Origin: Candidatus Falkowbacteria bacterium
GTDB lineage: Bacteria > Patescibacteriota > Patescibacteriia > UBA11705
NCBI GenBank assembly: GCA_003518055.1
Contig: DOZJ01000002.1
Span: 55,225-119,224 of the forward strand
DNA length: 64,000 nt
Reading direction: 5' to 3'
Shown here: positions 1 to 64,000 of the stretch, piece after piece
How the letters are laid out: each line of letters starts with the position of its first letter
Position numbering within the stretch: position 1 is the first letter of the stretch
Translations under genes and position numbers: made by a program
Notes under the pieces: generated by a model
Told to the model about the DNA's origin: nothing
Database searches by the model: none
The model's input: the letters and a program-made list of their open reading frames with translations, nothing else

Positions 1-1378
1 CGCTTTTATTATTGCGTTTGATTTGCTTTGGCTGATCAGAATTGTTTATTTTTCATTGTTGTTGTTTTTTTCATGGAGAAGTTTCCGGCGTGAATCCCGC
101 CTCAACTGGTTTGACCGCCTGAAAACTGAAAATAAAGATTGGCAGCGGATCTATCATTACATCCTTTTACCCACCGCCGGTGAACCGTATGAAGTGCTTG
201 ACACCACATTGGACAGTTTGACCAAAAATCATTTTCCCTTGGATCACTTTATTGTCCACTTGGCCGGCGAGGAGCGGTTTCAAACTCAGTTCATCGCCGC
301 GTGGGAAAAATTGTCAAAGAAATATCACGGCCGTTTTTTCCGTTTGATTCACACGATTCATCCGGATGGTTTGCCGGGAGAGATGAAAGGCAAAGGCGCC
401 AATGCTCACTTTGCCGGGTGGGAGGGCAAGAAAGTCATGGATCAACTCGGCTTGAAGTATGAGGATATAATTTGTTCCTATTTTGATTCAGATACTCAGG
501 CCCATCCGGAATACTTTTCGAATTTAACGTACAAGTATTTAACCGTTGAAAATCCGCTGAGGAAGGCTTATCAGCCGGCCGTGGTTTATAACAACAATAT
601 TTGGGATGCTCCCGCCATTACTCGGATTACCGCGTTTGGGACAGTCTTTTGGTTAATGGCGGAGTTGGTGCGGCCGGAGCGCATGTTTACTTTTTCGTCG
701 CACTCCATGCCTTACAAAGCCTTGGTTGATATCGGTTTTTGGCAAAAGGATATTGTGACCGATGATTCGCGAATATTTCTTCAGGGGTATTTTCAGTATC
801 GAGGCGATTTTGAAGTCGTCCCGTTATACGTACCTGTTTCCATGGATAATGTTGCCGCCGACACTTGGTGGCAGAGCGCTCGGAATTTATACAAACAACA
901 GCGCCGCTGGGCGTGGGGCGTGGAGCACTTCCCGTATATGATGAAGGAGTATCGCGCTCACCCGGAAATTTCCAAATGGGCGAAATTTAGACACGCTTTC
1001 AATCAAACCGAGGGGATGTTCTCTTGGGCTACAGCCCCGATCCTGATCTTTATCCTCGGCCGCCTGCCGCTTTGGGTAGCCGGTCTTGGACCGGAATCCT
1101 CATCGGTGATCGTTCAAAATACACCGTTTGTGTTGGAATGGCTGATGGGCGCGGCCATGTTTGGAATATTGATTTCCGCTATTTTCAGCCTGTTGATTTT
1201 ACCGCCGCGACCGGAGTCTCATCCCCGCTACAAATGGTTGATCATGCTGGTCCAGTGGGCTTTACTGCCGGTCACCATGATTATTTTCGGCTCGATTCCC
1301 GCGCTTGATGCTCAAACTCGCTTGGCTCTCGGCAAGAAATATCATCTCGGTTTTTGGGTCACGCCGAAGAAACGCTAG
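1..1378 (+). CDS. Glycosyltransferase family 2, processive (cellulose/chitin-synthase-like), 5'-partial (frame open to window edge)
   Basis: Multi-TM protein with a QQRRW (QxxRW) motif typical of processive GT2 enzymes. The reading frame continues upstream of the first Met at position 23 with no stop. Confidence 0.6.
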   Translation, partial: AFIIAFDLLWLIRIVYFSLLLFFSWRSFRRESRLNWFDRLKTENKDWQRIYHYILLPTAGEPYEVLDTTLDSLTKNHFPLDHFIVHLAGEERFQTQFIAAWEKLSKKYHGRFFRLIHTIHPDGLPGEMKGKGANAHFAGWEGKKVMDQLGLKYEDIICSYFDSDTQAHPEYFSNLTYKYLTVENPLRKAYQPAVVYNNNIWDAPAITRITAFGTVFWLMAELVRPERMFTFSSHSMPYKALVDIGFWQKDIVTDDSRIFLQGYFQYRGDFEVVPLYVPVSMDNVAADTWWQSARNLYKQQRRWAWGVEHFPYMMKEYRAHPEISKWAKFRHAFNQTEGMFSWATAPILIFILGRLPLWVAGLGPESSSVIVQNTPFVLEWLMGAAMFGILISAIFSLLILPPRPESHPRYKWLIMLVQWALLPVTMIIFGSIPALDAQTRLALGKKYHLGFWVTPKKR

Positions 1379-1520
1379 TATCAAGTCATAAAACAAAATT
1401 AGAAGGTATTTACTTAAAATAATTTGTAATTAGTCGAAATTAGGCTGTCTACCGATAAATTTCTCGCCGAAGGACGAGTCAGTCCTATGGCTGACAACAA
1501 ATTTCCCAACTTCTATTAAT

Positions 1521-1603
1521 TTCATTTCTCTAAACCCGCTACCCGCTACCCGCTACACGCTAAAAGCTAAAAGCTATAAGCTATAAGTAAAACGCTATTC
1601 GCT
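1521..1603. repeat. Short tandem repeats abutting a start codon: 3x 'cccgctac', then 'aagctaaa' and 'aagctata' units, ending ...cgctATG
   Basis: Direct reading of the sequence. 7-8 bp periodicity. No Shine-Dalgarno. Confidence 0.8.
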
Positions 1604-2593
1604 ATGTCAAAAGTCGCCGTCAATTTAGTCACGTGGAACGGAGCCAACTACATCAAGGGTTGTCTGGATTCTTTGTTTAATCAGACCTTCACGGACTTCT
1701 CTTTGATGATTATTGACAACGGCTCAACCGACGAAACTCTGGAATTGATCAATGAAAAGTATCCGCATTTAAAAATAGTTAAACACCGAAATAATCTTGG
1801 TTTTGCCAAGGCGCATAATCAGGCGATTCACTGGACCGACAGCGAGTATGTTTTGCTGCTGAATCAGGATATTCTGCTTGAGCCGGATTTTATTGCCAAG
1901 CTGGTGGCGTTCGCCGACACGCGGCCAGACTCTGGCGCCTTTACCGGCAAAATTCTCAAACTGCAAGACGGCCAAAAAACCAAATATATTGATTCCCTTG
2001 GTTTACGTTTGTTCAAAAATCACCGGGTGATTGATCTCGGCGCCGGCGAAATGGACGACAGTCAGTATGACGCAGTCGAAGAAGTTTTCGGCGTTTCCGG
2101 CGCGATTCCATTGTATCGCCGAGCTGCCTTGACGGCGGTTGAGATGGATAAACAGTTTTTTGATGAAGATTTTTTCAGCTACAAGGAAGATGTGGACTTG
2201 GCCTATCGGCTGCGTTCCGCCGGCTGGAAAGCGTTCAAAGTGCCGCCGGCCGTCGCTTATCATGACCGCTCAGTTGCTTTGCCGCAAAAAGATATGTCCA
2301 AACTTGAGCTGGCCAAAGCGCGGCGTCACCGATCAAAGTTTGCCAATTATTATTCCTATCGCAACCATTGGTATTTCCTGATCAAAAATTTACCTGATCT
2401 GAAACCCAAGCATTTATTGCCGGTTTTATGGTTTGAATTTATCAAATTTTTTTACATTTTATTTTTTGAGACCGCGAATTTGAAAATTATAAAAGAGGTT
2501 TGGGCCGAGCGTCATCGATTCCAAGCCAAACGCCGCCTTATCAAGGCCAAACAAAAAGCAAGGACTGAAGATATTGATTCATGGCTGACATAG
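1604..2593 (+). CDS. Glycosyltransferase family 2 (WcaA/rhamnosyltransferase-like)
   Basis: N-terminal 'VTWNGANYIKGCLDSL...IIDNGSTDET' plus DxD-type GT-A signatures. Confidence 0.75.
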   Translation: MSKVAVNLVTWNGANYIKGCLDSLFNQTFTDFSLMIIDNGSTDETLELINEKYPHLKIVKHRNNLGFAKAHNQAIHWTDSEYVLLLNQDILLEPDFIAKLVAFADTRPDSGAFTGKILKLQDGQKTKYIDSLGLRLFKNHRVIDLGAGEMDDSQYDAVEEVFGVSGAIPLYRRAALTAVEMDKQFFDEDFFSYKEDVDLAYRLRSAGWKAFKVPPAVAYHDRSVALPQKDMSKLELAKARRHRSKFANYYSYRNHWYFLIKNLPDLKPKHLLPVLWFEFIKFFYILFFETANLKIIKEVWAERHRFQAKRRLIKAKQKARTEDIDSWLT

Positions 2594-3408
2594 ATATGGA
2601 TTTGTCTATCGTAATATTAAATTACAAATCAAAACGGCTGGTTCGAAACTGCATCCGCGCCATCAAGGAGTCGGTGATTAAGGCTGAATATGAGATAATT
2701 GTGGTTGATAATGATTCCGGTGATCGCATCGCCGAAGATTTGAGTCAATACGCGCCTGATGTTCGTTTTCTCTCGTCCGACCATAATCTTGGCATGGGCG
2801 GCGGCAACAATATCGGCATTCGCGCGGCCGCGGGAAAATATGTCATGATCATGAATCCGGATATTTTTGTCTTCAAAGATTCCATTCAGCGGCTCTACGA
2901 TTTTATCGCTCAGAATCCGGATATCGGTCTGGCCGCGCCGCGCTTGTTAAACCCTGACCGGAGTTTACAATATACCTGTTATGAGTGGTATGGCCCGTTG
3001 ACACCACTGTACCGCCGGACATTTCTCGGCCGGCTGAACTTTGCCGCTCGGGACATCGATCGATTTTTGATGAAAAATTTTGATCATTTGTCGATCAAGG
3101 ACGTTGATTGGTGTCAGGGATCATGTTTCATCGTTCCGAAAAAAGTTTTTGATCAAGTTGGATTGTTTGATGAACGATTTTTTATGTATTTTGAGGATAC
3201 GGATTTATGCCGGCGGATTTGGGCCGGTGGTTATCGCGTCACCTATGTCGGTCCGATTGAAGTGATTCACATGCACATGAAAATGAGCCGTGGCGGCCTA
3301 TTTCAACTATTTACCAACAAACTGACTCGTTTGCATCTCGCCAGTTGGATGCGTTACCTCTGGAAGCATCGATCACGGGAAACACAACCATCAAAAACAA
3401 ACAGCTAA
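2581..3408 (+). CDS. Glycosyltransferase family 2
   Basis: 'SIVILNYKS...VVDNDSGD' GT-A fold motifs. 13-nt overlap with the upstream GT2, which suggests an operon. Confidence 0.75.
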   Translation: MADIDMDLSIVILNYKSKRLVRNCIRAIKESVIKAEYEIIVVDNDSGDRIAEDLSQYAPDVRFLSSDHNLGMGGGNNIGIRAAAGKYVMIMNPDIFVFKDSIQRLYDFIAQNPDIGLAAPRLLNPDRSLQYTCYEWYGPLTPLYRRTFLGRLNFAARDIDRFLMKNFDHLSIKDVDWCQGSCFIVPKKVFDQVGLFDERFFMYFEDTDLCRRIWAGGYRVTYVGPIEVIHMHMKMSRGGLFQLFTNKLTRLHLASWMRYLWKHRSRETQPSKTNS

Positions 3409-3521
3409 AAGTATTTAAAAGCGAATTTACATTCATTTTCTTACTCTATCTTCTTCTTGTATTTGTATTCGTCGTCTCATAATTGTATTTTATCCTCTTA
3501 ATTATCTAAAATTTTACCACC

Positions 3522-5489
3522 ATGGAGGGCCACCAAAATTTTCTTCATCAGTTTGAAGACCGTCATGAACCCAAAACCGGCAGCCGGTGGTGGCGGATTT
3601 TGGCGGTGCCGTTTTCAGTTCTGCCGACAATCTTGCTTACGCTTATAATCGTTGTGTTGGTGATTGTCGTTGGCGGCTTGGTTTTGATCTGGCCGTCGAT
3701 CAATTCCGTTCAAACGATTTCGACCGAGACCCTAAATGCCAAAAAACACCTTGAAGCAGCCCAGACATATCTTCTGGCTCAGGATTTTTTTACCGCCAAA
3801 GAGCAAATTACAGCCGCACGAGATAGTTTTTCCACCGTCAACCGCGAACTTGATGTGATCGCGGCCAAAAGAATCTTTCGTCTGCCTTATGTCAAAGACC
3901 AGGTGAGTATCGCTCGCGACATTGCGCTGATCGGTGAGAACACTTCAAGTCTATTGTCTGAGGTTTCAGATCTTGGAGATCATATTCTGCAACTCACCAA
4001 TTCAACTACGGTCAATTTCAAAGATATCTCAGAGGAACAAAAGGTTCTGGTTCTAAATCAATTGGTGGCCGCCGGCCAAACGTTAAAAAATTCAGAATCG
4101 AAGATCAACGAGGTTGACGCAGCCCTGATTCGGTTGCAGCCTTTGCAGGCTTCTGGCCTGTGGCGCGAGGTGGTGGTTGAGTTGAATTCAAACATTCCTC
4201 AACTTATGAAGGGGTTGCGCTATATCATTACCGCCTCTGATGTTTTGCCCGAGCTGGCCGGCCTTGACCGCGAAAAAGTTTATCTGCTCCTACTTCAAAA
4301 CAATTCCGAACTCCGACCGAGCGGCGGATTTATCGGCACCTACGGCATTTTAAAAGTCAAAAACGGCGAGCTGGCCTCAATCTTTACCGACAACATTTAT
4401 AACTTGGACAAAACAATTGAAGACACCAACGAGATCGCGCCGCCCGAGCCGCTGGTCAAATATCTGAACCAAAAAAAATGGTATATGCGGGATTCAAATT
4501 GGTGGCCTGATTTTCCGACTTCAGCGCGTAAAGTTGAAGAATTTTATCATCTCGAAGGCGGCCCTGAAACCAATATTGACGGTGTGCTGGCGTTAACCCC
4601 TGATGTCATCGCAGATTTCTTGAAAATTGTTGGTCCGGTTACCATTTCTGGCATCACCTTTACCGCTGACAATTTTGTCGATGAACTTCAATATCAAGTG
4701 GAAGTGGGTTTTTTCGAAGACCCCAAAGAATTTGAAGAGCGCAAAGAAATCATCAGTCACTTGGCCGAAGAAATCAAAAATCGTCTGTTCAATTTGAAGG
4801 TCGAACAGCTTCCTTTGGTTTTTGACACGCTTGAAAATAATTTGACCGAAAAATTTATCCTTGGTTATTTTGATCAAGCTGATTTACAAACATTTTTCTC
4901 CACTAAGAATTGGTCGGGTGAGGTCAGACCGACTCCCGATGATTATTTGCTTGTGGTGGATGCTAATTTGGCCGCGCTCAAAACCGATCGGGTGATGCAA
5001 CGTCAAGTCAGTTATTCGGTCCGACCGGACAGCGGCGGCCTTTTGGCTGAAGCCAAGCTGACTTATATCAATAACGGCTGGTTTGACTGGCGCACTACGC
5101 GCTATCGCACCTACACTCGCGTTTACGTTCCTGCCGGCAGCCGGATTCAGAGCCTCAAGGTTGGCAATACTGAATTTAACCCCGAGAGCATCGATACTTA
5201 TCATGAATTTGGTAAAACTGCGTTTGGTTTTTTCTTTCAAGTTGAACCGGGGACCCGCCAAGTGGTCACCTTACGCTATCATCTCCCCGAGTCAGTCGCA
5301 GCCGGCCTCGCTGATTCAGCTTATACGCTGCTGCTGCAAAAACAGTCGGGTGTACCTGAATATGATTTGTCGTTGAACATTAATTTGGGCCGGTCGATTG
5401 TCAAGCAATCCACCGGCGAGACGCTCCCTTCGCTGAACTATTCCGCGAAGGTAAAGGCCGATGAACTATTGACCATAAAAATTAAATAG
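3522..5489 (+). CDS. Membrane-anchored extracytoplasmic protein, DUF4012-like (family assignment tentative)
   Basis: 655 aa with an N-terminal TM helix. Size, architecture and position after the GT genes resemble DUF4012 proteins. No catalytic motif seen. Confidence 0.4.
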   Translation: MEGHQNFLHQFEDRHEPKTGSRWWRILAVPFSVLPTILLTLIIVVLVIVVGGLVLIWPSINSVQTISTETLNAKKHLEAAQTYLLAQDFFTAKEQITAARDSFSTVNRELDVIAAKRIFRLPYVKDQVSIARDIALIGENTSSLLSEVSDLGDHILQLTNSTTVNFKDISEEQKVLVLNQLVAAGQTLKNSESKINEVDAALIRLQPLQASGLWREVVVELNSNIPQLMKGLRYIITASDVLPELAGLDREKVYLLLLQNNSELRPSGGFIGTYGILKVKNGELASIFTDNIYNLDKTIEDTNEIAPPEPLVKYLNQKKWYMRDSNWWPDFPTSARKVEEFYHLEGGPETNIDGVLALTPDVIADFLKIVGPVTISGITFTADNFVDELQYQVEVGFFEDPKEFEERKEIISHLAEEIKNRLFNLKVEQLPLVFDTLENNLTEKFILGYFDQADLQTFFSTKNWSGEVRPTPDDYLLVVDANLAALKTDRVMQRQVSYSVRPDSGGLLAEAKLTYINNGWFDWRTTRYRTYTRVYVPAGSRIQSLKVGNTEFNPESIDTYHEFGKTAFGFFFQVEPGTRQVVTLRYHLPESVAAGLADSAYTLLLQKQSGVPEYDLSLNINLGRSIVKQSTGETLPSLNYSAKVKADELLTIKIK

Positions 5490-5664
5490 TCTGGTTTTTT
5501 TTGCTAGAAATAGCTTTTTTTGTTATTATAATCATTATTATGGGAATTTAGATGTTGAGTTAGGTACTAGAAAGCAATAGGCGCAATGATTAACGATTTT
5601 TTAAGGTAATTAAGCGGATATTTAAACGAAATTCGTATATGAAAAGCTAAATCCAGAATTATGA

Positions 5665-5693
5665 TTGACAGGATGAAAGTTATGTGATAAAAT
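5665..5693 (+). promoter_or_regulatory. Sigma70-type promoter TTGACA-17-TGaTAAAAT (extended -10)
   Basis: ttgaca at 5665-5670, 17-nt spacer, TG at 5685-5686, taaaat at 5688-5693. Followed by SD 'aaaggag' 6 nt before the ATG at 5754. Confidence 0.5.
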
Positions 5694-5753
5694 ATTCCGT
5701 TATGTCCTTTATAATTTTCACCAAGCCGCTCACCAACAGGAAAGGAGCACGGC

Positions 5754-7757
5754 ATGGTATGGTTGATCCTGGCCGTTCTGTTCATCATTTTGGCTGCCTG
5801 CGGTAAGCCGATTTCCAAGCTGTTTTATCGTGAAAACTATCGAGAGGATGTGATGATTAGCGGACGGCGCAAGGTATTTCTTGGCGTCACAATCGCTTCA
5901 AGCTTTATCGCTCTCTTTCTCATCATGGCTACCAGTTATGTGTTTATCGATCAGGATAAGGTTGGTCATCTCAAGCGTATTTACGGCGCCAATATGCCCG
6001 CCGGCCGAGTCATCGCCGTTGATGGCGAAAAGGGCCCCCAGGCTGAGATCCTGCCTCCCGGTTTTCACTTCCGACTGTTCATCAATGTTCTCTATGAAGT
6101 GGAGGAGAAGGATATCGTCTCCGTTTCCAATGATCATTACCGCATTCTCACCGCCTTTGACGGTCGAACGCTGCCTGAAGGTCAGTATCTGGCTGATGAA
6201 TGGCCTGATGGTATGACTGAAAGTTTCCTCAATGCTGAATATTTTATGAGTCCTGTGGCGGAGGGTGGCGAACCACGTGGTCAGAAGGGTCCTCAGCTGT
6301 CGGTTCTAAAGCCTGGCCAGTATCGTCTCAATCGGTATCTGTTTGATGTTAGTGACGAAGTTCAGGCAACCGAGATCGAAGCTGGATCAGTCGGTGTGAT
6401 CAAGAGCAATGTTGGTACGGTTTATACGGACAAGGCGATCGTGCCGAAGTCCATCATCGAGTCCTATCTCGAGGCTTCTCGTCTGGAAATTTCGCTTCGT
6501 CGGACTGCTCTTGAGCAGGAACTCAAGACGCTTGAATCTCTACCTCCGGTAATCGATACCGTAGCGACTCTCGCTACTCCAGAAGCCGCTCCCGAATCCG
6601 GTGATCAGGCTTCTGATGTTGTGCCGGAGGTAGGTGTCACCGCCATTGCTGCCGTCGCTCCGTCTGCTCCGATTTTCCGGACTCAGGAAGTCATTCAGAA
6701 GGATCTGGATAGTCTACGAGAGCTGACTGAAGATGAGGCCTATTCCCGGGCTCTGACCAATCTGTCAAATCCGCTGGTTCCAAAAGGAAACATCGGTGTC
6801 TGGCAGGAGGTTTTGCTTCCCGGCCGCTATTATCTGAATAAGCTGGCATACCATGTAACTATGGTTGATACTCGAGTCCAGACTTGGACTTATGAAGGCG
6901 GGTATACCAGGCGGTATTTTGATCTGACTGTGAATCCTGACGGATCAATCACTCAGAAGGAACGGGAAGATGACGTTCTTCAGCCAGATGGTGCTGCCGA
7001 TTCGGCCATCGTTCATAAGGTTGAGGGCTGGGACGTCTGGCTCGACAGCCGCATTCTGGTTCAGGTCACTCCGGATAATGCACCTTTCGTAGTCGCTTCA
7101 GTTGGAAATCTGGAAGAAGTCGAGAATCGGATCATCACCCCGATGTATCGATCTGTTTCCAGAAACATCCTCGGCAATCGTAAGAATCGCGTACTTGACG
7201 TGATTTATGATCGTCAGACTCAGGAGGCACAGGTTGAGGCGGGTATCAAGCCTGAAGGTTTGAAGTCAGGGCTCATCATCCGAGATGTTCGCTTCGGTGA
7301 TCCATATGTGCCGCCCGAGCTCCTGATCCCTGGCAAGCGTCAGCAGTTGGCTATGCAGCTTCAGACCACGTTCGATCAGGAGAAGGTCGCCCAGGAGACC
7401 CGAATCCAAGCTGAGAAAAAGAAGGCTGAGGCCGAACAGCAGGCCATTCTCATGAAGGCCGAGATCGAAAAGCAGGCGGCCGAGCGCCAGAAGGAACGCG
7501 ATCGTTTGCTCGGTGAAGGTGAACAGCTTCGTCTCGAGGCCGTGGCCAAGGGGCAGAAGGCCCAGGAGGATGTTCTCGGTCCGAAGCTGACATTCGAGCT
7601 GTCCGTAATTCGCGAGATGCTCGCTGCCGCCAAGGAGCATCCCGAGTTGGTCAAGGTTCCCCACATCTTGGTTACCGGTGAGGGTGGCGGTCTATCAGGC
7701 GCGGCCGCTATTCTTGGTGAAAGCACCCTTACTCGGGCCCTCACGCCGAGCAAGTAA
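5754..7757 (+). CDS. SPFH/band-7 flotillin-like protein with lipoprotein-type signal (LAAC lipobox)
   Basis: C-terminal EA-rich coiled coil 'QAEKKKAEAEQQAILMKAEIEKQAAERQKE' typical of flotillin/YqiK, preceded by an SPFH-like region. N-terminal signal with a Cys. GC-richer than flanks, with codons such as CTG/GCC/GGC. Confidence 0.5.
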   Translation: MVWLILAVLFIILAACGKPISKLFYRENYREDVMISGRRKVFLGVTIASSFIALFLIMATSYVFIDQDKVGHLKRIYGANMPAGRVIAVDGEKGPQAEILPPGFHFRLFINVLYEVEEKDIVSVSNDHYRILTAFDGRTLPEGQYLADEWPDGMTESFLNAEYFMSPVAEGGEPRGQKGPQLSVLKPGQYRLNRYLFDVSDEVQATEIEAGSVGVIKSNVGTVYTDKAIVPKSIIESYLEASRLEISLRRTALEQELKTLESLPPVIDTVATLATPEAAPESGDQASDVVPEVGVTAIAAVAPSAPIFRTQEVIQKDLDSLRELTEDEAYSRALTNLSNPLVPKGNIGVWQEVLLPGRYYLNKLAYHVTMVDTRVQTWTYEGGYTRRYFDLTVNPDGSITQKEREDDVLQPDGAADSAIVHKVEGWDVWLDSRILVQVTPDNAPFVVASVGNLEEVENRIITPMYRSVSRNILGNRKNRVLDVIYDRQTQEAQVEAGIKPEGLKSGLIIRDVRFGDPYVPPELLIPGKRQQLAMQLQTTFDQEKVAQETRIQAEKKKAEAEQQAILMKAEIEKQAAERQKERDRLLGEGEQLRLEAVAKGQKAQEDVLGPKLTFELSVIREMLAAAKEHPELVKVPHILVTGEGGGLSGAAAILGESTLTRALTPSK

Positions 7758-7769
7758 ATTTAATTCAAA

Positions 7770-7794
7770 CACAGCAACTACTGTGTTTTTTTGT
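7770..7794 (+). terminator. Rho-independent terminator (acacag-caacta-ctgtgt + T7)
   Basis: Perfect 6-bp stem followed by tttttttg, 13 nt after the stop. Confidence 0.6.
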
Positions 7795-8102
7795 TATAAA
7801 AAATCCCATTTGTTCAGTTGCTCAAAATTTGGTAAACTAGGGGACGCGGGTGACATGAGGCGAGTGCCGCACACTTACCTCGATGTTACTGTCACCAAAT
7901 CCTTTTACCCTCACTATTCCCTTATTACACATTACTTCTCACTTATACTGTTTCCTCTTTACCACCCTCATCACCGTAATTTATTTATTTACCATCTCCC
8001 AATTCGTCCAAAATTTTTGTAGAAAGACTTTATCTAAACGACCCTTCATCTTGAAATTGTTTTTGTAAAAGCCAAACCTCCCAATTTCTTTCCAGAATAA
8101 TA

Positions 8103-8144
8103 TCTAATCTCGAATCTCCAATCTCTTAATCTCTTAATCTCTTC
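8103..8144. repeat. Tandem 7-8 bp repeat (t)aatctc(t), about 5 units, directly upstream of dnaE, ending ...tctccccctATG
   Basis: Direct reading. The same unit recurs at 57619-57668. Confidence 0.8.
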
Positions 8145-8156
8145 TTTTCTCCCCCT

Positions 8157-11100
8157 ATGTCTCAATTCGTCCATCTCCACGTCCACAGCCATTATTCTCT
8201 ACTTGACGGCTTGGCCAAAATCGATGACTTGGTTGGCAAGGCGGCCGCTGACGGCATGCCGGCTTTGGCTTTGACCGATCATGGTGTGATGTATGGCTCG
8301 ATTGAGTTTTACCAAAAATGCCGCAAAGCCGGTATCAAGCCGATTATCGGCGTCGAAGCCTATATCGCTAAATTCGGCCACTTGGTCAAAGACAGTTCTC
8401 GAGAAAAGCGGTTTCACGTGATTTTGCTGGCCAAAAACAACACCGGTTACAAAAATTTAATCAAATTAACCACAATCGCGCATTTGGTGGGTTTTTATTA
8501 TAAACCACGGATCGATTGGGACTTATTAAAAGAATATCATGAGGGTATAATCTGTGCGTCCGCTTGCCAGCAGGGGGAGTTAGCCAACGCTATCCTGAAT
8601 GAAAATTTAGACGCGGCTGAAGAGGTGGCTCGCAAATATTTGGCATTGTTCGGCGAGGGTAATTATTATCTGGAAGTGCAGCATCATCCCAACCTGCCCA
8701 AACAAAAAATCGTCAATGACGGCGTCTTTAAAATCGGAAAAAAATTAAATATCCCGATCATCGCCACCAACGACGTTCACTATTTGAATACCGAAGACGC
8801 CGAAGCCCACGATATCTTGATCTGTCTGCAAACCAAAAAAAAGGTTCATGATGAAAATCGCATGAGTTACTTGGGCGAAGATTTCTCCTTGTATTCCACG
8901 GCTCAGATGCAGGGATTTTTTCGCGCCAATCCCGAAGTTTTGGATAATACGGTCAAATTAGCCGAGCAATGCGATGTTGACATCACACTCGGCCAGATTC
9001 AATTACCGTCATATGATTTACCGGCAGGGCAGACGGCGTTTATGGCGCTTACCGCCGCCTGTCAGACTGGCATAACTGAGCGCTTTCAGTTTGATCCTGC
9101 CCAGCAGGATACCGATCGCCAAAAACAAATTATTGAGCGGTTGAATTATGAGCTCGGGATTATTGAAAAAACCGGCTATGCTTCCTACTTTTTGATTGTT
9201 ATGGATTTCATTGTCTGGGCGAAAAAGAACGGCATTGTCGTTGGTCCGGGCCGTGGTTCAGCCGCCGGCAGCTTGGTGGCTTATTTAACCAAAATCACCA
9301 ACATTGATCCGCTGCAATATGATTTATTGTTCGAGCGCTTTTTGAATCCCGACCGCGTATCCATGCCCGATATTGATACTGATTTTGCCGATATCCGCCG
9401 CTCCGATGTGATTCGTTACGTGGAAGAAAAATATGGCAAGGACAATGTGTCGCAGATTATTACTTTTGGCACCATGGCCGCTCGCGTGGCCATTCGGGAT
9501 GTTGGTCGGGTTCTGGATGTGCCGTATTCTTTTTGCGACAAGGTGGCCAAACAAGTCCCCATGGGTATGAGCATTGATGACTCAATCAATCAAAACAAGG
9601 AAATGAAGAGTTTGTACGAGAGCAACAGCGACGCCAAACGATTGTTGGATTTTGCCCGGAAGCTTGAGGGCGTTTGCCGCCACACATCGACCCACGCCTG
9701 CGGCATTTTGATTACTCCAAAACCACTCACCGAGTATACGCCGGTCCAATATTCGGCGACGAGCGATGAAGACACGGTTTCTCAGTATTCTTTGCATCCG
9801 GTCGAAGATTTGGGGCTGCTCAAAATGGACTTCCTCGGGTTAAAAAACTTGACCATCATGCAGCACGCCACCGAAATTATCGAAAAAATCCACGGTCTGA
9901 AATTAGATCTGGACGCCCTGCCTCTCGATGATGAGAAAACATTTAAACTGTTCCAACAGGGCAAAACCACCGGCGTTTTTCAATTTGAATCTCAAGGCAT
10001 GAAAAAATATTTGAAAATGTTGAAACCGACGCAGTTCGAAGATTTGATCGCTATGGTGGCCCTGTATCGTCCCGGACCACTCAATTCCGGCATGGTTGAT
10101 GAATTCATTGATCGTAAACACGGGCGCAAACAAATTTCTTATCCGCACGAAATTATGCGCGAACCACTCAAAAATACTTATGGCGTCATTGTTTACCAGG
10201 AGCAGGTCATGCAACTATCCAAGGATATGGCCGGGTTTACCGGTGGCCAAGCCGATACTTTGCGCAAGGCCATGGGCAAAAAAATTGCCGATTTGATGGC
10301 CAAAATGAAATTGGAATTTATTACCGGCTGCGAAAAAAATAAACTACCCAAAAGATTGGCGGAAGAAACTTTCGCCAGCATGGAAAAATTCGCTGAATAC
10401 GGATTCAACAAATCGCACGCAGCCTGCTACGCTTTGATTGCCTACCAAACCGCGTATCTCAAAGCCAATTATCCAGCTGAATTTATGGCCTCGCTTTTGA
10501 CGAGCGACCAGGAAAATATGGATCGGGTGGCGATTGAGATCGATGAATGCAAACAGATGAAAATCAAAGTGCTCCCGCCTGATGTCAATGAAAGTTTTAC
10601 CACCTTCACGGTCGTGGCCGAGTCTCTGGCTGCCGGAAATCCAACCATCAGATTTGGGTTGCAGGCGATTCGCAATGTCGGTCATGGCGTGGTTAAGGCG
10701 ATCATTCGAGAGCGCAAGGACCATGGCCGGTTCGCTGATTTTTCCGCTTTCTTGCAGCGGGTCAAAAGCAAGGATTTGAACAAAAAATCATTGGATGGAT
10801 TGGCCAAGAGCGGCGCTCTTGATAATTTCATTGGCCGCAGTCTGGTCCTGGAAAATATGGACAAGATTTTGTTGTATATCAAGGCGGTGGATGAAGAACA
10901 GAATACCAACCAGACCAATCTGTTTGCTCTTGGCGGCGGTCAGTCATTGCCGTCCTTGAATTTGATCGAATACCCCGAGGCCGCCAAAAAACAACGTTTA
11001 TCATGGGAAAAAGAATTCCTCGGTCTTTACGTTACCGAACATCCTTTCTCCGAGTTTGAAGACCGCCTCAAAGACATCATTGTTCCACTGCATAAAATCA

Positions 11101-11648
11101 AAGAAACCGACCCCGAAGAACAAGAGGAGCGGGCTACGGTTGTGACTGCGGGCGTTATCGGCAGCCTGACTAAAATTATTACCGCCAAGGGCGACCCCAT
11201 GTTATTCGTCCGGCTGGAAGACGCGTTTGTCGGGGTTGAACTGTTGATTTTCCCCAAACTATATGAGGAAATTGGCGACAAGATTCAAGAAGAAAAAATT
11301 ATGATGGTAACCGGCCAGTTGAGCTACAAAGACGCCGAACCAAAGATCTTGGTCAATAATTTATGGGAAATCAATCAAGACAATCTGGATTCGGTTGTCC
11401 AATCGGTACGGGTGTATGAACCGCCGCGATTCAACAAAAAAAATATTATTATCAAATATCCCAAAGGCAGTACGCACGAACTGGCTGATCGCATCAAGCA
11501 TCTCTTCCGATCGTTTCCCGGGACGAACACCATTTTTCTCCATGTGGACGCGCAAATCATCAAAACCAACTTCAAAGTCAAATACTGTCCTAATTTTGAG
11601 CAAAAAGTTCAGGAATTGCTGGGCAAAGACGCGATCAAGATCAAATAA
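8157..11648 (+). CDS. dnaE: DNA polymerase III alpha subunit
   Basis: N-terminal PHP domain 'HLHVHSHYSLLDG...ALTDHG'. 1163 aa. Conserved polymerase core. Confidence 0.95.
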   Translation: MSQFVHLHVHSHYSLLDGLAKIDDLVGKAAADGMPALALTDHGVMYGSIEFYQKCRKAGIKPIIGVEAYIAKFGHLVKDSSREKRFHVILLAKNNTGYKNLIKLTTIAHLVGFYYKPRIDWDLLKEYHEGIICASACQQGELANAILNENLDAAEEVARKYLALFGEGNYYLEVQHHPNLPKQKIVNDGVFKIGKKLNIPIIATNDVHYLNTEDAEAHDILICLQTKKKVHDENRMSYLGEDFSLYSTAQMQGFFRANPEVLDNTVKLAEQCDVDITLGQIQLPSYDLPAGQTAFMALTAACQTGITERFQFDPAQQDTDRQKQIIERLNYELGIIEKTGYASYFLIVMDFIVWAKKNGIVVGPGRGSAAGSLVAYLTKITNIDPLQYDLLFERFLNPDRVSMPDIDTDFADIRRSDVIRYVEEKYGKDNVSQIITFGTMAARVAIRDVGRVLDVPYSFCDKVAKQVPMGMSIDDSINQNKEMKSLYESNSDAKRLLDFARKLEGVCRHTSTHACGILITPKPLTEYTPVQYSATSDEDTVSQYSLHPVEDLGLLKMDFLGLKNLTIMQHATEIIEKIHGLKLDLDALPLDDEKTFKLFQQGKTTGVFQFESQGMKKYLKMLKPTQFEDLIAMVALYRPGPLNSGMVDEFIDRKHGRKQISYPHEIMREPLKNTYGVIVYQEQVMQLSKDMAGFTGGQADTLRKAMGKKIADLMAKMKLEFITGCEKNKLPKRLAEETFASMEKFAEYGFNKSHAACYALIAYQTAYLKANYPAEFMASLLTSDQENMDRVAIEIDECKQMKIKVLPPDVNESFTTFTVVAESLAAGNPTIRFGLQAIRNVGHGVVKAIIRERKDHGRFADFSAFLQRVKSKDLNKKSLDGLAKSGALDNFIGRSLVLENMDKILLYIKAVDEEQNTNQTNLFALGGGQSLPSLNLIEYPEAAKKQRLSWEKEFLGLYVTEHPFSEFEDRLKDIIVPLHKIKETDPEEQEERATVVTAGVIGSLTKIITAKGDPMLFVRLEDAFVGVELLIFPKLYEEIGDKIQEEKIMMVTGQLSYKDAEPKILVNNLWEINQDNLDSVVQSVRVYEPPRFNKKNIIIKYPKGSTHELADRIKHLFRSFPGTNTIFLHVDAQIIKTNFKVKYCPNFEQKVQELLGKDAIKIK

Positions 11649-11790
11649 AGTTTTTTGCCTTGGATTGGCGTTTCAGTCTATGGTATAATACAGATAGTAA
11701 TTTGGTGTTAATTGCCAAGTTATTTGATGCTGGCCGAATCCGGTCTTGATAGTAATTAATTTTTTATCCAATATATTTTAATTTTTCTCT

Positions 11791-12933
11791 ATGAGTTCAC
11801 ACGCAGCCAATAAGGTGGGGATTTCCAAACTTTATGTCAAATTCATCGCGGTCTTTGTTGTCTTGACCATAGTGTTGATTTTTGTCATCTTTTATTTTTC
11901 ATTTTCTCGCGCCTTGATCCGCATCACGCCCAAACCGGCGTCGGTCGCGACCGATTTTATCGCCGATATCAATACTCAGGATAATGAACCCACAGCCGGC
12001 ACGCTCAAAGGATTTCTATTTGAAACCGAGGTTGATATGACCAAGGAATATCCGGCCACCGGGACCAAGGATGCGGAGGGCAATGTCATCGGACAGGTTT
12101 CGATTATCAATAAACGGACTGTTAACCAGCCTCTCGTCGCGACTACTCGGCTGATCACGACTGATGGTGTGCTGCTGCGAATCAAAAACCGCGTGGATGT
12201 TCCCGCCGGCGGATCGGTCAATGCTGATGTTTACGCCGATGATCCATCGAGCTTTACCACCTTGGCGGCAACCAAATTTACCATTCCCGGCTTGTCTGAA
12301 AGCCTCCAAAACGAAGTGTACGCTGAGAGCAAAACTTCATTGAATAGCGCTCCCGGAGCGTTAAAAGTAGTCAAATCTGTTGATGTCGCCCGCGCCAAAG
12401 ATGATTTAACCGCCGCTTTATATCAAAAAGCTTTGGCTGATTTTGAAGCCGAGGTCAGCGAAGGTTACGTTGCGGTTTTGGTTGATAAAAAAGTGGTCGA
12501 AGAAGCGGTCAGCGCCGGTATCGATGATGTGGCGGAGACCTTTACTGTCCGGCAAAAGATGAATGTCACCCTGATTGGACTCGAACAGCCGGCGATCGTC
12601 AGCCTGTCGGCCGAGCGGTTGAGGGAACTCGTCACGGGCGAGCGGGAGTTGAGTGAGATAATGTTGGATAAATTAACTTACGTGGTGCAAAATTATAATC
12701 AGGAAAACAAAACCGCCAATATCAAAGTGCACGCCGAAGGTGAAACCGTATTAAAAGAAAACAGTGAAATTTTGGACAAAAGCAAAATCGCCGGCTTGAG
12801 CGACAAAGGGGTGGAATTATATCTCGATAGTTTTGATGAAATCGAATCAGTTGAAGTTCAGCTGTCGCCATTTTGGGTCAAACGCGTACCGTCTTTACCT
12901 GATAATATAGTTATCGAAGTGGTCACGGATTAG
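11791..12933 (+). CDS. Hypothetical membrane-anchored protein (single N-terminal TM)
   Basis: 380-aa ORF with a TM helix at residues about 17-38. No recognisable motifs. Confidence 0.5.
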   Translation: MSSHAANKVGISKLYVKFIAVFVVLTIVLIFVIFYFSFSRALIRITPKPASVATDFIADINTQDNEPTAGTLKGFLFETEVDMTKEYPATGTKDAEGNVIGQVSIINKRTVNQPLVATTRLITTDGVLLRIKNRVDVPAGGSVNADVYADDPSSFTTLAATKFTIPGLSESLQNEVYAESKTSLNSAPGALKVVKSVDVARAKDDLTAALYQKALADFEAEVSEGYVAVLVDKKVVEEAVSAGIDDVAETFTVRQKMNVTLIGLEQPAIVSLSAERLRELVTGERELSEIMLDKLTYVVQNYNQENKTANIKVHAEGETVLKENSEILDKSKIAGLSDKGVELYLDSFDEIESVEVQLSPFWVKRVPSLPDNIVIEVVTD

Positions 12934-13049
12934 ATCTTATTTATATTCGATAAAAAAATGTGTCATCTTTCGAGAACATCAGGATGACACATTTTTTATC
13001 AAAAAAGAACCGTGTTTGGTTCTTGTTTATTCAATGATTGCCGACAGTT

Positions 13050-13379
13050 TTACATCTTGTTACGTTTCATGTAAACATAATAAAGTTTCATTTGAAACCA
13101 TTCCCCGCGATCGGCCAGATCATTTGGTTCTGGACATTTCCTGACATCAAAGCTGGTGACCATTGCGTTGCCCGGCAGAAGACCCAATCGATGAAGTTCA
13201 GATGCGAATACGGCTGCGGCTCGCTCATGAAGCCTATCGACAGATTCGTCAATGATCACGATTGGTGTTCCGGCTTCCCATGCCATTAGGAGTGTCTCCG
13301 TTTGCGGGTGAAGAATCTGAGGATCATTCCCATCAGAGTCAGTTCGGGAGACTTTCCCGAACCGGAGCAATAACTGCAC
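13050..13379 (-). CDS. Hypothetical ORF overlapping the zinc-ribbon gene in another frame; possible Toprim-like remnant or frameshift partner
   Basis: 109 aa. 'TPIVIIDESVDRL' loosely resembles a Toprim acidic motif. 94-nt out-of-frame overlap with 13286..13486. Confidence 0.25.
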   Translation of the reverse strand: MQLLLRFGKVSRTDSDGNDPQILHPQTETLLMAWEAGTPIVIIDESVDRLHERAAAVFASELHRLGLLPGNAMVTSFDVRKCPEPNDLADRGEWFQMKLYYVYMKRNKM

Positions 13380-13486
13380 TGTACCAATTGAGGTATGGCA
13401 CTGTGTCGATCTTCATCAAGGAATCGTGGAATATAGTATTCTCCTACTCCTTTGCAGACAGGACATTTCCTGCCAAAGATTGCCAT
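13286..13486 (-). CDS. Small zinc-ribbon protein (CxxC...CxxC)
   Basis: 66 aa 'KCPVCKG...CSYCSGSG'. Strong SD 'gggagg' 5 nt before the ATG. Consensus-type promoter upstream. Confidence 0.4.
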   Translation of the reverse strand: MAIFGRKCPVCKGVGEYYIPRFLDEDRHSAIPQLVQCSYCSGSGKSPELTLMGMILRFFTRKRRHS

Positions 13487-13518
13487 TTTTACCTCCCAAG
13501 TGATTTGGAATACTTAAT

Positions 13519-13547
13519 ACTATATCACAAGGATTTTTTATTGTCAA
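13519..13547 (-). promoter_or_regulatory. Promoter TTGACA-17-TGaTATAGT (minus strand)
   Basis: Reverse complement of 13519-13547 reads ttgaca-ataaaaaatccttgtga-tatagt. Confidence 0.4.
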
Positions 13548-13924
13548 TGAATCGGTTTGACGTTATGCGTTGTTTTATCTATAATTAACTTGCTCGCTGG
13601 TGATTGGGTCAGCTACCATCTGGCCGTCCTTTAATAGGACTTAAATCAGCCAAGAATTTAACTAAGCGGCGAGAACAATCAAAGAAATTAAGAGCTCCAA
13701 TTATTGTCATAATGTCTTGAACTTTTAAGGGATCAAGGAATCAATGGTGAACAATAGCGGAGAACGTGGGTGGAAACGCCGTCAATTCGATGGTCCCAAG
13801 GTTTATAGCCTTGTTTTTTATTTATATTATTACTAATGACGAATATACTACGAATATACTAAAACAAACTTAGGCGGTTGCTAAATTCGTAGATAAGTAG
13901 TCGATTTGTAATTGGTAACAAATT

Positions 13925-14362
13925 ATGAAAGCCCTGCTCCAACGCGTGAACCACGCGAAAGTCACAGTTGATCACAAGACAGTCGGCGAGATCGGCCGGG
14001 GGATTTTGATTCTGCTCGGAATTGATCGGGCTGATGACGCGGGTAAAATAAAACCGTTGGCGGATAAAATTTTAAATTTACGGATTTTTGCCGGTGCTGG
14101 TGGGGAATTTGATCAAGCGGTGCTTGATATCAAGGGTGAAATTTTAGTTGTTTCCCAGTTTACCTTGTGCGGTTCGTGCGCCAAAGGCCGGCGGCCGGAT
14201 TTTATGAGCGCAGCGGATCCGATTGTGGCTAATGATTTGTATAAAAAATTCGTGGCGGAGCTCAAGGCATCAGGTCTGACCGTTGCTACCGGCGAATTTC
14301 AGAAAATGATGAAGGTTGAATTGGAAAATGATGGACCAGCCACGTTTATAATCGAAAAATAA
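13925..14362 (+). CDS. dtd: D-tyrosyl-tRNA(Tyr) deacylase
   Basis: 145 aa, 'QRV..A.V....GEIG.G.L.LLG' start and 'VVSQFTL...NDGPATF' core, collinear with Dtd. Confidence 0.9.
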   Translation: MKALLQRVNHAKVTVDHKTVGEIGRGILILLGIDRADDAGKIKPLADKILNLRIFAGAGGEFDQAVLDIKGEILVVSQFTLCGSCAKGRRPDFMSAADPIVANDLYKKFVAELKASGLTVATGEFQKMMKVELENDGPATFIIEK

Positions 14363-14369
14363 TAAAAAT

Positions 14370-15017
14370 ATGTTTTTAGAAGATTTAAATGTAAATAAAA
14401 GTCGGCCACCACAGAGCGAACGCGATATGGCTAAAGAAAAGCTTGATCGGGTGGTGACTGAAAACATCAGGATGTTAAAGACCGAAGGCTATGAATCTAC
14501 GTCTGATGAATCAATGGGCGGGAACGCCAGAACATTTAACGTTGCTGGTTTAAATATCTTGATGACATGCAAAGGAATGAATGCCTATTGCGATGAGGAT
14601 GGTATCTTAAAACAGTTTACAAACTATGAGAATCAGGTAAGGAGTGGAAGTCGGAGGCATATAACCTTTCGTGTCGGCATCGATGTCAGTGAATATTTCC
14701 AACGCCACAAACCGACCGCTGGGTTAATTGTTGAAGTTTATGGCACTGAAAACGCCACTCCTGAAATCAAAAAAATATTCAGAGAGACTCAGCACCGCTT
14801 CAATGTTGAATCCGCCAAGAGCTTTCATGATTTAAAAATCGCCGTCGCGCTCATGGGCGAGCTGGAATCATCAACCGGTGAAACTATATCCACGGCAGAG
14901 CTGTTACAGCGTCTTAACGAAGTTCAAACTTCTCGCAGCAATGCCGCGCTGCTTCCTCGGGAGTTTGGCCTCAGGTACAAGGTGATTGAATTGTTGAGAA
15001 ATGAAATTGTCCATTGA
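14370..15017 (+). CDS. Hypothetical protein
   Basis: 215-aa ORF, no motifs recognised. Confidence 0.45.
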   Translation: MFLEDLNVNKSRPPQSERDMAKEKLDRVVTENIRMLKTEGYESTSDESMGGNARTFNVAGLNILMTCKGMNAYCDEDGILKQFTNYENQVRSGSRRHITFRVGIDVSEYFQRHKPTAGLIVEVYGTENATPEIKKIFRETQHRFNVESAKSFHDLKIAVALMGELESSTGETISTAELLQRLNEVQTSRSNAALLPREFGLRYKVIELLRNEIVH

Positions 15018-15099
15018 AATTGGTTGTTGATGATTTGTTTTATGGGTGAAATTCAATGTTTAGATTATCATCACATCAAATTTATGGGCTTGATTAAAT

Positions 15100-15730
15100 A
15101 GATAATCCCCACTTTAGTGGAAGGGTTTTATGAGATATCAGTTCTTTTCCAACACAACATATTTTGTTACCTACAAAACATGTAATAATGGATCGTATTA
15201 TTTTTCTGATGAGGAAAAAGATATTATCTTATCGAAATTGCTAGAAGCCCGGTCAAAATTCATACCCGGATTAAAAGCGTTTGCCATTCTTTCCAACCAT
15301 TATCATCTATTAATTGAAAATGTTGATAGTCGGGCCGCCCAAAAGTTTTTCCAACTATTAAATGGTGGTAGCTCGTTCATTATTAATAAGGATAAAAATA
15401 GTAAATTTAATTATTGGGGGATTCAGGACCGAATCAATTGGCCGGTTAAGACTGAGGGAAAGTTTTTTCAATTTTTAGCGTATGTGGTGGCCAATCCGTG
15501 GCGTCATGGTTTGGTGCGGGAAATAAGTGATTTAAAAGGTTATCGGTATTGTAATTATGACCAAGTTTGCGAAGACTATGGAGAGGCGTTTATACAAGAT
15601 TTAATTTTAAATCGTATTAAGAAAGATGATGAATGAGGTGTTTTCCCCACTAAGGTGGGGCATATTTAATTCATGTAATATAAAAAGAAATAAAATTCCT
15701 TATGTCCCACTTTAGTGGGAGGGTCTATAA
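15100..15730 (+). mobile_element. IS200/IS605-like or REP-RAYT element: Y1 transposase flanked by palindromic hairpins
   Basis: Near-identical hairpin copies 'cccactttagtgg(a/g)agggt' at 15106-15129 and 15704-15727, plus 'ccccactaaggtgggg' at 15645-15660, bracket the 168-aa HuH gene. Confidence 0.6.
15130..15636 (+). CDS. IS200/RAYT-like HuH tyrosine (Y1) transposase
   Basis: HuH motif 'NHYHLLIE'. 'NYWGIQDRI' and C-terminal 'NPWRHGLV' match the COG1943/RayT signature (NPvkaGLV). About 165 aa, typical size. Confidence 0.7.
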   Translation: MRYQFFSNTTYFVTYKTCNNGSYYFSDEEKDIILSKLLEARSKFIPGLKAFAILSNHYHLLIENVDSRAAQKFFQLLNGGSSFIINKDKNSKFNYWGIQDRINWPVKTEGKFFQFLAYVVANPWRHGLVREISDLKGYRYCNYDQVCEDYGEAFIQDLILNRIKKDDE

Positions 15731-15764
15731 AAAACGATAGAATTAATATTTTCTTTATAATAAT

Positions 15765-17525
15765 ATGAACGAAGATCAATTAAAAAAAATGCGTCACTCT
15801 CTCGCCCACGTAATGGCTCAAGCGGTTTTGAAGTTTTTTCCTGACGCCAAATTAGCGATCGGTCCTGACATTGATACCGGTTTTTATTATGATTTTGACT
15901 TGGGTGGCCAGTCATTCTCACCGGAAGATTTGAAAAAAATCGAGAAACAAATGAAAAAAATCATCGCCGGTAATCAGAAATTCGAAGCTTATTCCTTACC
16001 GCTGTCCGAAGCCAAAGAAAAAATGCAGGGCAACCCCTACAAGGTTGAGTTAATCGATGAACTTGGGGGTGCGGGGGAGACGGTTATTAATTTTTACAAA
16101 AATATCGACGGCAACGGCCAAACCATGTTTAATGATATGTGCCGCGGGCCTCATGTCGAGTCCACCAAAGCGGTCGGCGCCTTCAAAATTGACAAGGTCG
16201 CTGGCGCCTATTGGCGGGGAGATGAAAAAAAACCGATGCTTCAGCGGATTTACGCGTTGGCTTTTGGCACCCAAGCGGAATTGGAACATTTTCTAACCAT
16301 GAGGGCTGAGGCTGAACGCCGCGATCACCGAAAACTGGCCAAAGAGTTGGGCTTGATTGTCCATTCCGAATTGGTCGGACCGGGCCTGCCGCTTTACACG
16401 GGCAAAGGCGCGTTGCTTCGACGACTGATCGGCGATTATTCGCGTGAACTTCGAGACCGTATGGGTTATGTCGAAGTTCATACGCCGCAAATGAACAAGG
16501 CCGAACTCTTTAAACGCTCCGGCCATTATGACAAATACAAAGATGATATGTTCCGCGTGGTGTCCAATTATACCGATGAAGAATATTATCTTAAACCCAT
16601 GAATTGTCCTCAGCACACGCAGATTTTTGCCGCGGATATCCGCAGCTACAAAGACTTACCGGTTCGCATCGCTGATTTCGCCAATCTCTATCGAGATGAA
16701 AAACCCGGAGAGTTGAGCGGTCTGACTCGTCTACGGTGTTTTGCTCAGGACGACGGCCATTGTTTTTGCCGCGAGGATCAGATTGAGCAGGAATTCAGCC
16801 AGCTGCTCGAAGCGGAAAAGGAAACCCTCGCGACTTATGGGATGGACTATCATGTTCGGTTGTCATTCTCTGATAAAAATAATATGAAAGCCTATCTCGG
16901 TGACGAAGCGGTGTGGTCCAAGGCGGAGATCATGCTCGAAGCTTTGGTTAAAGAAAAAAATGTCCCTTACGTTATAGCCGAAGGCGAAGCCGCTTTTTAT
17001 GGCCCCAAAATGGACATCATTGCCAAGGATTCGCTCGGCCGCGAGTGGCAATTGTCGACGATTCAAATCGATTTTAATCTGCCTGAGCGGTTTGAACTGG
17101 AATACATCGGCCAAGACGGCAAAAAACACCGTCCGGTGATGATTCATAGTGCTCTAGTCGGTTCGCTGGAACGTTTTATGGCCGTCGTGATTGAGCATTA
17201 TGCCGGGGACTTTCCTTTGTGGCTCTCACCGGTTCAGGTCAAGCTGATTTCCGTCGGTGAAAAACATCACGACTATGTGGTTAATTTGGCTGCTAAATTA
17301 AAACAGGAAAAAATTCGAGTGGAGATTGATTTGAGCGATGAAACCGTTGGCAACAAAATTAGAAAATCAGAAAAAGAAAAGAATCCTTACATGTTGGTCA
17401 TTGGTGACAAAGAAATGGAATCGACCAAATACACCATTCGTCAGCGTAATGAATCTGACCAACGCGAACTCAGTCTGGACGAGTTGGTCACGGAAATTGT
17501 CCAGAAAGTGGCTGCCAAAAAATAG
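15765..17525 (+). CDS. thrS: Threonyl-tRNA synthetase (short form lacking N-terminal TGS domain)
   Basis: 586 aa. 'HSLAHVMAQAV' editing-domain start, class II core and anticodon-binding domain collinear with ThrRS. Confidence 0.9.
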   Translation: MNEDQLKKMRHSLAHVMAQAVLKFFPDAKLAIGPDIDTGFYYDFDLGGQSFSPEDLKKIEKQMKKIIAGNQKFEAYSLPLSEAKEKMQGNPYKVELIDELGGAGETVINFYKNIDGNGQTMFNDMCRGPHVESTKAVGAFKIDKVAGAYWRGDEKKPMLQRIYALAFGTQAELEHFLTMRAEAERRDHRKLAKELGLIVHSELVGPGLPLYTGKGALLRRLIGDYSRELRDRMGYVEVHTPQMNKAELFKRSGHYDKYKDDMFRVVSNYTDEEYYLKPMNCPQHTQIFAADIRSYKDLPVRIADFANLYRDEKPGELSGLTRLRCFAQDDGHCFCREDQIEQEFSQLLEAEKETLATYGMDYHVRLSFSDKNNMKAYLGDEAVWSKAEIMLEALVKEKNVPYVIAEGEAAFYGPKMDIIAKDSLGREWQLSTIQIDFNLPERFELEYIGQDGKKHRPVMIHSALVGSLERFMAVVIEHYAGDFPLWLSPVQVKLISVGEKHHDYVVNLAAKLKQEKIRVEIDLSDETVGNKIRKSEKEKNPYMLVIGDKEMESTKYTIRQRNESDQRELSLDELVTEIVQKVAAKK

Positions 17526-17580
17526 TAATTTATTTCTCAAATTATTTCACCTGCATCCCGAGTAGGTATTTCACCGACAA

Positions 17581-17607
17581 AAAAAGGCGCTCATTGGGCG
17601 TCTTTTT
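17581..17607. terminator. Bidirectional hairpin terminator (aggcgc-loop-gcgucu flanked by A7 / T5) between thrS and a convergent gene
   Basis: A-run and T-run flank a 6-bp stem. The stop codon of the minus-strand gene (17591-17593) lies in the loop. Confidence 0.5.
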
Positions 17608-18380
17608 GGTCTTTGTTTCGAAACAGCTTTTGCTTTAGCCTCTGCCAAGTTGTCAGTGTCGGCGTTGGCTCAGGTTCAGTGGCGAGTACCGATTCGGCCG
17701 GCTTGATCTTGGCCATTTGCTCTGCGACTGTGATCAGGGTCGCGACGGCCGTTATCACCGTTGCTTTTGGCAGCTGACTGATAGCTGATAGCCGCTGGAT
17801 GCGGCAGCACACCGCCAGCCAGTTCCAGACAGGGAGGTAGTCATCATGGATCTTGTAGGCAAGATTTTGTTTAACTTGGCCCTGCTTCTCAGGGAATAGA
17901 ACCATGACATTCCGAGTATTAGCCGGAAAACTCTTCTGGAATACTCGTTTGTGATGAGGGAGTGCCTCCTTGCCGAAGAGCAGCCGGATTTCTAGGCTGG
18001 TTGTCCGGCGCCAGGCTTCTTCCTCCAATCTAACCACTTCAATCAGTCCAAGATCTCTGAGCTCGGCCTCAACCTTTTCGATTTCTATTGGTTCGGTCTT
18101 GACAATGCCGGCCAGCTTATCGGTCAGCGCGACCAGCAATTCCCGCTGGGTTTCAGTGCCAATGGATTCATTATGCAGTACTTTGAGCACAAATTGGGTC
18201 AGCGTCGTCTTTGGCATGTCAACCGGCTTTTGCCCGTGGTGGGGTTGTTTATCTGCTCTTGAAAGGCTGAATTCAAGCAGACTCGCTCCGTCAGAATCCG
18301 GGGCCTTCAATGGATAAAAAGTTCGTCGCTTGGTCAATGCTTGACGGGCTGACAAGAGGATAACATCCTGATTTTCCATG
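17591..18380 (-). CDS. Hypothetical protein, likely start MENQDV...
   Basis: SD 'aaaggag' 5 nt before the ATG at 18380. The ORF-track start at 18418 is a GTG inside the promoter. GC-richer than flanks. Confidence 0.5.
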
Positions 18381-18408
18381 ATTCGCTCCTTTGGTTGAGT
18401 TACATTGA

Positions 18409-18437
18409 AGCATATCACGAAAGCACAAGTTTGTCAA
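18409..18437 (-). promoter_or_regulatory. Promoter TTGACA-17-TGaTATGCT (minus strand)
   Basis: Reverse complement reads ttgaca-aacttgtgctttcgtga-tatgct. Confidence 0.35.
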
Positions 18438-18492
18438 ATGGGTGGGGTGTATGATAATATAATGGTATTAGAAGTATAAATTGTCGCTAATT

Positions 18493-20499
18493 ATGATGAA
18501 AAAAATTGTTTCAGGAGTAATGTTGTTGTTTCTCGCATTATTAACCGCCGCTCCAGTCTTAGCTAATGATCCCTATGAAGATGACCAATGGTATTTGGAT
18601 CAAATCAATGTTCGGCCGGCTTGGGACATTACAACCGGGAACGATGAGATCGTCGTCGCGGTTCTTGATACCGGCGTGGATATGAACCACCCGGATTTGG
18701 TCGACAATCTCTGGACTAATCCAAACGAGATCTCGGGTGATGGCCGCGATAACGACAACAATGGTTTTATTGACGATGTTCACGGCTGGAATTTTATCTA
18801 TGACTCCAACGATCCTGAACCGCACATCACCTCAATCTACTCGGTTGAAGCGGTTAAACACGGAACCTTTGTGGCGGGGCTTATTTCCGCGGTTCATGAT
18901 AATAATGTCGGTATCAAGGGTGTCACCGCCAAGGTAAAAATCATGCCTCTGGTGGTCTTGAATGCCGCCGGCTTTGGTACTTCGACCTCAGTCTCCGATG
19001 CCATTCATTATGCGATTGATAATGGCGCCGATGTCATCAATTTGAGCTTTGGCGGCAGCGAACATTACAGCGCGCTCAAAAGCGCCATTGTCCGCGCTTA
19101 TGACAACAACGTGACCGTCGTGGCTGCCGCCGGCAATAGTATCAGCGGCGGGTTAAACTTGGCTGCGAGTCCGGTTTATCCAATTTGCTACGACAATGAT
19201 TGGGAATTGAACGCCATAATCGGTGTGGCCGCGACCGATGAAGACAACCAATTATCAGGTTATTCAAATTACGGCGGTGGCTGTATTGATATTGTCGCCC
19301 CCGGTGACAATATCACCAGCTTGGCATTTTACAATAATGAATTTAGTGATTTTTCCACCTTGGTCGAGCAGCAATACATGGGCACGTCTTTTTCCACGGC
19401 CTTGGTTTCAGGGACCGTGGCTTTGATGAAATCCATCAATCCAACCTTTACCACCGAACAAGTGGCGGAAATTCTGGCTTCAACCGCTGTAAATCTTGAT
19501 TCAATTAATCCGGATTACGTGGATCAACTTGGAGCCGGTCTATTAGACGCCGCCGCCGCCGTGACTGAGACGTATAATCAGTACAATGTTGAAAATCGTC
19601 TGAAATTTTATATCAGCGCGGATGAAAACCATCCAGCGGCGGCTTATGAGTATGATGTGACCTTTCGGCATCTGAATGATATTGAGGTTTTCGGTTCCGG
19701 TTTCATTGGCTTGAATCTTCAGTCCGGCGATTTGAACGCCGATGGCGTAGCCGATTTGGTGACGGCCGCCAAACCCGGGCAAATGCCGTTTGTCCGCGGT
19801 ATCAGTTCGGATAAAGTATTACTCAGCAGTTTTCTGGCGTTTGAAGATTCCTTCCGTGGCGGCGTTCGCGCCGACGCGGGCGATGTTGACAATGACGGCC
19901 AAATTGAATACGTAGTCGTGCCGGAAAAAGACCGCGCGCCGGTTGTTCGGGTTTTTGATCATAATGGTAAATTACAAACCGGATTCAAAGCCTTTGACCG
20001 CTCAGATTGGTTTGGTTTATCCGTCGCGGTGGGCGATGTGACTGGCGACTCTCGGGCTGAGATCGTGGTCGGCGCGCCAAAAGGCAGCACCCCGGAAGTG
20101 AAAATTTTCGACTCAAACGGCCACTTACTGAAAACTCTTTTGGTTTACGGCTCAAACTTTACCGGCGGCGTCAATGTGGCTCTCGGGGCTATCTCCGGCC
20201 GGGGCTATGATGATATTATCGTCGGCGCCGGCTTCGGCGGCGGTCCTCATGTTCGAGCGTTTTCTTATGATGGGTCTCTCCGCGCCAATTTTTTCGCTTA
20301 CAACGACAATTTCCGCGGCGGTGTCAGGGTTGCGGCCGGTGATTTTAATCTTGATGGTTACATCGATATTATTACCGCTCCGGGCAAGACTGGCGGTCCG
20401 CACGTCCGTATTTACACCCCGACCGGAAATATGCTCGGAGAATTCTTTGCCCTATCAGCTGATTATACCGGAGGGATTCAGGTCGCGGTTGGTGAATAA
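18493..20499 (+). CDS. Secreted subtilisin-like serine protease (peptidase S8) with C-terminal FG-GAP/VCBS repeats
   Basis: Catalytic triad contexts 'DTGVDMNHPDL', 'HGTFVAG' and 'GTSFSTALVSG'. Signal peptide. Repeated 'GD.N.DG..D' units. ATG at 18493 is preferred over the TTG at 18481. Confidence 0.85.
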   Translation: MMKKIVSGVMLLFLALLTAAPVLANDPYEDDQWYLDQINVRPAWDITTGNDEIVVAVLDTGVDMNHPDLVDNLWTNPNEISGDGRDNDNNGFIDDVHGWNFIYDSNDPEPHITSIYSVEAVKHGTFVAGLISAVHDNNVGIKGVTAKVKIMPLVVLNAAGFGTSTSVSDAIHYAIDNGADVINLSFGGSEHYSALKSAIVRAYDNNVTVVAAAGNSISGGLNLAASPVYPICYDNDWELNAIIGVAATDEDNQLSGYSNYGGGCIDIVAPGDNITSLAFYNNEFSDFSTLVEQQYMGTSFSTALVSGTVALMKSINPTFTTEQVAEILASTAVNLDSINPDYVDQLGAGLLDAAAAVTETYNQYNVENRLKFYISADENHPAAAYEYDVTFRHLNDIEVFGSGFIGLNLQSGDLNADGVADLVTAAKPGQMPFVRGISSDKVLLSSFLAFEDSFRGGVRADAGDVDNDGQIEYVVVPEKDRAPVVRVFDHNGKLQTGFKAFDRSDWFGLSVAVGDVTGDSRAEIVVGAPKGSTPEVKIFDSNGHLLKTLLVYGSNFTGGVNVALGAISGRGYDDIIVGAGFGGGPHVRAFSYDGSLRANFFAYNDNFRGGVRVAAGDFNLDGYIDIITAPGKTGGPHVRIYTPTGNMLGEFFALSADYTGGIQVAVGE

Positions 20500-20519
20500 C
20501 AATTAATTTCAATCAATAT

Positions 20520-21080
20520 ATGTTTCCCTTTCCAACCACAGAAGTCACTCCGAACAAAGCTGAATTTGACTTAAAGTTAGAGCCGATTTCTGATCCAGCG
20601 CAAGCGTTAAAATTTCTATGCGGCGTTGATTTCGATCCAAAATACAGCGATTGGAGTCATCGAATCCCGAGTTTTATCGAGACATACGCCGGTTCTTGGC
20701 GGATGCTCAAAATTCAAGACCGGTCAGGTGTTGATTGTGGTTTTTGCCTCATGTCGGATTCTCCGGAGAAGTTGGCTGCATGGAGCCGCAAGTTTACCTC
20801 GGCCGGTTGGATCAGGCAGCCGATTGATGTTCGATCATCAACCCAATTCGCTTACTTTTATATTTTTCCCACCAAACGCGGCGGCGGCCGAGGCACCAAA
20901 GCCCTTGAATTGATCAAACGTCAAGAAAAAGACCGCGGCAAAAAAACTATTTTTGGTTTTTCTCGTTATCCCGAGGTGATTCCGTTGTACCAAAAAACCG
21001 GCGCGGTTATTTTGAACCAAGAAAAAAAAGGCGATGAGGTTCGGAGTTATTATTATTGGGATTTAACCGCTGAGGTTTAA
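20520..21080 (+). CDS. Hypothetical protein, possibly GNAT-like acetyltransferase
   Basis: 'FYIFPTKRGGGRGTKAL' resembles GNAT motif A (R/Q-x-x-G-x-G/A). Weak. Confidence 0.35.
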   Translation: MFPFPTTEVTPNKAEFDLKLEPISDPAQALKFLCGVDFDPKYSDWSHRIPSFIETYAGSWRMLKIQDRSGVDCGFCLMSDSPEKLAAWSRKFTSAGWIRQPIDVRSSTQFAYFYIFPTKRGGGRGTKALELIKRQEKDRGKKTIFGFSRYPEVIPLYQKTGAVILNQEKKGDEVRSYYYWDLTAEV

Positions 21081-21137
21081 ACTCCCAGCCGTAATTGACG
21101 AATTACGTCATTATTGCGTAAGATATAGTAAGTAATT

Positions 21138-21176
21138 CCCTAAACCCTAAAAGCTAAACGCTAACCCCTAAACCCT
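21138..21176. repeat. Telomere-like heptamer repeats CCCTAAA / (a/c)GCTAAA abutting the rfbC start (...ccctATG)
   Basis: Direct reading of 'ccctaaaccctaaaagctaaacgctaacccctaaaccct'. Confidence 0.8.
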
Positions 21177-21632
21177 ATGATCTCCGGAGTTCAAATCAAA
21201 CCCATCAAACGCTTCTGCGATGACCGCGGTTATTTTTGCGAAGTTATTAAGTTCGGTGAAGACACTTATCACGAAGTCAAACAAACCAGCTATACCGAGA
21301 CGCATCCCGGCGTGATCAAAGCTTTCCATTGGCACAAAAAACAATGGGATGTCTGGTTCGTGGTTCGGGGTATGGCTCAGGTTGTGCTTCATGATATGCG
21401 CGATGACTCGCCAACCAAAGGCGAAACTCAAGTCATTTGCGCCGGCGAAGATAACCCGGTCTTGATTGCCATCCCGCCATTTGTGGCCCATGGTTATCGG
21501 GTTCTGGGAAACGAGAAGGTTTGTTTGTTTTATCACACGAGCGAAGCCTATGATCCGGCCAACCCGGATGAAGAGCGGATCGAATTTGACGACCCGAAAA
21601 TCGGCTTTGACTGGACCACCAAAAATCGTTAG
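21177..21632 (+). CDS. rfbC: dTDP-4-dehydrorhamnose 3,5-epimerase (short cupin form)
   Basis: 'DDRGYFCEV' and 'AFHWHKKQ' correspond to RmlC 'DERGFF' and 'GLHFQ' motifs. Confidence 0.7.
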   Translation: MISGVQIKPIKRFCDDRGYFCEVIKFGEDTYHEVKQTSYTETHPGVIKAFHWHKKQWDVWFVVRGMAQVVLHDMRDDSPTKGETQVICAGEDNPVLIAIPPFVAHGYRVLGNEKVCLFYHTSEAYDPANPDEERIEFDDPKIGFDWTTKNR

Positions 21633-21727
21633 TTGCTATCGCGTATGTTTTTTTGTCACGCTGAATTTAGTTCAGCGCCTAAGTCACCAGTGGCCACAAG
21701 TCATCAGCTGAATTATTATCATCATTT

Positions 21728-22309
21728 ATGCTCGAAAAAATCAAACAACACATGGAAAATTTTTTCGATCCGTTTTGCCGCCTTTTTTTCCCGGTGATCC
21801 CAATGTGGGTCACGCCGAATCGCTTGACCATAAGCAGATTAATCGGTGTGCCTTTTCTGATATATTTTTTATGGCAGGGCTGGTATGTTGGTTCGCTGGT
21901 TTTATTTATCCTTTTAGCCTTGACCGACATGTTCGACGGCGCTCTGGCTCGCGGCCGCAATATGATTACCGAGTTTGGCACTTTGCTTGACCCGCTCGCC
22001 GACAAAATTTTAATTGCCTCAGCCAGTTTGATTCTATTGATCAAGGTAAACCTGACTTTGGCTATTCTGGTCGTCGGACTGGATGTCATTGTCATCGTTT
22101 TGGGCGCGGTCGGAAAACTCATCGGCCACAAATTGACCTTGAAGGCTAATATTTGGGGCAAAACCAAATTAACCCTGCAGGTTCTAGGTATCGGTTTGGT
22201 ATTTTTGGGTTTTATTTTCAACTTCGTGTGGCTTCATAACGTGGCCGAATATTTTCTCTGGGCCGCTATCGGCTTTGCCATCATCAGTATTGTCAAAAAC
22301 GGGGCGTGA
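21728..22309 (+). CDS. CDP-alcohol phosphatidyltransferase family protein (PgsA-like)
   Basis: Signature 'D..DG.LAR......G..LD...D' present: 'DMFDGALARGRNMITEFGTLLDPLADK'. Multi-TM. Confidence 0.75.
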   Translation: MLEKIKQHMENFFDPFCRLFFPVIPMWVTPNRLTISRLIGVPFLIYFLWQGWYVGSLVLFILLALTDMFDGALARGRNMITEFGTLLDPLADKILIASASLILLIKVNLTLAILVVGLDVIVIVLGAVGKLIGHKLTLKANIWGKTKLTLQVLGIGLVFLGFIFNFVWLHNVAEYFLWAAIGFAIISIVKNGA

Positions 22310-22404
22310 GTTAATTGAGCGTATAGCGCCTCTGTCTGCTGGCAGACAGGTTTAGCGTCTAGGGTAGAGAAAAAACTAACCGCTGCACACCAACCCCTAA
22401 AATT

Positions 22405-22749
22405 ATGGATTGGAAAGAGCAATTTAACGAAGGTCAGGAGTTAGTCTTGGCCACAGCGTCAAAATCGAGTCTCCCCAACGCCAATATTGTGGTCTCATTA
22501 GGGTTCGTCGCCGAAAAATTATTGGTGGCCAACTGCCAAATGAATCAAACCATAAAAAATTTGACTGAAAACAATCGCATCTGCGTTATTGGCGGCTATT
22601 ATAGACTCAAAGGCACGGTGGAAATTTTTTCTTCAGGTGAATATTTTGATTTATGCCAGCAAAAAAACGCCGGTTATGAAGTTAAAAGCGCTATTTTGAT
22701 CACGGTCGATGAAATTTTTGATTTGAATGACCTGAAAGTCATAAGGTAA
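22405..22749 (+). CDS. Hypothetical small protein, possibly PNPOx-like FMN-binding split barrel
   Basis: 114 aa, size and pattern only. Confidence 0.3.
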   Translation: MDWKEQFNEGQELVLATASKSSLPNANIVVSLGFVAEKLLVANCQMNQTIKNLTENNRICVIGGYYRLKGTVEIFSSGEYFDLCQQKNAGYEVKSAILITVDEIFDLNDLKVIR

Positions 22750-22809
22750 CGAGCGCCCACTGCCGTTTTATATATTACACATTACATATTACACAAATAA
22801 TTCACCAAT

Positions 22810-23214
22810 ATGCCCGACTGTATTTTTTGTAAAATTATCGCCGGTGATATCCCGAGTTATAAAATCTATGAAGACGCTGAGTTTTTGGCATTTCTTGATA
22901 TTCGGCCGCTGACAAAAGGGCATGCTTTAGTTATTCCCAAGAAACACTATCGCTGGGTTTGGGATGTTGAAAATATTTCCGGCTATTACTCCGTGGTCAA
23001 AAAAATCGCCAACGCCCAAAAACACGCTTTTGGCACCGACCGGATTTTTTCTCTCGTTTTTGGCGAAGAAGTTCCTCATGCCCACGTTTGGCTCATCCCG
23101 AGATACGACGACGATGGCCATGGCCCGGCAATTGATTTAAAAAATATTCAAGAATATTCACCAGATCAAATGATGGCCTTCGCTGAAGCGATTAAAAATC
23201 ATTTGTCGGACTAG
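22810..23214 (+). CDS. HIT family hydrolase
   Basis: 'CIFCKII' start and histidine triad 'VPHAHVWLIP'. Confidence 0.85.
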   Translation: MPDCIFCKIIAGDIPSYKIYEDAEFLAFLDIRPLTKGHALVIPKKHYRWVWDVENISGYYSVVKKIANAQKHAFGTDRIFSLVFGEEVPHAHVWLIPRYDDDGHGPAIDLKNIQEYSPDQMMAFAEAIKNHLSD

Positions 23215-23286
23215 CGGATTCTGTTCCCTGACAGTTGTTTGATCTCCCCTAATTACTGATCACTGTTTACTCTTTACTTTTTCTAT

Positions 23287-23838
23287 ATGCACCAAGAATG
23301 GCAGACCATAAAAAGCAACGAGATTCACAAAAATCCTTGGTATCGTCTGGTTCAGGATGATGTGGTCATGCCGAGCGGCCAAGTTGGTAAATATACTTAT
23401 ATCGACCGCAGCCCGGGCGTGATTATCCTCGCTCTGACGCCGGGCAAAGAATTGTATATCGTTGGCCAATACCGCTACCCGGTCAAAAAGTTTTCCTGGG
23501 AATTGCCGATGGGTGCGGTTGAAACGGGGGATGCTGATGTTCTCAGCGCCGCCAAACGGGAGCTGTTGGAGGAGGTCGGGGTGGCCGCGGCCAAGTGGAC
23601 TGAGTTCGGCCATTTTGATTTTTGCAACGGCCTCTGCAACCAAGTAGCGCATATTTTTGTGGCGGAAGATTTGACCCAGCAGGAAGCCAATCCCGCCTTT
23701 ACCGAATTCATTACCATGAAACGAGTCCCGATCAATGAAATTGAACAGATGATCTCCCGCGGCGAGATTTCCAACGCCCCGACGATTAGCGCTTTTTATC
23801 GGTTTCAGTTGGGGAACAAGGGAGAGCAAGGGAGATAA
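23287..23838 (+). CDS. NUDIX hydrolase (ADP-ribose pyrophosphatase-like)
   Basis: Nudix box 'GAVETGDADVLSAAKRELLEEVGV'. Confidence 0.8.
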   Translation: MHQEWQTIKSNEIHKNPWYRLVQDDVVMPSGQVGKYTYIDRSPGVIILALTPGKELYIVGQYRYPVKKFSWELPMGAVETGDADVLSAAKRELLEEVGVAAAKWTEFGHFDFCNGLCNQVAHIFVAEDLTQQEANPAFTEFITMKRVPINEIEQMISRGEISNAPTISAFYRFQLGNKGEQGR

Positions 23839-23874
23839 GGGTTATCACGGGAAATCAAGGGGGATTTATAAGCC

Positions 23875-24110
23875 CGTGTCATGCTGAGCCCCGTCGAAGC
23901 ATAGACACGCGAAGGTGATTATTGAAACAAAAAACCAGGCTTCGAGAGCCTCAGCCTGACAAGACTGATAATCCAACATCCCAAAGGAATTTCAAGCATC
24001 AAAATAATTCGTGTCATGCTGAGCCCCGTCGAAGCATAGACACGCGAAGGTGATTATTGAAATAAAAAGCCAGGATTCGAGAGCTTCAATCTGACAAAAT
24101 AAGTAATCCT
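23875..24110. repeat. Two tandem copies (about 136-bp period) of a unit containing a conserved hairpin 'cgtgtcatgct-gagccccgtcga-agcatagacacg'
   Basis: The first 53 nt of each copy are identical (23875-23927 vs 24010-24062). The rest is about 85% similar. Confidence 0.7.
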
Positions 24111-24207
24111 ACATCCTCAACCCTACAACTTACTTCTTTCATTGACTTTTTATCAAATTTACCATAAGTTAAACATTACGGAGGGTTAATCTTCTAACGA
24201 TCGAATT

Positions 24208-25227
24208 ATGAAAATGCTTGTAACCGGAGGGGCCGGTTTTATCGGATCAAACTTTATCCGTTTTATTTTGACTAAATATCCTCATTACGCGGTAATTAAT
24301 TTTGATAAATTAACCTACGCCGGTAATTTGGAGAATCTGCGCGACGTTGAACATCACCCCAACTATTCTTTTGTTAAGGGTGATATTTTAAATACCGAAT
24401 TATTGATTCACGTGATGAAGGACGTGGACGTGGTCGCACATTTCGCGGCTGAGACCCACGTCGATCGCTCGATCCTCGGCGCCGACGCCTTTGTTCAGAC
24501 CAATGTTATCGGGACTTACTCTGTCATGGAGGCGGCGCGGCAGACCAAAGTTAAACGTTTTCACCATATTTCCACCGATGAAGTCTTTGGCTCGCTCGGG
24601 CCTGATGGTTATTTCACCGAAGACACGCCCTATGATCCTCGGAGTCCATACTCGGCGGCCAAGGCCGCCTCGGATCATTTGGTCCGGGCATATTATCACA
24701 CCCACGGCCTGCCGGCCACCATTTCCAACTGCACCAACAACTATGGCCCCTATATGTTTCCGGAAAAAATGATGCCGCTTTTTATCACCAATTTGCTCGA
24801 AGGCAAAAAAGTGCCGCTTTACGGCGACGGTTTGAATGTCCGCGACTGGATTCATGTCGACGATCACAATCGTGCCGTTGATTTGATTATTCACGAAGGT
24901 AAAGTGGGGGAGACCTACTGCATCAGCGCTAGGGAAGAAAAAACCAATCGGGAAGTTACTGATTTGGTTTTGCAAAAAATGGGTTTTGGCCCGGACATGA
25001 TCGAATACGTCGAAGACCGCAAAGGCCACGACCGGCGCTATGCCATCCGTCCCTATAAGCTGATGGCGGAACTGGGCTGGAAACCGGCCATCAGTTTTGA
25101 TCAGGGTTTGAGCCAGATGATCGAATGGTACAAGAATAATCCTGAATGGTGGAAGCGCGTCCGGAGTGGGGAGTACCAGAATTATTACGCCAAACAATAC
25201 GGCCAAAAAACCGGTATTACCATATAA
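24208..25227 (+). CDS. rfbB: dTDP-glucose 4,6-dehydratase
   Basis: 'MLVTGGAGFIGSNF' Rossmann start, 'YSAAKAASD' YxxxK. 339 aa. Confidence 0.9.
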   Translation: MKMLVTGGAGFIGSNFIRFILTKYPHYAVINFDKLTYAGNLENLRDVEHHPNYSFVKGDILNTELLIHVMKDVDVVAHFAAETHVDRSILGADAFVQTNVIGTYSVMEAARQTKVKRFHHISTDEVFGSLGPDGYFTEDTPYDPRSPYSAAKAASDHLVRAYYHTHGLPATISNCTNNYGPYMFPEKMMPLFITNLLEGKKVPLYGDGLNVRDWIHVDDHNRAVDLIIHEGKVGETYCISAREEKTNREVTDLVLQKMGFGPDMIEYVEDRKGHDRRYAIRPYKLMAELGWKPAISFDQGLSQMIEWYKNNPEWWKRVRSGEYQNYYAKQYGQKTGITI

Positions 25228-25263
25228 ATATCTCTAAAACAGGCCTTGAAACCTGTTTTTTTA

Positions 25264-25292
25264 TTGACAAAGAGTAAAGTTTTTGATATTAT
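25264..25292 (+). promoter_or_regulatory. Promoter TTGACA-17-TGaTATTAT
   Basis: ttgaca at 25264-25269, 17-nt spacer ending tga, tattat at 25287-25292. SD 'ggagg' before the ATG at 25325. Confidence 0.5.
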
Positions 25293-25324
25293 ACATTGTC
25301 CATACACTACCGGAGGAAAAAGTC

Positions 25325-25645
25325 ATGAGGGGACCGGTCATCGCCGCTCAGATGAATCCATCCACCGTCAACTTTATGGCCAAAGTTGAAGCTGAGTGTG
25401 ATCGTTATTTGGAACTCGAATTTATACCGGGATCAACATTTTTTCGACGGGAAATGACCATTCCGGTCGCCAACTGTGATGTTGGGTATATCAGTTATCC
25501 CAAGATGTTCGCGGCCTTGATTGCTCTTTATACTACCGGCGATGAATCATGGGCCCAAGCCGTGTTTACCTTGTTTTCAACTGAAAATCAGACTTGTGTC
25601 ATCGAAGTATTTTTGTCAACCGAAACAGCCGAAACCAAGGAGTGA
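25325..25645 (+). CDS. Small hypothetical protein (paralogue A)
   Basis: Start at MRGPVIAAQ after the SD. Shares 'M.GP...VEAECD..L.L.F.P.S' with the next ORF. Confidence 0.45.
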   Translation: MRGPVIAAQMNPSTVNFMAKVEAECDRYLELEFIPGSTFFRREMTIPVANCDVGYISYPKMFAALIALYTTGDESWAQAVFTLFSTENQTCVIEVFLSTETAETKE

Positions 25646-25650
25646 AACCC

Positions 25651-26028
25651 ATGATCGGACCCCATCAGGCGGAGGCCGTGATTTTGTCAGAAGATGAAAC
25701 TCGTGTTTTTCGGGTTATTGAGGCGGCTTGTGATGCCAATCTTCCGCTTCATTTTCAACCGGATTCTCTGACAACGGAATTTTCTTTTGCTGTTAATCCG
25801 CCGGCGTTTAGAGAGATTTTGTACCGGGGGGTTGAAATTGCTTTAGCCAAATGTTACACGACCCCTACCGAAAAGAATCCCAAAGCCTGGGCAGCAGCTG
25901 AATTCAGGATTCGCAGAAAAGATAATGGGGAATTTATCATTTCCGTTAAACTGTCAGTCGCGCCGGCGCAGGAAGCTCCACGGCCGGATTTTCATGATCT
26001 CCGTAGTGATGCTTTCCATAACAAGTAA
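25651..26028 (+). CDS. Small hypothetical protein (paralogue B)
   Basis: Start MIGPHQAEAV after SD 'aaggag'. Paralogous to 25325..25645. Confidence 0.45.
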   Translation: MIGPHQAEAVILSEDETRVFRVIEAACDANLPLHFQPDSLTTEFSFAVNPPAFREILYRGVEIALAKCYTTPTEKNPKAWAAAEFRIRRKDNGEFIISVKLSVAPAQEAPRPDFHDLRSDAFHNK

Positions 26029-26099
26029 TTGAATCGTCTAACCGCGATTCTTTTTTATTTTTGATAATCACAATCTTGTCTTTCAATGGGTTAAACCAC

Positions 26100-26128
26100 T
26101 TGACAAAATTATCCATTATCGTTAAATT
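26100..26128 (+). promoter_or_regulatory. Promoter TTGACA-17-TAAATT
   Basis: ttgaca at 26100-26105. The -10 is only 4/6. Confidence 0.3.
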
Positions 26129-26157
26129 AAATTAAACGCCAAAGGAGAGGAGGCAAT

Positions 26158-26391
26158 ATGGTTGGCAGCTTCGACGAAGACACAATTCTGGATGAATTTG
26201 ATCAGGAGGAGCCGGTTTTCCTGGCTACCTGCCCCAAATGCTCATATACATTTTCTGTCGATGAATTGGCAGTCGAGTGCAAGTGTCCGCGCTGCCGCTT
26301 TGTTTTTGACCATGAAGCTTCTACTGAAGCCCCGGAGCCGGATGATGATGTGGCGGATACTGTCGATGACCTGAATTTTGATGATCAATGA
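26158..26391 (+). CDS. Small acidic zinc-ribbon protein (CPKC...CPRC)
   Basis: 77 aa. Two CxxC pairs. Very acidic N- and C-terminal tails. SD 'aaaggagaggagg'. Confidence 0.5.
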   Translation: MVGSFDEDTILDEFDQEEPVFLATCPKCSYTFSVDELAVECKCPRCRFVFDHEASTEAPEPDDDVADTVDDLNFDDQ

Positions 26392-26490
26392 TCATCTCTT
26401 TTTATTTTGCGGATTTGACGAATTATAAACTCTGAGATACGGTGAAATCACGGTGAAGTTTTCCCATCACCACCATGGAAAGGCGAACCA

Positions 26491-27195
26491 ATGGGGCACA
26501 ATCCGCTGCAGTCGATTCCGGCCGGTGCCAAACGCGGCTGGTCAGTCAAAGTAAATGGAGCCGTGGTTGATCCGGTTTCGGTCGTAGAAATTTCCCATCC
26601 GCGTTATGGCGTCCTGAATTATGGTTCTGTTGGTGGGAGATATGACAGCTGGAATTTCATGGAGATTGGAAGCGGCGGTGTCGTTACCGTGCCATACGCC
26701 AGAGTAAATGGGGCTCTTTATATCGGCTTGGTTGATCAGGAGAGAGACAATCAAGGCGGTCGTGTTCTCAACGTTCCTCGTGGTTTTTTGGATCCCAAGG
26801 AAAAGCATTTTGAAGCCGCGGCCCGAGAACTGGAAGAAGAAACCGGTTTGGCCAATTTGAATGACCGAATGTCGGAGTTTCCCGGCCAGCGGGCCAATCC
26901 TAATTCCACATTCTTTGTAACTAACGGAGACAATGAAGGCGTAGCTTTCTTTGGTTTGGTTATCAAACCTCATGAATTGGAACGAGATCCCGGGCATGTT
27001 GTCCCTGAGCTTTCGGCCTCGGCAGTGGCTGTCGATCCGGTCGTCAGTCTCAAACTGAGGGCGGATATGGTTAAACCGGTTAGTAAACAAGCAGAATTGA
27101 TTTATAGTTGTTGTTTCCTTCCAATTTCGGTGGCCATTGCTCTTTCAGATATGTTCACCAAAGTCGCGGCCGGTCTGGTGCTGCAGCACGGTTAA
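26491..27195 (+). CDS. NUDIX-domain protein (divergent)
   Basis: Nudix box-like 'GFLDPKEKHFEAAARELEEETGL'. Confidence 0.55.
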   Translation: MGHNPLQSIPAGAKRGWSVKVNGAVVDPVSVVEISHPRYGVLNYGSVGGRYDSWNFMEIGSGGVVTVPYARVNGALYIGLVDQERDNQGGRVLNVPRGFLDPKEKHFEAAARELEEETGLANLNDRMSEFPGQRANPNSTFFVTNGDNEGVAFFGLVIKPHELERDPGHVVPELSASAVAVDPVVSLKLRADMVKPVSKQAELIYSCCFLPISVAIALSDMFTKVAAGLVLQHG

Positions 27196-27204
27196 GTTTA
27201 CATT

Positions 27205-27230
27205 AGAAAGCTAAAGAGCTTTCTTTTTTA
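27205..27230 (+). terminator. Rho-independent terminator (agaaagct-aaag-agctttct + T5)
   Basis: Perfect 8-bp stem and T-run. Confidence 0.6.
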
Positions 27231-27401
27231 ATCCAGCAAATCAAACCGTTTTATTTTCGATCCCCGCGAGAAATCTATCCCTCCAACAAATTCCTATTTA
27301 TTTCAATATGTTTCCCTATTCCAAATTTACTTATCTCGCATTCTTGCTCATCTCGCTTATCCAATTGACAATTATCCTCACTTTGCTACACTTAAATTAC
27401 T

Positions 27402-29120
27402 ATGAAAATACTTATTATCGGTGCCAAAGGCATGCTTGGTCAAGAGTTAGCTAAGGTTTTTAATGATGAAGATCTTCATCAGTGGGATCGCGAAGAGATT
27501 GATATTACCGATCGAAACGCGGTCTTCACCAAGGTCAAAGCTTTAGCGCCTGACATCATCATCAATGCCGCCGCCTACAACGCGGTGGACCAAGCCGAAG
27601 AGGAAACAGAGTTGGCTCACCTCGTCAACGCTGTCGGCCCCAAAAATCTAGCAGAGGTGGCTAGGGATCTGCACACTAAATTTGTTCACTACAGCAGTGA
27701 TTATGTTTTTGATGGTACCAAAACCGACGGATACACAGAAACCGATACCCCAAACCCGATCAGCGAATATGGCCGATCAAAGCTGGCGGGGGAGCGTTTC
27801 GTTCAAACTGCCGGCGGCCAATATTACATTATTCGCTTGTCTCGGCTATTTGGCCGGCCCGCCTTATCCGATGGCGCTAAAAAAAGCTTTGTCGACGTTA
27901 TGCGCGACCTAGGTGAAACCAAAGATGAGCTTCAGGTGGTGAATGAAGAAGTCAGCTGTCCGACATATGCTCCTGACCTTGCGTTGCAAACCAAACGGTT
28001 GCTGTCGCTCCAATTACCAGCCGGTATTTATCATTCGGCCAATGCGGGCGCCTGCACTTGGTATGAGTTCGCGGCTGAAATTTTCAAAACTTTAAATAAA
28101 ACCCTTCACTTGATCCCTGTAGCCGGATCCACTTTTCCTCGGCCGGCCAAACGCCCGGCGTATTCAGAGTTAAAGACAACAAAAATGCCGGCGATGCGGC
28201 CTTGGTCGGAGGCGCTACGTGAATATTTGAATCGCGATAATCGTCCGGTTAAAACCGATCTGACTTCCAAATCAAATTCAGCAGCCAATCTCAATCAAAT
28301 GCCACTCAATCAAAATGTTATTCCTCCCGTCGTGCCACAATCTGTTGGCTCAAGTCGAGGGATGAAAGGGATTGTTCTAGCCGGAGGCAAGGGCACTCGT
28401 CTGTATCCATTGACTAAAATCACCAGCAAACAGCTACTGCCTGTTTTCAACAAAGCCATGGTGATGTACCCGGTGGAAACTTTGATTAGGGCTGGAATAA
28501 AAGATATTTTAATCATTGTCGCGCCTGATCACGCCGGCGATTACTTGCGCCTGCTCGGTTCCGGTCGAGAATTAGGGGTCAAATTTACCTACGAAATTCA
28601 AGATGAACCCAAAGGCTTGCCCGAAGCGTTCATTATCGGGGAGAATTTTATCGGCGACGACGATGTGACCATGATTTTGGGCGACAATATTTTCTTTGGG
28701 CATGATTTTTCCGACGACATCCAGTCTTTTGTCAAAGGCGGCCGAATTTTTGCCGTTGAAGTCCCAGATCCGGAGCGCTTTGGCGTTGTCGAATTTGATT
28801 CCACCATGAAAGTGTTGTCGATTGAAGAAAAACCGCAACAGCCAAAGAGTCATTACGCTATTCCCGGTGTTTATATTTACGACCATCGCGTGATCAATAT
28901 TGCCAAAGGTATCCGGCCAACTTGGCGGACTGAAACCGATATTGTCGAGGTCCACAAAGCCTATCTTGGATTAAATGAACTTGATGTCCGCATGGTTCGT
29001 GGCAGTTGGTATGATGCCGGCACCTTCGAGTCTCTGCTTCAGGCTTCAAATGAAGCGGCCGCCGAAGCTTACAAAAAAAAGCTGGGCATGAATCCGGATA
29101 TTTATACCGCCAAAAAATAA
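27402..29120 (+). CDS. rfbD-rfbA: Bifunctional fusion: dTDP-4-dehydrorhamnose reductase (RmlD, N-terminal) + glucose-1-phosphate thymidylyltransferase (RmlA, C-terminal)
   Basis: N-terminal 'MKILIIGAKGMLGQEL' Rossmann and 'YSSDYVFDG' of RmlD. From about residue 320, 'MKGIVLAGGKGTRLYPLT' of RmlA. Single uninterrupted 572-aa frame with a Pro/Ser/Asn-rich linker. Confidence 0.8.
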   Translation: MKILIIGAKGMLGQELAKVFNDEDLHQWDREEIDITDRNAVFTKVKALAPDIIINAAAYNAVDQAEEETELAHLVNAVGPKNLAEVARDLHTKFVHYSSDYVFDGTKTDGYTETDTPNPISEYGRSKLAGERFVQTAGGQYYIIRLSRLFGRPALSDGAKKSFVDVMRDLGETKDELQVVNEEVSCPTYAPDLALQTKRLLSLQLPAGIYHSANAGACTWYEFAAEIFKTLNKTLHLIPVAGSTFPRPAKRPAYSELKTTKMPAMRPWSEALREYLNRDNRPVKTDLTSKSNSAANLNQMPLNQNVIPPVVPQSVGSSRGMKGIVLAGGKGTRLYPLTKITSKQLLPVFNKAMVMYPVETLIRAGIKDILIIVAPDHAGDYLRLLGSGRELGVKFTYEIQDEPKGLPEAFIIGENFIGDDDVTMILGDNIFFGHDFSDDIQSFVKGGRIFAVEVPDPERFGVVEFDSTMKVLSIEEKPQQPKSHYAIPGVYIYDHRVINIAKGIRPTWRTETDIVEVHKAYLGLNELDVRMVRGSWYDAGTFESLLQASNEAAAEAYKKKLGMNPDIYTAKK

Positions 29121-29136
29121 TCATCGACCGGCCAAG

Positions 29137-29156
29137 ACCTGTTTTTAAAAACAGGT
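29137..29156. terminator. Perfect 20-bp palindrome 'acctgtttttaaaaacaggt' (hairpin, weak T-run)
   Basis: Direct reading, 16 nt after the rfbDA stop. Confidence 0.4.
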
Positions 29157-29192
29157 TTGTCTGGTTGACCAATAAAACAAAAATAAAATTTA

Positions 29193-30052
29193 TGATGATG
29201 TCCTTCAAAGAAGTTTTTAAGACGTCTTGGCGCAACGTTTTCAAGTACAAAAGTTTGTGGTTCATGGGCATATTCGTATCCGGCGCCAGCATTCTACTCG
29301 AATATAATCCGGACGATATCAACCAATTTTTTTCCACCCTAGCCTCAGTCGGAGTTATCAATTGGTTCACCGGACTCGCCAAGGCGCCTGCGTTTCTTCT
29401 GTTGATTATTTTAGGCTTGATTTTAGCCGTAGTTTTTGCCTTGATTTCTGTCATTGCCTCAGCTGGATTGCTGGCAGCAGTAGGGCAAATCAAAAATGAA
29501 GCTCGAGCTGATTTTAAATATAATATAAAAGCCGGTCTGAGCCGATTCGCGCCGATGATCGTGGCGGCTGTTTGGTTTTTTATCCCCTTGTTTTTTCTGT
29601 TTATTTTGACGGTTATTTTTTATCAATTTGAGTTGTTTTTCTTGTCGTCATTAGTTGGTATATTGATGTTTGTTTACATGTTTTTCATTTATTTATTCAA
29701 ACACTTTGCTTCATGTTATATCGTGCTGGAGCAGTACCCTGCTTGGGCGGCAATCATGGCCGGTTTTAAATTTTTTATCCGGAATTGGTCTTCGGTATTA
29801 GTCGCGCACTTGATTGATTGGGGTATCCTCTTGGCCTTCTTTTTGGCCAGTTTTCTAATCGCGGCGTTGGTGGCCATCCCCTTTATCCTGATCGGTGCCA
29901 TTTTGATCCTTTTTTCCGGCTGGAGCTTACCGTTTGTCACCATCATGATCGGTATTGTCGTTTATGGTTTAGTCACGATAATTATGTCCGGAATTCGAGT
30001 TTGTTTCTCGTATAACTTTTTAACGCATACATACTGGCAGCTGAAAAAATAA
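29193..30052 (+). CDS. Hypothetical polytopic membrane protein
   Basis: Multiple hydrophobic helices. ATG at 29193 is preferred over the TTG at 29165. Confidence 0.5.
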
Positions 30053-30070
30053 AATTTGCAGCTGAATTAA

Positions 30071-30095
30071 AAAACAGGCATAGCGCCTGTTTTTA
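30071..30095. terminator. Bidirectional terminator (A5-caggc-atagc-gcctg-T5) between convergent genes
   Basis: Hairpin flanked by an A-run and a T-run. Confidence 0.6.
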
Positions 30096-30107
30096 AGTTG
30101 ATTTGTC

Positions 30108-31460
30108 TTAATGTATCTCCAAGGCAAATAATCCGGGTTCGGTATTCTTAAAGTAATATATAAACTCTCCCTTCCGGTCAAGTACCATATCATTGATATC
30201 ATCAATCGGGAGGTCCCACTGCAGCCGATAGTCTCGTTCGTCCAGTTCGATTATTTTAGCCCGATTTTGGAAGGCGTACACGACATAGTTTATCTCCGGA
30301 TACCAGCTGACGTGACTGATCCCATCGCTCACCCTGGTAATGGTAGTCTTTTCCCCAGCGTCCAGATCGAACACCGCGATTTCATTCTTGTCTGCGACTA
30401 AAAGCAGATTTTCTTTTTCTTTGTAATAATAACTTGAAAGCTCAGTCACACCGGTCAAGATTTCTCCCAGCCCTAAACTGACAAAATATGTTGTATCTGA
30501 TGTTTTATCAAGAATCACCAAATGATCATCAACCACTCCTGGGATGGTATATTCTGCTGTCGGCAGGATTATTTTTGCCTCAGGCCGGTCAGCCGGCACT
30601 CCGACGCGATGCCTTTCAATGATCGTTTCTTGATTTCGATCGCTGGAGATCAGATAAAGGTAATCATTGTAAATATTGAAATCCGCTTGTTTGACCGGGT
30701 TATAGTTGTCCACGGTTTCCGTCACTAGGATCCGATTTTGAATGGTGGCTTGGATAATTTTGTCACCCGACACCGCGTACAAAATATTATCTTCTTCCAA
30801 ACTAAATTTAACCTTTACCGCATTGGCCATAAATTCGGCGACTGTTATTTTAATGCTTGGAGCGGTCCGGTTGATAATTACTCCGGACAAAGCCGGCTCA
30901 GCGAAGGTCAGGAGCAAAAAATTTCCGTCTTTTGACCATGATAGGTTCGGCTCATTTAGAGTGTCGGTGGTATTATATATTTTTTGGACTGTTTTGCTGC
31001 CAAACGCGTAGTAATAAATATCCAGCTCATTCTCGTTGTGGCTGAGAATGGCCGCGCCTTTTCGATCCGGTGTTTCCGCCATGGCCGTGACACGAAAGTC
31101 AAACAACTTTTTCGGATCGGTTTTTTTGAACAACACAATATCTTCAGCAAAGGTCGTTTCCTGCGAGTTTATAGTTAGATTTTTTTTCCATGGATAATAA
31201 CCGTCTTTCGAGATTTCGATGGTATATTTTTGCGGCGTCAAATCAGTCAGTCTGATCGGGGTCTGATATTCTACTTCTTGATTGAGCGTCAGCCGCGCGG
31301 CCCGGGGAGCGGTTTCAACTACCAGTGTGCCGGTCGTCGCCAGCTGTTGTTTTTTTGGATTGTAGCGATAGCCGGCAGTGTAAAAAATCAAAATCGGGGC
31401 GATGATCACAAAAGCCAAAATGAATGAATACGCCAAAAAACGCCGCGCGTGGATGTTCAT
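30108..31460 (-). CDS. PEGA-domain protein with N-terminal TM anchor and beta-rich C-terminal region
   Basis: 'YTIEISKDGYYPWKKNLTIN' matches the PEGA motif. 450 aa. Confidence 0.55.
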   Translation of the reverse strand: MNIHARRFLAYSFILAFVIIAPILIFYTAGYRYNPKKQQLATTGTLVVETAPRAARLTLNQEVEYQTPIRLTDLTPQKYTIEISKDGYYPWKKNLTINSQETTFAEDIVLFKKTDPKKLFDFRVTAMAETPDRKGAAILSHNENELDIYYYAFGSKTVQKIYNTTDTLNEPNLSWSKDGNFLLLTFAEPALSGVIINRTAPSIKITVAEFMANAVKVKFSLEEDNILYAVSGDKIIQATIQNRILVTETVDNYNPVKQADFNIYNDYLYLISSDRNQETIIERHRVGVPADRPEAKIILPTAEYTIPGVVDDHLVILDKTSDTTYFVSLGLGEILTGVTELSSYYYKEKENLLLVADKNEIAVFDLDAGEKTTITRVSDGISHVSWYPEINYVVYAFQNRAKIIELDERDYRLQWDLPIDDINDMVLDRKGEFIYYFKNTEPGLFALEIH

Positions 31461-31626
31461 AAATTAGTTGGAAGTCAATGACGATTTACCCTTCTATCCT
31501 ACCTGAAAATTCGAAAAAATTCAATTATTCGCGTCCGGACTTTATTTTATGGTGATTTTGTGCTAGATTGTTAGAGGAATTAATCGTTTTGTTTTTAACC
31601 AATTTTATCTGATAAAAGTCAACCAT

Positions 31627-32883
31627 ATGTCAAAGTTCATTATTACCGGAGGTAAAGCATTGAGTGGTGAGATCTCCGTCATGGGGGCCAAGAACGCCGC
31701 GTTAAAAATTCTGGCAGCTTCACTTCTGTCCGACAAAGAAATCACCATCAATAATGTGCCGAACATCGAGGAAATCAGTCGGCTGCTTGAGCTGATGGAA
31801 AGCATCGGCACCCAATACCGCCGCTCCGAGGAACGACTGATACTCAAAACGCCGGTCATTACCGATTCAAAGTTGCCCGAAGAATTAGTGCGCAAGATTC
31901 GCGCCGCTGTTTTGTTGGTCGGACCGCTTTTGGTTCGAACGGGTGAAGCGCATTTGTCTCACCCCGGTGGCTGCGCCATCGGCCAGCGACCGATCGATTT
32001 GTTTATCGAGGGTTTCAAGCGTTTTGGCGCCGAAGTTAAGTTTGATAATGATACCTATATTTTCAAAGCCAAAAAGCTCAAGGGCATGACTTTTATTTTC
32101 CCCAAAATTTCCGTCACCGCCACCGAAGCGCTTATGATGACGGCGACTCTGGCCGAAGGTACCACCACCCTCAAAAACGCGGCCTGTGAACCGGAAATCC
32201 CAGCCTTGGCCGAATATTTGAATCGAGTCGGGGCGCGGATTACCGGCGCCGGCACGCACACCATCGTTATCGAGGGGGTAAAGGAATTGTCGTCTGATAG
32301 TTATACCGTTATTCCTGATCGGGTTGAAGCCGGCAGCTTTGCCATTCTTGGCGCTTTGATCGGACACGACCTCAAGGTTGTCAATTGTCGCCCCGACCAC
32401 CTTGAAGCTTTGTGGACCATGTTCGACGCCATGGGCGTTGATTATCAGTTGGGTTCTGATTATGTTCAAGTTTTTGGTGGGAAAAAACTAAAGGCGGTCG
32501 ACATTCAAACTCATGAATATCCCGGGTTTATCACCGACTTGCAGCAGCCGTTCACAGTTTTGCTGACCCAAGCGGAGGGAATGTCTCTGGTTCATGAAAC
32601 GATTTTTGAGAGCCGTCTTTTTTATACCGATATGCTGCGTCAAATGGGGGCCAATATCATAATGTGCGATCCGCATCGAGTGATCGTCAATGGACCGACC
32701 AAATTATATGGCCGAAAATTGACCAGCCCTGACTTGCGCGCCGGTTTTGCCATGTTGCTGGCCGGTTTGGTGGCTGAAGGCGAGACGGAAATCGACAATA
32801 TATATCAGATTGATCGGGGATACAGCCACATTGAAAAACGCCTGCAAAATATCGGCGCTGACATCAAGCGTGTTGTTGACTAA
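31627..32883 (+). CDS. murA: UDP-N-acetylglucosamine 1-carboxyvinyltransferase
   Basis: 'GGKALSGEISVMGAKNAALKILAASLL' and 'HPGGCAIGQRPIDL' with the active-site Cys. Confidence 0.9.
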   Translation: MSKFIITGGKALSGEISVMGAKNAALKILAASLLSDKEITINNVPNIEEISRLLELMESIGTQYRRSEERLILKTPVITDSKLPEELVRKIRAAVLLVGPLLVRTGEAHLSHPGGCAIGQRPIDLFIEGFKRFGAEVKFDNDTYIFKAKKLKGMTFIFPKISVTATEALMMTATLAEGTTTLKNAACEPEIPALAEYLNRVGARITGAGTHTIVIEGVKELSSDSYTVIPDRVEAGSFAILGALIGHDLKVVNCRPDHLEALWTMFDAMGVDYQLGSDYVQVFGGKKLKAVDIQTHEYPGFITDLQQPFTVLLTQAEGMSLVHETIFESRLFYTDMLRQMGANIIMCDPHRVIVNGPTKLYGRKLTSPDLRAGFAMLLAGLVAEGETEIDNIYQIDRGYSHIEKRLQNIGADIKRVVD

Positions 32884-32939
32884 GTAGCGCATCTGTGTTT
32901 TTAAAGATATTCGAGTGTCTGATTTTTTCTTAACTGGCA

Positions 32940-34241
32940 TTGACCGGAGCGGTCCCTTTTGTTTTCTGTCTGCGTTTTATATTAATTATTATGGACATTC
33001 AGTCTTATCAAAATCATTTAAAGACAAGTATGGGAAAACTCAAACGGTTTGCCTTTTTGTATATTATTTTTATCGTGGTTATTATCTCTTTTGGCGTTGG
33101 ATTTGTGGCCGGCCGAATAAAAATTAATTCCACGTCCGGATTTGTCAATTATTATCAAACCGCCTTGGCCGGAGAAGATTTACCCGAGGTATTTGAGGGG
33201 GATTTGATCAAGTCGATCTGGGGCATGCTGCAGTCTGATTTCATTTACAAAGACAAACTTGATCCGGCCAAAATGTATTACAGCGCTCTCGAAGGGTTTG
33301 TGAATGGCGCCGATGATCCATATACGAATTATTTGGATCCGGAGCAGACCGAAGAATTTCAAAGCGATATCAATGCCGAGTTCGAGGGGATTGGAGCTGA
33401 AATCGGCATCCGCGACGGCCGATTGACCATTGTGGCTCCGATGCCCGGTTCGCCGGCCGCCAAAGCCGGGCTATTGGCCGGAGATAAAATTTACGCCATC
33501 GATGAAATTGATACGACCGATATGTCGATGGACAAAGCGATCAAACTTATTCGTGGCCCGCGGGGCACTGATGTAAAGTTGTTGGTTTTACGCGGGGCTG
33601 ACACCCCGATTGACGTGGTGATTACCCGCGACACGATTGAGATTGCGAGCGTGGAGTGGGAATTCCGGTCTGACAATATATTATATATAAAAATAGCGAA
33701 TTTTTACCGTGACACCGACGAGCAGATCGACAAAATTGTCAAAGAAAGCCGTGGTCGTGAGTTGTCGGGAATAATCTTGGATATGAGAAACAATCCGGGC
33801 GGCATTTTATCTGAAGCCAATTATGTCGCGTCTCAATGGCTTAATTCCGATGAGGTGGTCGTGGTTGAGCGATTCAGCGACGGCCGTGAAGTGCAGTATC
33901 AAGCTGACGCCGGTTCGCCGTTTCGTGATATCCCGACCGTGGTGTTGGTCAATGTCGGCTCAGCCTCAGGTTCGGAGATCGTAGCCGGCGCCCTTCAGGA
34001 TTATCATCAGGGAATTATCCTCGGCGAACAAACTTTCGGCAAGGGATCGGTTCAAGAGCTGCGGCCGCTGCCCGATGGTTCGTCGTTAAAAGTCACCACC
34101 GCCATCTGGCTGACCCCGAATAAAAATTCTATCAACGAAGTGGGTATCACTCCGGATGAAATAGTGGCGATGACTTATGAAGATTATCAAGCCGAGCGTG
34201 ATCCGCAGCTTGATAAAGCGCTATCGCTGATAAAAAAATAA
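32940..34241 (+). CDS. C-terminal processing peptidase (S41, CtpA-like) with PDZ domain
   Basis: PDZ 'GIGAEIGIRDGRLTIVAPMPGSPAAKAGLLAGDKI'. S41 'LDMRNNPGGIL' and 'TFGKGSVQ'. Start may be the internal Met at 33030. Confidence 0.8.
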   Translation: MTGAVPFVFCLRFILIIMDIQSYQNHLKTSMGKLKRFAFLYIIFIVVIISFGVGFVAGRIKINSTSGFVNYYQTALAGEDLPEVFEGDLIKSIWGMLQSDFIYKDKLDPAKMYYSALEGFVNGADDPYTNYLDPEQTEEFQSDINAEFEGIGAEIGIRDGRLTIVAPMPGSPAAKAGLLAGDKIYAIDEIDTTDMSMDKAIKLIRGPRGTDVKLLVLRGADTPIDVVITRDTIEIASVEWEFRSDNILYIKIANFYRDTDEQIDKIVKESRGRELSGIILDMRNNPGGILSEANYVASQWLNSDEVVVVERFSDGREVQYQADAGSPFRDIPTVVLVNVGSASGSEIVAGALQDYHQGIILGEQTFGKGSVQELRPLPDGSSLKVTTAIWLTPNKNSINEVGITPDEIVAMTYEDYQAERDPQLDKALSLIKK

Positions 34242-34319
34242 GACTGACAAAAACGAGGGGATACTCTCGTTTTTGGCTTTTGGAATAATGTGATAAAATA
34301 CGTTAAAGATGAATAATAT

Positions 34320-34760
34320 ATGAAGATTGTTGTGCTGAAAAATGATCCTAGGATTGGAAAAGTCGGCGACCTCAAGACCGTGTCCGACGGCTATGCCTCC
34401 AACTTCTTGTTTCCTCAAAAGCTAGCCGCTCCGGCTACGCCGGCCAATGTAGCACTCGCAGCCAAGATAAACAATCAGCGGGCTGAGCAATTGGGCCGGC
34501 CGAAAATTGCGGCTCAAACCGCGATCAGCCGGTTGTCGGGGATGCATTTGACGTTCACCGAGCCGGCCGATGAATCAGGAACTTTTTTTGCCGGCGTTAC
34601 GCGCGAATTGATTGCCTCAGCGTTGAATTTAAAAGGAATTGGGGTTAAAAGCAAACAAATCATTTTGGCTCAGCCGATCAAAACCGCCGGCCGTTATCAC
34701 GTTCCGGTGTCAGTCGGCGGCCAAACAGTCGAAATAACCATTACCGCAACCAATCAATAG
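34320..34760 (+). CDS. rplI: 50S ribosomal protein L9
   Basis: 'MKIVVLKNDPRIGKVGDLKTVSDGYASNFLFP' is the canonical L9 N-terminal domain. Confidence 0.85.
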   Translation: MKIVVLKNDPRIGKVGDLKTVSDGYASNFLFPQKLAAPATPANVALAAKINNQRAEQLGRPKIAAQTAISRLSGMHLTFTEPADESGTFFAGVTRELIASALNLKGIGVKSKQIILAQPIKTAGRYHVPVSVGGQTVEITITATNQ

Positions 34761-34907
34761 GGTGATGAGTTAATTTAAATCGTTAATGCCGGTCGAGTCA
34801 AAAATTATTCCGGAGTGACTAGGTGTTTTCTTCATCGGCTTGATTTTTAAAAAAGTAAGCATTGGGTATAAAATTTAATTCACTAAGTTTTTCTTTTTCA
34901 GTTTTCT

Positions 34908-36554
34908 ATGTCCAAATACATTTTCGTGGTGGGAGGGGTGATGAGCGGCGTGGGCAAGGGGATTGCCTCAGCCTCGATCGGTCGAATACTTCAATCCAAG
35001 GGGTACAAAGTTACCGCCATCAAAATTGATCCGTATATTAATGTCGATGCCGGCACGATGAATCCGACCGAGCACGGGGAAGTTTTTGTCACCGATGACG
35101 GCGATGAAACCGATCAGGATATCGGTAATTATGAGAGATTTCTCAACCAAGATATTACTTCGGTCAATTATATGACGACCGGCCGAGTTTACAAGACGGT
35201 CATCGAAAAGGAGCGTAATTTGGAATACAAAGGCAAATGCGTGGAAGTCGTGCCTCACATTCCCGACGAGATTATTCGGCGGATTACCACCGCGGCGGAA
35301 AAAGCCCGAGCGGACATTTCTATCGTTGAGGTCGGCGGTACGGTTGGGGAGTATCAAAACTTGTTATTTTTGGAAGCGGCCAGAATGATGAAAATGACTA
35401 ATTACGGCGATGTGGTATTCGTTTTGGTTTCTTATCTGCCGATTCCTTCGAAAATCGGGGAGATGAAAACCAAACCGACCCAATACGCGATTCGGACGTT
35501 GAATTCCGCCGGTATTCAGCCTGATTTTGTGGTTTGCCGCGCAGACCGGGCGATTGACGATGTGCGCAAGAAGAAAATTTCCATCCAAGGCAATGTGTTC
35601 AAAGACCATATTATCTCCGCTCCGGATATTGATTATATTTACGAAGTGCCGCTTAATTTTGAGAAAGAACGCTTTGGCGATTTGATTTTGAAGCAATTTG
35701 GCTGGTCGGAAAAATCAGATGCGCCCGGCTTGAAGGAATGGGAGAATTTTATTGATCGGATCAAGCGCTCGGACAAAAAAAATAATGAAATTAAAATCGG
35801 CATTGTCGGCAAATATTTCAAAACCGGCGACTTTGTGTTAACTGATTCTTATATTTCAGTCATCGAGGCGATCAAGCACGCCTGCTGGAAAATCGAAGCC
35901 AAGCCGGTCTTGACTTGGATCAACTCCGAGGAGTATGAAGAAGAGCCCGCAAAATTGTCCGAACTTAGTCAGTATGACGGTATTATCGTGCCCGGCGGTT
36001 TTGGTACTCGGGGGATTGAAGGCAAAATTTCCGCCATTGAATACGTGCGGCAAAATGGCATTCCTTATTTGGGCTTATGTTATGGTATGCAGCTGGCCAC
36101 GATTGAGTTTGCCCGCCATGTCGCCGGTATCAAGGACGCCACTACCTCCGAGGTTGATCCCGACGCCAAACACCAAATCATCCACACCAATCCGGAGCAG
36201 GAAAAAAATATTGCCGCCAATCGTTATGGTTCATCCATGCGCCTTGGAGCCTATCCCTGCGAGCTGGCGCCGGACTCAATTTCAGCCAAGGCTTACAACA
36301 AAACCAAAATCTCCGAGCGGCACCGCCATCGCTACGAATTTAACAATGACTATCGTGAACAGTTGGAGCAGGCCGGCCTAAAATTTGCCGGTGTTTCTCC
36401 GGACAACAAATTGGTGGAGGTGATTGAGCTTCCCAACCACCCGTTTTTTGTCGGTGTGCAGTTTCACCCGGAACTGAAATCGCGGCCGCTGACCGGTCAT
36501 CCACTCTTCAACGCCTTTATCGAAGCCGCGGCCGAACATAAAACCAAAGAATAA
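34908..36554 (+). CDS. pyrG: CTP synthase
   Basis: 'KYIFVVGGVMSGVGKGI' start. Glutamine amidotransferase 'GLCYGMQ' and 'HRHRYE'. Confidence 0.95.
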   Translation: MSKYIFVVGGVMSGVGKGIASASIGRILQSKGYKVTAIKIDPYINVDAGTMNPTEHGEVFVTDDGDETDQDIGNYERFLNQDITSVNYMTTGRVYKTVIEKERNLEYKGKCVEVVPHIPDEIIRRITTAAEKARADISIVEVGGTVGEYQNLLFLEAARMMKMTNYGDVVFVLVSYLPIPSKIGEMKTKPTQYAIRTLNSAGIQPDFVVCRADRAIDDVRKKKISIQGNVFKDHIISAPDIDYIYEVPLNFEKERFGDLILKQFGWSEKSDAPGLKEWENFIDRIKRSDKKNNEIKIGIVGKYFKTGDFVLTDSYISVIEAIKHACWKIEAKPVLTWINSEEYEEEPAKLSELSQYDGIIVPGGFGTRGIEGKISAIEYVRQNGIPYLGLCYGMQLATIEFARHVAGIKDATTSEVDPDAKHQIIHTNPEQEKNIAANRYGSSMRLGAYPCELAPDSISAKAYNKTKISERHRHRYEFNNDYREQLEQAGLKFAGVSPDNKLVEVIELPNHPFFVGVQFHPELKSRPLTGHPLFNAFIEAAAEHKTKE

Positions 36555-36555
36555 T

Positions 36556-36933
36556 ATGTTAAAGCTTCAAGTTAACCACACTGTCGCAGTTGTTGGCGCC
36601 TCAGCCAATCAGGACAAATATGGTTACAAAGTTTTAAATACCCTCAAGGTCAAAGGGGTGAAAGTCTACCCAGTTAATCCCAACGCTGATTGTATTGGTG
36701 GGTTAAAGGTCTGGCCGGATTTGGCCTCGCTGCCGGTCAAGCCGGATATTATTTCAATCATTGTTCCGCCGGCGGTTAGTCTGCGGATTGTCGATCAGAT
36801 TATTAAATTGAAGTATGATAATGTGTGGTTTCAGCCCGGCAGTTTTGATGAAGCCGTTTTAGCCAAAGCCAAATCAGCAGGGTTGAATTATGAGGCTAAG
36901 GCTTGCATTTTAGTCGCGGCTGGCGAGTTATAA
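36556..36933 (+). CDS. CoA-binding domain protein (YccU-like)
   Basis: 'VAVVGASANQDKYGYKV' CoA-binding Rossmann. Confidence 0.7.
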   Translation: MLKLQVNHTVAVVGASANQDKYGYKVLNTLKVKGVKVYPVNPNADCIGGLKVWPDLASLPVKPDIISIIVPPAVSLRIVDQIIKLKYDNVWFQPGSFDEAVLAKAKSAGLNYEAKACILVAAGEL

Positions 36934-36945
36934 AATAAAAAATAT

Positions 36946-37386
36946 ATGAATCAAGTCGGTTATTTAATTTCATTTATCATTGGATTGGTCTTGTTTGTTT
37001 TTGGTTTTTATTATCTGGCCAAAAGCCGCAAGATAAAGCACTGGCCGCGGGCTCAGGCCAAGGTTTTGAGCCGGCAAGTGATATTGTCCCAACAGCCGGC
37101 CGCTATTCATGACAACGAAATTGCTAAATATGAGGTAGCTATTGAATTTGAATATGTAGCCAACGGCCAGAAACTCCAAGCCGCCAATTTGTATCCATCT
37201 CATCACCTATATAGCCAAAAGCGGGCCGCCAAAGTTTTGGCCGAGCTGCCGCCATCAGCCATGATTTATTATAATCCGGATAAACCGGAAGAAGCCTATT
37301 TTTTGGCTGAACCGTATTGGATTTCAGTTGTAATCGTTATTTCCGGCTTTGTGCTGCTGCTGTTGGGGCTGCCATTCTTCTTCTGA
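36946..37386 (+). CDS. Membrane protein, DUF3592-like (two TM helices flanking a soluble domain)
   Basis: Architecture only. Confidence 0.4.
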   Translation: MNQVGYLISFIIGLVLFVFGFYYLAKSRKIKHWPRAQAKVLSRQVILSQQPAAIHDNEIAKYEVAIEFEYVANGQKLQAANLYPSHHLYSQKRAAKVLAELPPSAMIYYNPDKPEEAYFLAEPYWISVVIVISGFVLLLLGLPFFF

Positions 37387-37402
37387 CTTTATCTCCGCGA
37401 AA

Positions 37403-37426
37403 AAACCGGCCTGGCCGGATTTTTTG
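37403..37426 (+). terminator. Rho-independent terminator (A6-ccggc-ctg-gccgg-T6)
   Basis: GC stem and T-run. Confidence 0.6.
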
Positions 37427-37519
37427 TATCCTAAACCTCCGATTGTTTATTGTGAAAAGCTAAGAAAATTATTGGAGTTATTTTTTTTTCTAAGTTTAAG
37501 CCAAATAATGAGTATGTAC

Positions 37520-37548
37520 TTGACGTTATGGAGGAAATATGATATAAT
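37520..37548 (+). promoter_or_regulatory. Consensus promoter TTGACG-17-TGaTATAAT
   Basis: ttgacg at 37520-37525. 17-nt spacer ending tga. tataat at 37543-37548. Confidence 0.6.
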
Positions 37549-37608
37549 ACTCTGATGTAAGCTCTTTTTCACGTTTGCCTCACAGGGGAAACCCAAGGAG
37601 AGAAGCGC

Positions 37609-38031
37609 ATGAAGATCTATAAGGGAGACCGCATCACGTTCAACCATACCACCAGGATGAGAGGCCGGATCAAGCTGATCGTGAGCTACACCAACGGAAT
37701 GGGGCCGTTGATCGGCGCCGACGAGGTCAAGATGCTGGCCGACTGGCTGGCGGCTGAGATCCGCAGTCGGGGGATCGTCCTCGACCAGTGTCGGCACATC
37801 ATGCTTCACCTGGCCCACACCGAGCAGCATCCCGGATACAACAGCCGCGAAGGTCAGCCGATCGTCGGCTGCTTCGCCACCGTCCAGATGTATATGGGAC
37901 GCAAGCTGGTCGTGAGCCACGCCACCACCTACCACGGCTTCTTCCAGGCCGCACACGGTATGCTCCGAGGAACCGTGCTGCCGTACATCGCGCGCATGGC
38001 GTCCAAGGAGACTGTCGCGGCCGTGGCCTAA
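37609..38031 (+). CDS. Hypothetical protein on a GC-rich single-gene islet
   Basis: 140 aa. SD 'aaggag' 8 nt upstream. GC-rich codons (CTG/GCC/GGC/CGC) contrast sharply with flanks. Antisense ORFs 37447..38043 and 37788..38336 are shadows. Confidence 0.6.
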   Translation: MKIYKGDRITFNHTTRMRGRIKLIVSYTNGMGPLIGADEVKMLADWLAAEIRSRGIVLDQCRHIMLHLAHTEQHPGYNSREGQPIVGCFATVQMYMGRKLVVSHATTYHGFFQAAHGMLRGTVLPYIARMASKETVAAVA

Positions 38032-38156
38032 CCGTCTACCCACCTCATCTCAGCCCGATTCAGGGCAAATTCCAAGCAAAACCAAACCACGCAATATCAT
38101 TTGCACCCTGGCATCTCAATGTCAGGTTTTTTGATTATTTATTTTTGTGGATTATA

Positions 38157-38211
38157 AAACTCCCGAGAATGTCATCCTGGATGTGTTTCAGGATCTGGTC
38201 TCGGGAGTTTT
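38157..38211. terminator. Long nested hairpin ('aaaactcccgaga' ... 'tctcgggagtttt' enclosing 'atcctg...caggat')
   Basis: 12-bp outer stem with A/T runs on both sides. Between the convergent genes 37609(+) and 38242(-). Confidence 0.45.
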
Positions 38212-38241
38212 ATCAGTATCTAATCAGTTACTCTTATTATG

Positions 38242-38709
38242 TTATTCGCGAACCACGTAAGTTTTCGCGATCATGTCATGCAGGCCTTGTTTTTTCTTGG
38301 TCCAGAAAATTATCAAAAAGCCAATGCCGAGGGTGATACCGCAGACAATGCCACCAACAATTTGTCTCAGCAGGACGACCGCCCACCAATTCATCTTGTT
38401 CTCATTTGCTTCTTTGATTAATTTCAATTTCAAAGCCATCATGCCCAGTGTTTGCTGCTTCAAAGCCAAGAAACAAATCACATAAACCAATCCGATCAAG
38501 CCGCCAAGATTGTTGGTCGCGTTTTCTGACATGAATGAACCGAGGATTCCGATCACAATCCCTAGAATTATCGCATCGATAATGTAGGCCAGAAATCGAA
38601 TCCAGCCACCGGCATAATGCGGTCCGCCGAGCGCCGGTTTTGACATGTCCGGTTGAGCAGCCATTGGCGTTGCCGCCGGCATCGACCCTTGAGATCTTTG
38701 TTCGTCCAT
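38242..38709 (-). CDS. RDD family membrane protein
   Basis: 'WIRFLAYIIDAII' and C-terminal 'QGLHDMIAKTYVV' typical of RDD domains. Confidence 0.7.
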   Translation of the reverse strand: MDEQRSQGSMPAATPMAAQPDMSKPALGGPHYAGGWIRFLAYIIDAIILGIVIGILGSFMSENATNNLGGLIGLVYVICFLALKQQTLGMMALKLKLIKEANENKMNWWAVVLLRQIVGGIVCGITLGIGFLIIFWTKKKQGLHDMIAKTYVVRE

Positions 38710-39063
38710 AAGAAGTTTGATTATGATTTATTCTTACTCGTCTATTATAGCAAAAAACAATCAAACAATCCAATAATTAAAAAACCACGTGGTGACGTGA
38801 TTTATTGTTCCTTTAACAGTTGTTTAGTTTCTTCCAAGGTTTTTCTAAACGCCTTGAACAAGAACCATTTCCCGGTGAAAAAGGCCTTCCATTTGAGCCG
38901 CCGCAGGCGGCTGATTTCAGCTTCCAGATATTGTTTATATTCGTGAGCCGTCCAGAGTCCTTCGGCTTTCCTTTCCGTTTCCATTGATCATCTCTTTCCG
39001 GCTGCTGCCAGATTTTTCTTTTGTAAATGGGTGAGGTTTTACCCTGATATTAATTGTTAATTA

Positions 39064-39090
39064 AAACAAACGAGCTAACCTCGTTTGTTT
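39064..39090 (-). terminator. Hairpin 'aaacaaacgag-ctaacc-tcgtttgttt' (terminator for the minus-strand GIY-YIG gene)
   Basis: 10-bp stem. T-run on the minus strand. Confidence 0.4.
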
Positions 39091-39147
39091 CTATGTGAGT
39101 CAATAACCCCAATCGGGGCTTTGATTTTATTTTTTTCTCTCGCTGAT

Positions 39148-39432
39148 TCAATGGGTTTGACTTTCAACCAGTGTTTCTCTAATCATTTGCCTTAAAGTAG
39201 TTTTTCCTTTTGTTGTTTTAAAATATTTTTCGCGGCGCAAAGCGTCTTTTTTTGAAAGGTAGGCTTCGTAAAACACCAAAATCATTGGTAGCCTTTTGGC
39301 GGTAGAGACATTTTCGCCTCTCTGATGTTCAAGAACCCTTCGGTCAACCTCAGCCGAATATCCGATATAAAATTTATTATCCTTCAAGCTTTGAAGAACA
39401 TAAACGTAATAGAATTTTTTCACCATACTCAA
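39148..39432 (-). CDS. GIY-YIG nuclease family protein
   Basis: 'YVYVLQS...KFYIGYS...R...H' GIY-YIG core. 94 aa. Confidence 0.8.
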   Translation of the reverse strand: MSMVKKFYYVYVLQSLKDNKFYIGYSAEVDRRVLEHQRGENVSTAKRLPMILVFYEAYLSKKDALRREKYFKTTKGKTTLRQMIRETLVESQTH

Positions 39433-39493
39433 ATTGCAGTGAACCTGAAAAATAAATGGCGAGCCATGAACTCGAGCGTACGCGAGTAGTTCA

Positions 39494-39567
39494 TGGCTCG
39501 AGGCCAGGGATTCGAACCCCGATAGCTGGGACCAAAACCCAGAGTCCTACCATTAGACGAGCCTCGA
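39494..39567 (-). tRNA. tRNA-Gln (anticodon UUG)
   Basis: Hand-folded cloverleaf, 74 nt. Acceptor UCGAGGC/GCCUCGA with U1-A72 and G73 (GlnRS identity elements). D-loop AAUGGUA. Anticodon loop UUUUGGU. T-arm CGGGG-UUCGAAU-CCCUG. CCA encoded. Confidence 0.8.
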
Positions 39568-39883
39568 ATAAGTTTTCAGGTCAAACATATCCGAATCAAT
39601 GCTATCATGGCTTATTTCGTTTGTCAATCGCGGTTTTGTTTGTCGTGTATAACGGATGAGATTAAATCGGACCATAAAATTTTGTGCTGGTCGTGGATCA
39701 GTTTTATGCCGACACTGAATTTGGTTTACCCGCCAATGTTTTTACAACCAGAAAATTATTATCAAGATTTCGTATTCAATATTATAGCAGTTTTTTTTTA
39801 TTCTCCCCAAATAATATTTCCCCCGACCAGCTGGAACGATCGTATTTTTGGAGTTTAGCTATGGTTGAGTTATAATAATCAAT

Positions 39884-40249
39884 ATGAGCTACAATCAGTT
39901 AACACCTGAAGAAGAAGCGGTTATCGTTCGCAAGGGGACTGAAGCGCCATTTTCAGGGGAGTATAATGAACACTTCGCGGCCGGCAGTTATCTCTGCCGC
40001 CGCTGCGGCGCTGCACTTTATAAGTCCAAAGACAAATTCAAATCCGATTGCGGCTGGCCGAGTTTTGATGATTCTGTGCCGGGCGCGGTTGTGCGGCTGC
40101 CTGATCCCGACGGTCTGCGCGTCGAAATCCAATGCGCCAACTGCGGCGCTCATTTGGGCCATATGTTTGCCGGCGAGAACTATACCGCCAAAAACACTCG
40201 TCATTGCGTCAATTCATTATCAATGAAATTTATTCCCGCCAAAAAATAA
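39884..40249 (+). CDS. msrB: Peptide methionine-(R)-S-oxide reductase
   Basis: Two CxxC zinc pairs and 'GHMFAGE...RHCVNS'. Confidence 0.9.
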
Positions 40250-40264
40250 TTAGTCAAAATATTT

Positions 40265-41872
40265 ATGTCCAAATCAACCATGGAATCGGCTGCGATGCCG
40301 GCTGCGGCCGGAGAGAAACAAGAAACTAAAAAAGAAGATCGAATTGAAACCCTGCGGGAAAAAGCGCGGGAAAGACTTTTCTGGAGTGGTGAAACGCCGG
40401 TAAATAAATCAGGGTTCTATTTGCCGACTTACATTTATCCCGATGTGGAGATCGAGCGGTCTTATGATTATGAAATAGTTCAGGAGCTGTGCGACAAAGA
40501 ATACCAATCCAGAAAGGCCTATGCATTTGATCCTAAAACCAGCGCGCTTTATTTGGTTCGAGAAAAGTTAGACCGGTATGGCGAATATTATGATGACCTA
40601 TCTGAGGATGAGATTCCGCCATCAGATCCTGTATACAAAAAAATCAAGGAAATGCATGACAAAGATATGGCGGTCTTAACGGCCAGAAATGAATTAGCCG
40701 ATGCTTTGTCCGGCGGCGATGCCCTGCTGCGAAAAATTATCAGTTTGTCTATAGCCAAAGATGGGGAAGTCCAAATCATGAGAATGCGGGGCATTGAGTT
40801 TTTCGCTGTGGGCGAAAATTCCAGTCATCGATTTTATCTCGGAGTCAAAGACGGCAAGCTGTTTAGATATGCGACTACCGGCGATGAGGTTTTTATCGAA
40901 GATCAAATCGCTGTGGCGCAAGAAGAAATTGACGCTACGGTCGAACAAGCAGAATTACTAGCGCGCATGGATGACCGTGAGTTTGAGGCGTATGTCACAA
41001 CCAAACAACAGGCCCAGACCGAAAGGCTGGCCGGATACAACCATCAGGATAATGAACGGTTTTTGCCCCAAACCATCAAGCAGATTCAGCAGGAAAAGCA
41101 GATGGCCGAATATTTGTTGACGCATAACCCAAAAAATACCTTGCAGCTTGACCGGATTGTGAAACTCATCAGGGCGCTGGCCGCTCACGTTAATGAACCT
41201 GACGCCAGAGCTGAATTGGCAGCGGTGACAAATGAACCTGAAAAAGTCGATTTTACCGCCTTGTTAGAGACCCATGCGGATGAACCGGATGATCAAATCT
41301 TGGCGGCCGCCAGAAAATGTATTAAAAAATGCCTGCCGAAAGTCAAGACTGCTGAACAGATCACCAAACTGGCCGAAGAATACCTAACCAGAAATACCTT
41401 TTCCAATTTTGGTAAAGTTGAAGATCCGGCACAAACCCAAAACAGGCTTCAAGAATTACGCGTTGGACTGGAGCATTTGCGCGTAGAGGGTGAGATGTAT
41501 CTGCAAATGACGCCGGAGGAGAAAGCTGAGCATATCTCCGGAGCTGCGGCAGCCAAAGTTGATAGATTTATTGATAGGATAAAAAGCGATTTGCGCTCCC
41601 GGTTTTATGCTGGTGATGATTATGAAAGTATTGATTTTGATCAGCCTGTAGATCCGGTAACAGAACAAATGGTGGAGCATTTTATCAGACCCGGCAGCGC
41701 TATTCATGAGATTGATGTCAACCAAGAAGAAGAAATATATATAGACCGCGGCACTTTTCTCAATTTGAAAGATTTGACCATTACCGATCCCCGAGAATTG
41801 TGGGCTGAGGCGATAGAGATAGCGACCGCTAAAATGGAGCGCTCTGAGCTTCCGGATGATGAATTAAATTAA
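40265..41872 (+). CDS. Hypothetical acidic cytoplasmic protein (535 aa) inserted between msrB and msrA
   Basis: No motifs recognised. Helical, acidic. Confidence 0.5.
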   Translation: MSKSTMESAAMPAAAGEKQETKKEDRIETLREKARERLFWSGETPVNKSGFYLPTYIYPDVEIERSYDYEIVQELCDKEYQSRKAYAFDPKTSALYLVREKLDRYGEYYDDLSEDEIPPSDPVYKKIKEMHDKDMAVLTARNELADALSGGDALLRKIISLSIAKDGEVQIMRMRGIEFFAVGENSSHRFYLGVKDGKLFRYATTGDEVFIEDQIAVAQEEIDATVEQAELLARMDDREFEAYVTTKQQAQTERLAGYNHQDNERFLPQTIKQIQQEKQMAEYLLTHNPKNTLQLDRIVKLIRALAAHVNEPDARAELAAVTNEPEKVDFTALLETHADEPDDQILAAARKCIKKCLPKVKTAEQITKLAEEYLTRNTFSNFGKVEDPAQTQNRLQELRVGLEHLRVEGEMYLQMTPEEKAEHISGAAAAKVDRFIDRIKSDLRSRFYAGDDYESIDFDQPVDPVTEQMVEHFIRPGSAIHEIDVNQEEEIYIDRGTFLNLKDLTITDPRELWAEAIEIATAKMERSELPDDELN

Positions 41873-41888
41873 CCTCTAAATCAACAAT

Positions 41889-42425
41889 ATGAAAAATGAA
41901 GCCATTGTCTTTGGCGGCGGTTGTTTCTGGTGCACTGAGGCGATCTTCCAGCTGGTCGAGGGCGTGAAAAATGTAATTCCCGGCTACACCGGCGGTCATG
42001 TCGAAGATCCAACCTACGAGCATGTTGGCAGCGGCAGCACCGGCCACGCTGAAGTGATCAAACTAGAATTTGATCCTGACGTTATTAGTCTGGAAAACTT
42101 ATTGAGGATTTTTTTTGAAGCCCACGATCCGACCGTTGAAGACAAACAAGGCCCTGACATTGGCAATCAATATCGTTCGGTTATTTTTTGGACCGACAGC
42201 AGCCAATTATCGGTGATCAAACCATTGATGATTGAATTACGCAAAAAACTAGGGCAAAAAATTGTTACGCAGGTTGAAGCCCTGACCCATTTTTATCCGG
42301 CTGAAGAATTTCATCGTGATTATTTTCACAAAAACCCCAATAAACCATATTGCGCCTTGAACATCGCACCGAAAGTTCGTAAGTTAAAAAAGTATCTTGA
42401 AGATAACGGCTGGCTGAAAAAATGA
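41889..42425 (+). CDS. msrA: Peptide methionine-(S)-S-oxide reductase
   Basis: 'AIVFGGGCFWCTEAIF' active site. Confidence 0.9.
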   Translation: MKNEAIVFGGGCFWCTEAIFQLVEGVKNVIPGYTGGHVEDPTYEHVGSGSTGHAEVIKLEFDPDVISLENLLRIFFEAHDPTVEDKQGPDIGNQYRSVIFWTDSSQLSVIKPLMIELRKKLGQKIVTQVEALTHFYPAEEFHRDYFHKNPNKPYCALNIAPKVRKLKKYLEDNGWLKK

Positions 42426-42461
42426 ATGGTAATAAAAAAGCTCACTGGATTTCAGTGAGTT

Positions 42462-43004
42462 TTATCGTTGGCACAATTGTTCCATTTTTTTCCAGAGCAT
42501 CATCAGCTTATCAAATCCAAATTCCTGCTGCACCCGCCGTTCTAATTCGCCCTGTTCCCAATACCCGAGTTCCACTAGGGCGCAGTTAAACCGGTTTTGC
42601 GGCGGCGTGACCGTGGTTTCAGCTTCGCGGCAGGGAATCGTATCGGCCACAGCCGCGATCAATTCATCAAGTGAACCGCAATATGGACAGCCGGCGCAGA
42701 GCCAGTCATTGAGCATCGCCTGATACATCCGCCGTTGATGATTTTCATACCAAAGATTGAATGAATTCGGAACCGCGTCATCAACGGAGAGTCCAAATCG
42801 GCGGCAGCAATCATCAATAAACTGCCGGCGGAAACCGTCGACTTGATCAATCACCTCCATTTGCTTTACCAGCATATCATCACTGGCGTCATCGAGCCCA
42901 GCTTGCGCCTTTGCCAGATAGACTCTCAGTCCCTCAATCATCTCAAAGAATTCTTTCTCAGTCTGTGGATCGGGAAACAGGTGTAGTGCCATGAATCCCC
43001 CCAT
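42462..43004 (-). CDS. Hypothetical protein (CxxC-containing)
   Basis: About 176-180 aa. G-rich SD. Consensus promoter upstream. GC-richer. Confidence 0.5.
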   Translation of the reverse strand: MGGFMALHLFPDPQTEKEFFEMIEGLRVYLAKAQAGLDDASDDMLVKQMEVIDQVDGFRRQFIDDCCRRFGLSVDDAVPNSFNLWYENHQRRMYQAMLNDWLCAGCPYCGSLDELIAAVADTIPCREAETTVTPPQNRFNCALVELGYWEQGELERRVQQEFGFDKLMMLWKKMEQLCQR

Positions 43005-43052
43005 TGACGGTGGTTTGTTCCGATCGGTGGTAACTGAAATTACCAGTTTTTC

Positions 43053-43081
43053 ATTTTAACATATAATGTCTACGCTGTCAA
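43053..43081 (-). promoter_or_regulatory. Consensus promoter TTGACA-17-TGtTAAAAT (minus strand)
   Basis: Reverse complement reads ttgaca-gcgtagacattatatgt-taaaat. Confidence 0.45.
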
Positions 43082-43147
43082 TTGTCGTGTCTTAAATTTT
43101 ATTCCAAAGCTTAATTAATCAGTAACAAATGACTTCATTCGGACATG

Positions 43148-43176
43148 TTGACAAATATTTTGATTAATGTTAGAAT
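43148..43176 (+). promoter_or_regulatory. Consensus promoter TTGACA-17-TGtTAGAAT
   Basis: ttgaca at 43148-43153. tagaat at 43171-43176. Confidence 0.5.
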
Positions 43177-43218
43177 CATAGCTAAATCAATCAGTCCCAC
43201 TCACCAAAGGAGCCGGTC

Positions 43219-43632
43219 ATGTCCGCTGATACTCTAGTTGGAGCTATTCTTCTTGGCCTCTTGGTTTGGTTGATAATTTATAGAGCTCGCCGGTCCCGCC
43301 GTCTGCGCGTTGATCATCTCAATCACTACACAAGGATACTTGAAGCGATTCATGACAAGGGTCACGCTGATGCCGCTGCCCGCAAGGAACGAAAATCGCA
43401 TTATGATATCAATGACTCGGAACTAAAAGGGGTAAGGCAGGAGTTGGTTGATGCTTTGAATCATAGTTATCTGAGCGGCTTTGATGATTTCAATAAGGGA
43501 AAGCCCAGTTTTTATTCTCTTTACGAGAAGCAGAATGAATTGCTCCAGCAAGAATTGGATGCCCTCAAAGCCCGGCTGGATGAGCTCCGCCATCCCAAGC
43601 CGCCGCCCAAGCAGCTCGAACTCAAATTCTAG
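43219..43632 (+). CDS. Small membrane-anchored coiled-coil protein
   Basis: N-terminal TM. SD 'aaaggag'. Leu-heptad C-terminal region. Confidence 0.5.
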   Translation: MSADTLVGAILLGLLVWLIIYRARRSRRLRVDHLNHYTRILEAIHDKGHADAAARKERKSHYDINDSELKGVRQELVDALNHSYLSGFDDFNKGKPSFYSLYEKQNELLQQELDALKARLDELRHPKPPPKQLELKF

Positions 43633-43655
43633 ACTCACATGTTGAGTCTTTTTTA
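43631..43655 (+). terminator. Rho-independent terminator (agactca-catgt-tgagtct + T6) overlapping the stop codon
   Basis: 7-bp stem and T-run. Confidence 0.65.
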
Positions 43656-43804
43656 TTAATTATTCTTTCTATTTTATTCACACCGGCGGGAGTGTCTGGT
43701 TTGAATCCGAGGAAAATCACGGTTCAACCTTCTACGTGTCTTTGCCGCTTTCGGGCATGAAAGAAAAATCCGGTGCTAAAGCCCTCGAAGCCTGAAGTTC
43801 AGAA

Positions 43805-43830
43805 CAAAAAAACCAACCTTATGTTGGTTG
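43805..43830 (-). terminator. Terminator hairpin for the minus-strand gene (aaccaac-auaag-guugguu + U7); the stop codon sits in the loop
   Basis: Reverse-complement reading. Confidence 0.5.
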
Positions 43831-45045
43831 CCCCGAATGTGTTATCGGGTAATTGACTGCGATTTTGGCTGTTTGCAGCGCTTCAATCAATTTGATGATA
43901 TTGGGGTTATCCCAATCAACAAAGAGATCAGCCGGGAAAAGGAGTTTGAGCAGCGGCAGGCTTTGCTGCAGCCGATATAGATGATGGTTTTCCGGTCCAA
44001 ACGATAGTTTCCGATTGAAGTAATGATCGAATATAAATAGTTGGACTTCCAACACTTCACCTTGAACATATACTAGAAACTGCATCTCGGGCGGTGACAC
44101 GGTGGATGAATATTCGTTGCGCCGCTTTCCTCCATGTCCATTGATTTTAACGTTTGAAATTACGGCGCCGTTGCCAAAAATTCCATGAGGTTCGGTCATC
44201 CGTTCATAGGCGGCGTTCAAATCATCTCTAGAGAAAAAGACCATCGTGATGCCGCACGCGTCATTATTGATCGGCAGCTCGGCTTTGCTCTGAACTAGGG
44301 TTTTGCGGAAATTATCTTCTTCTTTTTTAATGCGGCTGTCATACAAAACCTTGATTAGGCGGTTTTCGGTATTTATAAATCGATACCACAGCGCTAGGGT
44401 CAAACAATTTTGAGTTTCATCGCACGCGCCCAGCCCCGCAAACCGATTGAGGTTGGCCGGGTCATATCTGACCGTAATGTTTTCTCTGTAGGGTTTTTCC
44501 ACCTGCTCGGCCACAAACAGATTTTTTTCGAGCCAAAGAGTGAGACCGCTCAGCTGTCGTGAATAGTCTTTGTGGTGAATGCGCATCATGAGAAATCTGA
44601 TCCCAAGATGCCAGTAAACCAGAGCCACGAAGGATCTCATCCGTCGGTAGCGTTCATCTCCGGGCGGCCGCCAGATAATCGTCAAAATTTCGGCCGGATC
44701 AATCGTTGGGTTGATGATTCCGTCTGATGTGAACGGGAACCGAATGGCATCGGGGACAAATTCGCGAATCAAGGCTTGTTTGAAATCCTTGACCGCCGCG
44801 ATTGCCTGCCTGAAATTTTCATACAAGTATTTTTTCTCAATTTTTTCTCCGGTTGTCAGGTGCAGCCAATCAGCGATGGCTCTTCTGGCTTGGTCCGCGC
44901 TTTTTTTCTCCACTTTCTGGTATAATGAATACAGGGACCTCAGATGTGTCCACGCGATCGGATTTTCAATCCTCAGCTTGGTTTCATCAGTGAGGAACAT
45001 TTGCGTCAAGTCAGTGGGCTTGAGCAGGGGCGCTACATCTTTCAT
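43819..45045 (-). CDS. Hypothetical 408-aa protein, isolated on the minus strand; C-terminal half weakly nucleotidyltransferase (RelA/SpoT- or Pol-beta-)like
   Basis: Preferred start MKDVAPLL after SD 'aaaggagg'. 'DACGITMVFFSRDD' and 'EVQLFIFDHY' are only loosely reminiscent of the Syn2/Syn4 motifs. Confidence 0.5.
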   Translation of the reverse strand: MKDVAPLLKPTDLTQMFLTDETKLRIENPIAWTHLRSLYSLYQKVEKKSADQARRAIADWLHLTTGEKIEKKYLYENFRQAIAAVKDFKQALIREFVPDAIRFPFTSDGIINPTIDPAEILTIIWRPPGDERYRRMRSFVALVYWHLGIRFLMMRIHHKDYSRQLSGLTLWLEKNLFVAEQVEKPYRENITVRYDPANLNRFAGLGACDETQNCLTLALWYRFINTENRLIKVLYDSRIKKEEDNFRKTLVQSKAELPINNDACGITMVFFSRDDLNAAYERMTEPHGIFGNGAVISNVKINGHGGKRRNEYSSTVSPPEMQFLVYVQGEVLEVQLFIFDHYFNRKLSFGPENHHLYRLQQSLPLLKLLFPADLFVDWDNPNIIKLIEALQTAKIAVNYPITHSGQPT

Positions 45046-45089
45046 CCAGCCTCCTTTGTCCGAGCATTTTTGTGAGTTTGCCAATAATT

Positions 45090-45118
45090 ATTATATTGAA
45101 GTTATATTATTCTGTAAA
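45090..45118 (-). promoter_or_regulatory. Promoter TTTACA-17-TATAAT (minus strand)
   Basis: Reverse complement reads tttaca-gaataatataacttcaa-tataat. Confidence 0.45.
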
Positions 45119-45165
45119 GCCGGCACTTGATCTCGTCTTGCCATCAAAATTTCAACGAACAATAT

Positions 45166-46113
45166 ATGAAGTATATTTTTTCTTCAATCGGAATAGTCAT
45201 AATCTTGATTCTGATGGGATTATCTTGGGCCTTGTATCAAGATAATAGTTCAGCGGTCGTGCCGGTCACCACATTTAGTGAGTGTGCTTCAGCCGGATTT
45301 CCGGTTCTGGACGGTCCCGTGCGCAAATGCGCCATCGATGGTCGGGTTTTTATTGAAGACAGCCTTGGCGATGTTATTATCGACAAAAACGGCTCATTGG
45401 TTATTATGAAACCGCAATCAGAGCAAGTAGTGACCAGTCCGCTGGTGATTCAGGGGCGAGCGGTCAAAAGCGTCTTCACTTCCGGCGGTCTTGGTTTAGA
45501 GGTTTATGACAACGACGATGTTTTGCTTGGTCGGGATTTGCTTGATCTTGTACCCGAGGCCGCCGACGTCACCTATGGACAGTTCACCGCCGCCATTGAG
45601 CTTGAGCGGACCGATCAACCACGCGGTTATGTCATTGTTAAACCGACATCCGAGGCGGACAACAACAGCGTCGAGCCGATTATAATTCCCATTGCCTTTT
45701 CCGCCGATACCTGGCCGGCCTCAGATTTAGTTGAAACCACAATTTTCTTTCACAACCAAAGCTTGACTCCCGCTGATTCTGGTGATTGCGGTATAGTTTT
45801 CCCGGTTTTTCGTTCAGTCGCGGCGTCCGATGATTTAAGCCTCGAATCCCTGTCAGCATTGGTCAATGGACCCACTGATGAGGAGCGGGCCGCCGGATAT
45901 ACCACATCTTTCAACAGCCGTGTTGTCATTCAGGATCTGCAAATAGCCGATCGGGTAGCTTATGTTGATTTCAACGACCAATTCAGCCGTGATGTCTCGG
46001 ATGAATGCCGCGTTCAGGCTTTGACGGAGCAGGTCAAACAGACAGTGCTTCAATTTCCGGGTATTGATGACGTAAAAATTTCCGTCAATGGTCAATTTGA
46101 TGATATTTTTTAA
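45166..46113 (+). CDS. GerMN/Gmad2-domain secreted protein
   Basis: C-terminal 'VAYVDF...LTEQVKQTVLQFPGIDDVKISVNGQ' is typical of GerMN. N-terminal anchor. Paralogue of 49889..50839. Confidence 0.55.
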   Translation: MKYIFSSIGIVIILILMGLSWALYQDNSSAVVPVTTFSECASAGFPVLDGPVRKCAIDGRVFIEDSLGDVIIDKNGSLVIMKPQSEQVVTSPLVIQGRAVKSVFTSGGLGLEVYDNDDVLLGRDLLDLVPEAADVTYGQFTAAIELERTDQPRGYVIVKPTSEADNNSVEPIIIPIAFSADTWPASDLVETTIFFHNQSLTPADSGDCGIVFPVFRSVAASDDLSLESLSALVNGPTDEERAAGYTTSFNSRVVIQDLQIADRVAYVDFNDQFSRDVSDECRVQALTEQVKQTVLQFPGIDDVKISVNGQFDDIF

Positions 46114-46342
46114 CGATTGTATTGGAATCTAAACCGCCAATTGGGGCTGAGGTGTAATTTTAATCTAAGACTTTATATCGATGAGGATTAATAATCCATT
46201 TTTTTATTTTGTTAAATCTCACCAGGATCAAAAAATCAATTACCAAACGCTCCAATTTTATAATCCTCCGGTTGGCGTCTTGCCCTCACTTCTTAAAACA
46301 TGCTACAATTGAACCATTATTTATAAGTAAATTGTAATTTGT

Positions 46343-46696
46343 ATGAAAGATTTAGCGCAGATTTTTGATCGGATTCAGGAAAAAAGTAAAAAAATGAAAG
46401 ACATCAAGTCGTCCATTAGGGATGCTTTGGACACCACTCCCGGCTTCAAAGATGTGATGGAAGAACTCAAAACGATCAGGGCGCGTAAAGCCGCTTTGGA
46501 ATTGGCCGTCAAAGAGCAATTCAACGCCGAACTCGGTGAACTTGAAGAATTAAAAATCGACATTGATTCCGACCGAGAAATGCTGAGCGATTTAGCCCTG
46601 ACTCAAATGATGAAAGGGGAGACCATTGAGCTGAAAGATAAATACGATACCAGTTATGAGCCGGTTTTCAAGGTCAATTTTCGCAAACTGAATTAA
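46343..46696 (+). CDS. Hypothetical coiled-coil protein
   Basis: 117 aa. No motifs. Confidence 0.45.
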   Translation: MKDLAQIFDRIQEKSKKMKDIKSSIRDALDTTPGFKDVMEELKTIRARKAALELAVKEQFNAELGELEELKIDIDSDREMLSDLALTQMMKGETIELKDKYDTSYEPVFKVNFRKLN

Positions 46697-46710
46697 ACAT
46701 ATCAAAAAAA

Positions 46711-46733
46711 ACACTCAGCTGAGTGTTTTTTTG
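46711..46733 (+). terminator. Rho-independent terminator (acactcagctgagtgt + T7)
   Basis: Perfect palindrome and T-run. Confidence 0.7.
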
Positions 46734-46839
46734 TTTAACCGGTGAATATCATAGCTCCGGCAGTATATATCGTGATGTTTTTGAATAGTTATTTTTGTTT
46801 TGTCGCGATTTTGCTATAATAAAACCATAAACATTTCAT

Positions 46840-47937
46840 ATGAAACAACGCTACAAAGTTTTGTTGCTATTTCTGATTATTTCGCTCATTCCTCTTGTGA
46901 TGTCAGTCGGTTGGGGAGTCTATACCGTTAAGCAAGCCCAAGATGAGGGGTTTTCTTTTCTCCAAGCGCAGATTACACGGGCGGTGAGCAATAATATGTC
47001 ATTGTATTTTCAGCAGAAAATTGAAAACACCTCTATCCGAGTGGTCCAAGAGGGCGCGAGTGACATCTCCGTCGAGGACCAACAATTTATTTTGACCGGC
47101 CTTTTGGCCAAGGATCAGGGTTTGGTTGAAGCCTCAATCGTCAATCGCGGCGGAATCGAAAAAAGTAAAATGGTTAGAGGCGCGCAGGCTTTTATCATGA
47201 GTAATACCAATTTTGCTGATCAAGAATTTTTTCATCTCAATCGCGGCGGTGAGTATTTTGTTGATTCAATTCAAACAACAGCTGCAGGGAAAACGGTGTT
47301 GATCGCCTCGCCCATATTGAGTTCTACCGATGAATACCTTGGAAGTTTGCTTGCCAGATATAACCTAACCGAAGTTAAAAATATTTTGGATGAAGTCACT
47401 CAAAGCGGCCACGGTTATGCTTATGTCGTGGATAAGGCCAAAAATCTGCTCATGACCACCCACAATGTTGATGGCTTAAAACTTAATGTCGGGCTTGGAA
47501 TTTTTGCGTCTGATTCTAAGTATCAAAAATTCCTGCTTGAAGGGGAAGATGTTTATTCCGGCCTTCAGGGCAGTCTGGTTCACGGCACCATCGACAAGCT
47601 GCCCGGTGTTGATTGGTGGCTGGTGGTGGAATGGCCGGTGGCTGATTTGTCCGACATCATTCGTGTCAACTTAATTCAGCTCGCCATTTTAACGTTGATT
47701 GTTTTGCTTGTTTCCGCAGTCGTGAGTCTAATCTATATTAATCGCGTGAACAATCAATTCAACCAAGTGATCGAAGGCGTTAAAATTATTGACAAGGGCA
47801 ATCTGAAATTCCGGATCAAAGCTCCGACCAATGATGAGTTGGAGGATCTGGCTACGGCCGTGAATAGTCTCGCCGATAAACTGGAACGATGCCAACCAGA
47901 GGGAGAAGATAAATCCAAATCCGGATCAGCATCATAA
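46840..47937 (+). CDS. Membrane sensor-like protein: periplasmic Cache-like domain + HAMP, no output domain
   Basis: Two TM helices bracket an extracytoplasmic domain. A HAMP-like amphipathic segment follows the second TM. The protein ends there. Confidence 0.45.
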   Translation: MKQRYKVLLLFLIISLIPLVMSVGWGVYTVKQAQDEGFSFLQAQITRAVSNNMSLYFQQKIENTSIRVVQEGASDISVEDQQFILTGLLAKDQGLVEASIVNRGGIEKSKMVRGAQAFIMSNTNFADQEFFHLNRGGEYFVDSIQTTAAGKTVLIASPILSSTDEYLGSLLARYNLTEVKNILDEVTQSGHGYAYVVDKAKNLLMTTHNVDGLKLNVGLGIFASDSKYQKFLLEGEDVYSGLQGSLVHGTIDKLPGVDWWLVVEWPVADLSDIIRVNLIQLAILTLIVLLVSAVVSLIYINRVNNQFNQVIEGVKIIDKGNLKFRIKAPTNDELEDLATAVNSLADKLERCQPEGEDKSKSGSAS

Positions 47938-47963
47938 TGTAACTTTTATTTAATAATTTAATA

Positions 47964-48590
47964 TTGCATATGGGGAGTTTTGACGTCCCGCCGGCGGCCA
48001 ATGAAGATTTGCGCAATTCAGAGGTTATGCTTAAACTTTTGGAACGAGGTGATCCGGACGACTTGAAAAAAATTGCCGTTTTTCATCAAGTTCCTATCGA
48101 CAAGGTTAAATTATTCAGTGATTTTGCCAAATTGCGACTGCGGACGGTGACCCGTTCTTGGGATGATGTTGTCGACCGGGAAAAAAATAACCCCAAAGCC
48201 ACCGACGAGGAATTGGCGCTCGGCGGCTACGCGGAAATGATTGAGCCGCAAGTCAGGAACGCTGTCTTGGCTCTTCGGCGCAAGGGTTACTCGACTTATG
48301 AATCCGGCTTTTACGACGAAAATTTTCAAGTCATTAGTTGTCAGGATAAACCATTCACAAATTACGTTTTCCCTGAAGCCTTTGTCGCCTCATTGAAATC
48401 CAAGGGTGTGGAGATTACGATTATCGACGATGAAATGATTCAGCTCAAATTTGACCGGTTTATGGATCTGGCTGAGATTAAACAGATTTGGGATGATATC
48501 GCGGAAATTTTGCCGCCGCTTGGCCGTCCGGCTGAACCCAGTCAAACCGGGTTTGCCCGAAATTTCAGAGATTCTCAACAAGCAGTATGA
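47964..48590 (+). CDS. Hypothetical protein
   Basis: 208-aa ORF. Confidence 0.45.
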   Translation: MHMGSFDVPPAANEDLRNSEVMLKLLERGDPDDLKKIAVFHQVPIDKVKLFSDFAKLRLRTVTRSWDDVVDREKNNPKATDEELALGGYAEMIEPQVRNAVLALRRKGYSTYESGFYDENFQVISCQDKPFTNYVFPEAFVASLKSKGVEITIIDDEMIQLKFDRFMDLAEIKQIWDDIAEILPPLGRPAEPSQTGFARNFRDSQQAV

Positions 48591-48661
48591 TTACTTAAAC
48601 CATATTTTTATTTCGGCAGGAGCAGGCTAGGCTTGTAATATAATTGTGAAATAAATTGAAT

Positions 48662-48690
48662 AAAAAAAGCCGCGATGTTTTCGCGGTTTT
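48662..48690. terminator. Bidirectional terminator (A7-ccgcga-tgttt-tcgcgg-T4)
   Basis: Between convergent genes. Confidence 0.55.
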
Positions 48691-48693
48691 ATC

Positions 48694-49143
48694 TTACTCG
48701 TTCCAGTTTTCAGGCTGCATCTCAAAGTCGGTCGGTTTCCAGACGACGACCGTGCGGTCAAAGTCTAGTCCGGCCTGTTTCAAATACCATGCAAAGGCTT
48801 CCACCGCCAGCCCACGGTTAATCGCGTCAGAGTTAACCACGATGTCCGGCAGGAACGGCCGATCATCGTCGGTGTGGATGACATAGTCAAGGTTCGAGAA
48901 GGTGTTACCAGCCTCAAAGTCCGCTGCCACGCGGGCGGCCGCATCAAGTCCTGCCGCTTCAGCGTATTTGCGCCACCGGGCAGCATCCTCCTCAAAGCTG
49001 ATCCTTCCCAGAATGGTGAAACGATACAGTCGCTGTTCACCTCGAACCCATACAGTCACATCAAAATCATCCCATGGTACGGTAGATGTCTGATGATTCG
49101 CAAGCGGTCCGAGCGTCGTTACCGTCAATCGCAGCTTCTTCAT
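48694..49143 (-). CDS. Hypothetical protein (GC-rich islet, gene 2 of 2)
   Basis: 149 aa. SD 'gggagg'. Confidence 0.55.
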   Translation of the reverse strand: MKKLRLTVTTLGPLANHQTSTVPWDDFDVTVWVRGEQRLYRFTILGRISFEEDAARWRKYAEAAGLDAAARVAADFEAGNTFSNLDYVIHTDDDRPFLPDIVVNSDAINRGLAVEAFAWYLKQAGLDFDRTVVVWKPTDFEMQPENWNE

Positions 49144-49231
49144 TCTCGCCTCCCGTGGTTGTTGGGATTTAGAGAAACCCCGACAATCGCAGGCTGGCGC
49201 AGCCGCTTCTCTTCATGTTTCTCCTTCCGGG

Positions 49232-49525
49232 TTAGTCGTTCTTCGTCAAATACGCCACCAAGGACTGAGCCTCTTCGGGCGTCCAGGCAAACCGCTGGGT
49301 CAGGCAAGAAATCACCTGCTCGTTAGTCCGGCCGCCAGCCAGAAGCTTGCGCGCCACCTTGCACGGCATAATGCTTTCATCGGACAGAGCGTGAGAACCA
49401 CCGGCATGTTCAGTCCAGCGATAAGGCCGGCGCAGATTTTCCCGCGCCGCCCTGAACCAACGCTTCGGACAATGATTATTATCCCGGCCAATAGTTTTGA
49501 CGAAACGGCGATGCGTTCGGCTCAT
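49232..49525 (-). CDS. Hypothetical basic protein, possible HTH at the C-terminus (GC-rich islet, gene 1 of 2)
   Basis: 97 aa. SD 'ggagg'. Arg-rich N-terminus. Confidence 0.5.
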   Translation of the reverse strand: MSRTHRRFVKTIGRDNNHCPKRWFRAARENLRRPYRWTEHAGGSHALSDESIMPCKVARKLLAGGRTNEQVISCLTQRFAWTPEEAQSLVAYLTKND

Positions 49526-49631
49526 GATTTCCTCCGGCCGCGGTTAGGTTTCTATTCGAAATCCCCGCAGCTGAAGCAGTTGATCATCCCTTTCTTTCAT
49601 CGTATCCCTCCATTTGGGAGTATCTTTGCTA

Positions 49632-49660
49632 ATTTTAGCAAAATTGTAATGGTTTGTCAA
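49632..49660 (-). promoter_or_regulatory. Consensus promoter TTGACA-17-TGcTAAAAT (minus strand)
   Basis: Reverse complement reads ttgaca-aaccattacaattttgc-taaaat. Confidence 0.5.
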
Positions 49661-49888
49661 TAGACCAGATTTTTTTGCTTGACTTTTTTAGTAAAATAAG
49701 ATATAATTTTAATATAATAAAAGATATTTAAAATCAGTTTGCATCTTCTGAAGCAGCAAATCCTACCTCTCAGTTTGCCATTTACGGCGAACTGAATTTA
49801 TGGGGTTAATTTTAAATCTTTTCTTATTGCGCTTGCCAAAATAGCTCAATTTGGTAGGATACCTAAATAACTATTTTACTTCTAATTT

Positions 49889-50839
49889 ATGATGAAAAAT
49901 CTTTTACTTGTTATCATTATCGTCCTTTTGGCCGCTTTGCTTGGATTGGCCGCGTTCTTTTACTTCGGTGAACGCGCTGCTGAGCCGACTGACAATACTA
50001 ATTCTACTACTGATATCACAGACGTCGCGAATGGGGCCAATGGTTCTCGAAGCGATGATTCAAATACAAATTCTGATCCTCGAACAAACCAGCCGTCGAA
50101 CACTCGTCCGGTTGATGAGTTAATTCGGGTGGTCAGTCCGAAAGTGGGGGACACTGTGTCCAACCCGATCCAGTATAGCGGTGAAGCCCGCGGTCAATTT
50201 TATTTCGAGGGCAGCTTTCCGGTTCGGCTGGAGACACCGAGTGGAAAAATTATCGCTCAAAGTTTCGCGACCGCTCAGGGTGAATGGATGACCGAGAATT
50301 TTGTGCCTTTTACCGGTCAATTGACTTTCAATTATGCTGATATTGAAGACGGTCGCCTTAATTTGGTATTTGAAAAAGATAATGCCGGTGACTTGCCTCT
50401 GACCGCCAATGACCGCAAGGTTATTGCGATCTATATTCAGGACGCGCCGGATAGAGTTTCTTTTAATGTCTATTTCCTCAACGACGACCTCGATAACAAC
50501 CCGAACTCCTGCGCTGAAGTCTTTCCCATAGTGCGCAGCGTTCCGTTTACCCAAGCTGTGGCCCGAGCCGCGTTGGAGACTCTGATCGAAGGCCCTGATG
50601 GCTTGGAATCAGAATCAGGCTACACCAGCGTGGTGCCGACAGCGACGATTAATTCGTTGGCAATCAATAATGGTACTCTAACGGTTGACTTCCGTGGTAA
50701 TAGCAATGACTGGAGCGGCGGATCATGCCGAGTCACCGCTATGCGTCAGCAAATCCTGCGTACCGCCAGTCAATTCCCGACGGTGAATAATGTAGTTATC
50801 TCCGTCAATGGTGAAGTTGATACGATTTTCCAACCATAA
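49889..50839 (+). CDS. GerMN/Gmad2-domain secreted protein (paralogue)
   Basis: Same C-terminal pattern '...VISVNGEVDTIF'. N-terminal TM. Confidence 0.55.
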   Translation: MMKNLLLVIIIVLLAALLGLAAFFYFGERAAEPTDNTNSTTDITDVANGANGSRSDDSNTNSDPRTNQPSNTRPVDELIRVVSPKVGDTVSNPIQYSGEARGQFYFEGSFPVRLETPSGKIIAQSFATAQGEWMTENFVPFTGQLTFNYADIEDGRLNLVFEKDNAGDLPLTANDRKVIAIYIQDAPDRVSFNVYFLNDDLDNNPNSCAEVFPIVRSVPFTQAVARAALETLIEGPDGLESESGYTSVVPTATINSLAINNGTLTVDFRGNSNDWSGGSCRVTAMRQQILRTASQFPTVNNVVISVNGEVDTIFQP

Positions 50840-50936
50840 TTAAACTTCGATATACTTAAAAAATACCGGTCAGCGGTATTTTTTAATTTGGCTGAAATGC
50901 TTTATAATTATCTTTATATAATGATTAATATTATTT

Positions 50937-52082
50937 ATGAAAAAAATATTGGTTATATTCTTACTCTGTTTACTTTGGCTGCCGACCAGCACCGTTTTTG
51001 CCGCTGATGCCGAAGCCGCACCCGATCAAGAGTTTTTCACCGCCAAGGTGATCAAAATTTTGGCTGAGCAGGAAATCACCCGGCAGGATGGCTCAATTGC
51101 TGTTCAGCAGAATATTCGCCTTTTGGGTTTGGAGGGTGAGTGGACCGGGCGAGAGGTAGAGTACATTGGCATCTCCGGCCTCGATGTGATCAGCAACAAT
51201 GTTTATCGAGAAGGCGACAAGGTTATAGTTCTATCGAGTCCAGACACCGATGGGAATGAAATTTATTACATCACCGACTATGTCCGTCAGGGATATTTGA
51301 TTTGGCTGCTGGTGATTCTGTTCTTGGTTATTTTTGCTGTGGCTTTTGGTAAAGGAATTAAGGCGTTGATCAGTTTATTCCTCACGTTTGTGGTTATTAT
51401 TTGGTTTATTATTCCGCGGATTTTGGCTGGCGGCAACCCGGTTTTATATACCGTGATCGGATCATTGATTATTTTGGCTATTATTATTTATTTGACCGAA
51501 GGCTGGAATCAGAAATCGCACTTGGCTGTGACGAGTATCGTGATCTCTCTTTTTATCACCGGTACTTTGGCGGTCCTTTTCACGTCACTGGCCCGCTTGA
51601 CCGGCAGCGCCGAGGAAGAAGTGATGTATCTGATCGGTGTCGGCAAGGGCATCATTGATTTCAAGGGGCTGCTTCTAGCCGGCATTATCATTGGTACTTT
51701 GGGCGCGCTTGATGACGGTGTCATCAGTCAGGTATCAGCCGTCGAAGAACTCAAAAAAGCCAATCCAAATTTGACCAAAATGCAAATTTACACCAGCGCC
51801 ATGAAAGTGGGCGTATCTCATATCGGCTCAATGACCAACACCTTATTTCTGGCCTATGCCGGCGCCTCCATGCCGCTGCTGCTGATTTTCAGTGTGCGAC
51901 AAGAGCCGTTTTTGCGGTTTTCTCAGATTGTCAACAATGAAATGATTGCCACCGAGATTGTCCGCGCTTTTGTCGGCAGTATCGGCTTGGCATTGGTTGT
52001 GCCGATTGCCACCGCCCTAGCCGCCTTTTACTTGAAAATTGAGGTTAAAGGACCAATTACAGAATCCGCTAAAAAACAGTAA
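50937..52082 (+). CDS. YibE/F-family membrane protein
   Basis: Signal peptide, periplasmic N-domain, then about 6 TM helices with a Gly-rich core typical of YibE/F. Confidence 0.6.
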   Translation: MKKILVIFLLCLLWLPTSTVFAADAEAAPDQEFFTAKVIKILAEQEITRQDGSIAVQQNIRLLGLEGEWTGREVEYIGISGLDVISNNVYREGDKVIVLSSPDTDGNEIYYITDYVRQGYLIWLLVILFLVIFAVAFGKGIKALISLFLTFVVIIWFIIPRILAGGNPVLYTVIGSLIILAIIIYLTEGWNQKSHLAVTSIVISLFITGTLAVLFTSLARLTGSAEEEVMYLIGVGKGIIDFKGLLLAGIIIGTLGALDDGVISQVSAVEELKKANPNLTKMQIYTSAMKVGVSHIGSMTNTLFLAYAGASMPLLLIFSVRQEPFLRFSQIVNNEMIATEIVRAFVGSIGLALVVPIATALAAFYLKIEVKGPITESAKKQ

Positions 52083-52095
52083 AAACAAGCTAGTT

Positions 52096-52124
52096 TTGAC
52101 AATATTTATTAATTGTGATATAAT
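52096..52124 (+). promoter_or_regulatory. Consensus promoter TTGACA-17-TGaTATAAT
   Basis: ttgaca at 52096-52101. 17-nt spacer ending tga. tataat at 52119-52124. Confidence 0.6.
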
Positions 52125-52168
52125 TTTGTGTTGTTTTCCACCACGGAGAAGGTGAAAGGGGATACCGA

Positions 52169-53077
52169 ATGAGCAGTGCAGCCTTCGCCACTTTTCCAAT
52201 GTATGGCGCTTTTCAGTCTGCTGAAGAACACATGGGTATCAAGAACGCGCGCTGGCAGCCCGTGGCAGCGGAGTCTTTGCAGCAGCGGTTTGTTGAATTT
52301 TTGGAGCGCAATCGTGGTAATGTTGGAACCGTGAATCGTTTCATGAAGTGTATCGCGACCAGAGACGTGGCTGAGTTTAATCGCTTCATGGTGGAAAATC
52401 ATCATCCGGAAATGCAGCTTCAAAGCCTCGGTGATATGCAGTTCGCCGCCGGTGCGGTCATGGATGTGCTCGTCAAGTGGCTTCAGATCGGCGATCCCGT
52501 TGACATTTGCCAGTTCGGCCATCAGGGACCGACTTATCCTGGTGTTCATCTGAAGAAGGGCGTGACCGTTTACTCCACGGCTGAAGATCACGGCCGATGC
52601 GTGGTCAAGATCATCACGCAGGATCCGGATGTCGAAGTGCTTTTGATCAAGGCCAAACCAGGAGCCGATGATGACATGGACGGCCTGACTCTCACTGACC
52701 GCGGCCGGTTCATTATTGGCATGGTTGATCGGTTGCCCCGTTCCCGGACTTTTTCCGGTGTGGAATTTCCGATGGTGATGTTGGACACCGAACCGGATGT
52801 GAACTGGCTTTGCGGCTTGTCCACGGTTGACGACGGAGGGGTGCCGGCCTGGGTGGCTCAGGCGCGGATGCACGTCCGCCTGCGGGTCAACCTCGAAGGG
52901 GCGCGCGCTGAAGCTGCTTTTGAAATGGTTGTCCTTCGTGGCGGCGGCGATTTCAATCCGCCATATGTCATTGATGGTCCGTTTTACTTCATCATGCGCT
53001 ATCGCGGCGTGGATGAGCCGCTTCTGGTCGCCTACTGCGATGTGGATTCGTGGAAGGATCCGGGCAGTCTCGCTTAG
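52169..53077 (+). CDS. Hypothetical cytoplasmic protein (GC-rich)
   Basis: 302 aa. Extended SD 'ggagaaggtgaaagggg'. The antisense ORF 52109..53095 is His-rich low-complexity and is judged a shadow. Confidence 0.55.
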   Translation: MSSAAFATFPMYGAFQSAEEHMGIKNARWQPVAAESLQQRFVEFLERNRGNVGTVNRFMKCIATRDVAEFNRFMVENHHPEMQLQSLGDMQFAAGAVMDVLVKWLQIGDPVDICQFGHQGPTYPGVHLKKGVTVYSTAEDHGRCVVKIITQDPDVEVLLIKAKPGADDDMDGLTLTDRGRFIIGMVDRLPRSRTFSGVEFPMVMLDTEPDVNWLCGLSTVDDGGVPAWVAQARMHVRLRVNLEGARAEAAFEMVVLRGGGDFNPPYVIDGPFYFIMRYRGVDEPLLVAYCDVDSWKDPGSLA

Positions 53078-53209
53078 TTCGTACACTGATATCAATCAGT
53101 GTTTTTTTGTGCTTGTAGCGGAATCGGCATTTTTTCATTGATTGGTTGACAAATGAATGGTTATTTTATATCATTATATATCGTATCCACCACAGGAAGG
53201 AGCTGCCTG

Positions 53210-53659
53210 ATGTTGTACCGGATTGGGCTTATCCTTGTTGGTCTTTCCCTATGCAGCTGCGGGCCGTCAACCGGATTCATTCGACATCGAATTTCGCGGA
53301 CCACTGATTGGCAGCATGAACGCTTGGCTGATTTGTGGCAGAAAACCGATGGCGGACATCACATTGTCAAAACCGTGGTTGACCCCAAAGATGGCGATGA
53401 ATATTATGTTAAATGCGGTTTCAGGTTTGATCATCAGGCCATGGTTCAGCTCAGCACGGAATATGAGGAGGCGTTACTGAATTTCGCAATTTGCGATCAA
53501 TGCCGATATGATAGACGGTTCGGTCATGATTGCGAAACATTCGAACGAAATACTCGAATTAAGCGCGACGGCTTTACCGGCTTTTTTCAAGAAGGGGAAG
53601 ATCAAAATCCCGAAGCGGTGTGCGGTTTTTTGCGCCTTGATCGTCCGGACTGTTTGTGA
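53210..53659 (+). CDS. Putative lipoprotein
   Basis: Start MLYRIGLILVGLSLCSC after SD 'aggaaggag'. Lipobox L-S-L-C. Confidence 0.5.
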   Translation: MLYRIGLILVGLSLCSCGPSTGFIRHRISRTTDWQHERLADLWQKTDGGHHIVKTVVDPKDGDEYYVKCGFRFDHQAMVQLSTEYEEALLNFAICDQCRYDRRFGHDCETFERNTRIKRDGFTGFFQEGEDQNPEAVCGFLRLDRPDCL

Positions 53660-53677
53660 TTAACCCCACAAGGAGGT

Positions 53678-54088
53678 TTGGAAATGAAAATGACATCATT
53701 TATCGTACTCTTTGCCTGTTTCTGGCTCATGGCTGGCTGCGGTTCTGCTAATCTTCGTGAGAGTGAACAACCTAATACTCGATTGATTGAGTGGTGGGGT
53801 CTGTCAGCCTCTGGATCGGCGGTTTTTAGAAGCTCCGATGGTGATGAAGATATTTTTGTTTACTGCTCCGAGGTGGAGTCAGCGGATCGTCTTAAGGCAA
53901 AAGAATTGGGATCAATTCTTATTTTACGCCGGCATATTTATAATGAAGAATGCGGCGAAGACCGAGTGTTTTTAAGTGATGAGGAGATTAGCTTTTATCC
54001 CGTGATGCTTCATGAGGTCGATTGCACCAATTGTCGAGTTTGTATTTATACCAAAACGATTCAAGTCAATTGTTCTTCTGCCCTCTAG
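53678..54088 (+). CDS. Putative lipoprotein (Cys-rich)
   Basis: SD 'aaggagg'. Signal plus lipobox L-M-A-G-C. Eight Cys residues. Confidence 0.5.
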   Translation: MEMKMTSFIVLFACFWLMAGCGSANLRESEQPNTRLIEWWGLSASGSAVFRSSDGDEDIFVYCSEVESADRLKAKELGSILILRRHIYNEECGEDRVFLSDEEISFYPVMLHEVDCTNCRVCIYTKTIQVNCSSAL

Positions 54089-54114
54089 TCCTAATATAAA
54101 TTAGGACTTTTTTA
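54087..54114 (+). terminator. Rho-independent terminator (agtcctaat-ataa-attaggact + T6)
   Basis: 9-bp stem and T-run. Confidence 0.65.
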
Positions 54115-54186
54115 TTTCAATAGTTATCTTTTTTTGCTATAATATTTGTGTAGTGCAATTATTTTAACTATATTTCACCATCGTCT

Positions 54187-55545
54187 ATGTCAAAATACAT
54201 GTCTTTGAATCACCAGAAAGCTTGGGTGGTCGCCGTTGATATGGGGTATGGCCACCAGCGCGCGGCCGCGCCGCTCAAAAACTTGGCGTACGGCGGCGAA
54301 GTGATCAACGCCAATAATTACAAGGGGATACCAAAAGAAGATCAAGAGTTATGGCATGACAGCCGGCGATTTTATGAATTTATTTCTCGATTCAAAAATG
54401 TCCCCATCTTAGGCCGAGCCGCATTTGATTTATTTGATAAGTTCCAAGAAATACCGCCATTCTATCCCAAACGTGATTTGTCTGATCCGAATTTGCAGGT
54501 CAAATACATGCATCATTTGATCCAGAAAAAAGACTGGGGCAAGCACCTGATCCAGAAGCTCGACAAGAAACCCATGCCGTTGATTACCACGTTTTTTGTC
54601 ACCGCCTTTATGGCTGAACAATTTAATTATTCAGGTGATATTTATGCCGTCGCCACTGACACGGACATCAGCCGCAGCTGGGTGCCGATTGATCCGGAAA
54701 AGAGCCGAATCCGCTATTTTGCGCCGAGCCAAAGAGCTTATGATCGTCTCAAGCGGTATGGGGTTCAAGAAGACAAAATTTTTCTCACCGGTTTCCCACT
54801 GCCGATTGAACTCCTCGGCCAAAAAAGTCTTAATATTCTGAAGGGTGACCTCGGACATCGTCTGACCAACCTAGATCCCAACCGTAAATATATCGAGCAT
54901 TATGGCGAGAGTTTGGTTGAGCATCTGGGCAAAAATAATTTTCCCGGCAAAAAGCGTCATCATCCGCTTACTATTATGTTTGCCGTTGGCGGCGCCGGAG
55001 CCCAGCGTGAAGTCGGGGTCGCGGTAGTCAAGAGCCTTCGAGCCAAAATTAGACGCGGCCAGGTCCGCGTGATTCTCGTCGCCGGCACGCACAAAGATAT
55101 CAAAACCTATTTTAAACGAGAAATAATTTCCTTGGGCTTGGACAAACAGTTGGGGAGGGGAGTTATTATTATTCACTGCCTGAATAAGGAGCAATATTTT
55201 CGTAAATTCAACCGCGCGCTGCGCACCACCGATATCTTGTGGACCAAGCCGAGCGAATTGAGTTTCTATACCGCACTTGGTCTGCCGATTGTCATGGCGC
55301 CGCCGATCGGTTCGCAGGAAAAATTCAACCGCAAGTGGCTGTTTATGATTGGCTCGGGCGTGGAACAGGAAAGGGCTGAATACACCGACGAATGGCTATT
55401 CGATTTGATCAATACCGGCTGGTTTGCGGAAGCCGCAGTTAATGGTTTTCTCGAAGCGCCGAAATACGGCACCTACAACATTCAGAAAATTATCAGCGCC
55501 AAGCCGGAAGAATGTTTACGGTGCAAAACCGAGATGAGGTATTAG
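54187..55545 (+). CDS. GT28-family glycosyltransferase (MGDG-synthase/UgtP/MurG-like)
   Basis: N-terminal 'VAVDMGYGHQRAA' matches the GT-B N-domain G-G-H motif of MGDG synthase-like enzymes. 452 aa. Confidence 0.5.
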   Translation: MSKYMSLNHQKAWVVAVDMGYGHQRAAAPLKNLAYGGEVINANNYKGIPKEDQELWHDSRRFYEFISRFKNVPILGRAAFDLFDKFQEIPPFYPKRDLSDPNLQVKYMHHLIQKKDWGKHLIQKLDKKPMPLITTFFVTAFMAEQFNYSGDIYAVATDTDISRSWVPIDPEKSRIRYFAPSQRAYDRLKRYGVQEDKIFLTGFPLPIELLGQKSLNILKGDLGHRLTNLDPNRKYIEHYGESLVEHLGKNNFPGKKRHHPLTIMFAVGGAGAQREVGVAVVKSLRAKIRRGQVRVILVAGTHKDIKTYFKREIISLGLDKQLGRGVIIIHCLNKEQYFRKFNRALRTTDILWTKPSELSFYTALGLPIVMAPPIGSQEKFNRKWLFMIGSGVEQERAEYTDEWLFDLINTGWFAEAAVNGFLEAPKYGTYNIQKIISAKPEECLRCKTEMRY

Positions 55546-55744
55546 TGACGAATTTAAAATTACAATCATTGTTGATAGAAGCCGGACCAATGAGGTTGTC
55601 CGGCTTTTTTATCTCCCTGATGTGAACTCTTAAACTTTTAATCACATCCTTTTTTGGTATGGAGGTTATTGCTCTCAATCATCCCCAAAGATTTTGGTTA
55701 TCACCAAATAAATGATATAATATTTCCATAACAATTCGGTTTCT

Positions 55745-56095
55745 ATGCAAAAATCACATAAAATCCGATTGGTAATCAGCTATCTTTTTTTAGTCGCGGC
55801 TTACGCGATTTATTTTGGTTATGATACGGTTTTGTTTAGTTTACTTTTGACTGTTTTCGGTTTATCGATTCTGATGCTTGGTTTGGTTGGCGGCAAACCA
55901 AAATTGCGGATGTCGTCCCCCGGTTTTGTTTGGCGGCGGCGAAAAGAAAAATCCGCTGAGGAGCAGGATTTGGCCGCGGTTGAGTTGTCACCGGAAACCG
56001 CGGAGGTTGAGGTCCGGCCAAAAACTTCCGCTGACATCAAGAATGATCTCCAAGAAATAACTAAGGTTTGGAAAGAACTTGAAGAAGATAAATAA
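55745..56095 (+). CDS. Small membrane protein
   Basis: Two hydrophobic helices. Confidence 0.35.
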   Translation: MQKSHKIRLVISYLFLVAAYAIYFGYDTVLFSLLLTVFGLSILMLGLVGGKPKLRMSSPGFVWRRRKEKSAEEQDLAAVELSPETAEVEVRPKTSADIKNDLQEITKVWKELEEDK

Positions 56096-56096
56096 T

Positions 56097-56453
56097 ATGA
56101 GAGAATTATCTATCGCTGACCGGCGGTTAGTCGGCCAGATGGCCGAGAATTTCCGTGCTGAAGTCGAGCGGTTACAATCAGCTTATGCCAAGGCGCATCA
56201 GCAGATTAAACCCAAAAAAGATTTTGAGGCTGAAGCGCGCCAACTTGTTTTGCGTCAATATATCGGAGATAACTTATCTCAGGCGGATTTCAGTTTTTGG
56301 ACACGGCAGTTACGCCTCGAAGTCAAGGAACTGGACCGGTTGGCCAAAGAACGATTGCTCGCCGGCGCCAGACAACATGAACAAGAGATTGTTCATCGTC
56401 TGCCGGATGAGGACCAAGCTGAATATTGGCATGAACAAGGACGATTTCGTTAA
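56097..56453 (+). CDS. Hypothetical protein
   Basis: Start MRELSIADRR is preferred over the overlapping ATG at 56079. Confidence 0.4.
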   Translation: MRELSIADRRLVGQMAENFRAEVERLQSAYAKAHQQIKPKKDFEAEARQLVLRQYIGDNLSQADFSFWTRQLRLEVKELDRLAKERLLAGARQHEQEIVHRLPDEDQAEYWHEQGRFR

Positions 56454-56456
56454 TTT

Positions 56457-57416
56457 ATGAAAAAAATTATTTTAATTATAATTCTGATATTGCTGCCAAC
56501 CACCGTACTGGCCGCGTTTGATATTGATTTTACCTCTCAAGCTCCGGTCGGGGATTGGCGTCAACCGTGGCAGGATGCATGTGAAGAAACTTCGGTGGTG
56601 ATGGTGGATGCTTTTTATGGCGGTTATGACCTGACGGTTGATAAATCTGTGACCAAAATCAAAACTGTTTTTGCCATCAAAGAAAAATTTTTTGGTCCGA
56701 GTTATGATGAAACTGCCGGCCTTATCGTTGATATGATCAACCGGCATTTTCCTTGGGAATCGCGAGTGGTCGAAAACCCAACGCTTGATCAGATAAAGTT
56801 TGAGCTGGATGCCAGCCGTCCGGTTTTGGTGCCGGTTCATGGCGGTACGCTTAATAATCCCAATTATCATTCCGGCTCAATCGATTATCACATGATTGTG
56901 CTGATCGGTTATGACGACGCTCGCGGTGAATTTATGGCGCATGATCCGGGCACGCAATTCGGTTCTCGTCATCATTACAGTTACGATACCATTATGGCCG
57001 CCATGCATGATTTTTTGCCTAACGACCAGACATTAAGAGGCGCCAAAGTGGCGATTTTCACACAGCCTGACATTTCTCTCTCCGGTCAAACCGATGGCGA
57101 CAGGGACGGATTATTGAAAATTGACGAAATTAGATCAGGCGCCAACCTGTCACAAGCTGATACTGATCGAGATGGTTTTCTTGACGGCGAAGAAGTTCAG
57201 CAGGGGTATTCTCCGTTGGTGGCCGAGTTCAAACTGGGGGATAACCGATTGGTGCGCGACGCGGCGACTCAGCGGATCTATTTTATTTCCGGCAGCCAGA
57301 AAAGACATATTCAAACCCTCCCGACGGTATTCAGTTATGGCCGCCTTTATGGCGCGGTTGTTAATGTCAGCGCTAAATTCTTGAACAGTTTTGTTGACGG
57401 GCAGCCGATCCATTAG
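56457..57416 (+). CDS. Secreted papain-fold (C39-like) cysteine peptidase domain protein with Ca-binding D-x-D-x-D-G repeats
   Basis: Signal peptide. 'QPWQDACEETS' Cys context and a downstream His are C39_2-like. 'TDGDRDGLL' and 'TDRDGFLDGEE' repeats. Confidence 0.45.
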   Translation: MKKIILIIILILLPTTVLAAFDIDFTSQAPVGDWRQPWQDACEETSVVMVDAFYGGYDLTVDKSVTKIKTVFAIKEKFFGPSYDETAGLIVDMINRHFPWESRVVENPTLDQIKFELDASRPVLVPVHGGTLNNPNYHSGSIDYHMIVLIGYDDARGEFMAHDPGTQFGSRHHYSYDTIMAAMHDFLPNDQTLRGAKVAIFTQPDISLSGQTDGDRDGLLKIDEIRSGANLSQADTDRDGFLDGEEVQQGYSPLVAEFKLGDNRLVRDAATQRIYFISGSQKRHIQTLPTVFSYGRLYGAVVNVSAKFLNSFVDGQPIH

Positions 57417-57420
57417 CTTT

Positions 57421-57616
57421 CCCGCACTGAAGTACAGGAAAAATGATTCTGGCCGGTTTGGATCTTTTCCCGCACTAAAGTACGGGAAAAGAAGGATGGG
57501 AAAAATGGTTTAGGCCGGTTTGAATCCTTTCCCCGCACTAAAGTACGGGAAAAGAATGGTGGGAAAAATGATTTTAGCCGGTTTAGATATTTCCCCGCAC
57601 TTCAGTGCGGGAAGCG
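57421..57616. repeat. Tandem array (about 3.5 units of about 62 bp), each unit starting with a GC-stem hairpin ccc(c)gcac-t(a/t)(a/c)ag-t(a/g)cggg
   Basis: Units at 57421, 57468, 57531 and 57594. First and last hairpins carry reverse-complementary loops (ctgaag vs cttcag). Spacer parts are also repeated, so this is not a CRISPR. Confidence 0.75.
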
Positions 57617-57618
57617 GG

Positions 57619-57668
57619 CTCAATCTCTCAATCTTTCAATCTCTTAATCTCTTAATCTCTTAATCTCT
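57619..57668. repeat. Tandem 8-mer (c/t)aatctct x about 6, ending ...tctctcccaccccATG
   Basis: Same unit as the one upstream of dnaE. Confidence 0.8.
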
Positions 57669-57678
57669 CTCCCACCCC

Positions 57679-58128
57679 ATGTGCGCCGGTATTTCATTTC
57701 ATATTGATAAAATCAATCCTGAGGAACTGGATCGGTTTTTCCTGCCGGCAGAATACGATAGCCACCGCCGCGGCGACCGAGTTGAGGTTTTTTACTGGGA
57801 CCGTGATCCGTTTCTGCCGATTGAAGAAGACGATGGTGTTCATCTTTATCCTTGGGGCAACCGGGAAAAAGATTTGAAGCTGCCCAAAACCGGTTGGGCC
57901 AAGATTGAATCCATTCAAGATGGCCGCTGGGATTATCTGGCGCCGAAACTGGTCAAAATCCCCAGCCTGTCAGGCTATGAAAAAAAACACTGGTTTGGCA
58001 CGCCGGCCGGCATCAGAGGTATTAAGGTTCGCTTTCACAACCTGACTCGCGTTTATTTAGTCACCCAAAAAGCCGATCAAGAATTTTTCAGTAAAATCGG
58101 GCATGATCGGATGCCAATTCAATTTTAA
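57679..58128 (+). CDS. Hypothetical 149-aa protein with N-terminal Met-Cys
   Basis: Stop is 3 nt before the giant ORF start. Confidence 0.5.
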   Translation: MCAGISFHIDKINPEELDRFFLPAEYDSHRRGDRVEVFYWDRDPFLPIEEDDGVHLYPWGNREKDLKLPKTGWAKIESIQDGRWDYLAPKLVKIPSLSGYEKKHWFGTPAGIRGIKVRFHNLTRVYLVTQKADQEFFSKIGHDRMPIQF

Positions 58129-58131
58129 TTT

Positions 58132-61100
58132 ATGTCAGAAGGCGTCTCATACAATTCAAAAATTTCTCATGAGCTAACCGAATCCAAATCCGTCTTGGAA
58201 TCGGAGATTGAACTCATGGGCAATTTAAATCTTGCCAAAAAATATTTTCGAGAAGAAGAGGCTTTTATTTCCTATCTGAAAGAATTGAAAGGGCAAGAAG
58301 AAGAAAGCCAGAAAAAAAAGACCGACCTCCCGTTTGATCTTGATATCGAAGCCAAACAATTGGCTGAAATGCTGGCGGTCAAAGCTCAAGACAACATTGT
58401 TGGCAGTTTTTTGTTGTCCCTCGCTGGAGGCAGCCGGCTTTGGGCCCAGACCATTAAGTATTATCTTGATATGATCGGCGCTGATTGGGATGAATGGCAC
58501 CGATTGGGCCGAGATATTGAAGGACACGTGGAGTATGATTGGGATTTTCGATCCCGGGATCAGGCTCATGCTCTTGGGGCTTGTTTCAGAAATTTTGATT
58601 TTGACGGTTCGTATGATGTTGAAAGACTGCAGGTTTCGTTTGGTAGCCCGGAGCGGTTTCAAAACAAAAGGAACATCATGTTTTCTCGCTTTATCCGTTT
58701 TGGTCAGCAGCATATCAAGGCTGAATACAGGGAAGTTCAATCAGCTTTGTCATCTGTCTCAATCATCTCGGCCGACAGAATTGCGGACCGCTCATCTGAG
58801 TTGGTTGAAAATATTTTAGCAGGCATCCATGCCAAGCCTTATTCTGACCAAATACAAAATTTGACCAAAATGATAGAGACAGGCCTTGGCGATATTGTTT
58901 TGTTTCATTTGGAAGAATTTAAAATTCAGGATTCCGACCGGTCAGATTTGATTTATTCCATTGGTTCTCATGATCCGGAATTATTTTTTGCTCATTTTGA
59001 TGAATTCAATCTCATTGGACACGCTCAAGCTGAAGAGTTGTTTATGAATCTCTTGGACCGAGAGCCAAGGTTGGCTTTGGCTCACTTGGAGCAGTCTGGT
59101 TTGGATCCCAATCCGGTTATCGACTATCTGATTCACAATCACCCTAAACTTTTTATTCATTATTTGGATGAATTTCTGGTGACTCTGATCCCCGAAGGCA
59201 AAATGGCAGAGTGTGTTCACGCTATCAATAAATATTTTGACCGGCTTTATACCGGAAATCCGGCTAGAGCTGTCAATGAACTCTATGGCTTAAAAATCAA
59301 TAATCCGGTTATTAATGGTTTGATTGAAAAATATTATCTTGAAGCACTTCAAATATTTGTTCCTGATGTATATCAAGAGTTGTTAAAAATCCAGTCCGCT
59401 ATTGAAGACGAAGATAAGGATATAATTTTTTCCAAAAATCAAGATTTCCAACCGGTAATCAAATATTTTAAAGAGAAAGGTTTAAATCGGGGCTACGCTG
59501 ATATCCTTGCTTTGGCCGTTGCCGCAGATGATAAGCTGAGGACCATTAAGGCAACATATAATGGTCATGAGTATGATGAAGACATTAGTTTTCGTTATGG
59601 CGCGTCGCATTTTCGGGATGCTGACAATAGGATTGTTCCGGGTCATAGTTCATCTGAGGTGGTTCATCGTTATCTCATTGATAAATTTGTCCGAGAGGAA
59701 GACTGGCATAATGCTATCCATAGCTGGGTGGCCTTTTTCCGAGATGGGATGACGGCCAACTCGAACGATCTCGAGTTTTTTGAAGATCTGTTATTCAATG
59801 TATTGAGATCTGCGCCTGAAATAATTATGAATACTGCAATCTTGGAAGATCTGCCGAAATATCGATTTCCTCGGGAAAAAGAACTTCTTGATATCATGGT
59901 CAAGTTGACGGACGATTGGTTCTTTTTCCAGTCTGGTAAAAACGCCGAGGCTTTGCGCAGCCGGTTGAGCGAGTCGCAAAAATTGACTCTGATCAATAAA
60001 CTCATAGAGCAAAATCCGGTTTATCTGGCTGAAAAATTCAAATTGATCAGGCTCAAGAACAAAAAACAGGAATATGAGATGTTGCGCCGGTTGATCAGGG
60101 ATGGGATTGAACCGTTTAGCTATTTTTCTTCTCCCGGCCAAGCGCTCAAAATTTTACTGGCCAGCAATGTCGGTCGTTTGTGGGACGGCTATCAAGATCC
60201 GGAGCACAGGCGGGAAATAATCAGCCATCTTTTATCCATCAAGGATACGATCTCTCCGGAGACTTGGGATTTTATTCAATCAATTCAAAAAGAATCACAT
60301 CGTTCCTATGATATCAGTCAATTGTCCTTAGACAGCTTCAAAGCAATTGACTATGTTCGCCAAAATAAGCCTGAAATTTTTCAAAAGCTACAGGGACCGA
60401 GAGCTGACTTCAGGCTCAAGATGTTTGAATGTTTCGAGCGGCTTAATACCCAAAATGTCAATCAGCTGACGCGCATTTTGTCGGATATAGAAGAACTATC
60501 AGATGGTATCGAGTCTAAATTACGTCGAAAGGTTGAATCGTATTCTGTTGTTCGCAACGCTGCTCCGGCTGAGAGAGAGAGAATCATTAAAGATCAAATT
60601 CAAGCAGCGATTCACAATCTCAAAGAGCCCGAGAGAAGTATATATGGGACTCTGCGTTCAGCTTATAGTGATGAGGTCTATGATTATATCGCCTTGGCCT
60701 TGGCCACTCAAAGAAAATTGCCTGATTTGATTACTACAATCAATAAAGTTCAGGAAGGCCTCAAGGATGAATCGTCAAAGCGCTATATTTCCGAAGACAA
60801 GCTTTTAGATTTTTGTTTGCGGGACAATCAAATCACAGCCAGATACAACTTGCTCAGAAACAATGTTAGTCAATTAAAAGCATTCAATATATTATTTGGA
60901 GATAATTTGTTTGAATCTCCGTTTCAAGGCGGGCGACAGGAATTGCTGTACTTGGATCTGTTATTTGATGCCCCCCCGGACAGACAGCAGGCGATTTTGG
61001 GCGGAGCGGTTGACTTTGATTCACTGAGCCGCGGGTTGGAGCGGGTTGAAGTTATCAAGTTGACTTTGCAGCTGCTGCCATATTTGGAGTTTGAAAAAGG

Positions 61101-62700
61101 CCAAAGTGAAGTGGAGCTTTTTCAGGGGTATATCCGAGAATTTGGCCTCCTAAATGAGCCTGTAATTTTTTCTGAATACAAAAAAATCAAACAAGGCAGT
61201 GCAGTTTCTCCTGCCTTTGCTTCCTTGGGGGTAAAAAATTTGCCGGCAGTGGCCGGGGAATCAGAAACTGAAGCCAATCGCCGAATCAGCCGGATGCTCA
61301 ATAATATCAGGCACGTGATGAGGCAGCTGAGAGATGATATTATTTTGACCGGCGAAATCAACCCTGACCTTTTGACCAATGACTTAGCTTTGGCTGTTTT
61401 TCGGTCCTCTACTCATTTTGATGAAAGTCAATGGCGCCGGTCATATAGTTTTGAAAAAATGATTGCAGAATTTTATCAAGAAACGGATCAGGGGCTGATT
61501 GCCCCCTTGCCTCGGGAATACCGAGCTGAAATTTTCACGGTTAAAAAGCTGGCCGATGAGAATGAAATTCCGGAGTTTGAATTTTCAGAAGTATCAGCCA
61601 GTCAATTTGAGCGTTTTATCGCTGTCGCCAATGAAACTCTGCGTTTGATTGATTTTCATGGATCAGGCCCGGCTGCTTTCAGAGAAATTGCCACTCGCTG
61701 TCAAGCTGGTTTGCGTGAGTATCTGGACAGTTTATCAGCCAATCTTGAACAAACAAAATCCAACTCCAGTCTGCCGGCAGATAAAAAGGAAAAAATTATC
61801 TCTAGTCTGGAGTCACAGTTTAAAGCTCATCAACAGCTATTCCTAGCTCTGGATCACCCTGAAAACATTGTTCAGGCTTTAGCTGATTTTGAAATTCAGC
61901 AGCAAATTAAAAAAGAGAATAAGTATACCAGTCCCTTTTTACGTTTAGCTTCTCTAGTGGCCAGTTATGGGCAGGATCCCAAAGTGGCCGACCTTCTGCA
62001 GAATATCTCCAAAGAAGATGACATCAATTCGGCGGCCTTGCGTCAAATTGGTGAGTTGGTCAACAACAATTTAGCTCAACATGCATTGCCCGCTTTAAAT
62101 TTATCTAATAAACAGATCGCCAAGATAAGACAAATATTGGGCATATCGACATTTAGCGATGAATTGTCTCGGATTCAAGGTTATGAAAGCGGCCGGTTTG
62201 AAGAGTTCGGCATGCTGCCCACCCGTGGTTTTCTCGGAGAACTCAGCGGTTATTATTGCGACGCTTGCTGGACCAGCCGCACTTCTATCATGAAGGCAAA
62301 CCCTCGAATGACTGCGGTGGCGTTTGTCGGTAATTTGGAAAATGAAGCTCAGCGCAAAATTGTGGGTGGCAGTCTTTTGATTGAAACCGAAGCCGGCGGC
62401 GAAAAAGTGATGATCATTCGAGGCTTCAACCCAAAACAAAATACTCTGGCCGGCGCCAATGCTGAAGATTTTTTTGAACAATTTTCCAGTTCTGTGGCTA
62501 GAATTGCCAAAGACCGCGGCTGCACCAAAGTGATTGCTCCGGTTTTTAATCCGGGGGCCATGAGCAATCGTCAGGAGGTGTTGAGTTATATGGATAAGCG
62601 TTATAGCAAAAGTAAAAAGGTAAAACTTGATGAGGAGATATCTTTCAATGGTTATAATCTGGTTACCAGTTGCGTAGTAATACGCGATTTAAAGTCTTAA
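58132..62700 (+). CDS. Giant hypothetical cytoplasmic protein (1522 aa), no recognisable domains
   Basis: Uninterrupted frame. Largely helical-looking. C-terminal about 200 aa Gly/Cys-containing globular region. No signal peptide. Confidence 0.7.
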   Translation: MSEGVSYNSKISHELTESKSVLESEIELMGNLNLAKKYFREEEAFISYLKELKGQEEESQKKKTDLPFDLDIEAKQLAEMLAVKAQDNIVGSFLLSLAGGSRLWAQTIKYYLDMIGADWDEWHRLGRDIEGHVEYDWDFRSRDQAHALGACFRNFDFDGSYDVERLQVSFGSPERFQNKRNIMFSRFIRFGQQHIKAEYREVQSALSSVSIISADRIADRSSELVENILAGIHAKPYSDQIQNLTKMIETGLGDIVLFHLEEFKIQDSDRSDLIYSIGSHDPELFFAHFDEFNLIGHAQAEELFMNLLDREPRLALAHLEQSGLDPNPVIDYLIHNHPKLFIHYLDEFLVTLIPEGKMAECVHAINKYFDRLYTGNPARAVNELYGLKINNPVINGLIEKYYLEALQIFVPDVYQELLKIQSAIEDEDKDIIFSKNQDFQPVIKYFKEKGLNRGYADILALAVAADDKLRTIKATYNGHEYDEDISFRYGASHFRDADNRIVPGHSSSEVVHRYLIDKFVREEDWHNAIHSWVAFFRDGMTANSNDLEFFEDLLFNVLRSAPEIIMNTAILEDLPKYRFPREKELLDIMVKLTDDWFFFQSGKNAEALRSRLSESQKLTLINKLIEQNPVYLAEKFKLIRLKNKKQEYEMLRRLIRDGIEPFSYFSSPGQALKILLASNVGRLWDGYQDPEHRREIISHLLSIKDTISPETWDFIQSIQKESHRSYDISQLSLDSFKAIDYVRQNKPEIFQKLQGPRADFRLKMFECFERLNTQNVNQLTRILSDIEELSDGIESKLRRKVESYSVVRNAAPAERERIIKDQIQAAIHNLKEPERSIYGTLRSAYSDEVYDYIALALATQRKLPDLITTINKVQEGLKDESSKRYISEDKLLDFCLRDNQITARYNLLRNNVSQLKAFNILFGDNLFESPFQGGRQELLYLDLLFDAPPDRQQAILGGAVDFDSLSRGLERVEVIKLTLQLLPYLEFEKGQSEVELFQGYIREFGLLNEPVIFSEYKKIKQGSAVSPAFASLGVKNLPAVAGESETEANRRISRMLNNIRHVMRQLRDDIILTGEINPDLLTNDLALAVFRSSTHFDESQWRRSYSFEKMIAEFYQETDQGLIAPLPREYRAEIFTVKKLADENEIPEFEFSEVSASQFERFIAVANETLRLIDFHGSGPAAFREIATRCQAGLREYLDSLSANLEQTKSNSSLPADKKEKIISSLESQFKAHQQLFLALDHPENIVQALADFEIQQQIKKENKYTSPFLRLASLVASYGQDPKVADLLQNISKEDDINSAALRQIGELVNNNLAQHALPALNLSNKQIAKIRQILGISTFSDELSRIQGYESGRFEEFGMLPTRGFLGELSGYYCDACWTSRTSIMKANPRMTAVAFVGNLENEAQRKIVGGSLLIETEAGGEKVMIIRGFNPKQNTLAGANAEDFFEQFSSSVARIAKDRGCTKVIAPVFNPGAMSNRQEVLSYMDKRYSKSKKVKLDEEISFNGYNLVTSCVVIRDLKS

Positions 62701-62739
62701 TTAGTACAATTAAAAATTATTTTGATCAATTAGGTTAAT

Positions 62740-63657
62740 TTGTATAATTATTATAATTTTTTTATGCTCTGGCTCATCATAACCATATCCGCCCACATTT
62801 TGAATGCTTTGGTTTTTGTTCTGACCAAAGCCCTGCTGGAAAAATACATTACCAATGAAAAAGTTTTCGCGATTCTAATCGGCATTCTCGGGTTGGCTGC
62901 TTTTGCTCTGGCTCCCTTGGGTTTAACGCTTCCTTCCTTTTTGAACTTCACCATTGATATCCTTGCCGGCGCCGCATTTGTCTGGGCGTTGTATTTCTTT
63001 TATCTGGTGTTGAAAAAGTTTGACGCTTCGACCGTGGTGCCGGTCAGCGGCGCATCAGTACCGATTTTTACGTTTATTTTATCTTTCATCTTTTTGCATG
63101 AGCGGTTGAGTCTTCGGGAAGTGATGGCTTTTGGTTTGTTAATTATCGGCACCGTTGTTATTTCCTTGGCCAAATCCAAACACCCATTATCATGGAAGGC
63201 TTTCTATATCGCCGTTTTATCCGGATTTACCTTTGCTCTGTCCTATTTCCTGACGAAATTCGCCTATGACACGCATGATTTTGTCAGCGCTTTTGTCTGG
63301 ATGCGGGCCGGATCATTGATTGGCGCTTTGGTTTTACTTTTGGATTCCAAAGCCAGAGCCGCCACATGGATGATTGTCCGGAAAACATCGATCAAAGTTA
63401 AAATTTCCATTCTCGGCGTCATGGCTTTGGCCGCGGCCGCGTTTGTGTTGTTGAATTGGGGCATTTCGCTTGCCAGCGTCAGTCTGGTCAACGCGCTGCA
63501 AGGGGTTCAGTACGCCTTTTTAATTATCATTGTTATTTTGGGTAATCTGTTCCTGCCAAAATTAATCAAAGAAAAAATCCGCGGCTGGGCTTTGGCGCAA
63601 AAAATATTGGCCATTGTCTTCATCGGCGGAGGAATCGCGCTCTTAGCCTTTGTTTGA
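62740..63657 (+). CDS. EamA/DMT-family transporter (10 TM)
   Basis: Two EamA-like halves with 'ERLSLREVMAFGLLIIGTVVIS'. Confidence 0.75.
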   Translation: MYNYYNFFMLWLIITISAHILNALVFVLTKALLEKYITNEKVFAILIGILGLAAFALAPLGLTLPSFLNFTIDILAGAAFVWALYFFYLVLKKFDASTVVPVSGASVPIFTFILSFIFLHERLSLREVMAFGLLIIGTVVISLAKSKHPLSWKAFYIAVLSGFTFALSYFLTKFAYDTHDFVSAFVWMRAGSLIGALVLLLDSKARAATWMIVRKTSIKVKISILGVMALAAAAFVLLNWGISLASVSLVNALQGVQYAFLIIIVILGNLFLPKLIKEKIRGWALAQKILAIVFIGGGIALLAFV

Positions 63658-63660
63658 TCT

Positions 63661-64000
63661 ATGCCAAGCACTCTCGAACAACTCGGTATCAAATCAGACT
63701 TTGAATTCATTGACCCTGATCATCAGCAGCAGGCTTTGAAATTGTATCAGAAGGTGGTTCGAGTCGCAGGTGATCGTTCATTCGATCAGCTTGTGAATGA
63801 CGCGGATTTTTTAGATTTAGCGGCTGAATTTATCCGAAGGCTTCAGGAATTTATCACAGCTGAGAATGAGGTAAGGGAAAAGTGGAATAAAAATGACCTT
63901 TCCCAGTGGGTGTTGTCCAGCGGTATAGCCAACTCTAATGATGGAGCTTTATACTTTATCCATACCACGTTCAATATGCAAAAAGATGGAGATATTTCTA
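63661..64000 (+). CDS. Hypothetical protein, 3'-partial (runs off window)
   Basis: ATG at 63661. Open frame to the end of the window. Confidence 0.4.
   Translation, partial: MPSTLEQLGIKSDFEFIDPDHQQQALKLYQKVVRVAGDRSFDQLVNDADFLDLAAEFIRRLQEFITAENEVREKWNKNDLSQWVLSSGIANSNDGALYFIHTTFNMQKDGDIS

Follow-up and report, generated by a model that had tools for sequence, protein, structure and literature searches.

RelA/SpoT homologue (RSH) enzymes are a central bacterial switch of stress response and growth rate, and the roles of the residues in their motifs are established in the RSH literature. Long RSHs combine the synthetase (SYNTH) domain with HD hydrolase, TGS, ZFD and ACT domains. RelQ/SAS1 and RelP/SAS2 are single-domain SAS proteins of about 200-230 amino acids. 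In the structures of SAS1 and RelP, the arginine five positions after the Syn2 aspartate stacks on the adenine. The extra domain of CapRel is a C-terminal regulatory domain. A catalogue of RSHs holds 30 SAS, 11 SAH and 13 long-RSH subfamilies, the SAS having been found with RSH HMMs (PMC7229694), and the toxSAS (FaRel, FaRel2, PhRel, PhRel2 and CapRel) have a bi- or tricistronic antitoxin arrangement and a toxicity on expression that the cognate antitoxin or a SAH hydrolase neutralises (Jimmy et al. 2020, PMC7229694). According to one study, (p)ppGpp synthesis genes are annotated in most Saccharibacteria (PMC6031116), so canonical RSHs do occur among the CPR. In the full texts searched on Patescibacteria or CPR and ppGpp, alarmones or the stringent response we found nothing on the RSH-like family described here.

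The window, i.e. the whole stretch of DNA analysed, covers 64 kb. The gene under study lies at 43819..45045 on the minus strand and codes for a divergent RSH protein of 408 amino acids plus stop, starting with ATG, the length also given in an earlier note made from the sequence alone; the longest alternative, a TTG start at 45084, gives 421 amino acids. That note described it as the only large minus-strand gene. This holds for genes of at least 400 amino acids from about 31.5 kb to the window end, but smaller minus-strand neighbours are found at 42462-43004 (180 amino acids), 38242-38709, 39148-39432 and 48694-49143, as well as the tRNA-Gln gene at 39494-39567. The 48 homologues carrying conserved motifs and a structural model of pLDDT 94.9 show that it is a real gene.

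The expression signals listed in the same note were all located. A sigma-70-like putative promoter, TTTACA-17-TATAAT, is found at 45118..45090 (minus strand) and matches the consensus at 11 of 12 positions. Such a match counts for little alone, because the 5-kb region holds 15 sites with at least 9 of 12 matches, against 8.1 +/- 3.3 in shuffled sequences. Counterparts are present in two relatives: the orthologue at locus L001 (68% identity) has TTTACA-17-TAAAAT at the equivalent upstream position together with AAAGGAGG, and the family gene at L011 has a TTGACA/TATATT pair and AGGAGG upstream. We infer a promoter role for the site. The Shine-Dalgarno sequence AAAGGAGG at 45057..45050 (minus strand) stands 4 nt before the ATG and is conserved in these same two relatives. 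At the other end, an intrinsic-terminator-like hairpin, AACCAAC-ATAAG-GTTGGTT followed by a T-run, occupies 43803..43829 (minus strand), with a 7-bp stem at 43829..43811 and the TAA stop codon in the loop. The arms ACCAAC/GTTGGT and the T-run also occur 3' of the genes at L001 and L003 (49-68% amino acid identity), which supports a real terminator. Since promoter, Shine-Dalgarno and terminator signals recur in relatives, the gene reads as a monocistronic unit.

Single-sequence searches of Pfam, PADLOC and the PDB sequences gave no match for the window protein, in Pfam not even at E 10. The sole NCBIfam match, to 4a-hydroxytetrahydrobiopterin dehydratase, is at chance level (15 bits, where the cut-off is 108). 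The gathering score of Pfam RelA_SpoT (PF04607) is not reached by the window protein, and sub-threshold matches to this model were found in just 8 of 53 family members, the best at E 0.0053. A word-indexed search of 5.8 billion proteins returned 7 relatives at 44-100% identity, and repeating it with the profiles A1 and A2 gave essentially no further relatives. Exhaustive HMMER searching of 1.84 billion representatives returned 48 proteins at E <= 1e-3, including 17 at E <= 1e-30. All residue conservation counts given below were made on an alignment of 53 sequences, whose columns are on average 20% identical.

Nearly all members have 370-480 amino acids and can be aligned along most of the sequence; the two-domain architecture is thus shared by the whole family. 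The gene is single-copy in every locus seen. Source names, where given, are 'hypothetical protein' or 'uncharacterized protein' (UniProt A0A2H0V816, A0A1F7U894 and A0A1F7ULK1 included), and the named hosts are Candidatus Falkowbacteria, Uhrbacteria, Magasanikbacteria and 'Patescibacteria group bacterium'. The first three are candidate phyla placed in GTDB class ABY1. One member, 49% identical to the window protein and found on a 175-kb contig (L005, CAYPSS010000003.1), comes from a MAG labelled 'uncultured Gammaproteobacteria', while all other named members are Patescibacteria; either the binning or the label may be wrong, or this is a genuine exception.

The AF2 model of the 408-residue protein reached pLDDT 94.9 and pTM 0.90. 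An earlier model made from 7 sequences had a pLDDT of 64.6, yet already ranked RSH domains first, with the same ranking as the better model. Residues 177-408 (43822..44517, minus strand) form an RSH synthetase-like (SYNTH) domain by both fold and profile comparison; in the model, its core is preceded by an additional beta-hairpin region (residues 187-225). The nearest structural neighbours are RSH synthetase domains: B. subtilis Rel 8acu (score 8.5, 169 residues aligned), SAS2 6fgk (8.2), SAS1 5dec (7.8), RelP 6ewz (7.6), SpoT 7qpr and 7qps (7.4 and 7.3), CapRel 7ztb (6.9), B. subtilis Rel 6yxa (6.8), SaSAS 8vx3 (6.6) and RelA 5l3p (5.8). Below a step down come cGLR1 and Pol mu (both 5.1) and Tas1 (4.9).

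Profile comparisons gave the same assignment. The 53-sequence profile searched against the PDB sequences found B. subtilis Rel at E 1.5e-5, pairing ydsRvKkeedafrK...DlcgiklVff with fsGRPKHIYSIYRK...DLLAVRILV; this value is borderline, because hmmsearch reported only one of two PDB entries that have the same Rel segment. With hhalign, the family was compared to a Rel/RelQ alignment that we built ourselves from sequences verified against the PDB, and this gave 93.1% probability and E 3.1e-7 over 151 columns, with EVQ paired to EVQIRT and ENHHLYR to AAHWAYK. The top BFVD match is a RelA/SpoT protein of a phage. Fold and RSH homology are thus well supported. A Pol-beta/CD-NTase identity, for which an hG[GS] motif, a [DE]-x-[DE] catalytic pair and nearest fold neighbours among Pol-beta, cGAS or CD-NTases would be expected, was also tested and rejected; cGLR1 and Pol mu rank below the RSH domains. 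Of the two kinds of nucleotidyltransferase that the earlier note proposed, the RelA/SpoT type therefore stands, as a synthetase domain in the C-terminal half, and the Pol-beta type does not.

The motifs of the synthetase domain can be followed one after another along the protein, using RelSeq numbering checked on the 1vj7 alignment. The Syn1-like segment R238-I-K240-K-E-E-D-N-F-R-K248 (44302..44334, minus strand) has the form R-x-K-x7-K and aligns to GRPKHIYSIYRK of B. subtilis Rel. Its basic residues align with R241, K243 and K251 of RelSeq, which contact the ATP phosphates; K240 is found in 53/53 sequences, R238 in 50/53 and K248 in 49/53, with Arg in three more. The Syn2-like strand D262-A-C-G-I-T-M-V-F-F (44233..44262, minus strand) aligns to DLLAVRILV, and its D262, present in 53/53, is the counterpart of the Mg2+-binding aspartate (RelSeq D264, FaRel2 D90). 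The arginine expected five positions on is replaced by Thr267 in the window protein. This position is T or S in 20 of the 21 near-clade members and K or R in 17 of the 32 distant ones. Compensation for the lost arginine by R247 was considered, and the association is not significant (Fisher p 0.08) and is confounded by phylogeny.

A possible counterpart of the Syn3 motif N-G-Y-x-S is N310-E-Y312-S-S314 (44104..44118, minus strand), a reading by eye in a region where hhalign is not clean. It would correspond to N306-G-Y308-Q-S of RelSeq, in which the tyrosine stacks on the acceptor, and to Y128 of FaRel2; the FaRel2 mutants D90G and Y128A are a further source for the roles of the aspartate and the tyrosine. 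N310 is kept in 48/53 sequences and position 312 is Y, H or F in 37/53, and the trailing histidine of G-Y-x-S-x-H is absent. The Syn4-like E333-V-Q335 (44041..44049, minus strand) aligns to EVQIRT and to E323-x-Q325 of RelSeq, with E333 in 53/53 and Q335 in 39/53; the R-T pair of E-x-Q-x-R-T is absent. Finally, H354-H-L-Y357-R358 (43972..43986, minus strand) was aligned by hhalign to the H-W-A-Y-K of RSHs (H354 in 52/53, Y357 in 53/53, R or K at position 358 in 48/53).

Five residues, K240, D262, E333, Y357 and P371, are invariant in the 53 sequences, and R222, R238, K248, N310, N353, H354 and F177 are conserved in at least 90%. Because the residues for Mg2+, catalysis and triphosphate binding are near-invariant across sequences about 20% identical, the pattern reads as that of an active enzyme. 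The peptides quoted in the earlier note, FRKTLVQSK (246-254), DACGITMVFFSRDD (262-275) and EVQLFIFDHYF...HHLYR (333-358), are all present, and its loose comparison with (p)ppGpp synthetase motifs proved sound: they hold the counterparts of Syn1 (R-x-K...K), of the Mg-binding aspartate of Syn2, and of Syn4 (E-x-Q) together with H-x-x-Y-K. Neither of the outcomes that the note named as speaking against it was found, as both kinds of search, by profile and by fold, assign the protein to the RSH family and not to an unrelated one, and D262 and E333, the acidic residues, do not vary in the 53 sequences.

Residues 1-176 (44518..45045, minus strand) form a family-specific, all-helical N-terminal domain, modelled by AF2 with very high confidence. 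It contains a conserved, non-helical loop, R94-E-F-x-P...R-F-P-x-T-S-D-G...D-P...P-P-G-D130, the core of which (EF/Y-x-P, SDG, DP) is kept in distant clades. Given the pTM of 0.90, the domain is predicted to pack tightly, in a fixed position, on the catalytic domain. It probably regulates the catalytic domain or contributes to substrate binding.

The family does not fit into any of the RSH groups compared here. With the SYNTH domain of long RSHs (B. subtilis Rel 8acu/6yxa, RelSeq 1vj7, SpoT 7qpr, RelA 5l3p) it shares the fold at 13% identity. Unlike the long RSHs, it has none of their four further domains; its first 176 residues form a helical domain unrelated to theirs, the Syn2 arginine, the Syn4 R-T and the Syn3 histidine are missing, and the hairpin region 187-225 is additional. 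SAS proteins (5dec; 6fgk, 6ewz) reach the Pfam RelA_SpoT threshold, whereas the window protein does not, and at 408 amino acids it has an obligatory extra domain of 176 residues. Compared to CapRel(SJ46) (7ztb), FaRel2, PhRel2 and Tas1 (6ox6), the extra domain of the family is N-terminal and helical. The toxSAS differ further in their antitoxin arrangement, the window gene being monocistronic, and in their setting: the family lacks a TA or defence-island context, a PADLOC match and a phage association, and is linked to ndk and housekeeping genes. As it falls outside the Pfam threshold, the Syn2 arginine pattern and the SAS, long-RSH and toxSAS groups alike, we file this two-domain family as a new variant inside the RSH superfamily, with all named members in Patescibacteria apart from the label of L005. 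It would probably fall below RSH HMMs such as those used for the catalogue.

Gene neighbourhoods were compared in 19 independent loci with usable flanks, 10 from distant clades and 9 from the near clade. In 9 of the 19, the family gene has ndk (PF00334) no more than 1.4 kb away, namely in 8 of the 10 distant-clade loci and 1 of the 9 near-clade loci; assuming a genome of about 1 Mb, chance would bring a single-copy gene to within 2 kb at a rate of roughly 0.4% per locus. On the same strand, ndk is upstream by 88 bp in L009, by 77 bp in L013 (where MazG follows two genes downstream), by about 0.6 kb in L033 and by about 0.5 kb in L036, and L020 has ndk, Nramp and the gene on one strand. L017 has ndk upstream with a 61-aa ORF between. 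ndk is downstream and convergent in L015 (274 bp, with IMPDH upstream) and in L035 (about 0.8 kb). The sole near-clade case, L019, branches deepest in the window's clade and has the gene, a 131-aa ORF and ndk. The linkage is lost in the rest of this clade, and ndk is absent from the whole 64-kb window.

The ndk loci are not independent events, because they share about three recurring arrangements: NusB-ndk-gene, ComEC-lactamase_B-ndk-gene and gene/ndk/UvrD. Still, ndk has been kept across proteins of 20-30% identity and through changed orientations, and this retention speaks for a functional tie to NDP/NTP metabolism. In the (p)ppGpp cycle, Ndk takes GDP to GTP (PMC7552824). By tblastn, no canonical RSH was found in the 376 kb of loci, a scope of flanking loci and not of whole genomes.

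All-against-all blastp of the flanking ORFs gave no small partner ORF shared among the 19 loci, also not between or beside ndk and the gene; one syntenic pair only was found, and it is unrelated to TA systems. No defence genes recur among these loci, PADLOC gave no match, and a search of viral contigs returned no family members. The earlier note had seen a flavour of toxic small alarmone synthetases and of defence or TA modules. This part of it was not borne out: there is no PADLOC match, no conserved small neighbour and no viral copy, and the context is a housekeeping chromosomal one with recurrent ndk.

In its gene content the window resembles a CPR chromosome, with genes for DnaE, ThrRS, CTP synthase, an EPSP-synthase-family (MurA-like) protein, the rhamnose pathway, MsrA and MsrB, and with many orphan ORFs. 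Several features were recorded for their own sake. At 43688-43786 (plus strand) a PAS-HisKA-HATPase histidine kinase is reduced to its last 33 codons. In L001 and L004 an intact kinase of 475 amino acids is convergent with the orthologous gene, and the remnant is 67% identical to residues 442-474 of that kinase; the kinase gene has been deleted in the window lineage and the adjoining 137-aa gene (43219-43632) kept. An operon-like, head-to-tail group at 39884-42425 (plus strand) consists of msrB (39884-40249), an acidic 535-aa ORF (40265-41872) and msrA (41889-42425). The middle ORF is an orphan with no significant Pfam match, its one match (E 0.0097) being at chance level and below the cut-off. 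Paralogous Germane/Gmad2-domain proteins at 45127-46113 and 49889-50839 (both plus strand) flank a block syntenic with L001, which holds a 117-aa ORF, a dCache-HAMP protein (46840-47937) without kinase or output domain, and several orphan ORFs. A 1522-aa ORF at 58132-62700 (plus strand) has no Pfam match at E 1e-5, nor at this threshold do the ORFs at 11791-12933, 17591-18418 (minus strand) and 29165-30052. Lastly, a 94-aa ORF at 39148-39432 (minus strand; KFYYVYVLQS…KFYIGYS…) looks by eye like a stand-alone GIY-YIG protein and adjoins the only tRNA gene of the window, tRNA-Gln(TTG), at 39494-39567 (minus strand).

For the function, we lean, with modest confidence, towards a two-domain, cytoplasmic and catalytically active RSH-type alarmone-like synthetase of 408 amino acids with a housekeeping role. 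By analogy with Rel, RelQ and RelP, ATP-Mg2+ would be bound via R238/K240/K248, D262 and E333, and the beta-gamma pyrophosphate would be passed to the 3'-OH of an acceptor, a purine nucleotide stacking on Y312. The product would be of the alarmone type, (p)ppGpp or (pp)pApp, and the N-terminal domain may regulate the catalytic domain or complete the substrate site. Catalytic activity is suggested by the residue conservation, and the acceptor and the physiological role by analogy and by the ndk linkage. The genes being chromosomal, monocistronic, single-copy and, in distant clades, mostly beside ndk, the evidence speaks for a housekeeping protein of nucleotide-pool signalling or metabolism and not for a toxin. 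A toxSAS-like growth-arrest or anti-phage effector, built as a fused toxin and regulator in the manner of CapRel, would agree with the fold common to CapRel and the family, but it finds no support in the genomic context and we regard it as quite unlikely.

The altered motifs bear on two other explanations. Loss of three features, namely the Syn2 arginine, the R-T that follows E-x-Q and the Syn3 histidine, would also be expected if this RSH-fold enzyme acted with NDK on another acceptor or by another chemistry, i.e. pyrophosphorylation or nucleotidylation in CPR nucleotide salvage, and were not an alarmone synthetase. The large conserved N-terminal loop 94-130 could then form a new substrate pocket, and linkage to ndk, IMPDH and MazG fits a metabolic role equally; we nevertheless judge this unlikely. 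The replacements in the window clade (T267, no R-T, no Syn3 histidine) could also be those of an inactive nucleotide-binding regulator, a pseudo-enzyme like degenerate RelA/SpoT domains, but with D262, E333, R238, K240 and K248 invariant or nearly so among sequences about 20% identical, that seems very improbable. Charge (pI), used as a proxy for tRNA binding, is inconsistent between clades and not decisive.

The reading as an alarmone-like synthetase can be extended. The family may have been missed by annotation, as it lies below every curated profile, and since the Syn2, Syn3 and Syn4 motifs are altered, a non-canonical product is possible. We put forward, as a tentative and somewhat doubtful proposal, that it is the main or only alarmone synthetase of the CPR lineages concerned (Falkow-, Uhr- and Magasanikbacteria and relatives), coupled to NDK, with a new N-terminal sensor and maybe a non-canonical product.

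The family was missed by the curated libraries tried (Pfam, NCBIfam and PADLOC), and the 53-sequence alignment could seed a profile for annotating such genes in CPR genomes. The recurrent ndk linkage provides a concrete and testable hypothesis. If the protein is active, it would add a two-domain architecture to the RSH repertoire and give a handle on how nucleotide pools are sensed or controlled in ultra-small, host-dependent CPR bacteria that rely on salvage. If it is in addition their main or only synthetase, a whole group of CPR lineages would possess an unannotated switch of the stringent-response type.

What the first reader, a model, noticed from the sequence alone, without database searches (positions are those of the whole stretch)
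48662..49660. Two-gene GC-rich minus-strand islet with its own consensus promoter
Genes 49525..49232 and 49143..48694 both have GGAGG SD sites and share the promoter TTGACA-17-TGcTAAAAT at 49660-49632. The block is flanked by a bidirectional terminator and an AT-rich, structure-prone intergenic region. The upstream gene is small, basic and Arg-rich with a possible C-terminal helix-turn-helix, which may be regulatory. The downstream product is unknown.
Basis: seen in the sequence. Interest (0 to 1): 0.55.

Follow-up and report, generated by a model that had tools for sequence, protein, structure and literature searches.

The report
Conserved orphan two-gene operon with uORFs
This is a real, self-contained two-protein operon of unknown function, found only in two related Candidatus Falkowbacteria species. 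It was inherited with its neighbours rather than recently inserted, and each of its genes is preceded by a short upstream reading frame and a hairpin that hides the gene's ribosome-binding site.

Summary
Minus-strand ORFs 49525..49232 (97 aa, pI 10.4) and 49143..48694 (149 aa, pI 4.7) have GGAGG-type SDs, an 11/12 extended -10 promoter (49660..49632) and an intrinsic terminator (48686..48670). GC is 0.54-0.57 against 0.455 for the window.

The implied reading of a recently acquired islet is not supported:
- A second species (Ca. Falkowbacteria CG10_..._39_11) carries the same module in the same neighbourhood.
- Protein identity (64% and 42%) and synonymous divergence match the flanking orthologues.
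- There are no mobility marks and no phage, plasmid or IMG/VR relatives.

The GC excess recurs in the sister genome, about +0.09 in both. In the window, roughly two-thirds comes from amino-acid composition.

New here: each gene is preceded by an SD+ATG uORF (49600..49544, 18 codons; 49216..49169, 15 codons), conserved in both species. These are the only such uORFs among 60 genes in the window. Each ends in a hairpin that pairs with the downstream SD. I read this as a translational relay, which is inferred, not shown.

Both proteins lack any known family. The 97-aa protein has an Arg-rich N-terminal half and a predicted three-helix C-terminal domain. Function is unknown. Interest is modest.

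The parts
49632..49660 (-). Sigma-70-type promoter TTGACA-17-TAAAAT with an extended -10 TG (-35 at 49660..49655, TG at 49640..49639, -10 at 49637..49632)
   Evidence: Scores 11/12 in the scan. CATTGACAAA and AATTTTGCTAAAAT are identical in the sister species while the spacer differs.
49606..49611 (-). SD (GGAGGG) of uORF1
   Evidence: Seen in the sequence. The sister species has AAGGAG at the equivalent place.
49544..49600 (-). uORF1, 18 codons plus stop: MKERDDQLLQLRGFRIET*
   Evidence: Same length in the sister species (MNRKQVHNLRPREFRLET*), with the C-terminal RxFR[IL]ET conserved. Chance of such an SD+ATG uORF in dinucleotide shuffles: 10% (window) and 0.6% (sister species).
49532..49576 (-). 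Leader hairpin 1. An anti-SD (CUUC...) inside uORF1 pairs with the SD of gene 1. The apical stem is UUUC/GAAA, and the uORF1 stop codon UAA sits in a 3-nt bulge.
   Evidence: Independent MFE folds give the same architecture in both species, z = -2.0 and -3.0. The RNAalifold consensus has 17 pairs; two of the four compensatory pairs lie in this hairpin. SD pairing probability is 0.77, rank 5 of 58 genes.
49232..49525 (-). Gene 1: 97-aa basic protein (pI 10.35, 13% Arg). Conserved Arg-rich N-terminal half and a three-helix C-terminal domain.
   Evidence: ORF and translation. 63-64% identical to the sister-species orthologue. AF2 pLDDT is 72-88 for residues 51-97. No family hit.
49221..49226 (-). 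SD (AAGGAG) of uORF2
   Evidence: Seen in the sequence. The sister species has AGGAG.
49169..49216 (-). uORF2, 15 codons plus stop: MKRSGCASLRLSGFL*
   Evidence: The sister species has a 13-codon uORF, MASHTPLWPAGFI*, ending at the same aligned UAA. Shuffle chance is 3% and 2%.
49149..49181 (-). Hairpin 2 (GGGGUUU-CUCU-AAAUCCC, 49181..49164), the conserved CCCAAC-ACCAC tract, and the SD of gene 2 (GGGAGG, 49154..49149)
   Evidence: The nucleotide block is conserved. In the sister species the MFE pairs CUUGUGG with CCACAGG of the SD region, z = -2.4. In the window the fold is not better than shuffles, z = -0.4. RNAalifold gives 10 pairs, 1 compensatory. SD pairing probability is 0.72, rank 10 of 58.
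48694..49143 (-). Gene 2: 149-aa acidic protein (pI 4.74) with the conserved motif DRPFLPDIV-NSD-INR
   Evidence: ORF. The only relative among 1.84 billion cluster representatives is the 145-aa sister-species protein P0003, 43% identical, E = 6.5e-30. No family hit.
48661..48686 (-). Intrinsic terminator: stem-loop CCGCGAAAACATCGCGG plus a T-run. Possibly bidirectional with the convergent 208-aa gene.
   Evidence: Found in the scan. The core GCGAAA(A)CATCGCGG and the T-run are conserved in the sister species.
49679..49707 (+). Back-to-back divergent promoter TTGACT-17-TATAAT for the Germane/Gmad2 gene. It is context, not part of the operon.
   Evidence: Scores 11/12. The sister species also has a divergent 11/12 promoter next to the module's promoter.

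Best explanation
The region is a lineage-restricted, vertically inherited operon of Candidatus Falkowbacteria. It effectively contains four reading frames.

**Layout.** A near-consensus promoter drives an mRNA with this order: SD-uORF1 (18 codons), hairpin, gene 1 (97-aa Arg-rich basic protein), SD-uORF2 (13-15 codons), hairpin, gene 2 (145-149-aa acidic protein), intrinsic terminator.

**Proposed mechanism.** In the free mRNA, the SD of each protein gene is paired with a complementary stretch that lies inside the preceding uORF. A ribosome translating the uORF melts that helix. It terminates at a UAA placed inside the hairpin, 17-18 nt (uORF1) or 25 nt (uORF2) upstream of the main ATG. This frees the SD, so the protein gene is translated only when its uORF is translated. 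Synthesis of both proteins would then be gated by initiation at uORF1 and kept sequential, a translational-coupling relay.

**GC-richness.** It is mainly a property of the encoded proteins (Arg, Ala, Gly and Asp rich), plus a modest synonymous GC3 offset kept in both species. It is not a sign of recent transfer.

**What is shown and what is inferred.**
- Shown: anatomy, conservation, composition, and the absence of known relatives.
- Inferred: uORF translation and coupling.
- Guess only: the two proteins act together as a basic nucleic-acid-binding protein and an acidic partner, either regulator and antagonist or toxin-antitoxin-like.
For: **Second species**
- It has the same promoter hexamers, both uORFs, both genes and the same terminator in the same order.
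- The module sits in the same neighbourhood, between the Gmad2/Germane-YibE_F side and the dCache/HAMP side.
- Flanking orthologues are 48-85% identical; the pair is 64% and 42%.
- Among identical residues, the codon differs in 0.49 and 0.42 of cases for the pair, against 0.49-0.62 for three neighbouring genes.
- Arg codon preferences follow each host.

**uORFs**
- Of 60 genes in the window, only these two have an SD+ATG uORF ending within 40 nt of the start.
- Shuffle frequencies for the four uORFs are 10%, 3%, 0.6% and 2%.

**Structure**
- The SD-occluding hairpin upstream of gene 1 is recovered independently in both species, z = -2.0 and -3.0.
- The consensus structures contain compensatory pairs.
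- SD pairing probabilities are 0.72-0.81 for three of the four genes and 0.67 for the fourth, against a window median of 0.45.

**Composition**
- Amino-acid content alone predicts GC of 0.52-0.54 in the window against 0.55-0.58 observed.
- The residual synonymous excess has z = 2-2.9 in the window and 3-4.9 in the sister species.

**Precedent.** uORF-mediated translational coupling with a sequestered SD has been shown experimentally elsewhere, for E. coli iraD (PMC5574718) and S. meliloti uORFs (PMC13285730).
Against: - Only two distinct sequences exist; all 16 fetched loci collapse to two alleles. Covariation support therefore rests on a handful of pairs.
- In the window, the fold of the second intergenic region is no better than shuffles, z = -0.4.
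- SD occlusion is high but not unique: ranks 5 and 10 of 58 genes.
- There are no expression or ribosome-profiling data.
- Conservation of the uORF1 C-terminus could reflect RNA structure rather than translation.
- The persistent synonymous GC3 excess in both species is not explained by the model.
- Protein function is unsupported by any homology. AF2 for the 149-aa protein is unusable, pLDDT 44.
Confidence: 0.6

Rival explanations
1. Horizontally acquired islet. The pair came in as foreign DNA with its own promoter and terminator, either recently or in the common ancestor of the two species, and has not fully ameliorated.
For: - GC and GC3 are outliers in both genomes.
- It is the only minus-strand unit within a long plus-strand run.
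- Among 1.84 billion cluster representatives, gene 2's only relative outside its own cluster is the sister-species protein P0003. For gene 1, a 5.8-billion-protein word-index search found only the two Falkowbacteria proteins.
- The genes immediately flanking it differ between the two species.
Against: - The position is syntenic in both species.
- Protein and synonymous divergence match the vertically inherited neighbours.
- Arg codon choice is host-like.
- There is no tRNA, integrase or transposase at the borders. The only flanking direct repeat (17 nt, 82%, AT-rich) is no better than about 20 other chance repeats in 3 kb.
- There are no relatives in phages, plasmids or IMG/VR.
- Most of the GC excess follows from amino-acid composition.
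- A recent event is effectively excluded. An ancestral one is neither testable nor incompatible with the main explanation.
Confidence: 0.15
2. Toxin-antitoxin-like or other addiction/defence pair. One of the two small, tightly co-translated proteins of opposite charge is a toxin and the other neutralises it. The coupling would fix their ratio.
For: - Two small adjacent genes with opposite charge, pI 10.4 and 4.7.
- A strong promoter and translational coupling.
- The second gene evolves fast, 42% identity against 64%.
- The immediate flanks are variable.
Against: - No hit to any PADLOC, Pfam, NCBIfam or PHROG toxin or antitoxin model, even at lenient thresholds.
- No PDB sequence relatives.
- It is single-copy and syntenic in two species rather than patchy or mobile.
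- No recognisable DNA-binding antitoxin domain.
Confidence: 0.12
3. The hairpins are protein-binding sites, not merely coupling devices. The Arg-rich gene 1 protein would bind the two related stem-loops (GGGRUUU...AAAYCC-YAAC) upstream of each gene to autoregulate translation or mRNA stability. The uORFs would be incidental or secondary.
For: - The two hairpins share a motif found nowhere else in the 64-kb window or the 18-kb sister locus.
- The motif is among the best-conserved non-coding nucleotides.
- Protein 1 has a highly conserved Arg-rich N-terminal half.
Against: - The search motif was derived from these four sites, so its uniqueness is partly circular.
- All four uORFs keep an SD and ATG, which a pure binding-site model does not require.
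- No RNA-binding family matches.
Confidence: 0.1
4. A RiPP-like peptide system. The uORF products would be precursor peptides, and the three-helix domain of the 97-aa protein would be a peptide-recognition (RRE/PqqD-like) element.
For: - Foldseek also lists TbiB1 and TfuB1, but at E > 5.
- Short peptide ORFs lie next to the genes.
Against: - The beta-sheet that forms the peptide-binding face of RRE domains is not predicted.
- No modifying enzyme, protease or transporter family was detected in the operon.
- The peptide sequences are poorly conserved except where they overlap the hairpins.
Confidence: 0.03

Closest known systems
uORF-mediated translational coupling with a sequestered SD. Examples are the E. 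coli iraD leader ORF (PMC5574718) and S. meliloti uORFs (PMC13285730). The classical operon case, rpmI-rplT, is from my own knowledge.
   Same: - A short SD-bearing ORF upstream of the main gene.
- The main SD is paired in an RNA structure that the uORF-translating ribosome must unwind.
- The uORF stop codon lies close to the main start.
   Different: - Two such cassettes sit in series, one before each cistron.
- The stop codons lie 17-25 nt upstream of the main ATG, inside a hairpin, rather than overlapping it.
- No trans-acting regulator such as CsrA is known.
- Nothing has been tested experimentally.
Translation attenuation leaders of the cat, cmlA and erm resistance genes (from my own knowledge)
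   Same: A short leader ORF overlaps the left arm of a hairpin whose right arm holds the SD of the downstream gene.
   Different: - Those systems need drug-dependent ribosome stalling on a specific nascent peptide.
- Here the uORF runs through the whole hairpin, so ordinary translation should suffice.
- No stalling motif or resistance gene is present.
Type II toxin-antitoxin operons
   Same: Two small, co-transcribed, translationally linked genes with products of opposite charge and a strong promoter.
   Different: - No toxin or antitoxin family matches.
- The pair is not mobile or patchy. It is syntenic in two species and single-copy in the DNA available.
Genomic islets or ORFan insertions
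   Same: Atypical GC, ORFan proteins, own regulatory signals, opposite strand to the neighbours.
   Different: - Conserved in place across species, with divergence like the neighbours.
- No integration marks.
- The GC excess is largely explained by amino-acid composition.

Membership tests
Recently acquired genomic islet | Composition deviating from the host genome | tested here: met
   GC is 0.54-0.57 against 0.455, and GC3 is among the top 3 of about 60 ORFs. About two-thirds of the excess is explained by amino-acid content.
Recently acquired genomic islet | Absent from the syntenic site in related genomes | tested here: not met
   The same module occupies the same neighbourhood in Ca. Falkowbacteria CG10_..._39_11.
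Recently acquired genomic islet | Integration marks: tRNA or tRNA fragment, target-site duplication, integrase or transposase | tested here: not met
   The only tRNA is 9 kb away, at 39494..39567. No mobility gene lies in the flanks. Flanking repeats are at chance level.
Recently acquired genomic islet | Relatives on mobile elements or in a donor lineage | tested here: not met
   No match in phages, plasmids or IMG/VR. Searches of 5.8 billion and 1.84 billion proteins returned only the two Falkowbacteria species, plus one weak repeat-protein hit judged spurious.
uORF-mediated translational coupling | Upstream short ORF with its own SD and start codon, ending at or near the main start | tested here: met
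   uORF1 is at 49600..49544 and uORF2 at 49216..49169. Both occur in both species and before no other gene of 60 in the window.
uORF-mediated translational coupling | Main-gene SD sequestered in a structure overlapped by the uORF | tested here: met
   Clear for gene 1 in both species. For gene 2 it is clear in the sister species and only weak in the window.
uORF-mediated translational coupling | Main-gene expression depends on uORF translation | not testable with these tools
   This needs reporter fusions or ribosome profiling.
Helix-turn-helix transcription regulator (gene 1) | Match to an HTH family profile | tested here: not met
   The best Pfam hit is Myb_DNA-binding at E = 0.064, 13.8 bits against a cutoff of 24.4, over 16 residues. 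Nothing in NCBIfam or the PDB profile search.
Helix-turn-helix transcription regulator (gene 1) | Tri-helical domain with a polar or basic recognition helix | tested here: inconclusive
Type II toxin-antitoxin system | One partner belongs to a recognised toxin or antitoxin family | tested here: not met
   No PADLOC, Pfam, NCBIfam or PHROG match.
Type II toxin-antitoxin system | Growth inhibition by one partner, relieved by the other | not testable with these tools
   This needs expression experiments.
RiPP recognition element (PqqD-like) protein | Winged-helix fold with a three-stranded sheet next to three helices, encoded beside RiPP-modifying enzymes | tested here: not met
Intrinsic (Rho-independent) terminator | GC-rich stem-loop followed by a T-run at the 3' end of the unit | tested here: met
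   Located at 48686..48661 and conserved in the sister species.

The most novel reading that the evidence does not exclude
The module could be a previously undescribed self-regulating RNA-protein device. The Arg-rich 97-aa protein would bind the two related uORF-terminal hairpins (GGGRUUU...AAAYCC-YAAC) to control the translational relay. The acidic 149-aa protein would be its antagonist or cargo. That would make it a new kind of two-protein, two-uORF autoregulatory or addiction module, specific to a CPR lineage.
Probability: 0.1. Interest if true: 0.55.

Novelty: new variant of a known kind. Interest (0 to 1): 0.33.

Why it matters
- **As a caution.** A GC-rich, ORFan, self-promoted gene pair in a CPR genome need not be foreign DNA. 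Amino-acid composition and comparison with a sister genome explain most of the signal.
- **As a positive finding.** It gives a compact, conserved example of two uORF-hairpin-SD cassettes in series within one small operon. Candidate Phyla Radiation bacteria have almost no experimentally characterised gene regulation, so this is a ready-made construct for testing translational coupling in such organisms.
- **As a new family.** The two proteins define a tiny new family: two species among roughly 15 billion predicted proteins for gene 2, by a full search. For gene 1 only an index-based search was possible. Their function, if found, would be new by definition. Nothing here yet suggests it is of broad importance.

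Tried and rejected
- **Family searches.** Pfam, PHROGs, NCBIfam and PADLOC scans of both proteins and their sister-species orthologues gave nothing at or near threshold.
- **PDB sequence searches.** Profile searches with the two-sequence alignments gave only chance-level hits, E >= 0.27.
- **Structure prediction.** Single-sequence AF2 of the 149-aa protein was unusable, pLDDT 44, so I did not fold-search it.
- **Spurious hit.** The 476-aa hit P0004 in the representative search is an Ala/Glu-rich tandem-repeat protein that matches one helix four times. I judged it spurious.
- **HicA idea.** The GGSH...P motif recalled HicA toxins from memory. I dropped it because no HicA profile or structure matched, even at lenient thresholds: Pfam at E <= 0.1-1 and PDB at E <= 10.
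- **Arg-starvation sensing.** I considered sensing through the uORF1 Arg codons. It was rejected because CGG and CGA are common codons in both hosts.
- **Repeats.** The 13-nt repeat shared by uORF2 and the gene 2 start (D10) and the 17-nt AT-rich repeat flanking the module (D6) are both at the level expected by chance in 3 kb. Neither is visible at the sister-species flanks.
- **Rfam.** Nothing at gathering threshold, and only sub-threshold terminator-like matches at E <= 5.
- **Collection scans.** Genome and metagenome scans returned only the already known sister-species locus.
Full report
**1. The observation**

- The minus strand of 48662..49660 carries two ORFs: 49525..49232 (97 aa) and 49143..48694 (149 aa).
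- Each has a strong SD 5 nt before its ATG: GGAGG at 49535..49531 and GGGAGG at 49154..49149.
- The promoter scan finds TTGACA-17-TAAAAT with a TG extension at 49660..49632, 11 of 12 matches. It also finds a stem-loop plus T-run terminator at 48686..48661.
- GC of the two ORFs is 0.568 and 0.544, against 0.455 for the window. GC3 is 0.63 and 0.60, against a mean of 0.50 (sd 0.057) over about 60 ORFs.
- The proteins have pI 10.35 (13% Arg) and pI 4.74.
- The description is therefore correct.

**2. Source organism and relatives**

- Both proteins are exact matches to hypothetical proteins DF272_01435 and DF272_01430 of a Candidatus Falkowbacteria MAG. They recur only on contigs of the same groundwater population.
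- None of Pfam, PHROGs, NCBIfam or PADLOC recognises either protein.
- A full HMMER search of the 149-aa protein against 1.84 billion cluster representatives found one real relative. P0003 is 145 aa, 43% identical, E = 6.5e-30.
- The same search gave one spurious repeat-protein hit.
- The P0003 contigs belong to Ca. Falkowbacteria CG10_big_fil_rev_8_21_14_0_10_39_11 (PFAP01000004.1) and matching metagenome contigs.
- Profile searches for the 97-aa protein found only the orthologue in that same genome.
- There are no relatives in GenBank phages, PLSDB plasmids or IMG/VR.
- There are no paralogues in the DNA available.

**3. Comparison with the sister species**

- The sister locus (L011 about 9480-10470) has the same parts in the same order:
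  - identical -35 and extended -10 blocks;
  - a short ORF;
  - a 97-aa gene, 63-64% identical;
  - a second short ORF;
  - a 145-aa gene, 42% identical;
  - the same terminator core.
- The module lies in the same neighbourhood in both species. One side holds Gmad2/Germane, YibE_F, DUF6938 and Peptidase_C39_2. The other holds the dCache/HAMP gene, a 117-aa gene and a Germane gene.
- Those neighbouring orthologues are 48-85% identical.
- Among identical residues, the fraction with a different codon is 0.49 and 0.42 for the pair, against 0.49-0.62 for three neighbours.
- The pair has therefore diverged for about as long as its surroundings. It was present in the common ancestor and inherited vertically.
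- The genes immediately next to the module differ between the species. The window has a 208-aa gene. The sister species has extra 109-aa and 119-aa genes, and a 247-aa gene beyond dCache. The module is thus a conserved block in an indel-prone stretch.

**4. Composition**

- The pair is GC-rich in both hosts: 0.55-0.58 against 0.455 in the window, and 0.48-0.50 against 0.397 in the sister species.
- Given each host's synonymous codon usage, amino-acid content alone predicts 0.52-0.54 in the window and 0.43-0.44 in the sister species.
- About two-thirds of the excess in the window therefore comes from protein composition. Arg is 9.8% of codons against 4.9% in the background.
- A synonymous GC3 excess remains, z = 2-2.9 in the window and 3-4.9 in the sister species. 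I cannot explain it.
- Arg codon preferences track each host.
- The one ribosomal protein gene in the window, L9, also has above-average GC3 of 0.565. This is compatible with an expression-linked bias but proves nothing.
- No tRNA fragment, mobility gene or convincing target-site duplication flanks the module.
- A recent insertion is effectively excluded. An ancestral acquisition from an unsampled source cannot be ruled out.

**5.

- Each protein gene is preceded by a short ORF with its own SD and ATG.
  - uORF1 is at 49600..49544 and encodes MKERDDQLLQLRGFRIET. The sister species has MNRKQVHNLRPREFRLET, also 18 codons.
  - uORF2 is at 49216..49169 and encodes MKRSGCASLRLSGFL. The sister species has MASHTPLWPAGFI.
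- Of 60 genes in the window, only these two have such a uORF within 110 nt upstream. Dinucleotide shuffles of the four leaders produce one in 10%, 3%, 0.6% and 2% of trials.
- Each uORF stops at a UAA that lies inside a conserved hairpin. The stop is 17-18 nt (uORF1) or 25 nt (uORF2) upstream of the main ATG.
- Upstream of gene 1, independent MFE folds in both species give the same architecture:
  - an outer helix pairing a stretch inside uORF1 with the gene 1 SD (CUUCAGCUGCGG with CCGCGGCCGGAG in the window; CCUCCGUC with GACGGAGG in the sister species);
  - a bulged UAA;
  - an apical UUUC/GAAA stem;
  - z = -2.0 and -3.0.
- RNAalifold keeps 17 pairs in the leader, four with compensatory changes, two of them in this hairpin.
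- Upstream of gene 2, the sister species shows the same design, z = -2.4. The window's fold is not distinguishable from shuffles. The consensus has 10 pairs, one compensatory.
- Ensemble pairing probability of the SD region is 0.77 and 0.72 in the window, ranks 5 and 10 of 58 genes with a median of 0.45. In the sister species it is 0.81 and 0.67, which would rank first and second against 18 background genes.
- The hairpin motif occurs nowhere else in the sequences held, so it is not a dispersed repeat.
- Rfam has no matching family.

**6. Mechanism**

- The simplest reading is a translational relay. Ribosomes initiating at uORF1 open the helix that hides the gene 1 SD. After gene 1, uORF2 does the same for gene 2.
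- This is the logic of known uORF-dependent translational coupling with a sequestered SD, as shown for E. coli iraD (PMC5574718) and several S. meliloti genes (PMC13285730). Here it appears as two cassettes in series.
- Shown: the anatomy and its conservation.
- Inferred: that the uORFs are translated and that expression depends on them.
- With only two distinct sequences, the covariation evidence is thin.

**7. The proteins**

- Protein 1 has a highly conserved, Arg-rich N-terminal half: MSRT-R-FVKTIGR-NNH-PK-WFRA-R--LRR--RWT-HAGGSH-LSD-SIMP.
- Its C-terminal domain is confidently predicted as three helices.
- The third helix is acidic in both species, so a classical HTH reading is doubtful.
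- Protein 2 is acidic, with predicted alternating strands and helices and the conserved motif DRPFLPDIV-NSD-INR. Its single-sequence model is unreliable.
- My working guess is a basic nucleic-acid-binding protein with an acidic partner. Toxin-antitoxin-like, autoregulatory RNA-binding and RiPP-like readings remain possible but have no positive support.

**8. Verdict**

- The feature is real and well delimited.
The implied 'foreign islet' reading is mostly wrong, and the HTH suggestion is unproven.
- The noteworthy part is the conserved double uORF-hairpin arrangement in an orphan operon of a CPR bacterium. It is a new variant of a known regulatory principle attached to a new, tiny protein family.
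- Interest is modest.

Noticed in passing
window 52169..53077 (+): A 302-aa ORF with GC 0.557 and GC3 0.63, the third GC3 outlier alongside the pair. It has no family, phage or plasmid match and no orthologue in the sister species. It is a better candidate than the pair for a lineage-specific insertion. It gives weak PDB hits to serpin C-termini (neuroserpin, E = 0.24, residues 234-281), and by eye shows serpin-like hinge motifs (EGARAEAAFEMVV, DGPFYFIMRY). The 328-aa antisense ORF 52109..53095 is probably a by-product of the high GC.
   Followed up: partly
window 49679..49900 (+): A consensus promoter TTGACT-17-TATAAT (49679..49707) lies back-to-back with the pair's promoter. It drives a leader of about 180 nt for the Gmad2/Germane gene that folds much better than shuffles (-40.1 kcal/mol, z = -3.2). 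There is no Rfam match. Back-to-back 11/12 promoters also occur in the sister species.
   Followed up: partly
window 47964..48590 (+); 53153..53659 (+); 58132..62700 (+); L011 8641..9381, 11699..12442: The syntenic block is indel-prone. The window has a 208-aa ORFan, a 168-aa ORFan and a 1522-aa giant protein that lack counterparts in the sister locus. The sister locus has extra 109-, 119-, 247-, 106- and 158-aa ORFans. None has a Pfam match where tested.
   Followed up: partly
window 45127..46113 (+) and 49889..50839 (+): Two paralogous Gmad2 + Germane domain proteins flank the region. Both are conserved in the sister species, at 48% and 58% identity. This architecture is better known from spore germination proteins and is unusual to see duplicated in a CPR genome.
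   Followed up: no
window 15130..15636 (+); 39148..39858: These are low-GC outliers. One is a 168-aa ORF with GC 0.34 (z = -3). The others are small ORFs with GC 0.36 on either side of tRNA-Gln (39494..39567), one of them a GIY-YIG domain protein. This is a more classical place to look for an insertion.
   Followed up: no
window 46840..47937 (+): A dCache_1 + HAMP protein of 365 aa with no detectable output domain, conserved at 69% identity in the sister species. There it lies directly convergent with the module.
   Followed up: no

What the first reader, a model, noticed from the sequence alone, without database searches (positions are those of the whole stretch)
52096..54114. Three-gene unit: GC-rich cytoplasmic protein followed by two Cys-rich lipoproteins
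A perfect TTGACA-17-TGaTATAAT promoter drives a 302-aa protein of unknown function. Two lipobox-bearing secreted proteins of about 150 and 136 aa follow, each with its own strong SD, and the unit is closed by a clean terminator. The downstream ORFs are Cys-rich, with 8+ Cys, which suggests disulfide-stabilised surface proteins.
Basis: seen in the sequence. Interest (0 to 1): 0.5.

Follow-up and report, generated by a model that had tools for sequence, protein, structure and literature searches.

The report
Mini-serpin gene beside two orphan lipoproteins
The "unknown" 302-residue protein is a shortened member of the serpin protease-inhibitor fold, from a large, unnamed family found in tiny symbiotic bacteria, archaea and huge phages. 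The two Cys-rich lipoproteins next to it are a separate, fast-evolving gene pair, not its partners.

Summary
The region therefore most likely holds two transcription units, not one.

The family occurs in CPR bacteria, DPANN and Asgard archaea, Dependentiae and huge-phage-like contigs. Every member whose source name I looked up is called "hypothetical protein".

ORF2 and ORF3 are diverged paralogous lipoproteins with four invariant Cys in the mature part. The closest syntenic relative has a pair of the same family in the same slot, at about 24-28% identity against 63-85% for most flanking genes. That relative has no serpin.

Verdict: the operon idea is only partly right; the mini-serpin is the interesting part.

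The parts
52096..52124 (+). Promoter P1: TTGACA, 17-nt spacer, TATAAT, with TG extension
   Evidence: 12/12 consensus match plus TG. Homologous in layout to the promoter in the same slot of the relative L069.
52137..52146 (+). Leader motif TCCACCACGG, copy 1
   Evidence: One of only two matches to TCCACCACRG in the window, against 0.09 expected. It lies 13 nt after the -10 element of P1.
52169..53077 (+). ORF1: 302-aa signal-less mini-serpin (NCBI DF272_01450, annotated 10 codons shorter)
52889..52981 (+). Codons for residues 241-271: hinge (N-L-E-G244-A-R-A-E-A-A-F), reactive-centre loop with R257-G258, up to the P271-F272 motif
   Evidence: hhalign to verified alpha1-antitrypsin. Family position statistics. 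Residues 256-267 are the low-confidence loop of the model.
53083..53109 (+). Terminator T1: 8-bp hairpin followed by T7, directly after the ORF1 stop
   Evidence: -9.1 kcal/mol, z -2.5.
53146..53174 (+). Promoter P2: TTGACA, 17-nt spacer, TATCAT
   Evidence: 11/12 consensus match. Aligns with P1 and with the L069 promoter.
53186..53195 (+). Leader motif TCCACCACAG, copy 2
   Evidence: It lies 12 nt after the -10 element of P2.
53210..53659 (+). ORF2 (lpp1): 149-aa Cys-rich lipoprotein precursor, lipobox L-C-S-C17 (DF272_01455)
   Evidence: Lipobox pattern. No homologue other than itself among 5.8 billion proteins. Paralog or ortholog of the L069 158-aa lipoprotein (z 8.6).
53684..54088 (+). 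ORF3 (lpp2): 134-aa Cys-rich lipoprotein precursor, lipobox M-A-G-C19 (DF272_01460)
   Evidence: Lipobox pattern. No homologue other than itself. 27-28% identical to the L069 130-aa lipoprotein (z 14).
54087..54114 (+). Terminator T2: 9-bp hairpin followed by a T-run
   Evidence: -10.3 kcal/mol, z -4.6.

Best explanation
The 2-kb stretch is a variable slot between two conserved genes (YibE/F-like and DUF6938) of a Candidatus Falkowbacteria (CPR) genome. It holds two adjacent cassettes driven by duplicated promoters.

Cassette 1 is P1-ORF1-T1. It encodes a cytoplasmic "mini-serpin": a 302-aa protein with the serpin fold. It retains strand 5A, the hinge, a reactive-centre loop of canonical length, and the s4B/s5B core. 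It lacks about 70-90 residues of the N-terminal helical region and carries a family-specific C-terminal W-K-D-P-G tail. I infer that it works as serpins do. A target protease attacks the exposed loop near the family-conserved Arg (R257). The hinge then inserts into sheet A as a new strand and traps the enzyme. The hinge's inward-facing positions (the even positions P14 to P4) are small or hydrophobic, as insertion requires. The target is probably an intracellular, Arg-directed serine or cysteine protease, from the cell or from a phage.

Cassette 2 is P2-ORF2-ORF3-T2. It encodes two diverged paralogous small lipoproteins. These would be exported, lipid-anchored at Cys17 and Cys19, and held by at least two conserved disulfides. 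They evolve very fast, as surface-exposed proteins do.

What is shown: the fold, family membership, loop and hinge conservation, the lipobox, the paralogy, the lack of co-conservation, and the terminator and promoter signals. What is inferred: inhibitory activity, the target, the localisation, the disulfides, and actual transcript boundaries.
For: Serpin identity:
- The ORF1+P0002 profile finds 1,191 clusters (807 at E<=1e-10), nearly all 280-310 aa and matched over full length.
- 58 of 74 relatives hit Pfam Serpin. 8 of 10 inspected reach the 27-bit gathering score, but only over profile positions ~296-368.
- The family profile against the PDB gives 127 hits. All 60 rows shown are serpins, best PAI-1 at E 3e-9.
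- The AlphaFold model has pLDDT 84.3 and pTM 0.83.
- Foldseek gives 292 PDB hits at E<=1e-3, and every one of the 50 rows listed is a serpin.

Hinge and loop:
- G(P15) is present in 143 of 143 sequences and A(P14) in 135. P12, P10 and P8 are small. P6 and P4 are hydrophobic.
- R or K occupies canonical P2 in 80 of 143 sequences; this is R257 in ORF1.
- hhalign to verified alpha1-antitrypsin aligns ORF1 192-290 with AAT 280-388.

Cytoplasmic location: only 4 of about 150 relatives have a signal-like N-terminus.

Separate cassettes:
- Terminator T1 and promoter P2 lie between ORF1 and ORF2.
- The syntenic relative L069 has the lipoprotein pair but no serpin.
- The serpin relatives have no conserved neighbour.

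Lipoproteins:
- Both match the lipobox pattern.
- The pairwise similarity chain runs lpp1~L069_158 (z 8.6), L069_158~L069_130 (z 10) and L069_130~lpp2 (z 14).
- Four mature-domain Cys are invariant.
- They share 24-28% identity with their L069 counterparts, against 63-85% for most flanking proteins (range 43-85%).
Against: - ORF1 itself fails Pfam Serpin: no hit for the full length, and 11.6 bits for the C-terminal fragment against the 27-bit gathering score.
- Sequence-level similarity to serpins is confined to the last ~100 residues. The rest rests on one predicted structure.
- The model shows the hinge already inserted as a strand (residues 244-254, pLDDT ~96). Its best structural matches are cleaved or latent serpins. 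This could mean a constitutively relaxed, non-inhibitory protein.
- P17 is Leu in ORF1 rather than the usual Glu.
- The conserved Arg sits at canonical P2, not P1.
- No protease partner is visible in any gene neighbourhood.
- T1 is a modest hairpin, and terminator-like sites are no more frequent here than in shuffles. Read-through into ORF2 and ORF3 is possible.
- The shared leader motif hints at co-regulation.
- Lgt, LspA and a disulfide-forming system were not looked for in this genome.
Confidence: 0.6

Rival explanations
1. ORF1 has the serpin fold but is not a protease inhibitor. It would be a constitutively loop-inserted (relaxed) or otherwise repurposed protein, for example a binding or chaperone-like protein, as ovalbumin, maspin and HSP47 are among the canonical serpins.
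For: - AlphaFold places hinge residues 244-254 as a confident strand next to s5A.
- About 70-90 N-terminal residues are missing. These belong to the helical region that in canonical serpins helps control the conformational change.
- P13 is Arg or Lys rather than Glu, and in ORF1 P17 is Leu.
- No protease gene is associated with the family.
Against: - The hinge is the most conserved segment of the family. It has exactly the alternating small or hydrophobic inward-facing pattern that insertion needs, plus a conserved basic residue at the scissile region. Such conservation would be hard to explain for a loop that never acts as bait.
- The relaxed state is the serpin energy minimum, so a structure predictor may choose it regardless of the native state.
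- CrmA, a viral serpin recalled from memory as lacking helix D, still inhibits.
Confidence: 0.3
2. One reading: the three genes are one operon and one functional module. For example, the cytoplasmic protein would be needed for making, regulating or guarding the two surface lipoproteins.
For: - The genes share a strand, have tight spacing, and sit between one strong promoter upstream and one strong terminator downstream.
- In L069 the same slot does hold a true three-gene arrangement: promoter, 106-aa protein with its stop overlapping the start of lipoprotein 1, lipoprotein 2, terminator.
- The duplicated leader motif in front of ORF1 and ORF2 suggests shared regulation.
Against: - Terminator T1 and promoter P2 lie between ORF1 and ORF2.
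- L069 has the lipoproteins without the serpin.
- More than 50 serpin relatives lack any such lipoprotein neighbour.
- The predicted compartments differ.
- ORF1's GC content (55.7%) stands out from the lipoprotein genes (43-48%).
Confidence: 0.12
3. ORF1 is not a real gene, and the real gene is the long antisense ORF (52109-53095, minus strand, 328 aa). Or ORF1 is a decayed fragment of a full-length serpin.
For: A 328-aa antisense ORF overlaps it completely. ORF1 is about 25% shorter than canonical serpins and fails Pfam.
Against: - The plus-strand translation has more than 1,000 full-length relatives of the same ~290-aa length, with a median of 296 aa.
- It has a confident predicted fold.
- It has its own promoter, Shine-Dalgarno sequence and terminator.
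- Long antisense ORFs are expected in GC-rich coding DNA.
Confidence: 0.02

Closest known systems
Canonical inhibitory serpins (Pfam PF00079; e.g. PAI-1, alpha1-antitrypsin, antithrombin)
   Same: - Homologous s6A, hI, s5A, hinge, reactive-centre loop, s4B and s5B, by profile comparison.
- Gly at P15, small residues at P14, P12 and P10, the PF motif, and a canonical loop length.
   Different: - 302 aa instead of 370-430 aa. About 70-90 residues of the N-terminal helical region are absent.
- Sequence similarity is detectable only in the last ~70-100 residues.
- P13 is Arg or Lys, and the conserved Arg sits at canonical P2.
- There is an extra conserved W-K-[DN]-P-G tail.
- ORF1 scores below the Pfam threshold.
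CrmA (cowpox virus SPI-2), recalled from memory as the smallest characterised serpin at about 341 aa
   Different: CrmA comes from a eukaryotic virus and targets caspases with Asp at P1. From memory it lacks only helix D and parts of helices A and E. The family described here is about 40-50 residues shorter still and is prokaryotic or phage-borne.
Characterised prokaryotic serpins (thermopin 1mtp/1sng, tengpin 2pee, miropin 5ncs, aeropin)
   Same: - Thermopin and aeropin use a C-terminal tail to stabilise the native state (PMC8233489). This is a possible analogy for the WKDPG tail.
   Different: Those are full-length (about 370-420 aa). According to PMC8233489 most prokaryotic serpins carry export signals, and miropin is itself a lipoprotein. 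That phylogeny discarded sequences more than 25% shorter than the median, so this family probably fell outside it.
Generic bacterial lipoproteins (PROSITE PS51257 lipobox; Lgt/LspA pathway)
   Same: ORF2 and ORF3 have a basic n-region, a hydrophobic h-region, and an [LM]-x-[GS]-C lipobox.
   Different: They match no known lipoprotein family in Pfam, NCBIfam, PHROGs or PADLOC. Only four members are known, all in one slot of two related genomes.

Membership tests
Serpin superfamily (fold) | Serpin tertiary fold: a large central sheet A, sheets B and C, and a helical bundle | tested here: met
   [not shown]
Serpin (Pfam PF00079) | Score at or above the gathering threshold of 27 bits | tested here: not met
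   ORF1 full length gives no hit at E<=10. Its C-terminal fragment scores 11.6 bits and P0002 scores 19 bits. Relatives score 25-33 bits, but only over profile positions ~296-368.
Serpin superfamily | Hinge motif P17-P9 (ExGTEAAAA), permissive for insertion | tested here: inconclusive
   ORF1 reads L-E-G-A-R-A-E-A-A. G15, A14, A12, A10 and A9 fit the motif; P17 Leu and P13 Arg do not. The family consensus is E-x-G-A-R-A-[EQK]-S-A.
Serpin superfamily | Reactive-centre loop of canonical length, followed by s1C/s4B with the P-F motif | tested here: met
   hhalign to alpha1-antitrypsin aligns G244 with G344, G258 with M358 (P1) and P271-F272 with P369-F370. There is one 2-residue insertion on the P' side.
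Serpin superfamily | Full complement of helices A-I in about 350-430 residues | tested here: not met
   ORF1 is 302 aa and the family median is 296 aa. Only three helices and two short strands precede the putative s3A strand in the model. Residues 1-104 stand in for about 175 residues of alpha1-antitrypsin; this mapping is my inference.
Inhibitory serpins | Metastable native state, and a covalent SDS-stable complex with the target protease | not testable with these tools
   This needs biochemistry. The model is in the inserted state, which is uninformative on this point.
Mini-serpin family (defined here by the profile of A2) | Full-length profile match, ~290 aa, no signal peptide, hinge N-E-x-G-A-R-A, C-terminal W-K-[DN]-P-G | tested here: met
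   Relatives were retrieved at E 1e-48 to 1e-30 over the full length. ORF1 has NLEGARA and WKDPGSLA.
Bacterial lipoproteins | Lipobox matching {DERK}(6)-[LIVMFWSTAG](2)-[LIVMFYSTAGCQ]-[AGS]-C near the N-terminus, after a basic n-region | tested here: met
   ORF2 has LILVGLSLCSC (C17, with R4). ORF3 has LFACFWLMAGC (C19, with K2). They are the only two such ORFs in the window. SignalP and LipoP were not available.
Bacterial lipoproteins | Lgt and LspA encoded in the genome | not tested
   Only 64 kb of a 490-kb contig was available. No search for these genes was made.
Single three-gene operon | No internal terminator or promoter, and co-conservation of the three genes | tested here: not met
   T1 and P2 lie between ORF1 and ORF2. 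L069 lacks ORF1. Serpin relatives lack the lipoproteins.

The most novel reading that the evidence does not exclude
The ~290-aa mini-serpins would be a previously unrecognised, ancient and functional minimal form of the serpin machine. It would keep the loop-insertion trap with roughly a quarter of the protein removed, and would act inside the cells of CPR bacteria, DPANN and Asgard archaea and huge phages against a conserved Arg-directed protease. That would redefine the minimal requirements of the serpin mechanism and bear on where serpins came from.
Probability: 0.3. Interest if true: 0.75.

Novelty: new variant of a known kind. Interest (0 to 1): 0.5.

Why it matters
**Size and mechanism.** Serpins are a textbook conformational machine, and their minimal size has been taken to be about 340 residues (CrmA, from memory). 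This family has at least 1,191 clusters of ~290-residue serpin-fold proteins. It keeps a strongly conserved hinge and a basic loop residue but lacks much of the N-terminal helical region. It would show which parts of the fold the trap mechanism really needs, or reveal a new non-inhibitory use of the fold.

**Distribution.** The family is found in ultra-small symbionts, Asgard archaea and huge-phage-like contigs. This raises questions about intracellular protease control, perhaps in virus-host or symbiont-host conflict, and about serpin origins.

**Current annotation.**
- Every member whose source name I looked up is called "hypothetical protein".
- No NCBIfam model covers the family.
- Pfam touches only the last 70 residues.
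- The main serpin phylogeny filtered out short sequences (PMC8233489).

**The lipoprotein pair.** Its interest is more local. It is a lineage-specific, very fast-evolving pair of Cys-rich surface proteins in a CPR bacterium. Such proteins are candidates for host contact or phage receptors.

Tried and rejected
- **Family libraries.** Pfam, NCBIfam, PHROGs and PADLOC on the three proteins gave nothing.
- **Word-indexed homology search.** It found only self plus one relative for ORF1, and only self for ORF2 and ORF3. It would have suggested all three are orphans. The exhaustive profile search overturned this for ORF1.
- **First AlphaFold run.** With a 2-sequence alignment it was useless (pLDDT 33).
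- **AFDB fold libraries.** They were unavailable.
- **Locus search with the 74-sequence alignment.** It failed because no conserved stretch was found. It was repeated with a 9-sequence subset.
- **Population variation.** Other contigs carrying ORF2 are 99.9-100% identical (at most one mismatch), so no selection test was possible.
- **Conserved partner or protease near mini-serpins.** All-against-all clustering and a Pfam survey of 134 neighbours showed only lineage-level synteny. HHH_5/DUF4332 recurs in Thorarchaeota. Histidine kinases, Peptidase_S24, Peptidase_M29 and AAA each appear in only a few loci.
- **Defence-system idea.** No PADLOC hit.
- **GenBank phages.** No tblastn match for a family member.
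- **ORF2 against ORF3 directly.** The comparison is not significant (E 0.18, z 2.2). Paralogy rests on the chain through the L069 proteins.
- **L069 106-aa protein.** It has no relative in the window or elsewhere.
- **GC-richness as proof of recent transfer.** This was weakened. Family genes average +3.2 GC points over their flanks in many genomes, so part of the signal is compositional.
- **Literature.** Searches for serpins in CPR, Asgard or DPANN, and for short prokaryotic serpins, found nothing relevant.
Full report
**Origin and observation**

The window comes from a Candidatus Falkowbacteria (CPR/Patescibacteria) metagenome-assembled contig. The three proteins are NCBI DF272_01450, DF272_01455 and DF272_01460, all named "hypothetical protein".

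- Promoter TTGACA-17-TATAAT with an upstream TG at 52096-52124 (12/12).
- ORF1 at 52169-53077 (302 aa).
- ORF2 at 53210-53659 (149 aa).
- ORF3 at 53684-54088 (134 aa). Each ORF has a Shine-Dalgarno sequence 7 nt upstream.
- PROSITE-type lipoboxes ending at Cys17 and Cys19.
- 8 Cys per lipoprotein precursor. These are the two highest Cys fractions among 59 ORFs in the window.
- A hairpin plus T-run terminator at 54087-54114.

ORF2 and ORF3 are also the only two ORFs in all six frames of the 64 kb that match a strict lipoprotein-signal pattern.

One is a hairpin followed by T7 that starts 6 nt after the ORF1 stop (53083-53109; -9.1 kcal/mol, close to the -10.3 of the final terminator). The other is a second promoter, TTGACA-17-TATCAT, at 53146-53174 (11/12). 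The region therefore reads as P1-ORF1-T1, then P2-ORF2-ORF3-T2.

**What ORF1 is**

ORF1 gave no hit on its own in Pfam, NCBIfam, PHROGs or PADLOC. The word-indexed search of 5.8 billion proteins found only itself and one 36%-identical protein, P0002.

Its C-terminus looked serpin-like by eye: RVNLEGARAEAAF ... PPYVIDGPFYFIM. A profile of ORF1+P0002 against PDB sequences gave 22 weak hits. All were serpins, and all aligned at the hinge and loop (best E 0.036). P0002 hit Pfam Serpin at E 9e-4.

The exhaustive search with the same two-sequence profile found 1,191 representatives at E<=1e-3, 807 at E<=1e-10 and 147 at E<=1e-30. Almost all are 280-310 aa and matched end to end. I aligned 74 of them (A2):
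- 58 of the 74 hit Pfam Serpin.
- The A2 profile hit 127 PDB sequences. All 60 rows shown are serpins, with PAI-1 at E 3e-9; the vaccinia K2 serpin is among them.

AlphaFold on the two-sequence alignment had failed (pLDDT 33). With A2 it gave a confident model (pLDDT 84.3, pTM 0.83). The only disordered stretch is residues 256-267. Fold searches on this model agree:
- Foldseek against the PDB: 292 hits at E<=1e-3, and every one of the 50 rows listed is a serpin.
- The viral library returned poxvirus and giant-virus serpins.

The fold assignment is therefore secure.

**How it differs from known serpins**

Sequence-level similarity to serpins is limited to the last 70-100 residues. Pfam matches relatives only over profile positions ~296-368 of 370, at 25-33 bits against a 27-bit threshold. 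hhalign of A2 against alpha1-antitrypsin aligns ORF1 192-290 with AAT 280-388 (E 6.7e-5).

That alignment gives the following equivalences:
- G244 = P15
- A245 = P14
- R257 = P2
- G258 = P1
- P271-F272 = the P369-F370 motif

Across 143 family members:
- P15 is Gly in all, and P14 is Ala in 135.
- P12, P10 and P8 are small, and P6 and P4 are hydrophobic. These are the inward-facing positions of an inserted strand.
- Canonical P2 is Arg or Lys in 80.

The family adds a conserved C-terminal W-K-[DN]-P-G tail. Its median length is 296 aa. Only 4 of about 150 members have a signal-like N-terminus.

In the model, only three helices (9-22, 37-51, 67-76) and two short strands (4-6, 59-64) precede the long strand 93-104. 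That strand ends in the invariant Trp104, which I equate with strand 3A and the breach Trp194 of alpha1-antitrypsin. This equivalence is an inference from motifs, not from coordinates. On this reading about 104 residues replace about 175. Helices C and D, and part of the s2A/hE region, are the likely losses.

The model has the hinge (244-254) already inserted next to s5A. Its best matches are cleaved or latent serpins. This may simply be the energy-minimum state that a predictor prefers, or it may mean the protein is constitutively relaxed. That uncertainty is the main rival to the inhibitor reading.

**Distribution and context of the family**

A motif-guided scan of one genome per GTDB species returned 50 loci:
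- About 13 Thorarchaeota, plus Hermodarchaeota and Promethearchaeota.
- Woesearchaeota and Pacearchaeota.
- 9 Saccharibacteria and about a dozen other CPR lineages, including another Falkowbacteria.
- 2 Dependentiae/Babeliales and a few Gammaproteobacteria MAGs.

Four IMG/VR contigs of 125-435 kb also carry a member. Their genes are densely packed and mostly co-directional, and several hit PHROG families. No deposited phage genome matched.

All-against-all clustering of neighbours and a Pfam survey of 134 flanking proteins showed no conserved partner and no recurrent protease, only lineage-level synteny. Every source name I looked up was "hypothetical protein". No NCBIfam model matches the family.

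The comprehensive serpin phylogeny removed sequences more than 25% shorter than the median (PMC8233489). Literature searches found nothing on serpins in these lineages.

**The lipoproteins and the slot**

ORF2 and ORF3 have no relatives in the 5.8-billion-protein search. Other contigs carrying them are 99.9-100% identical, i.e. the same strain.

I searched metagenomes with the downstream DUF6938 protein and found one syntenic relative, L069. Its protein identities to the window are DUF6938 85%, YibE/F 74%, Germane 63% and C39-like 69%.

In L069 the same YibE|DUF6938 slot holds, in order:
- a TTGACA-17-TATAAT promoter;
- a 106-aa orphan protein;
- two lipoproteins of 130 and 158 aa.

There is no serpin in that slot.

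Shuffle-controlled Smith-Waterman scores link the lipoproteins as follows:

| Pair | z-score |
|---|---|
| lpp2 ~ L069_130 | 14 |
| lpp1 ~ L069_158 | 8.6 |
| L069_130 ~ L069_158 | 10 |
| lpp1 ~ lpp2 (direct) | 2.2 |

The four proteins therefore form one small family. Its gene order is swapped between the two genomes. Four mature-domain Cys are invariant, and pairwise identity is 17-28%. This is far below most of the flanking genes, which indicates rapid evolution. No further member occurs in the roughly 140 loci fetched.

**Promoters**

P1, P2 and the L069 promoter align in layout. The decamer TCCACCACRG occurs only twice in the window, 12-13 nt after the -10 element of P1 and of P2 (0.09 expected). 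The promoter and leader were evidently duplicated, so the two cassettes may share regulation even if they are transcribed separately.

ORF1 is 55.7% GC, against 46.9 +/- 3.6% for the window's genes. Family genes run on average 3.2 points above their flanks in other genomes. The GC excess is therefore only weak evidence for recent transfer. Absence from the syntenic relative is the better evidence that ORF1 is a lineage-specific insertion, or a replacement of the 106-aa gene.

**Mechanism, verdict and scores**

Most likely (confidence about 0.6 for the whole picture):
- ORF1 is a cytoplasmic mini-serpin that traps an Arg-directed protease by loop insertion.
- ORF2 and ORF3 are independently transcribed, disulfide-bonded, fast-evolving surface lipoproteins.
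- The three genes are neighbours in a variable slot rather than a functional module.

Confidence in the separate steps:
- Fold and family membership: about 0.97, shown.
- Two-cassette architecture: about 0.7, from sequence signals only.
- Inhibitory function: about 0.5, inferred.

Novelty: a new variant of a known kind (serpins). Interest: 0.5.

Noticed in passing
window 52169-52198: NCBI annotates ORF1 as 292 aa, starting at Met11. The family alignment (conserved S-x-T-x4-P-[IM]) and the confident first strand and helix of the model begin upstream of Met11. The Shine-Dalgarno sequence precedes the ATG at 52169. The deposited start is probably 10 codons too late.
   Followed up: partly
window 52137-52146 and 53186-53195: TCCACCACRG occurs only twice in 64 kb (0.09 expected). 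Both copies lie 12-13 nt downstream of the -10 elements of the two promoters. This is a duplicated leader and a possible operator or regulatory site.
   Followed up: partly
L069 5685-6005: In the syntenic relative, a 106-aa orphan protein occupies the place of the serpin. It has no Pfam hit, no signal peptide and no relatives in any fetched locus. Its stop overlaps the start of the first lipoprotein gene.
   Followed up: partly
L141-L144 (IMG/VR contigs of 125-435 kb): Mini-serpin genes lie among densely packed, mostly co-directional short ORFs, several of which hit PHROG families. This suggests that huge phages carry the family.
   Followed up: partly
proteins P0050, P0061, P0065, P0066, P0132, P0141: A subset of mini-serpins carries a conserved N-terminal extension of about 85 aa (motif h-H-h-G-P-h ... 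W ... h-D-G) of unknown nature. P0019 has a different 150-aa extension.
   Followed up: no
L013 5001-5873 and 5905-6780: Two mini-serpin genes lie in tandem in a Pseudomonadales-labelled MAG.
   Followed up: no
L001 4590-7322 and 11146-11685; L008 4101-4841 and 6367-8220; L027 4017-4490: Some mini-serpin genes sit near stress or proteostasis genes: ClpB and HSP20 by P0002, PspA and an AAA ATPase by P0011, and HSP20 again in L027. The cases are too few to call an association.
   Followed up: partly
window 48694-49500: A second GC-rich patch (55-57%) has overlapping ORFs on both strands. The minus-strand 149-aa ORF (48694-49143) has a 43%-identical counterpart in L069, so it is probably the real gene. 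It has no Pfam hit.
   Followed up: partly
window 58132-62700: A 1,522-aa ORF has no Pfam domain at E<=0.01.
   Followed up: no
window 56457-57416: A 319-aa protein has a Peptidase_C39_2 domain and weak EF-hand-like matches. It lies three genes downstream and is conserved in L069 (69%), which has no serpin, so it is not linked to ORF1.
   Followed up: partly
window 54187-55545: The DUF6938 protein downstream is widely conserved. The capped scan returned 80 metagenome loci at 42-85% identity. Synteny with the window exists only in L069.
   Followed up: partly
P0011 and 3 other A2 members: Four mini-serpins give weak hits to Pfam divDNAB (PF20307; best E 4.8e-6, residues 66-118 of P0011), just below threshold. 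This is probably spurious, but it falls in the part of the protein that has no detectable serpin sequence similarity.
   Followed up: no
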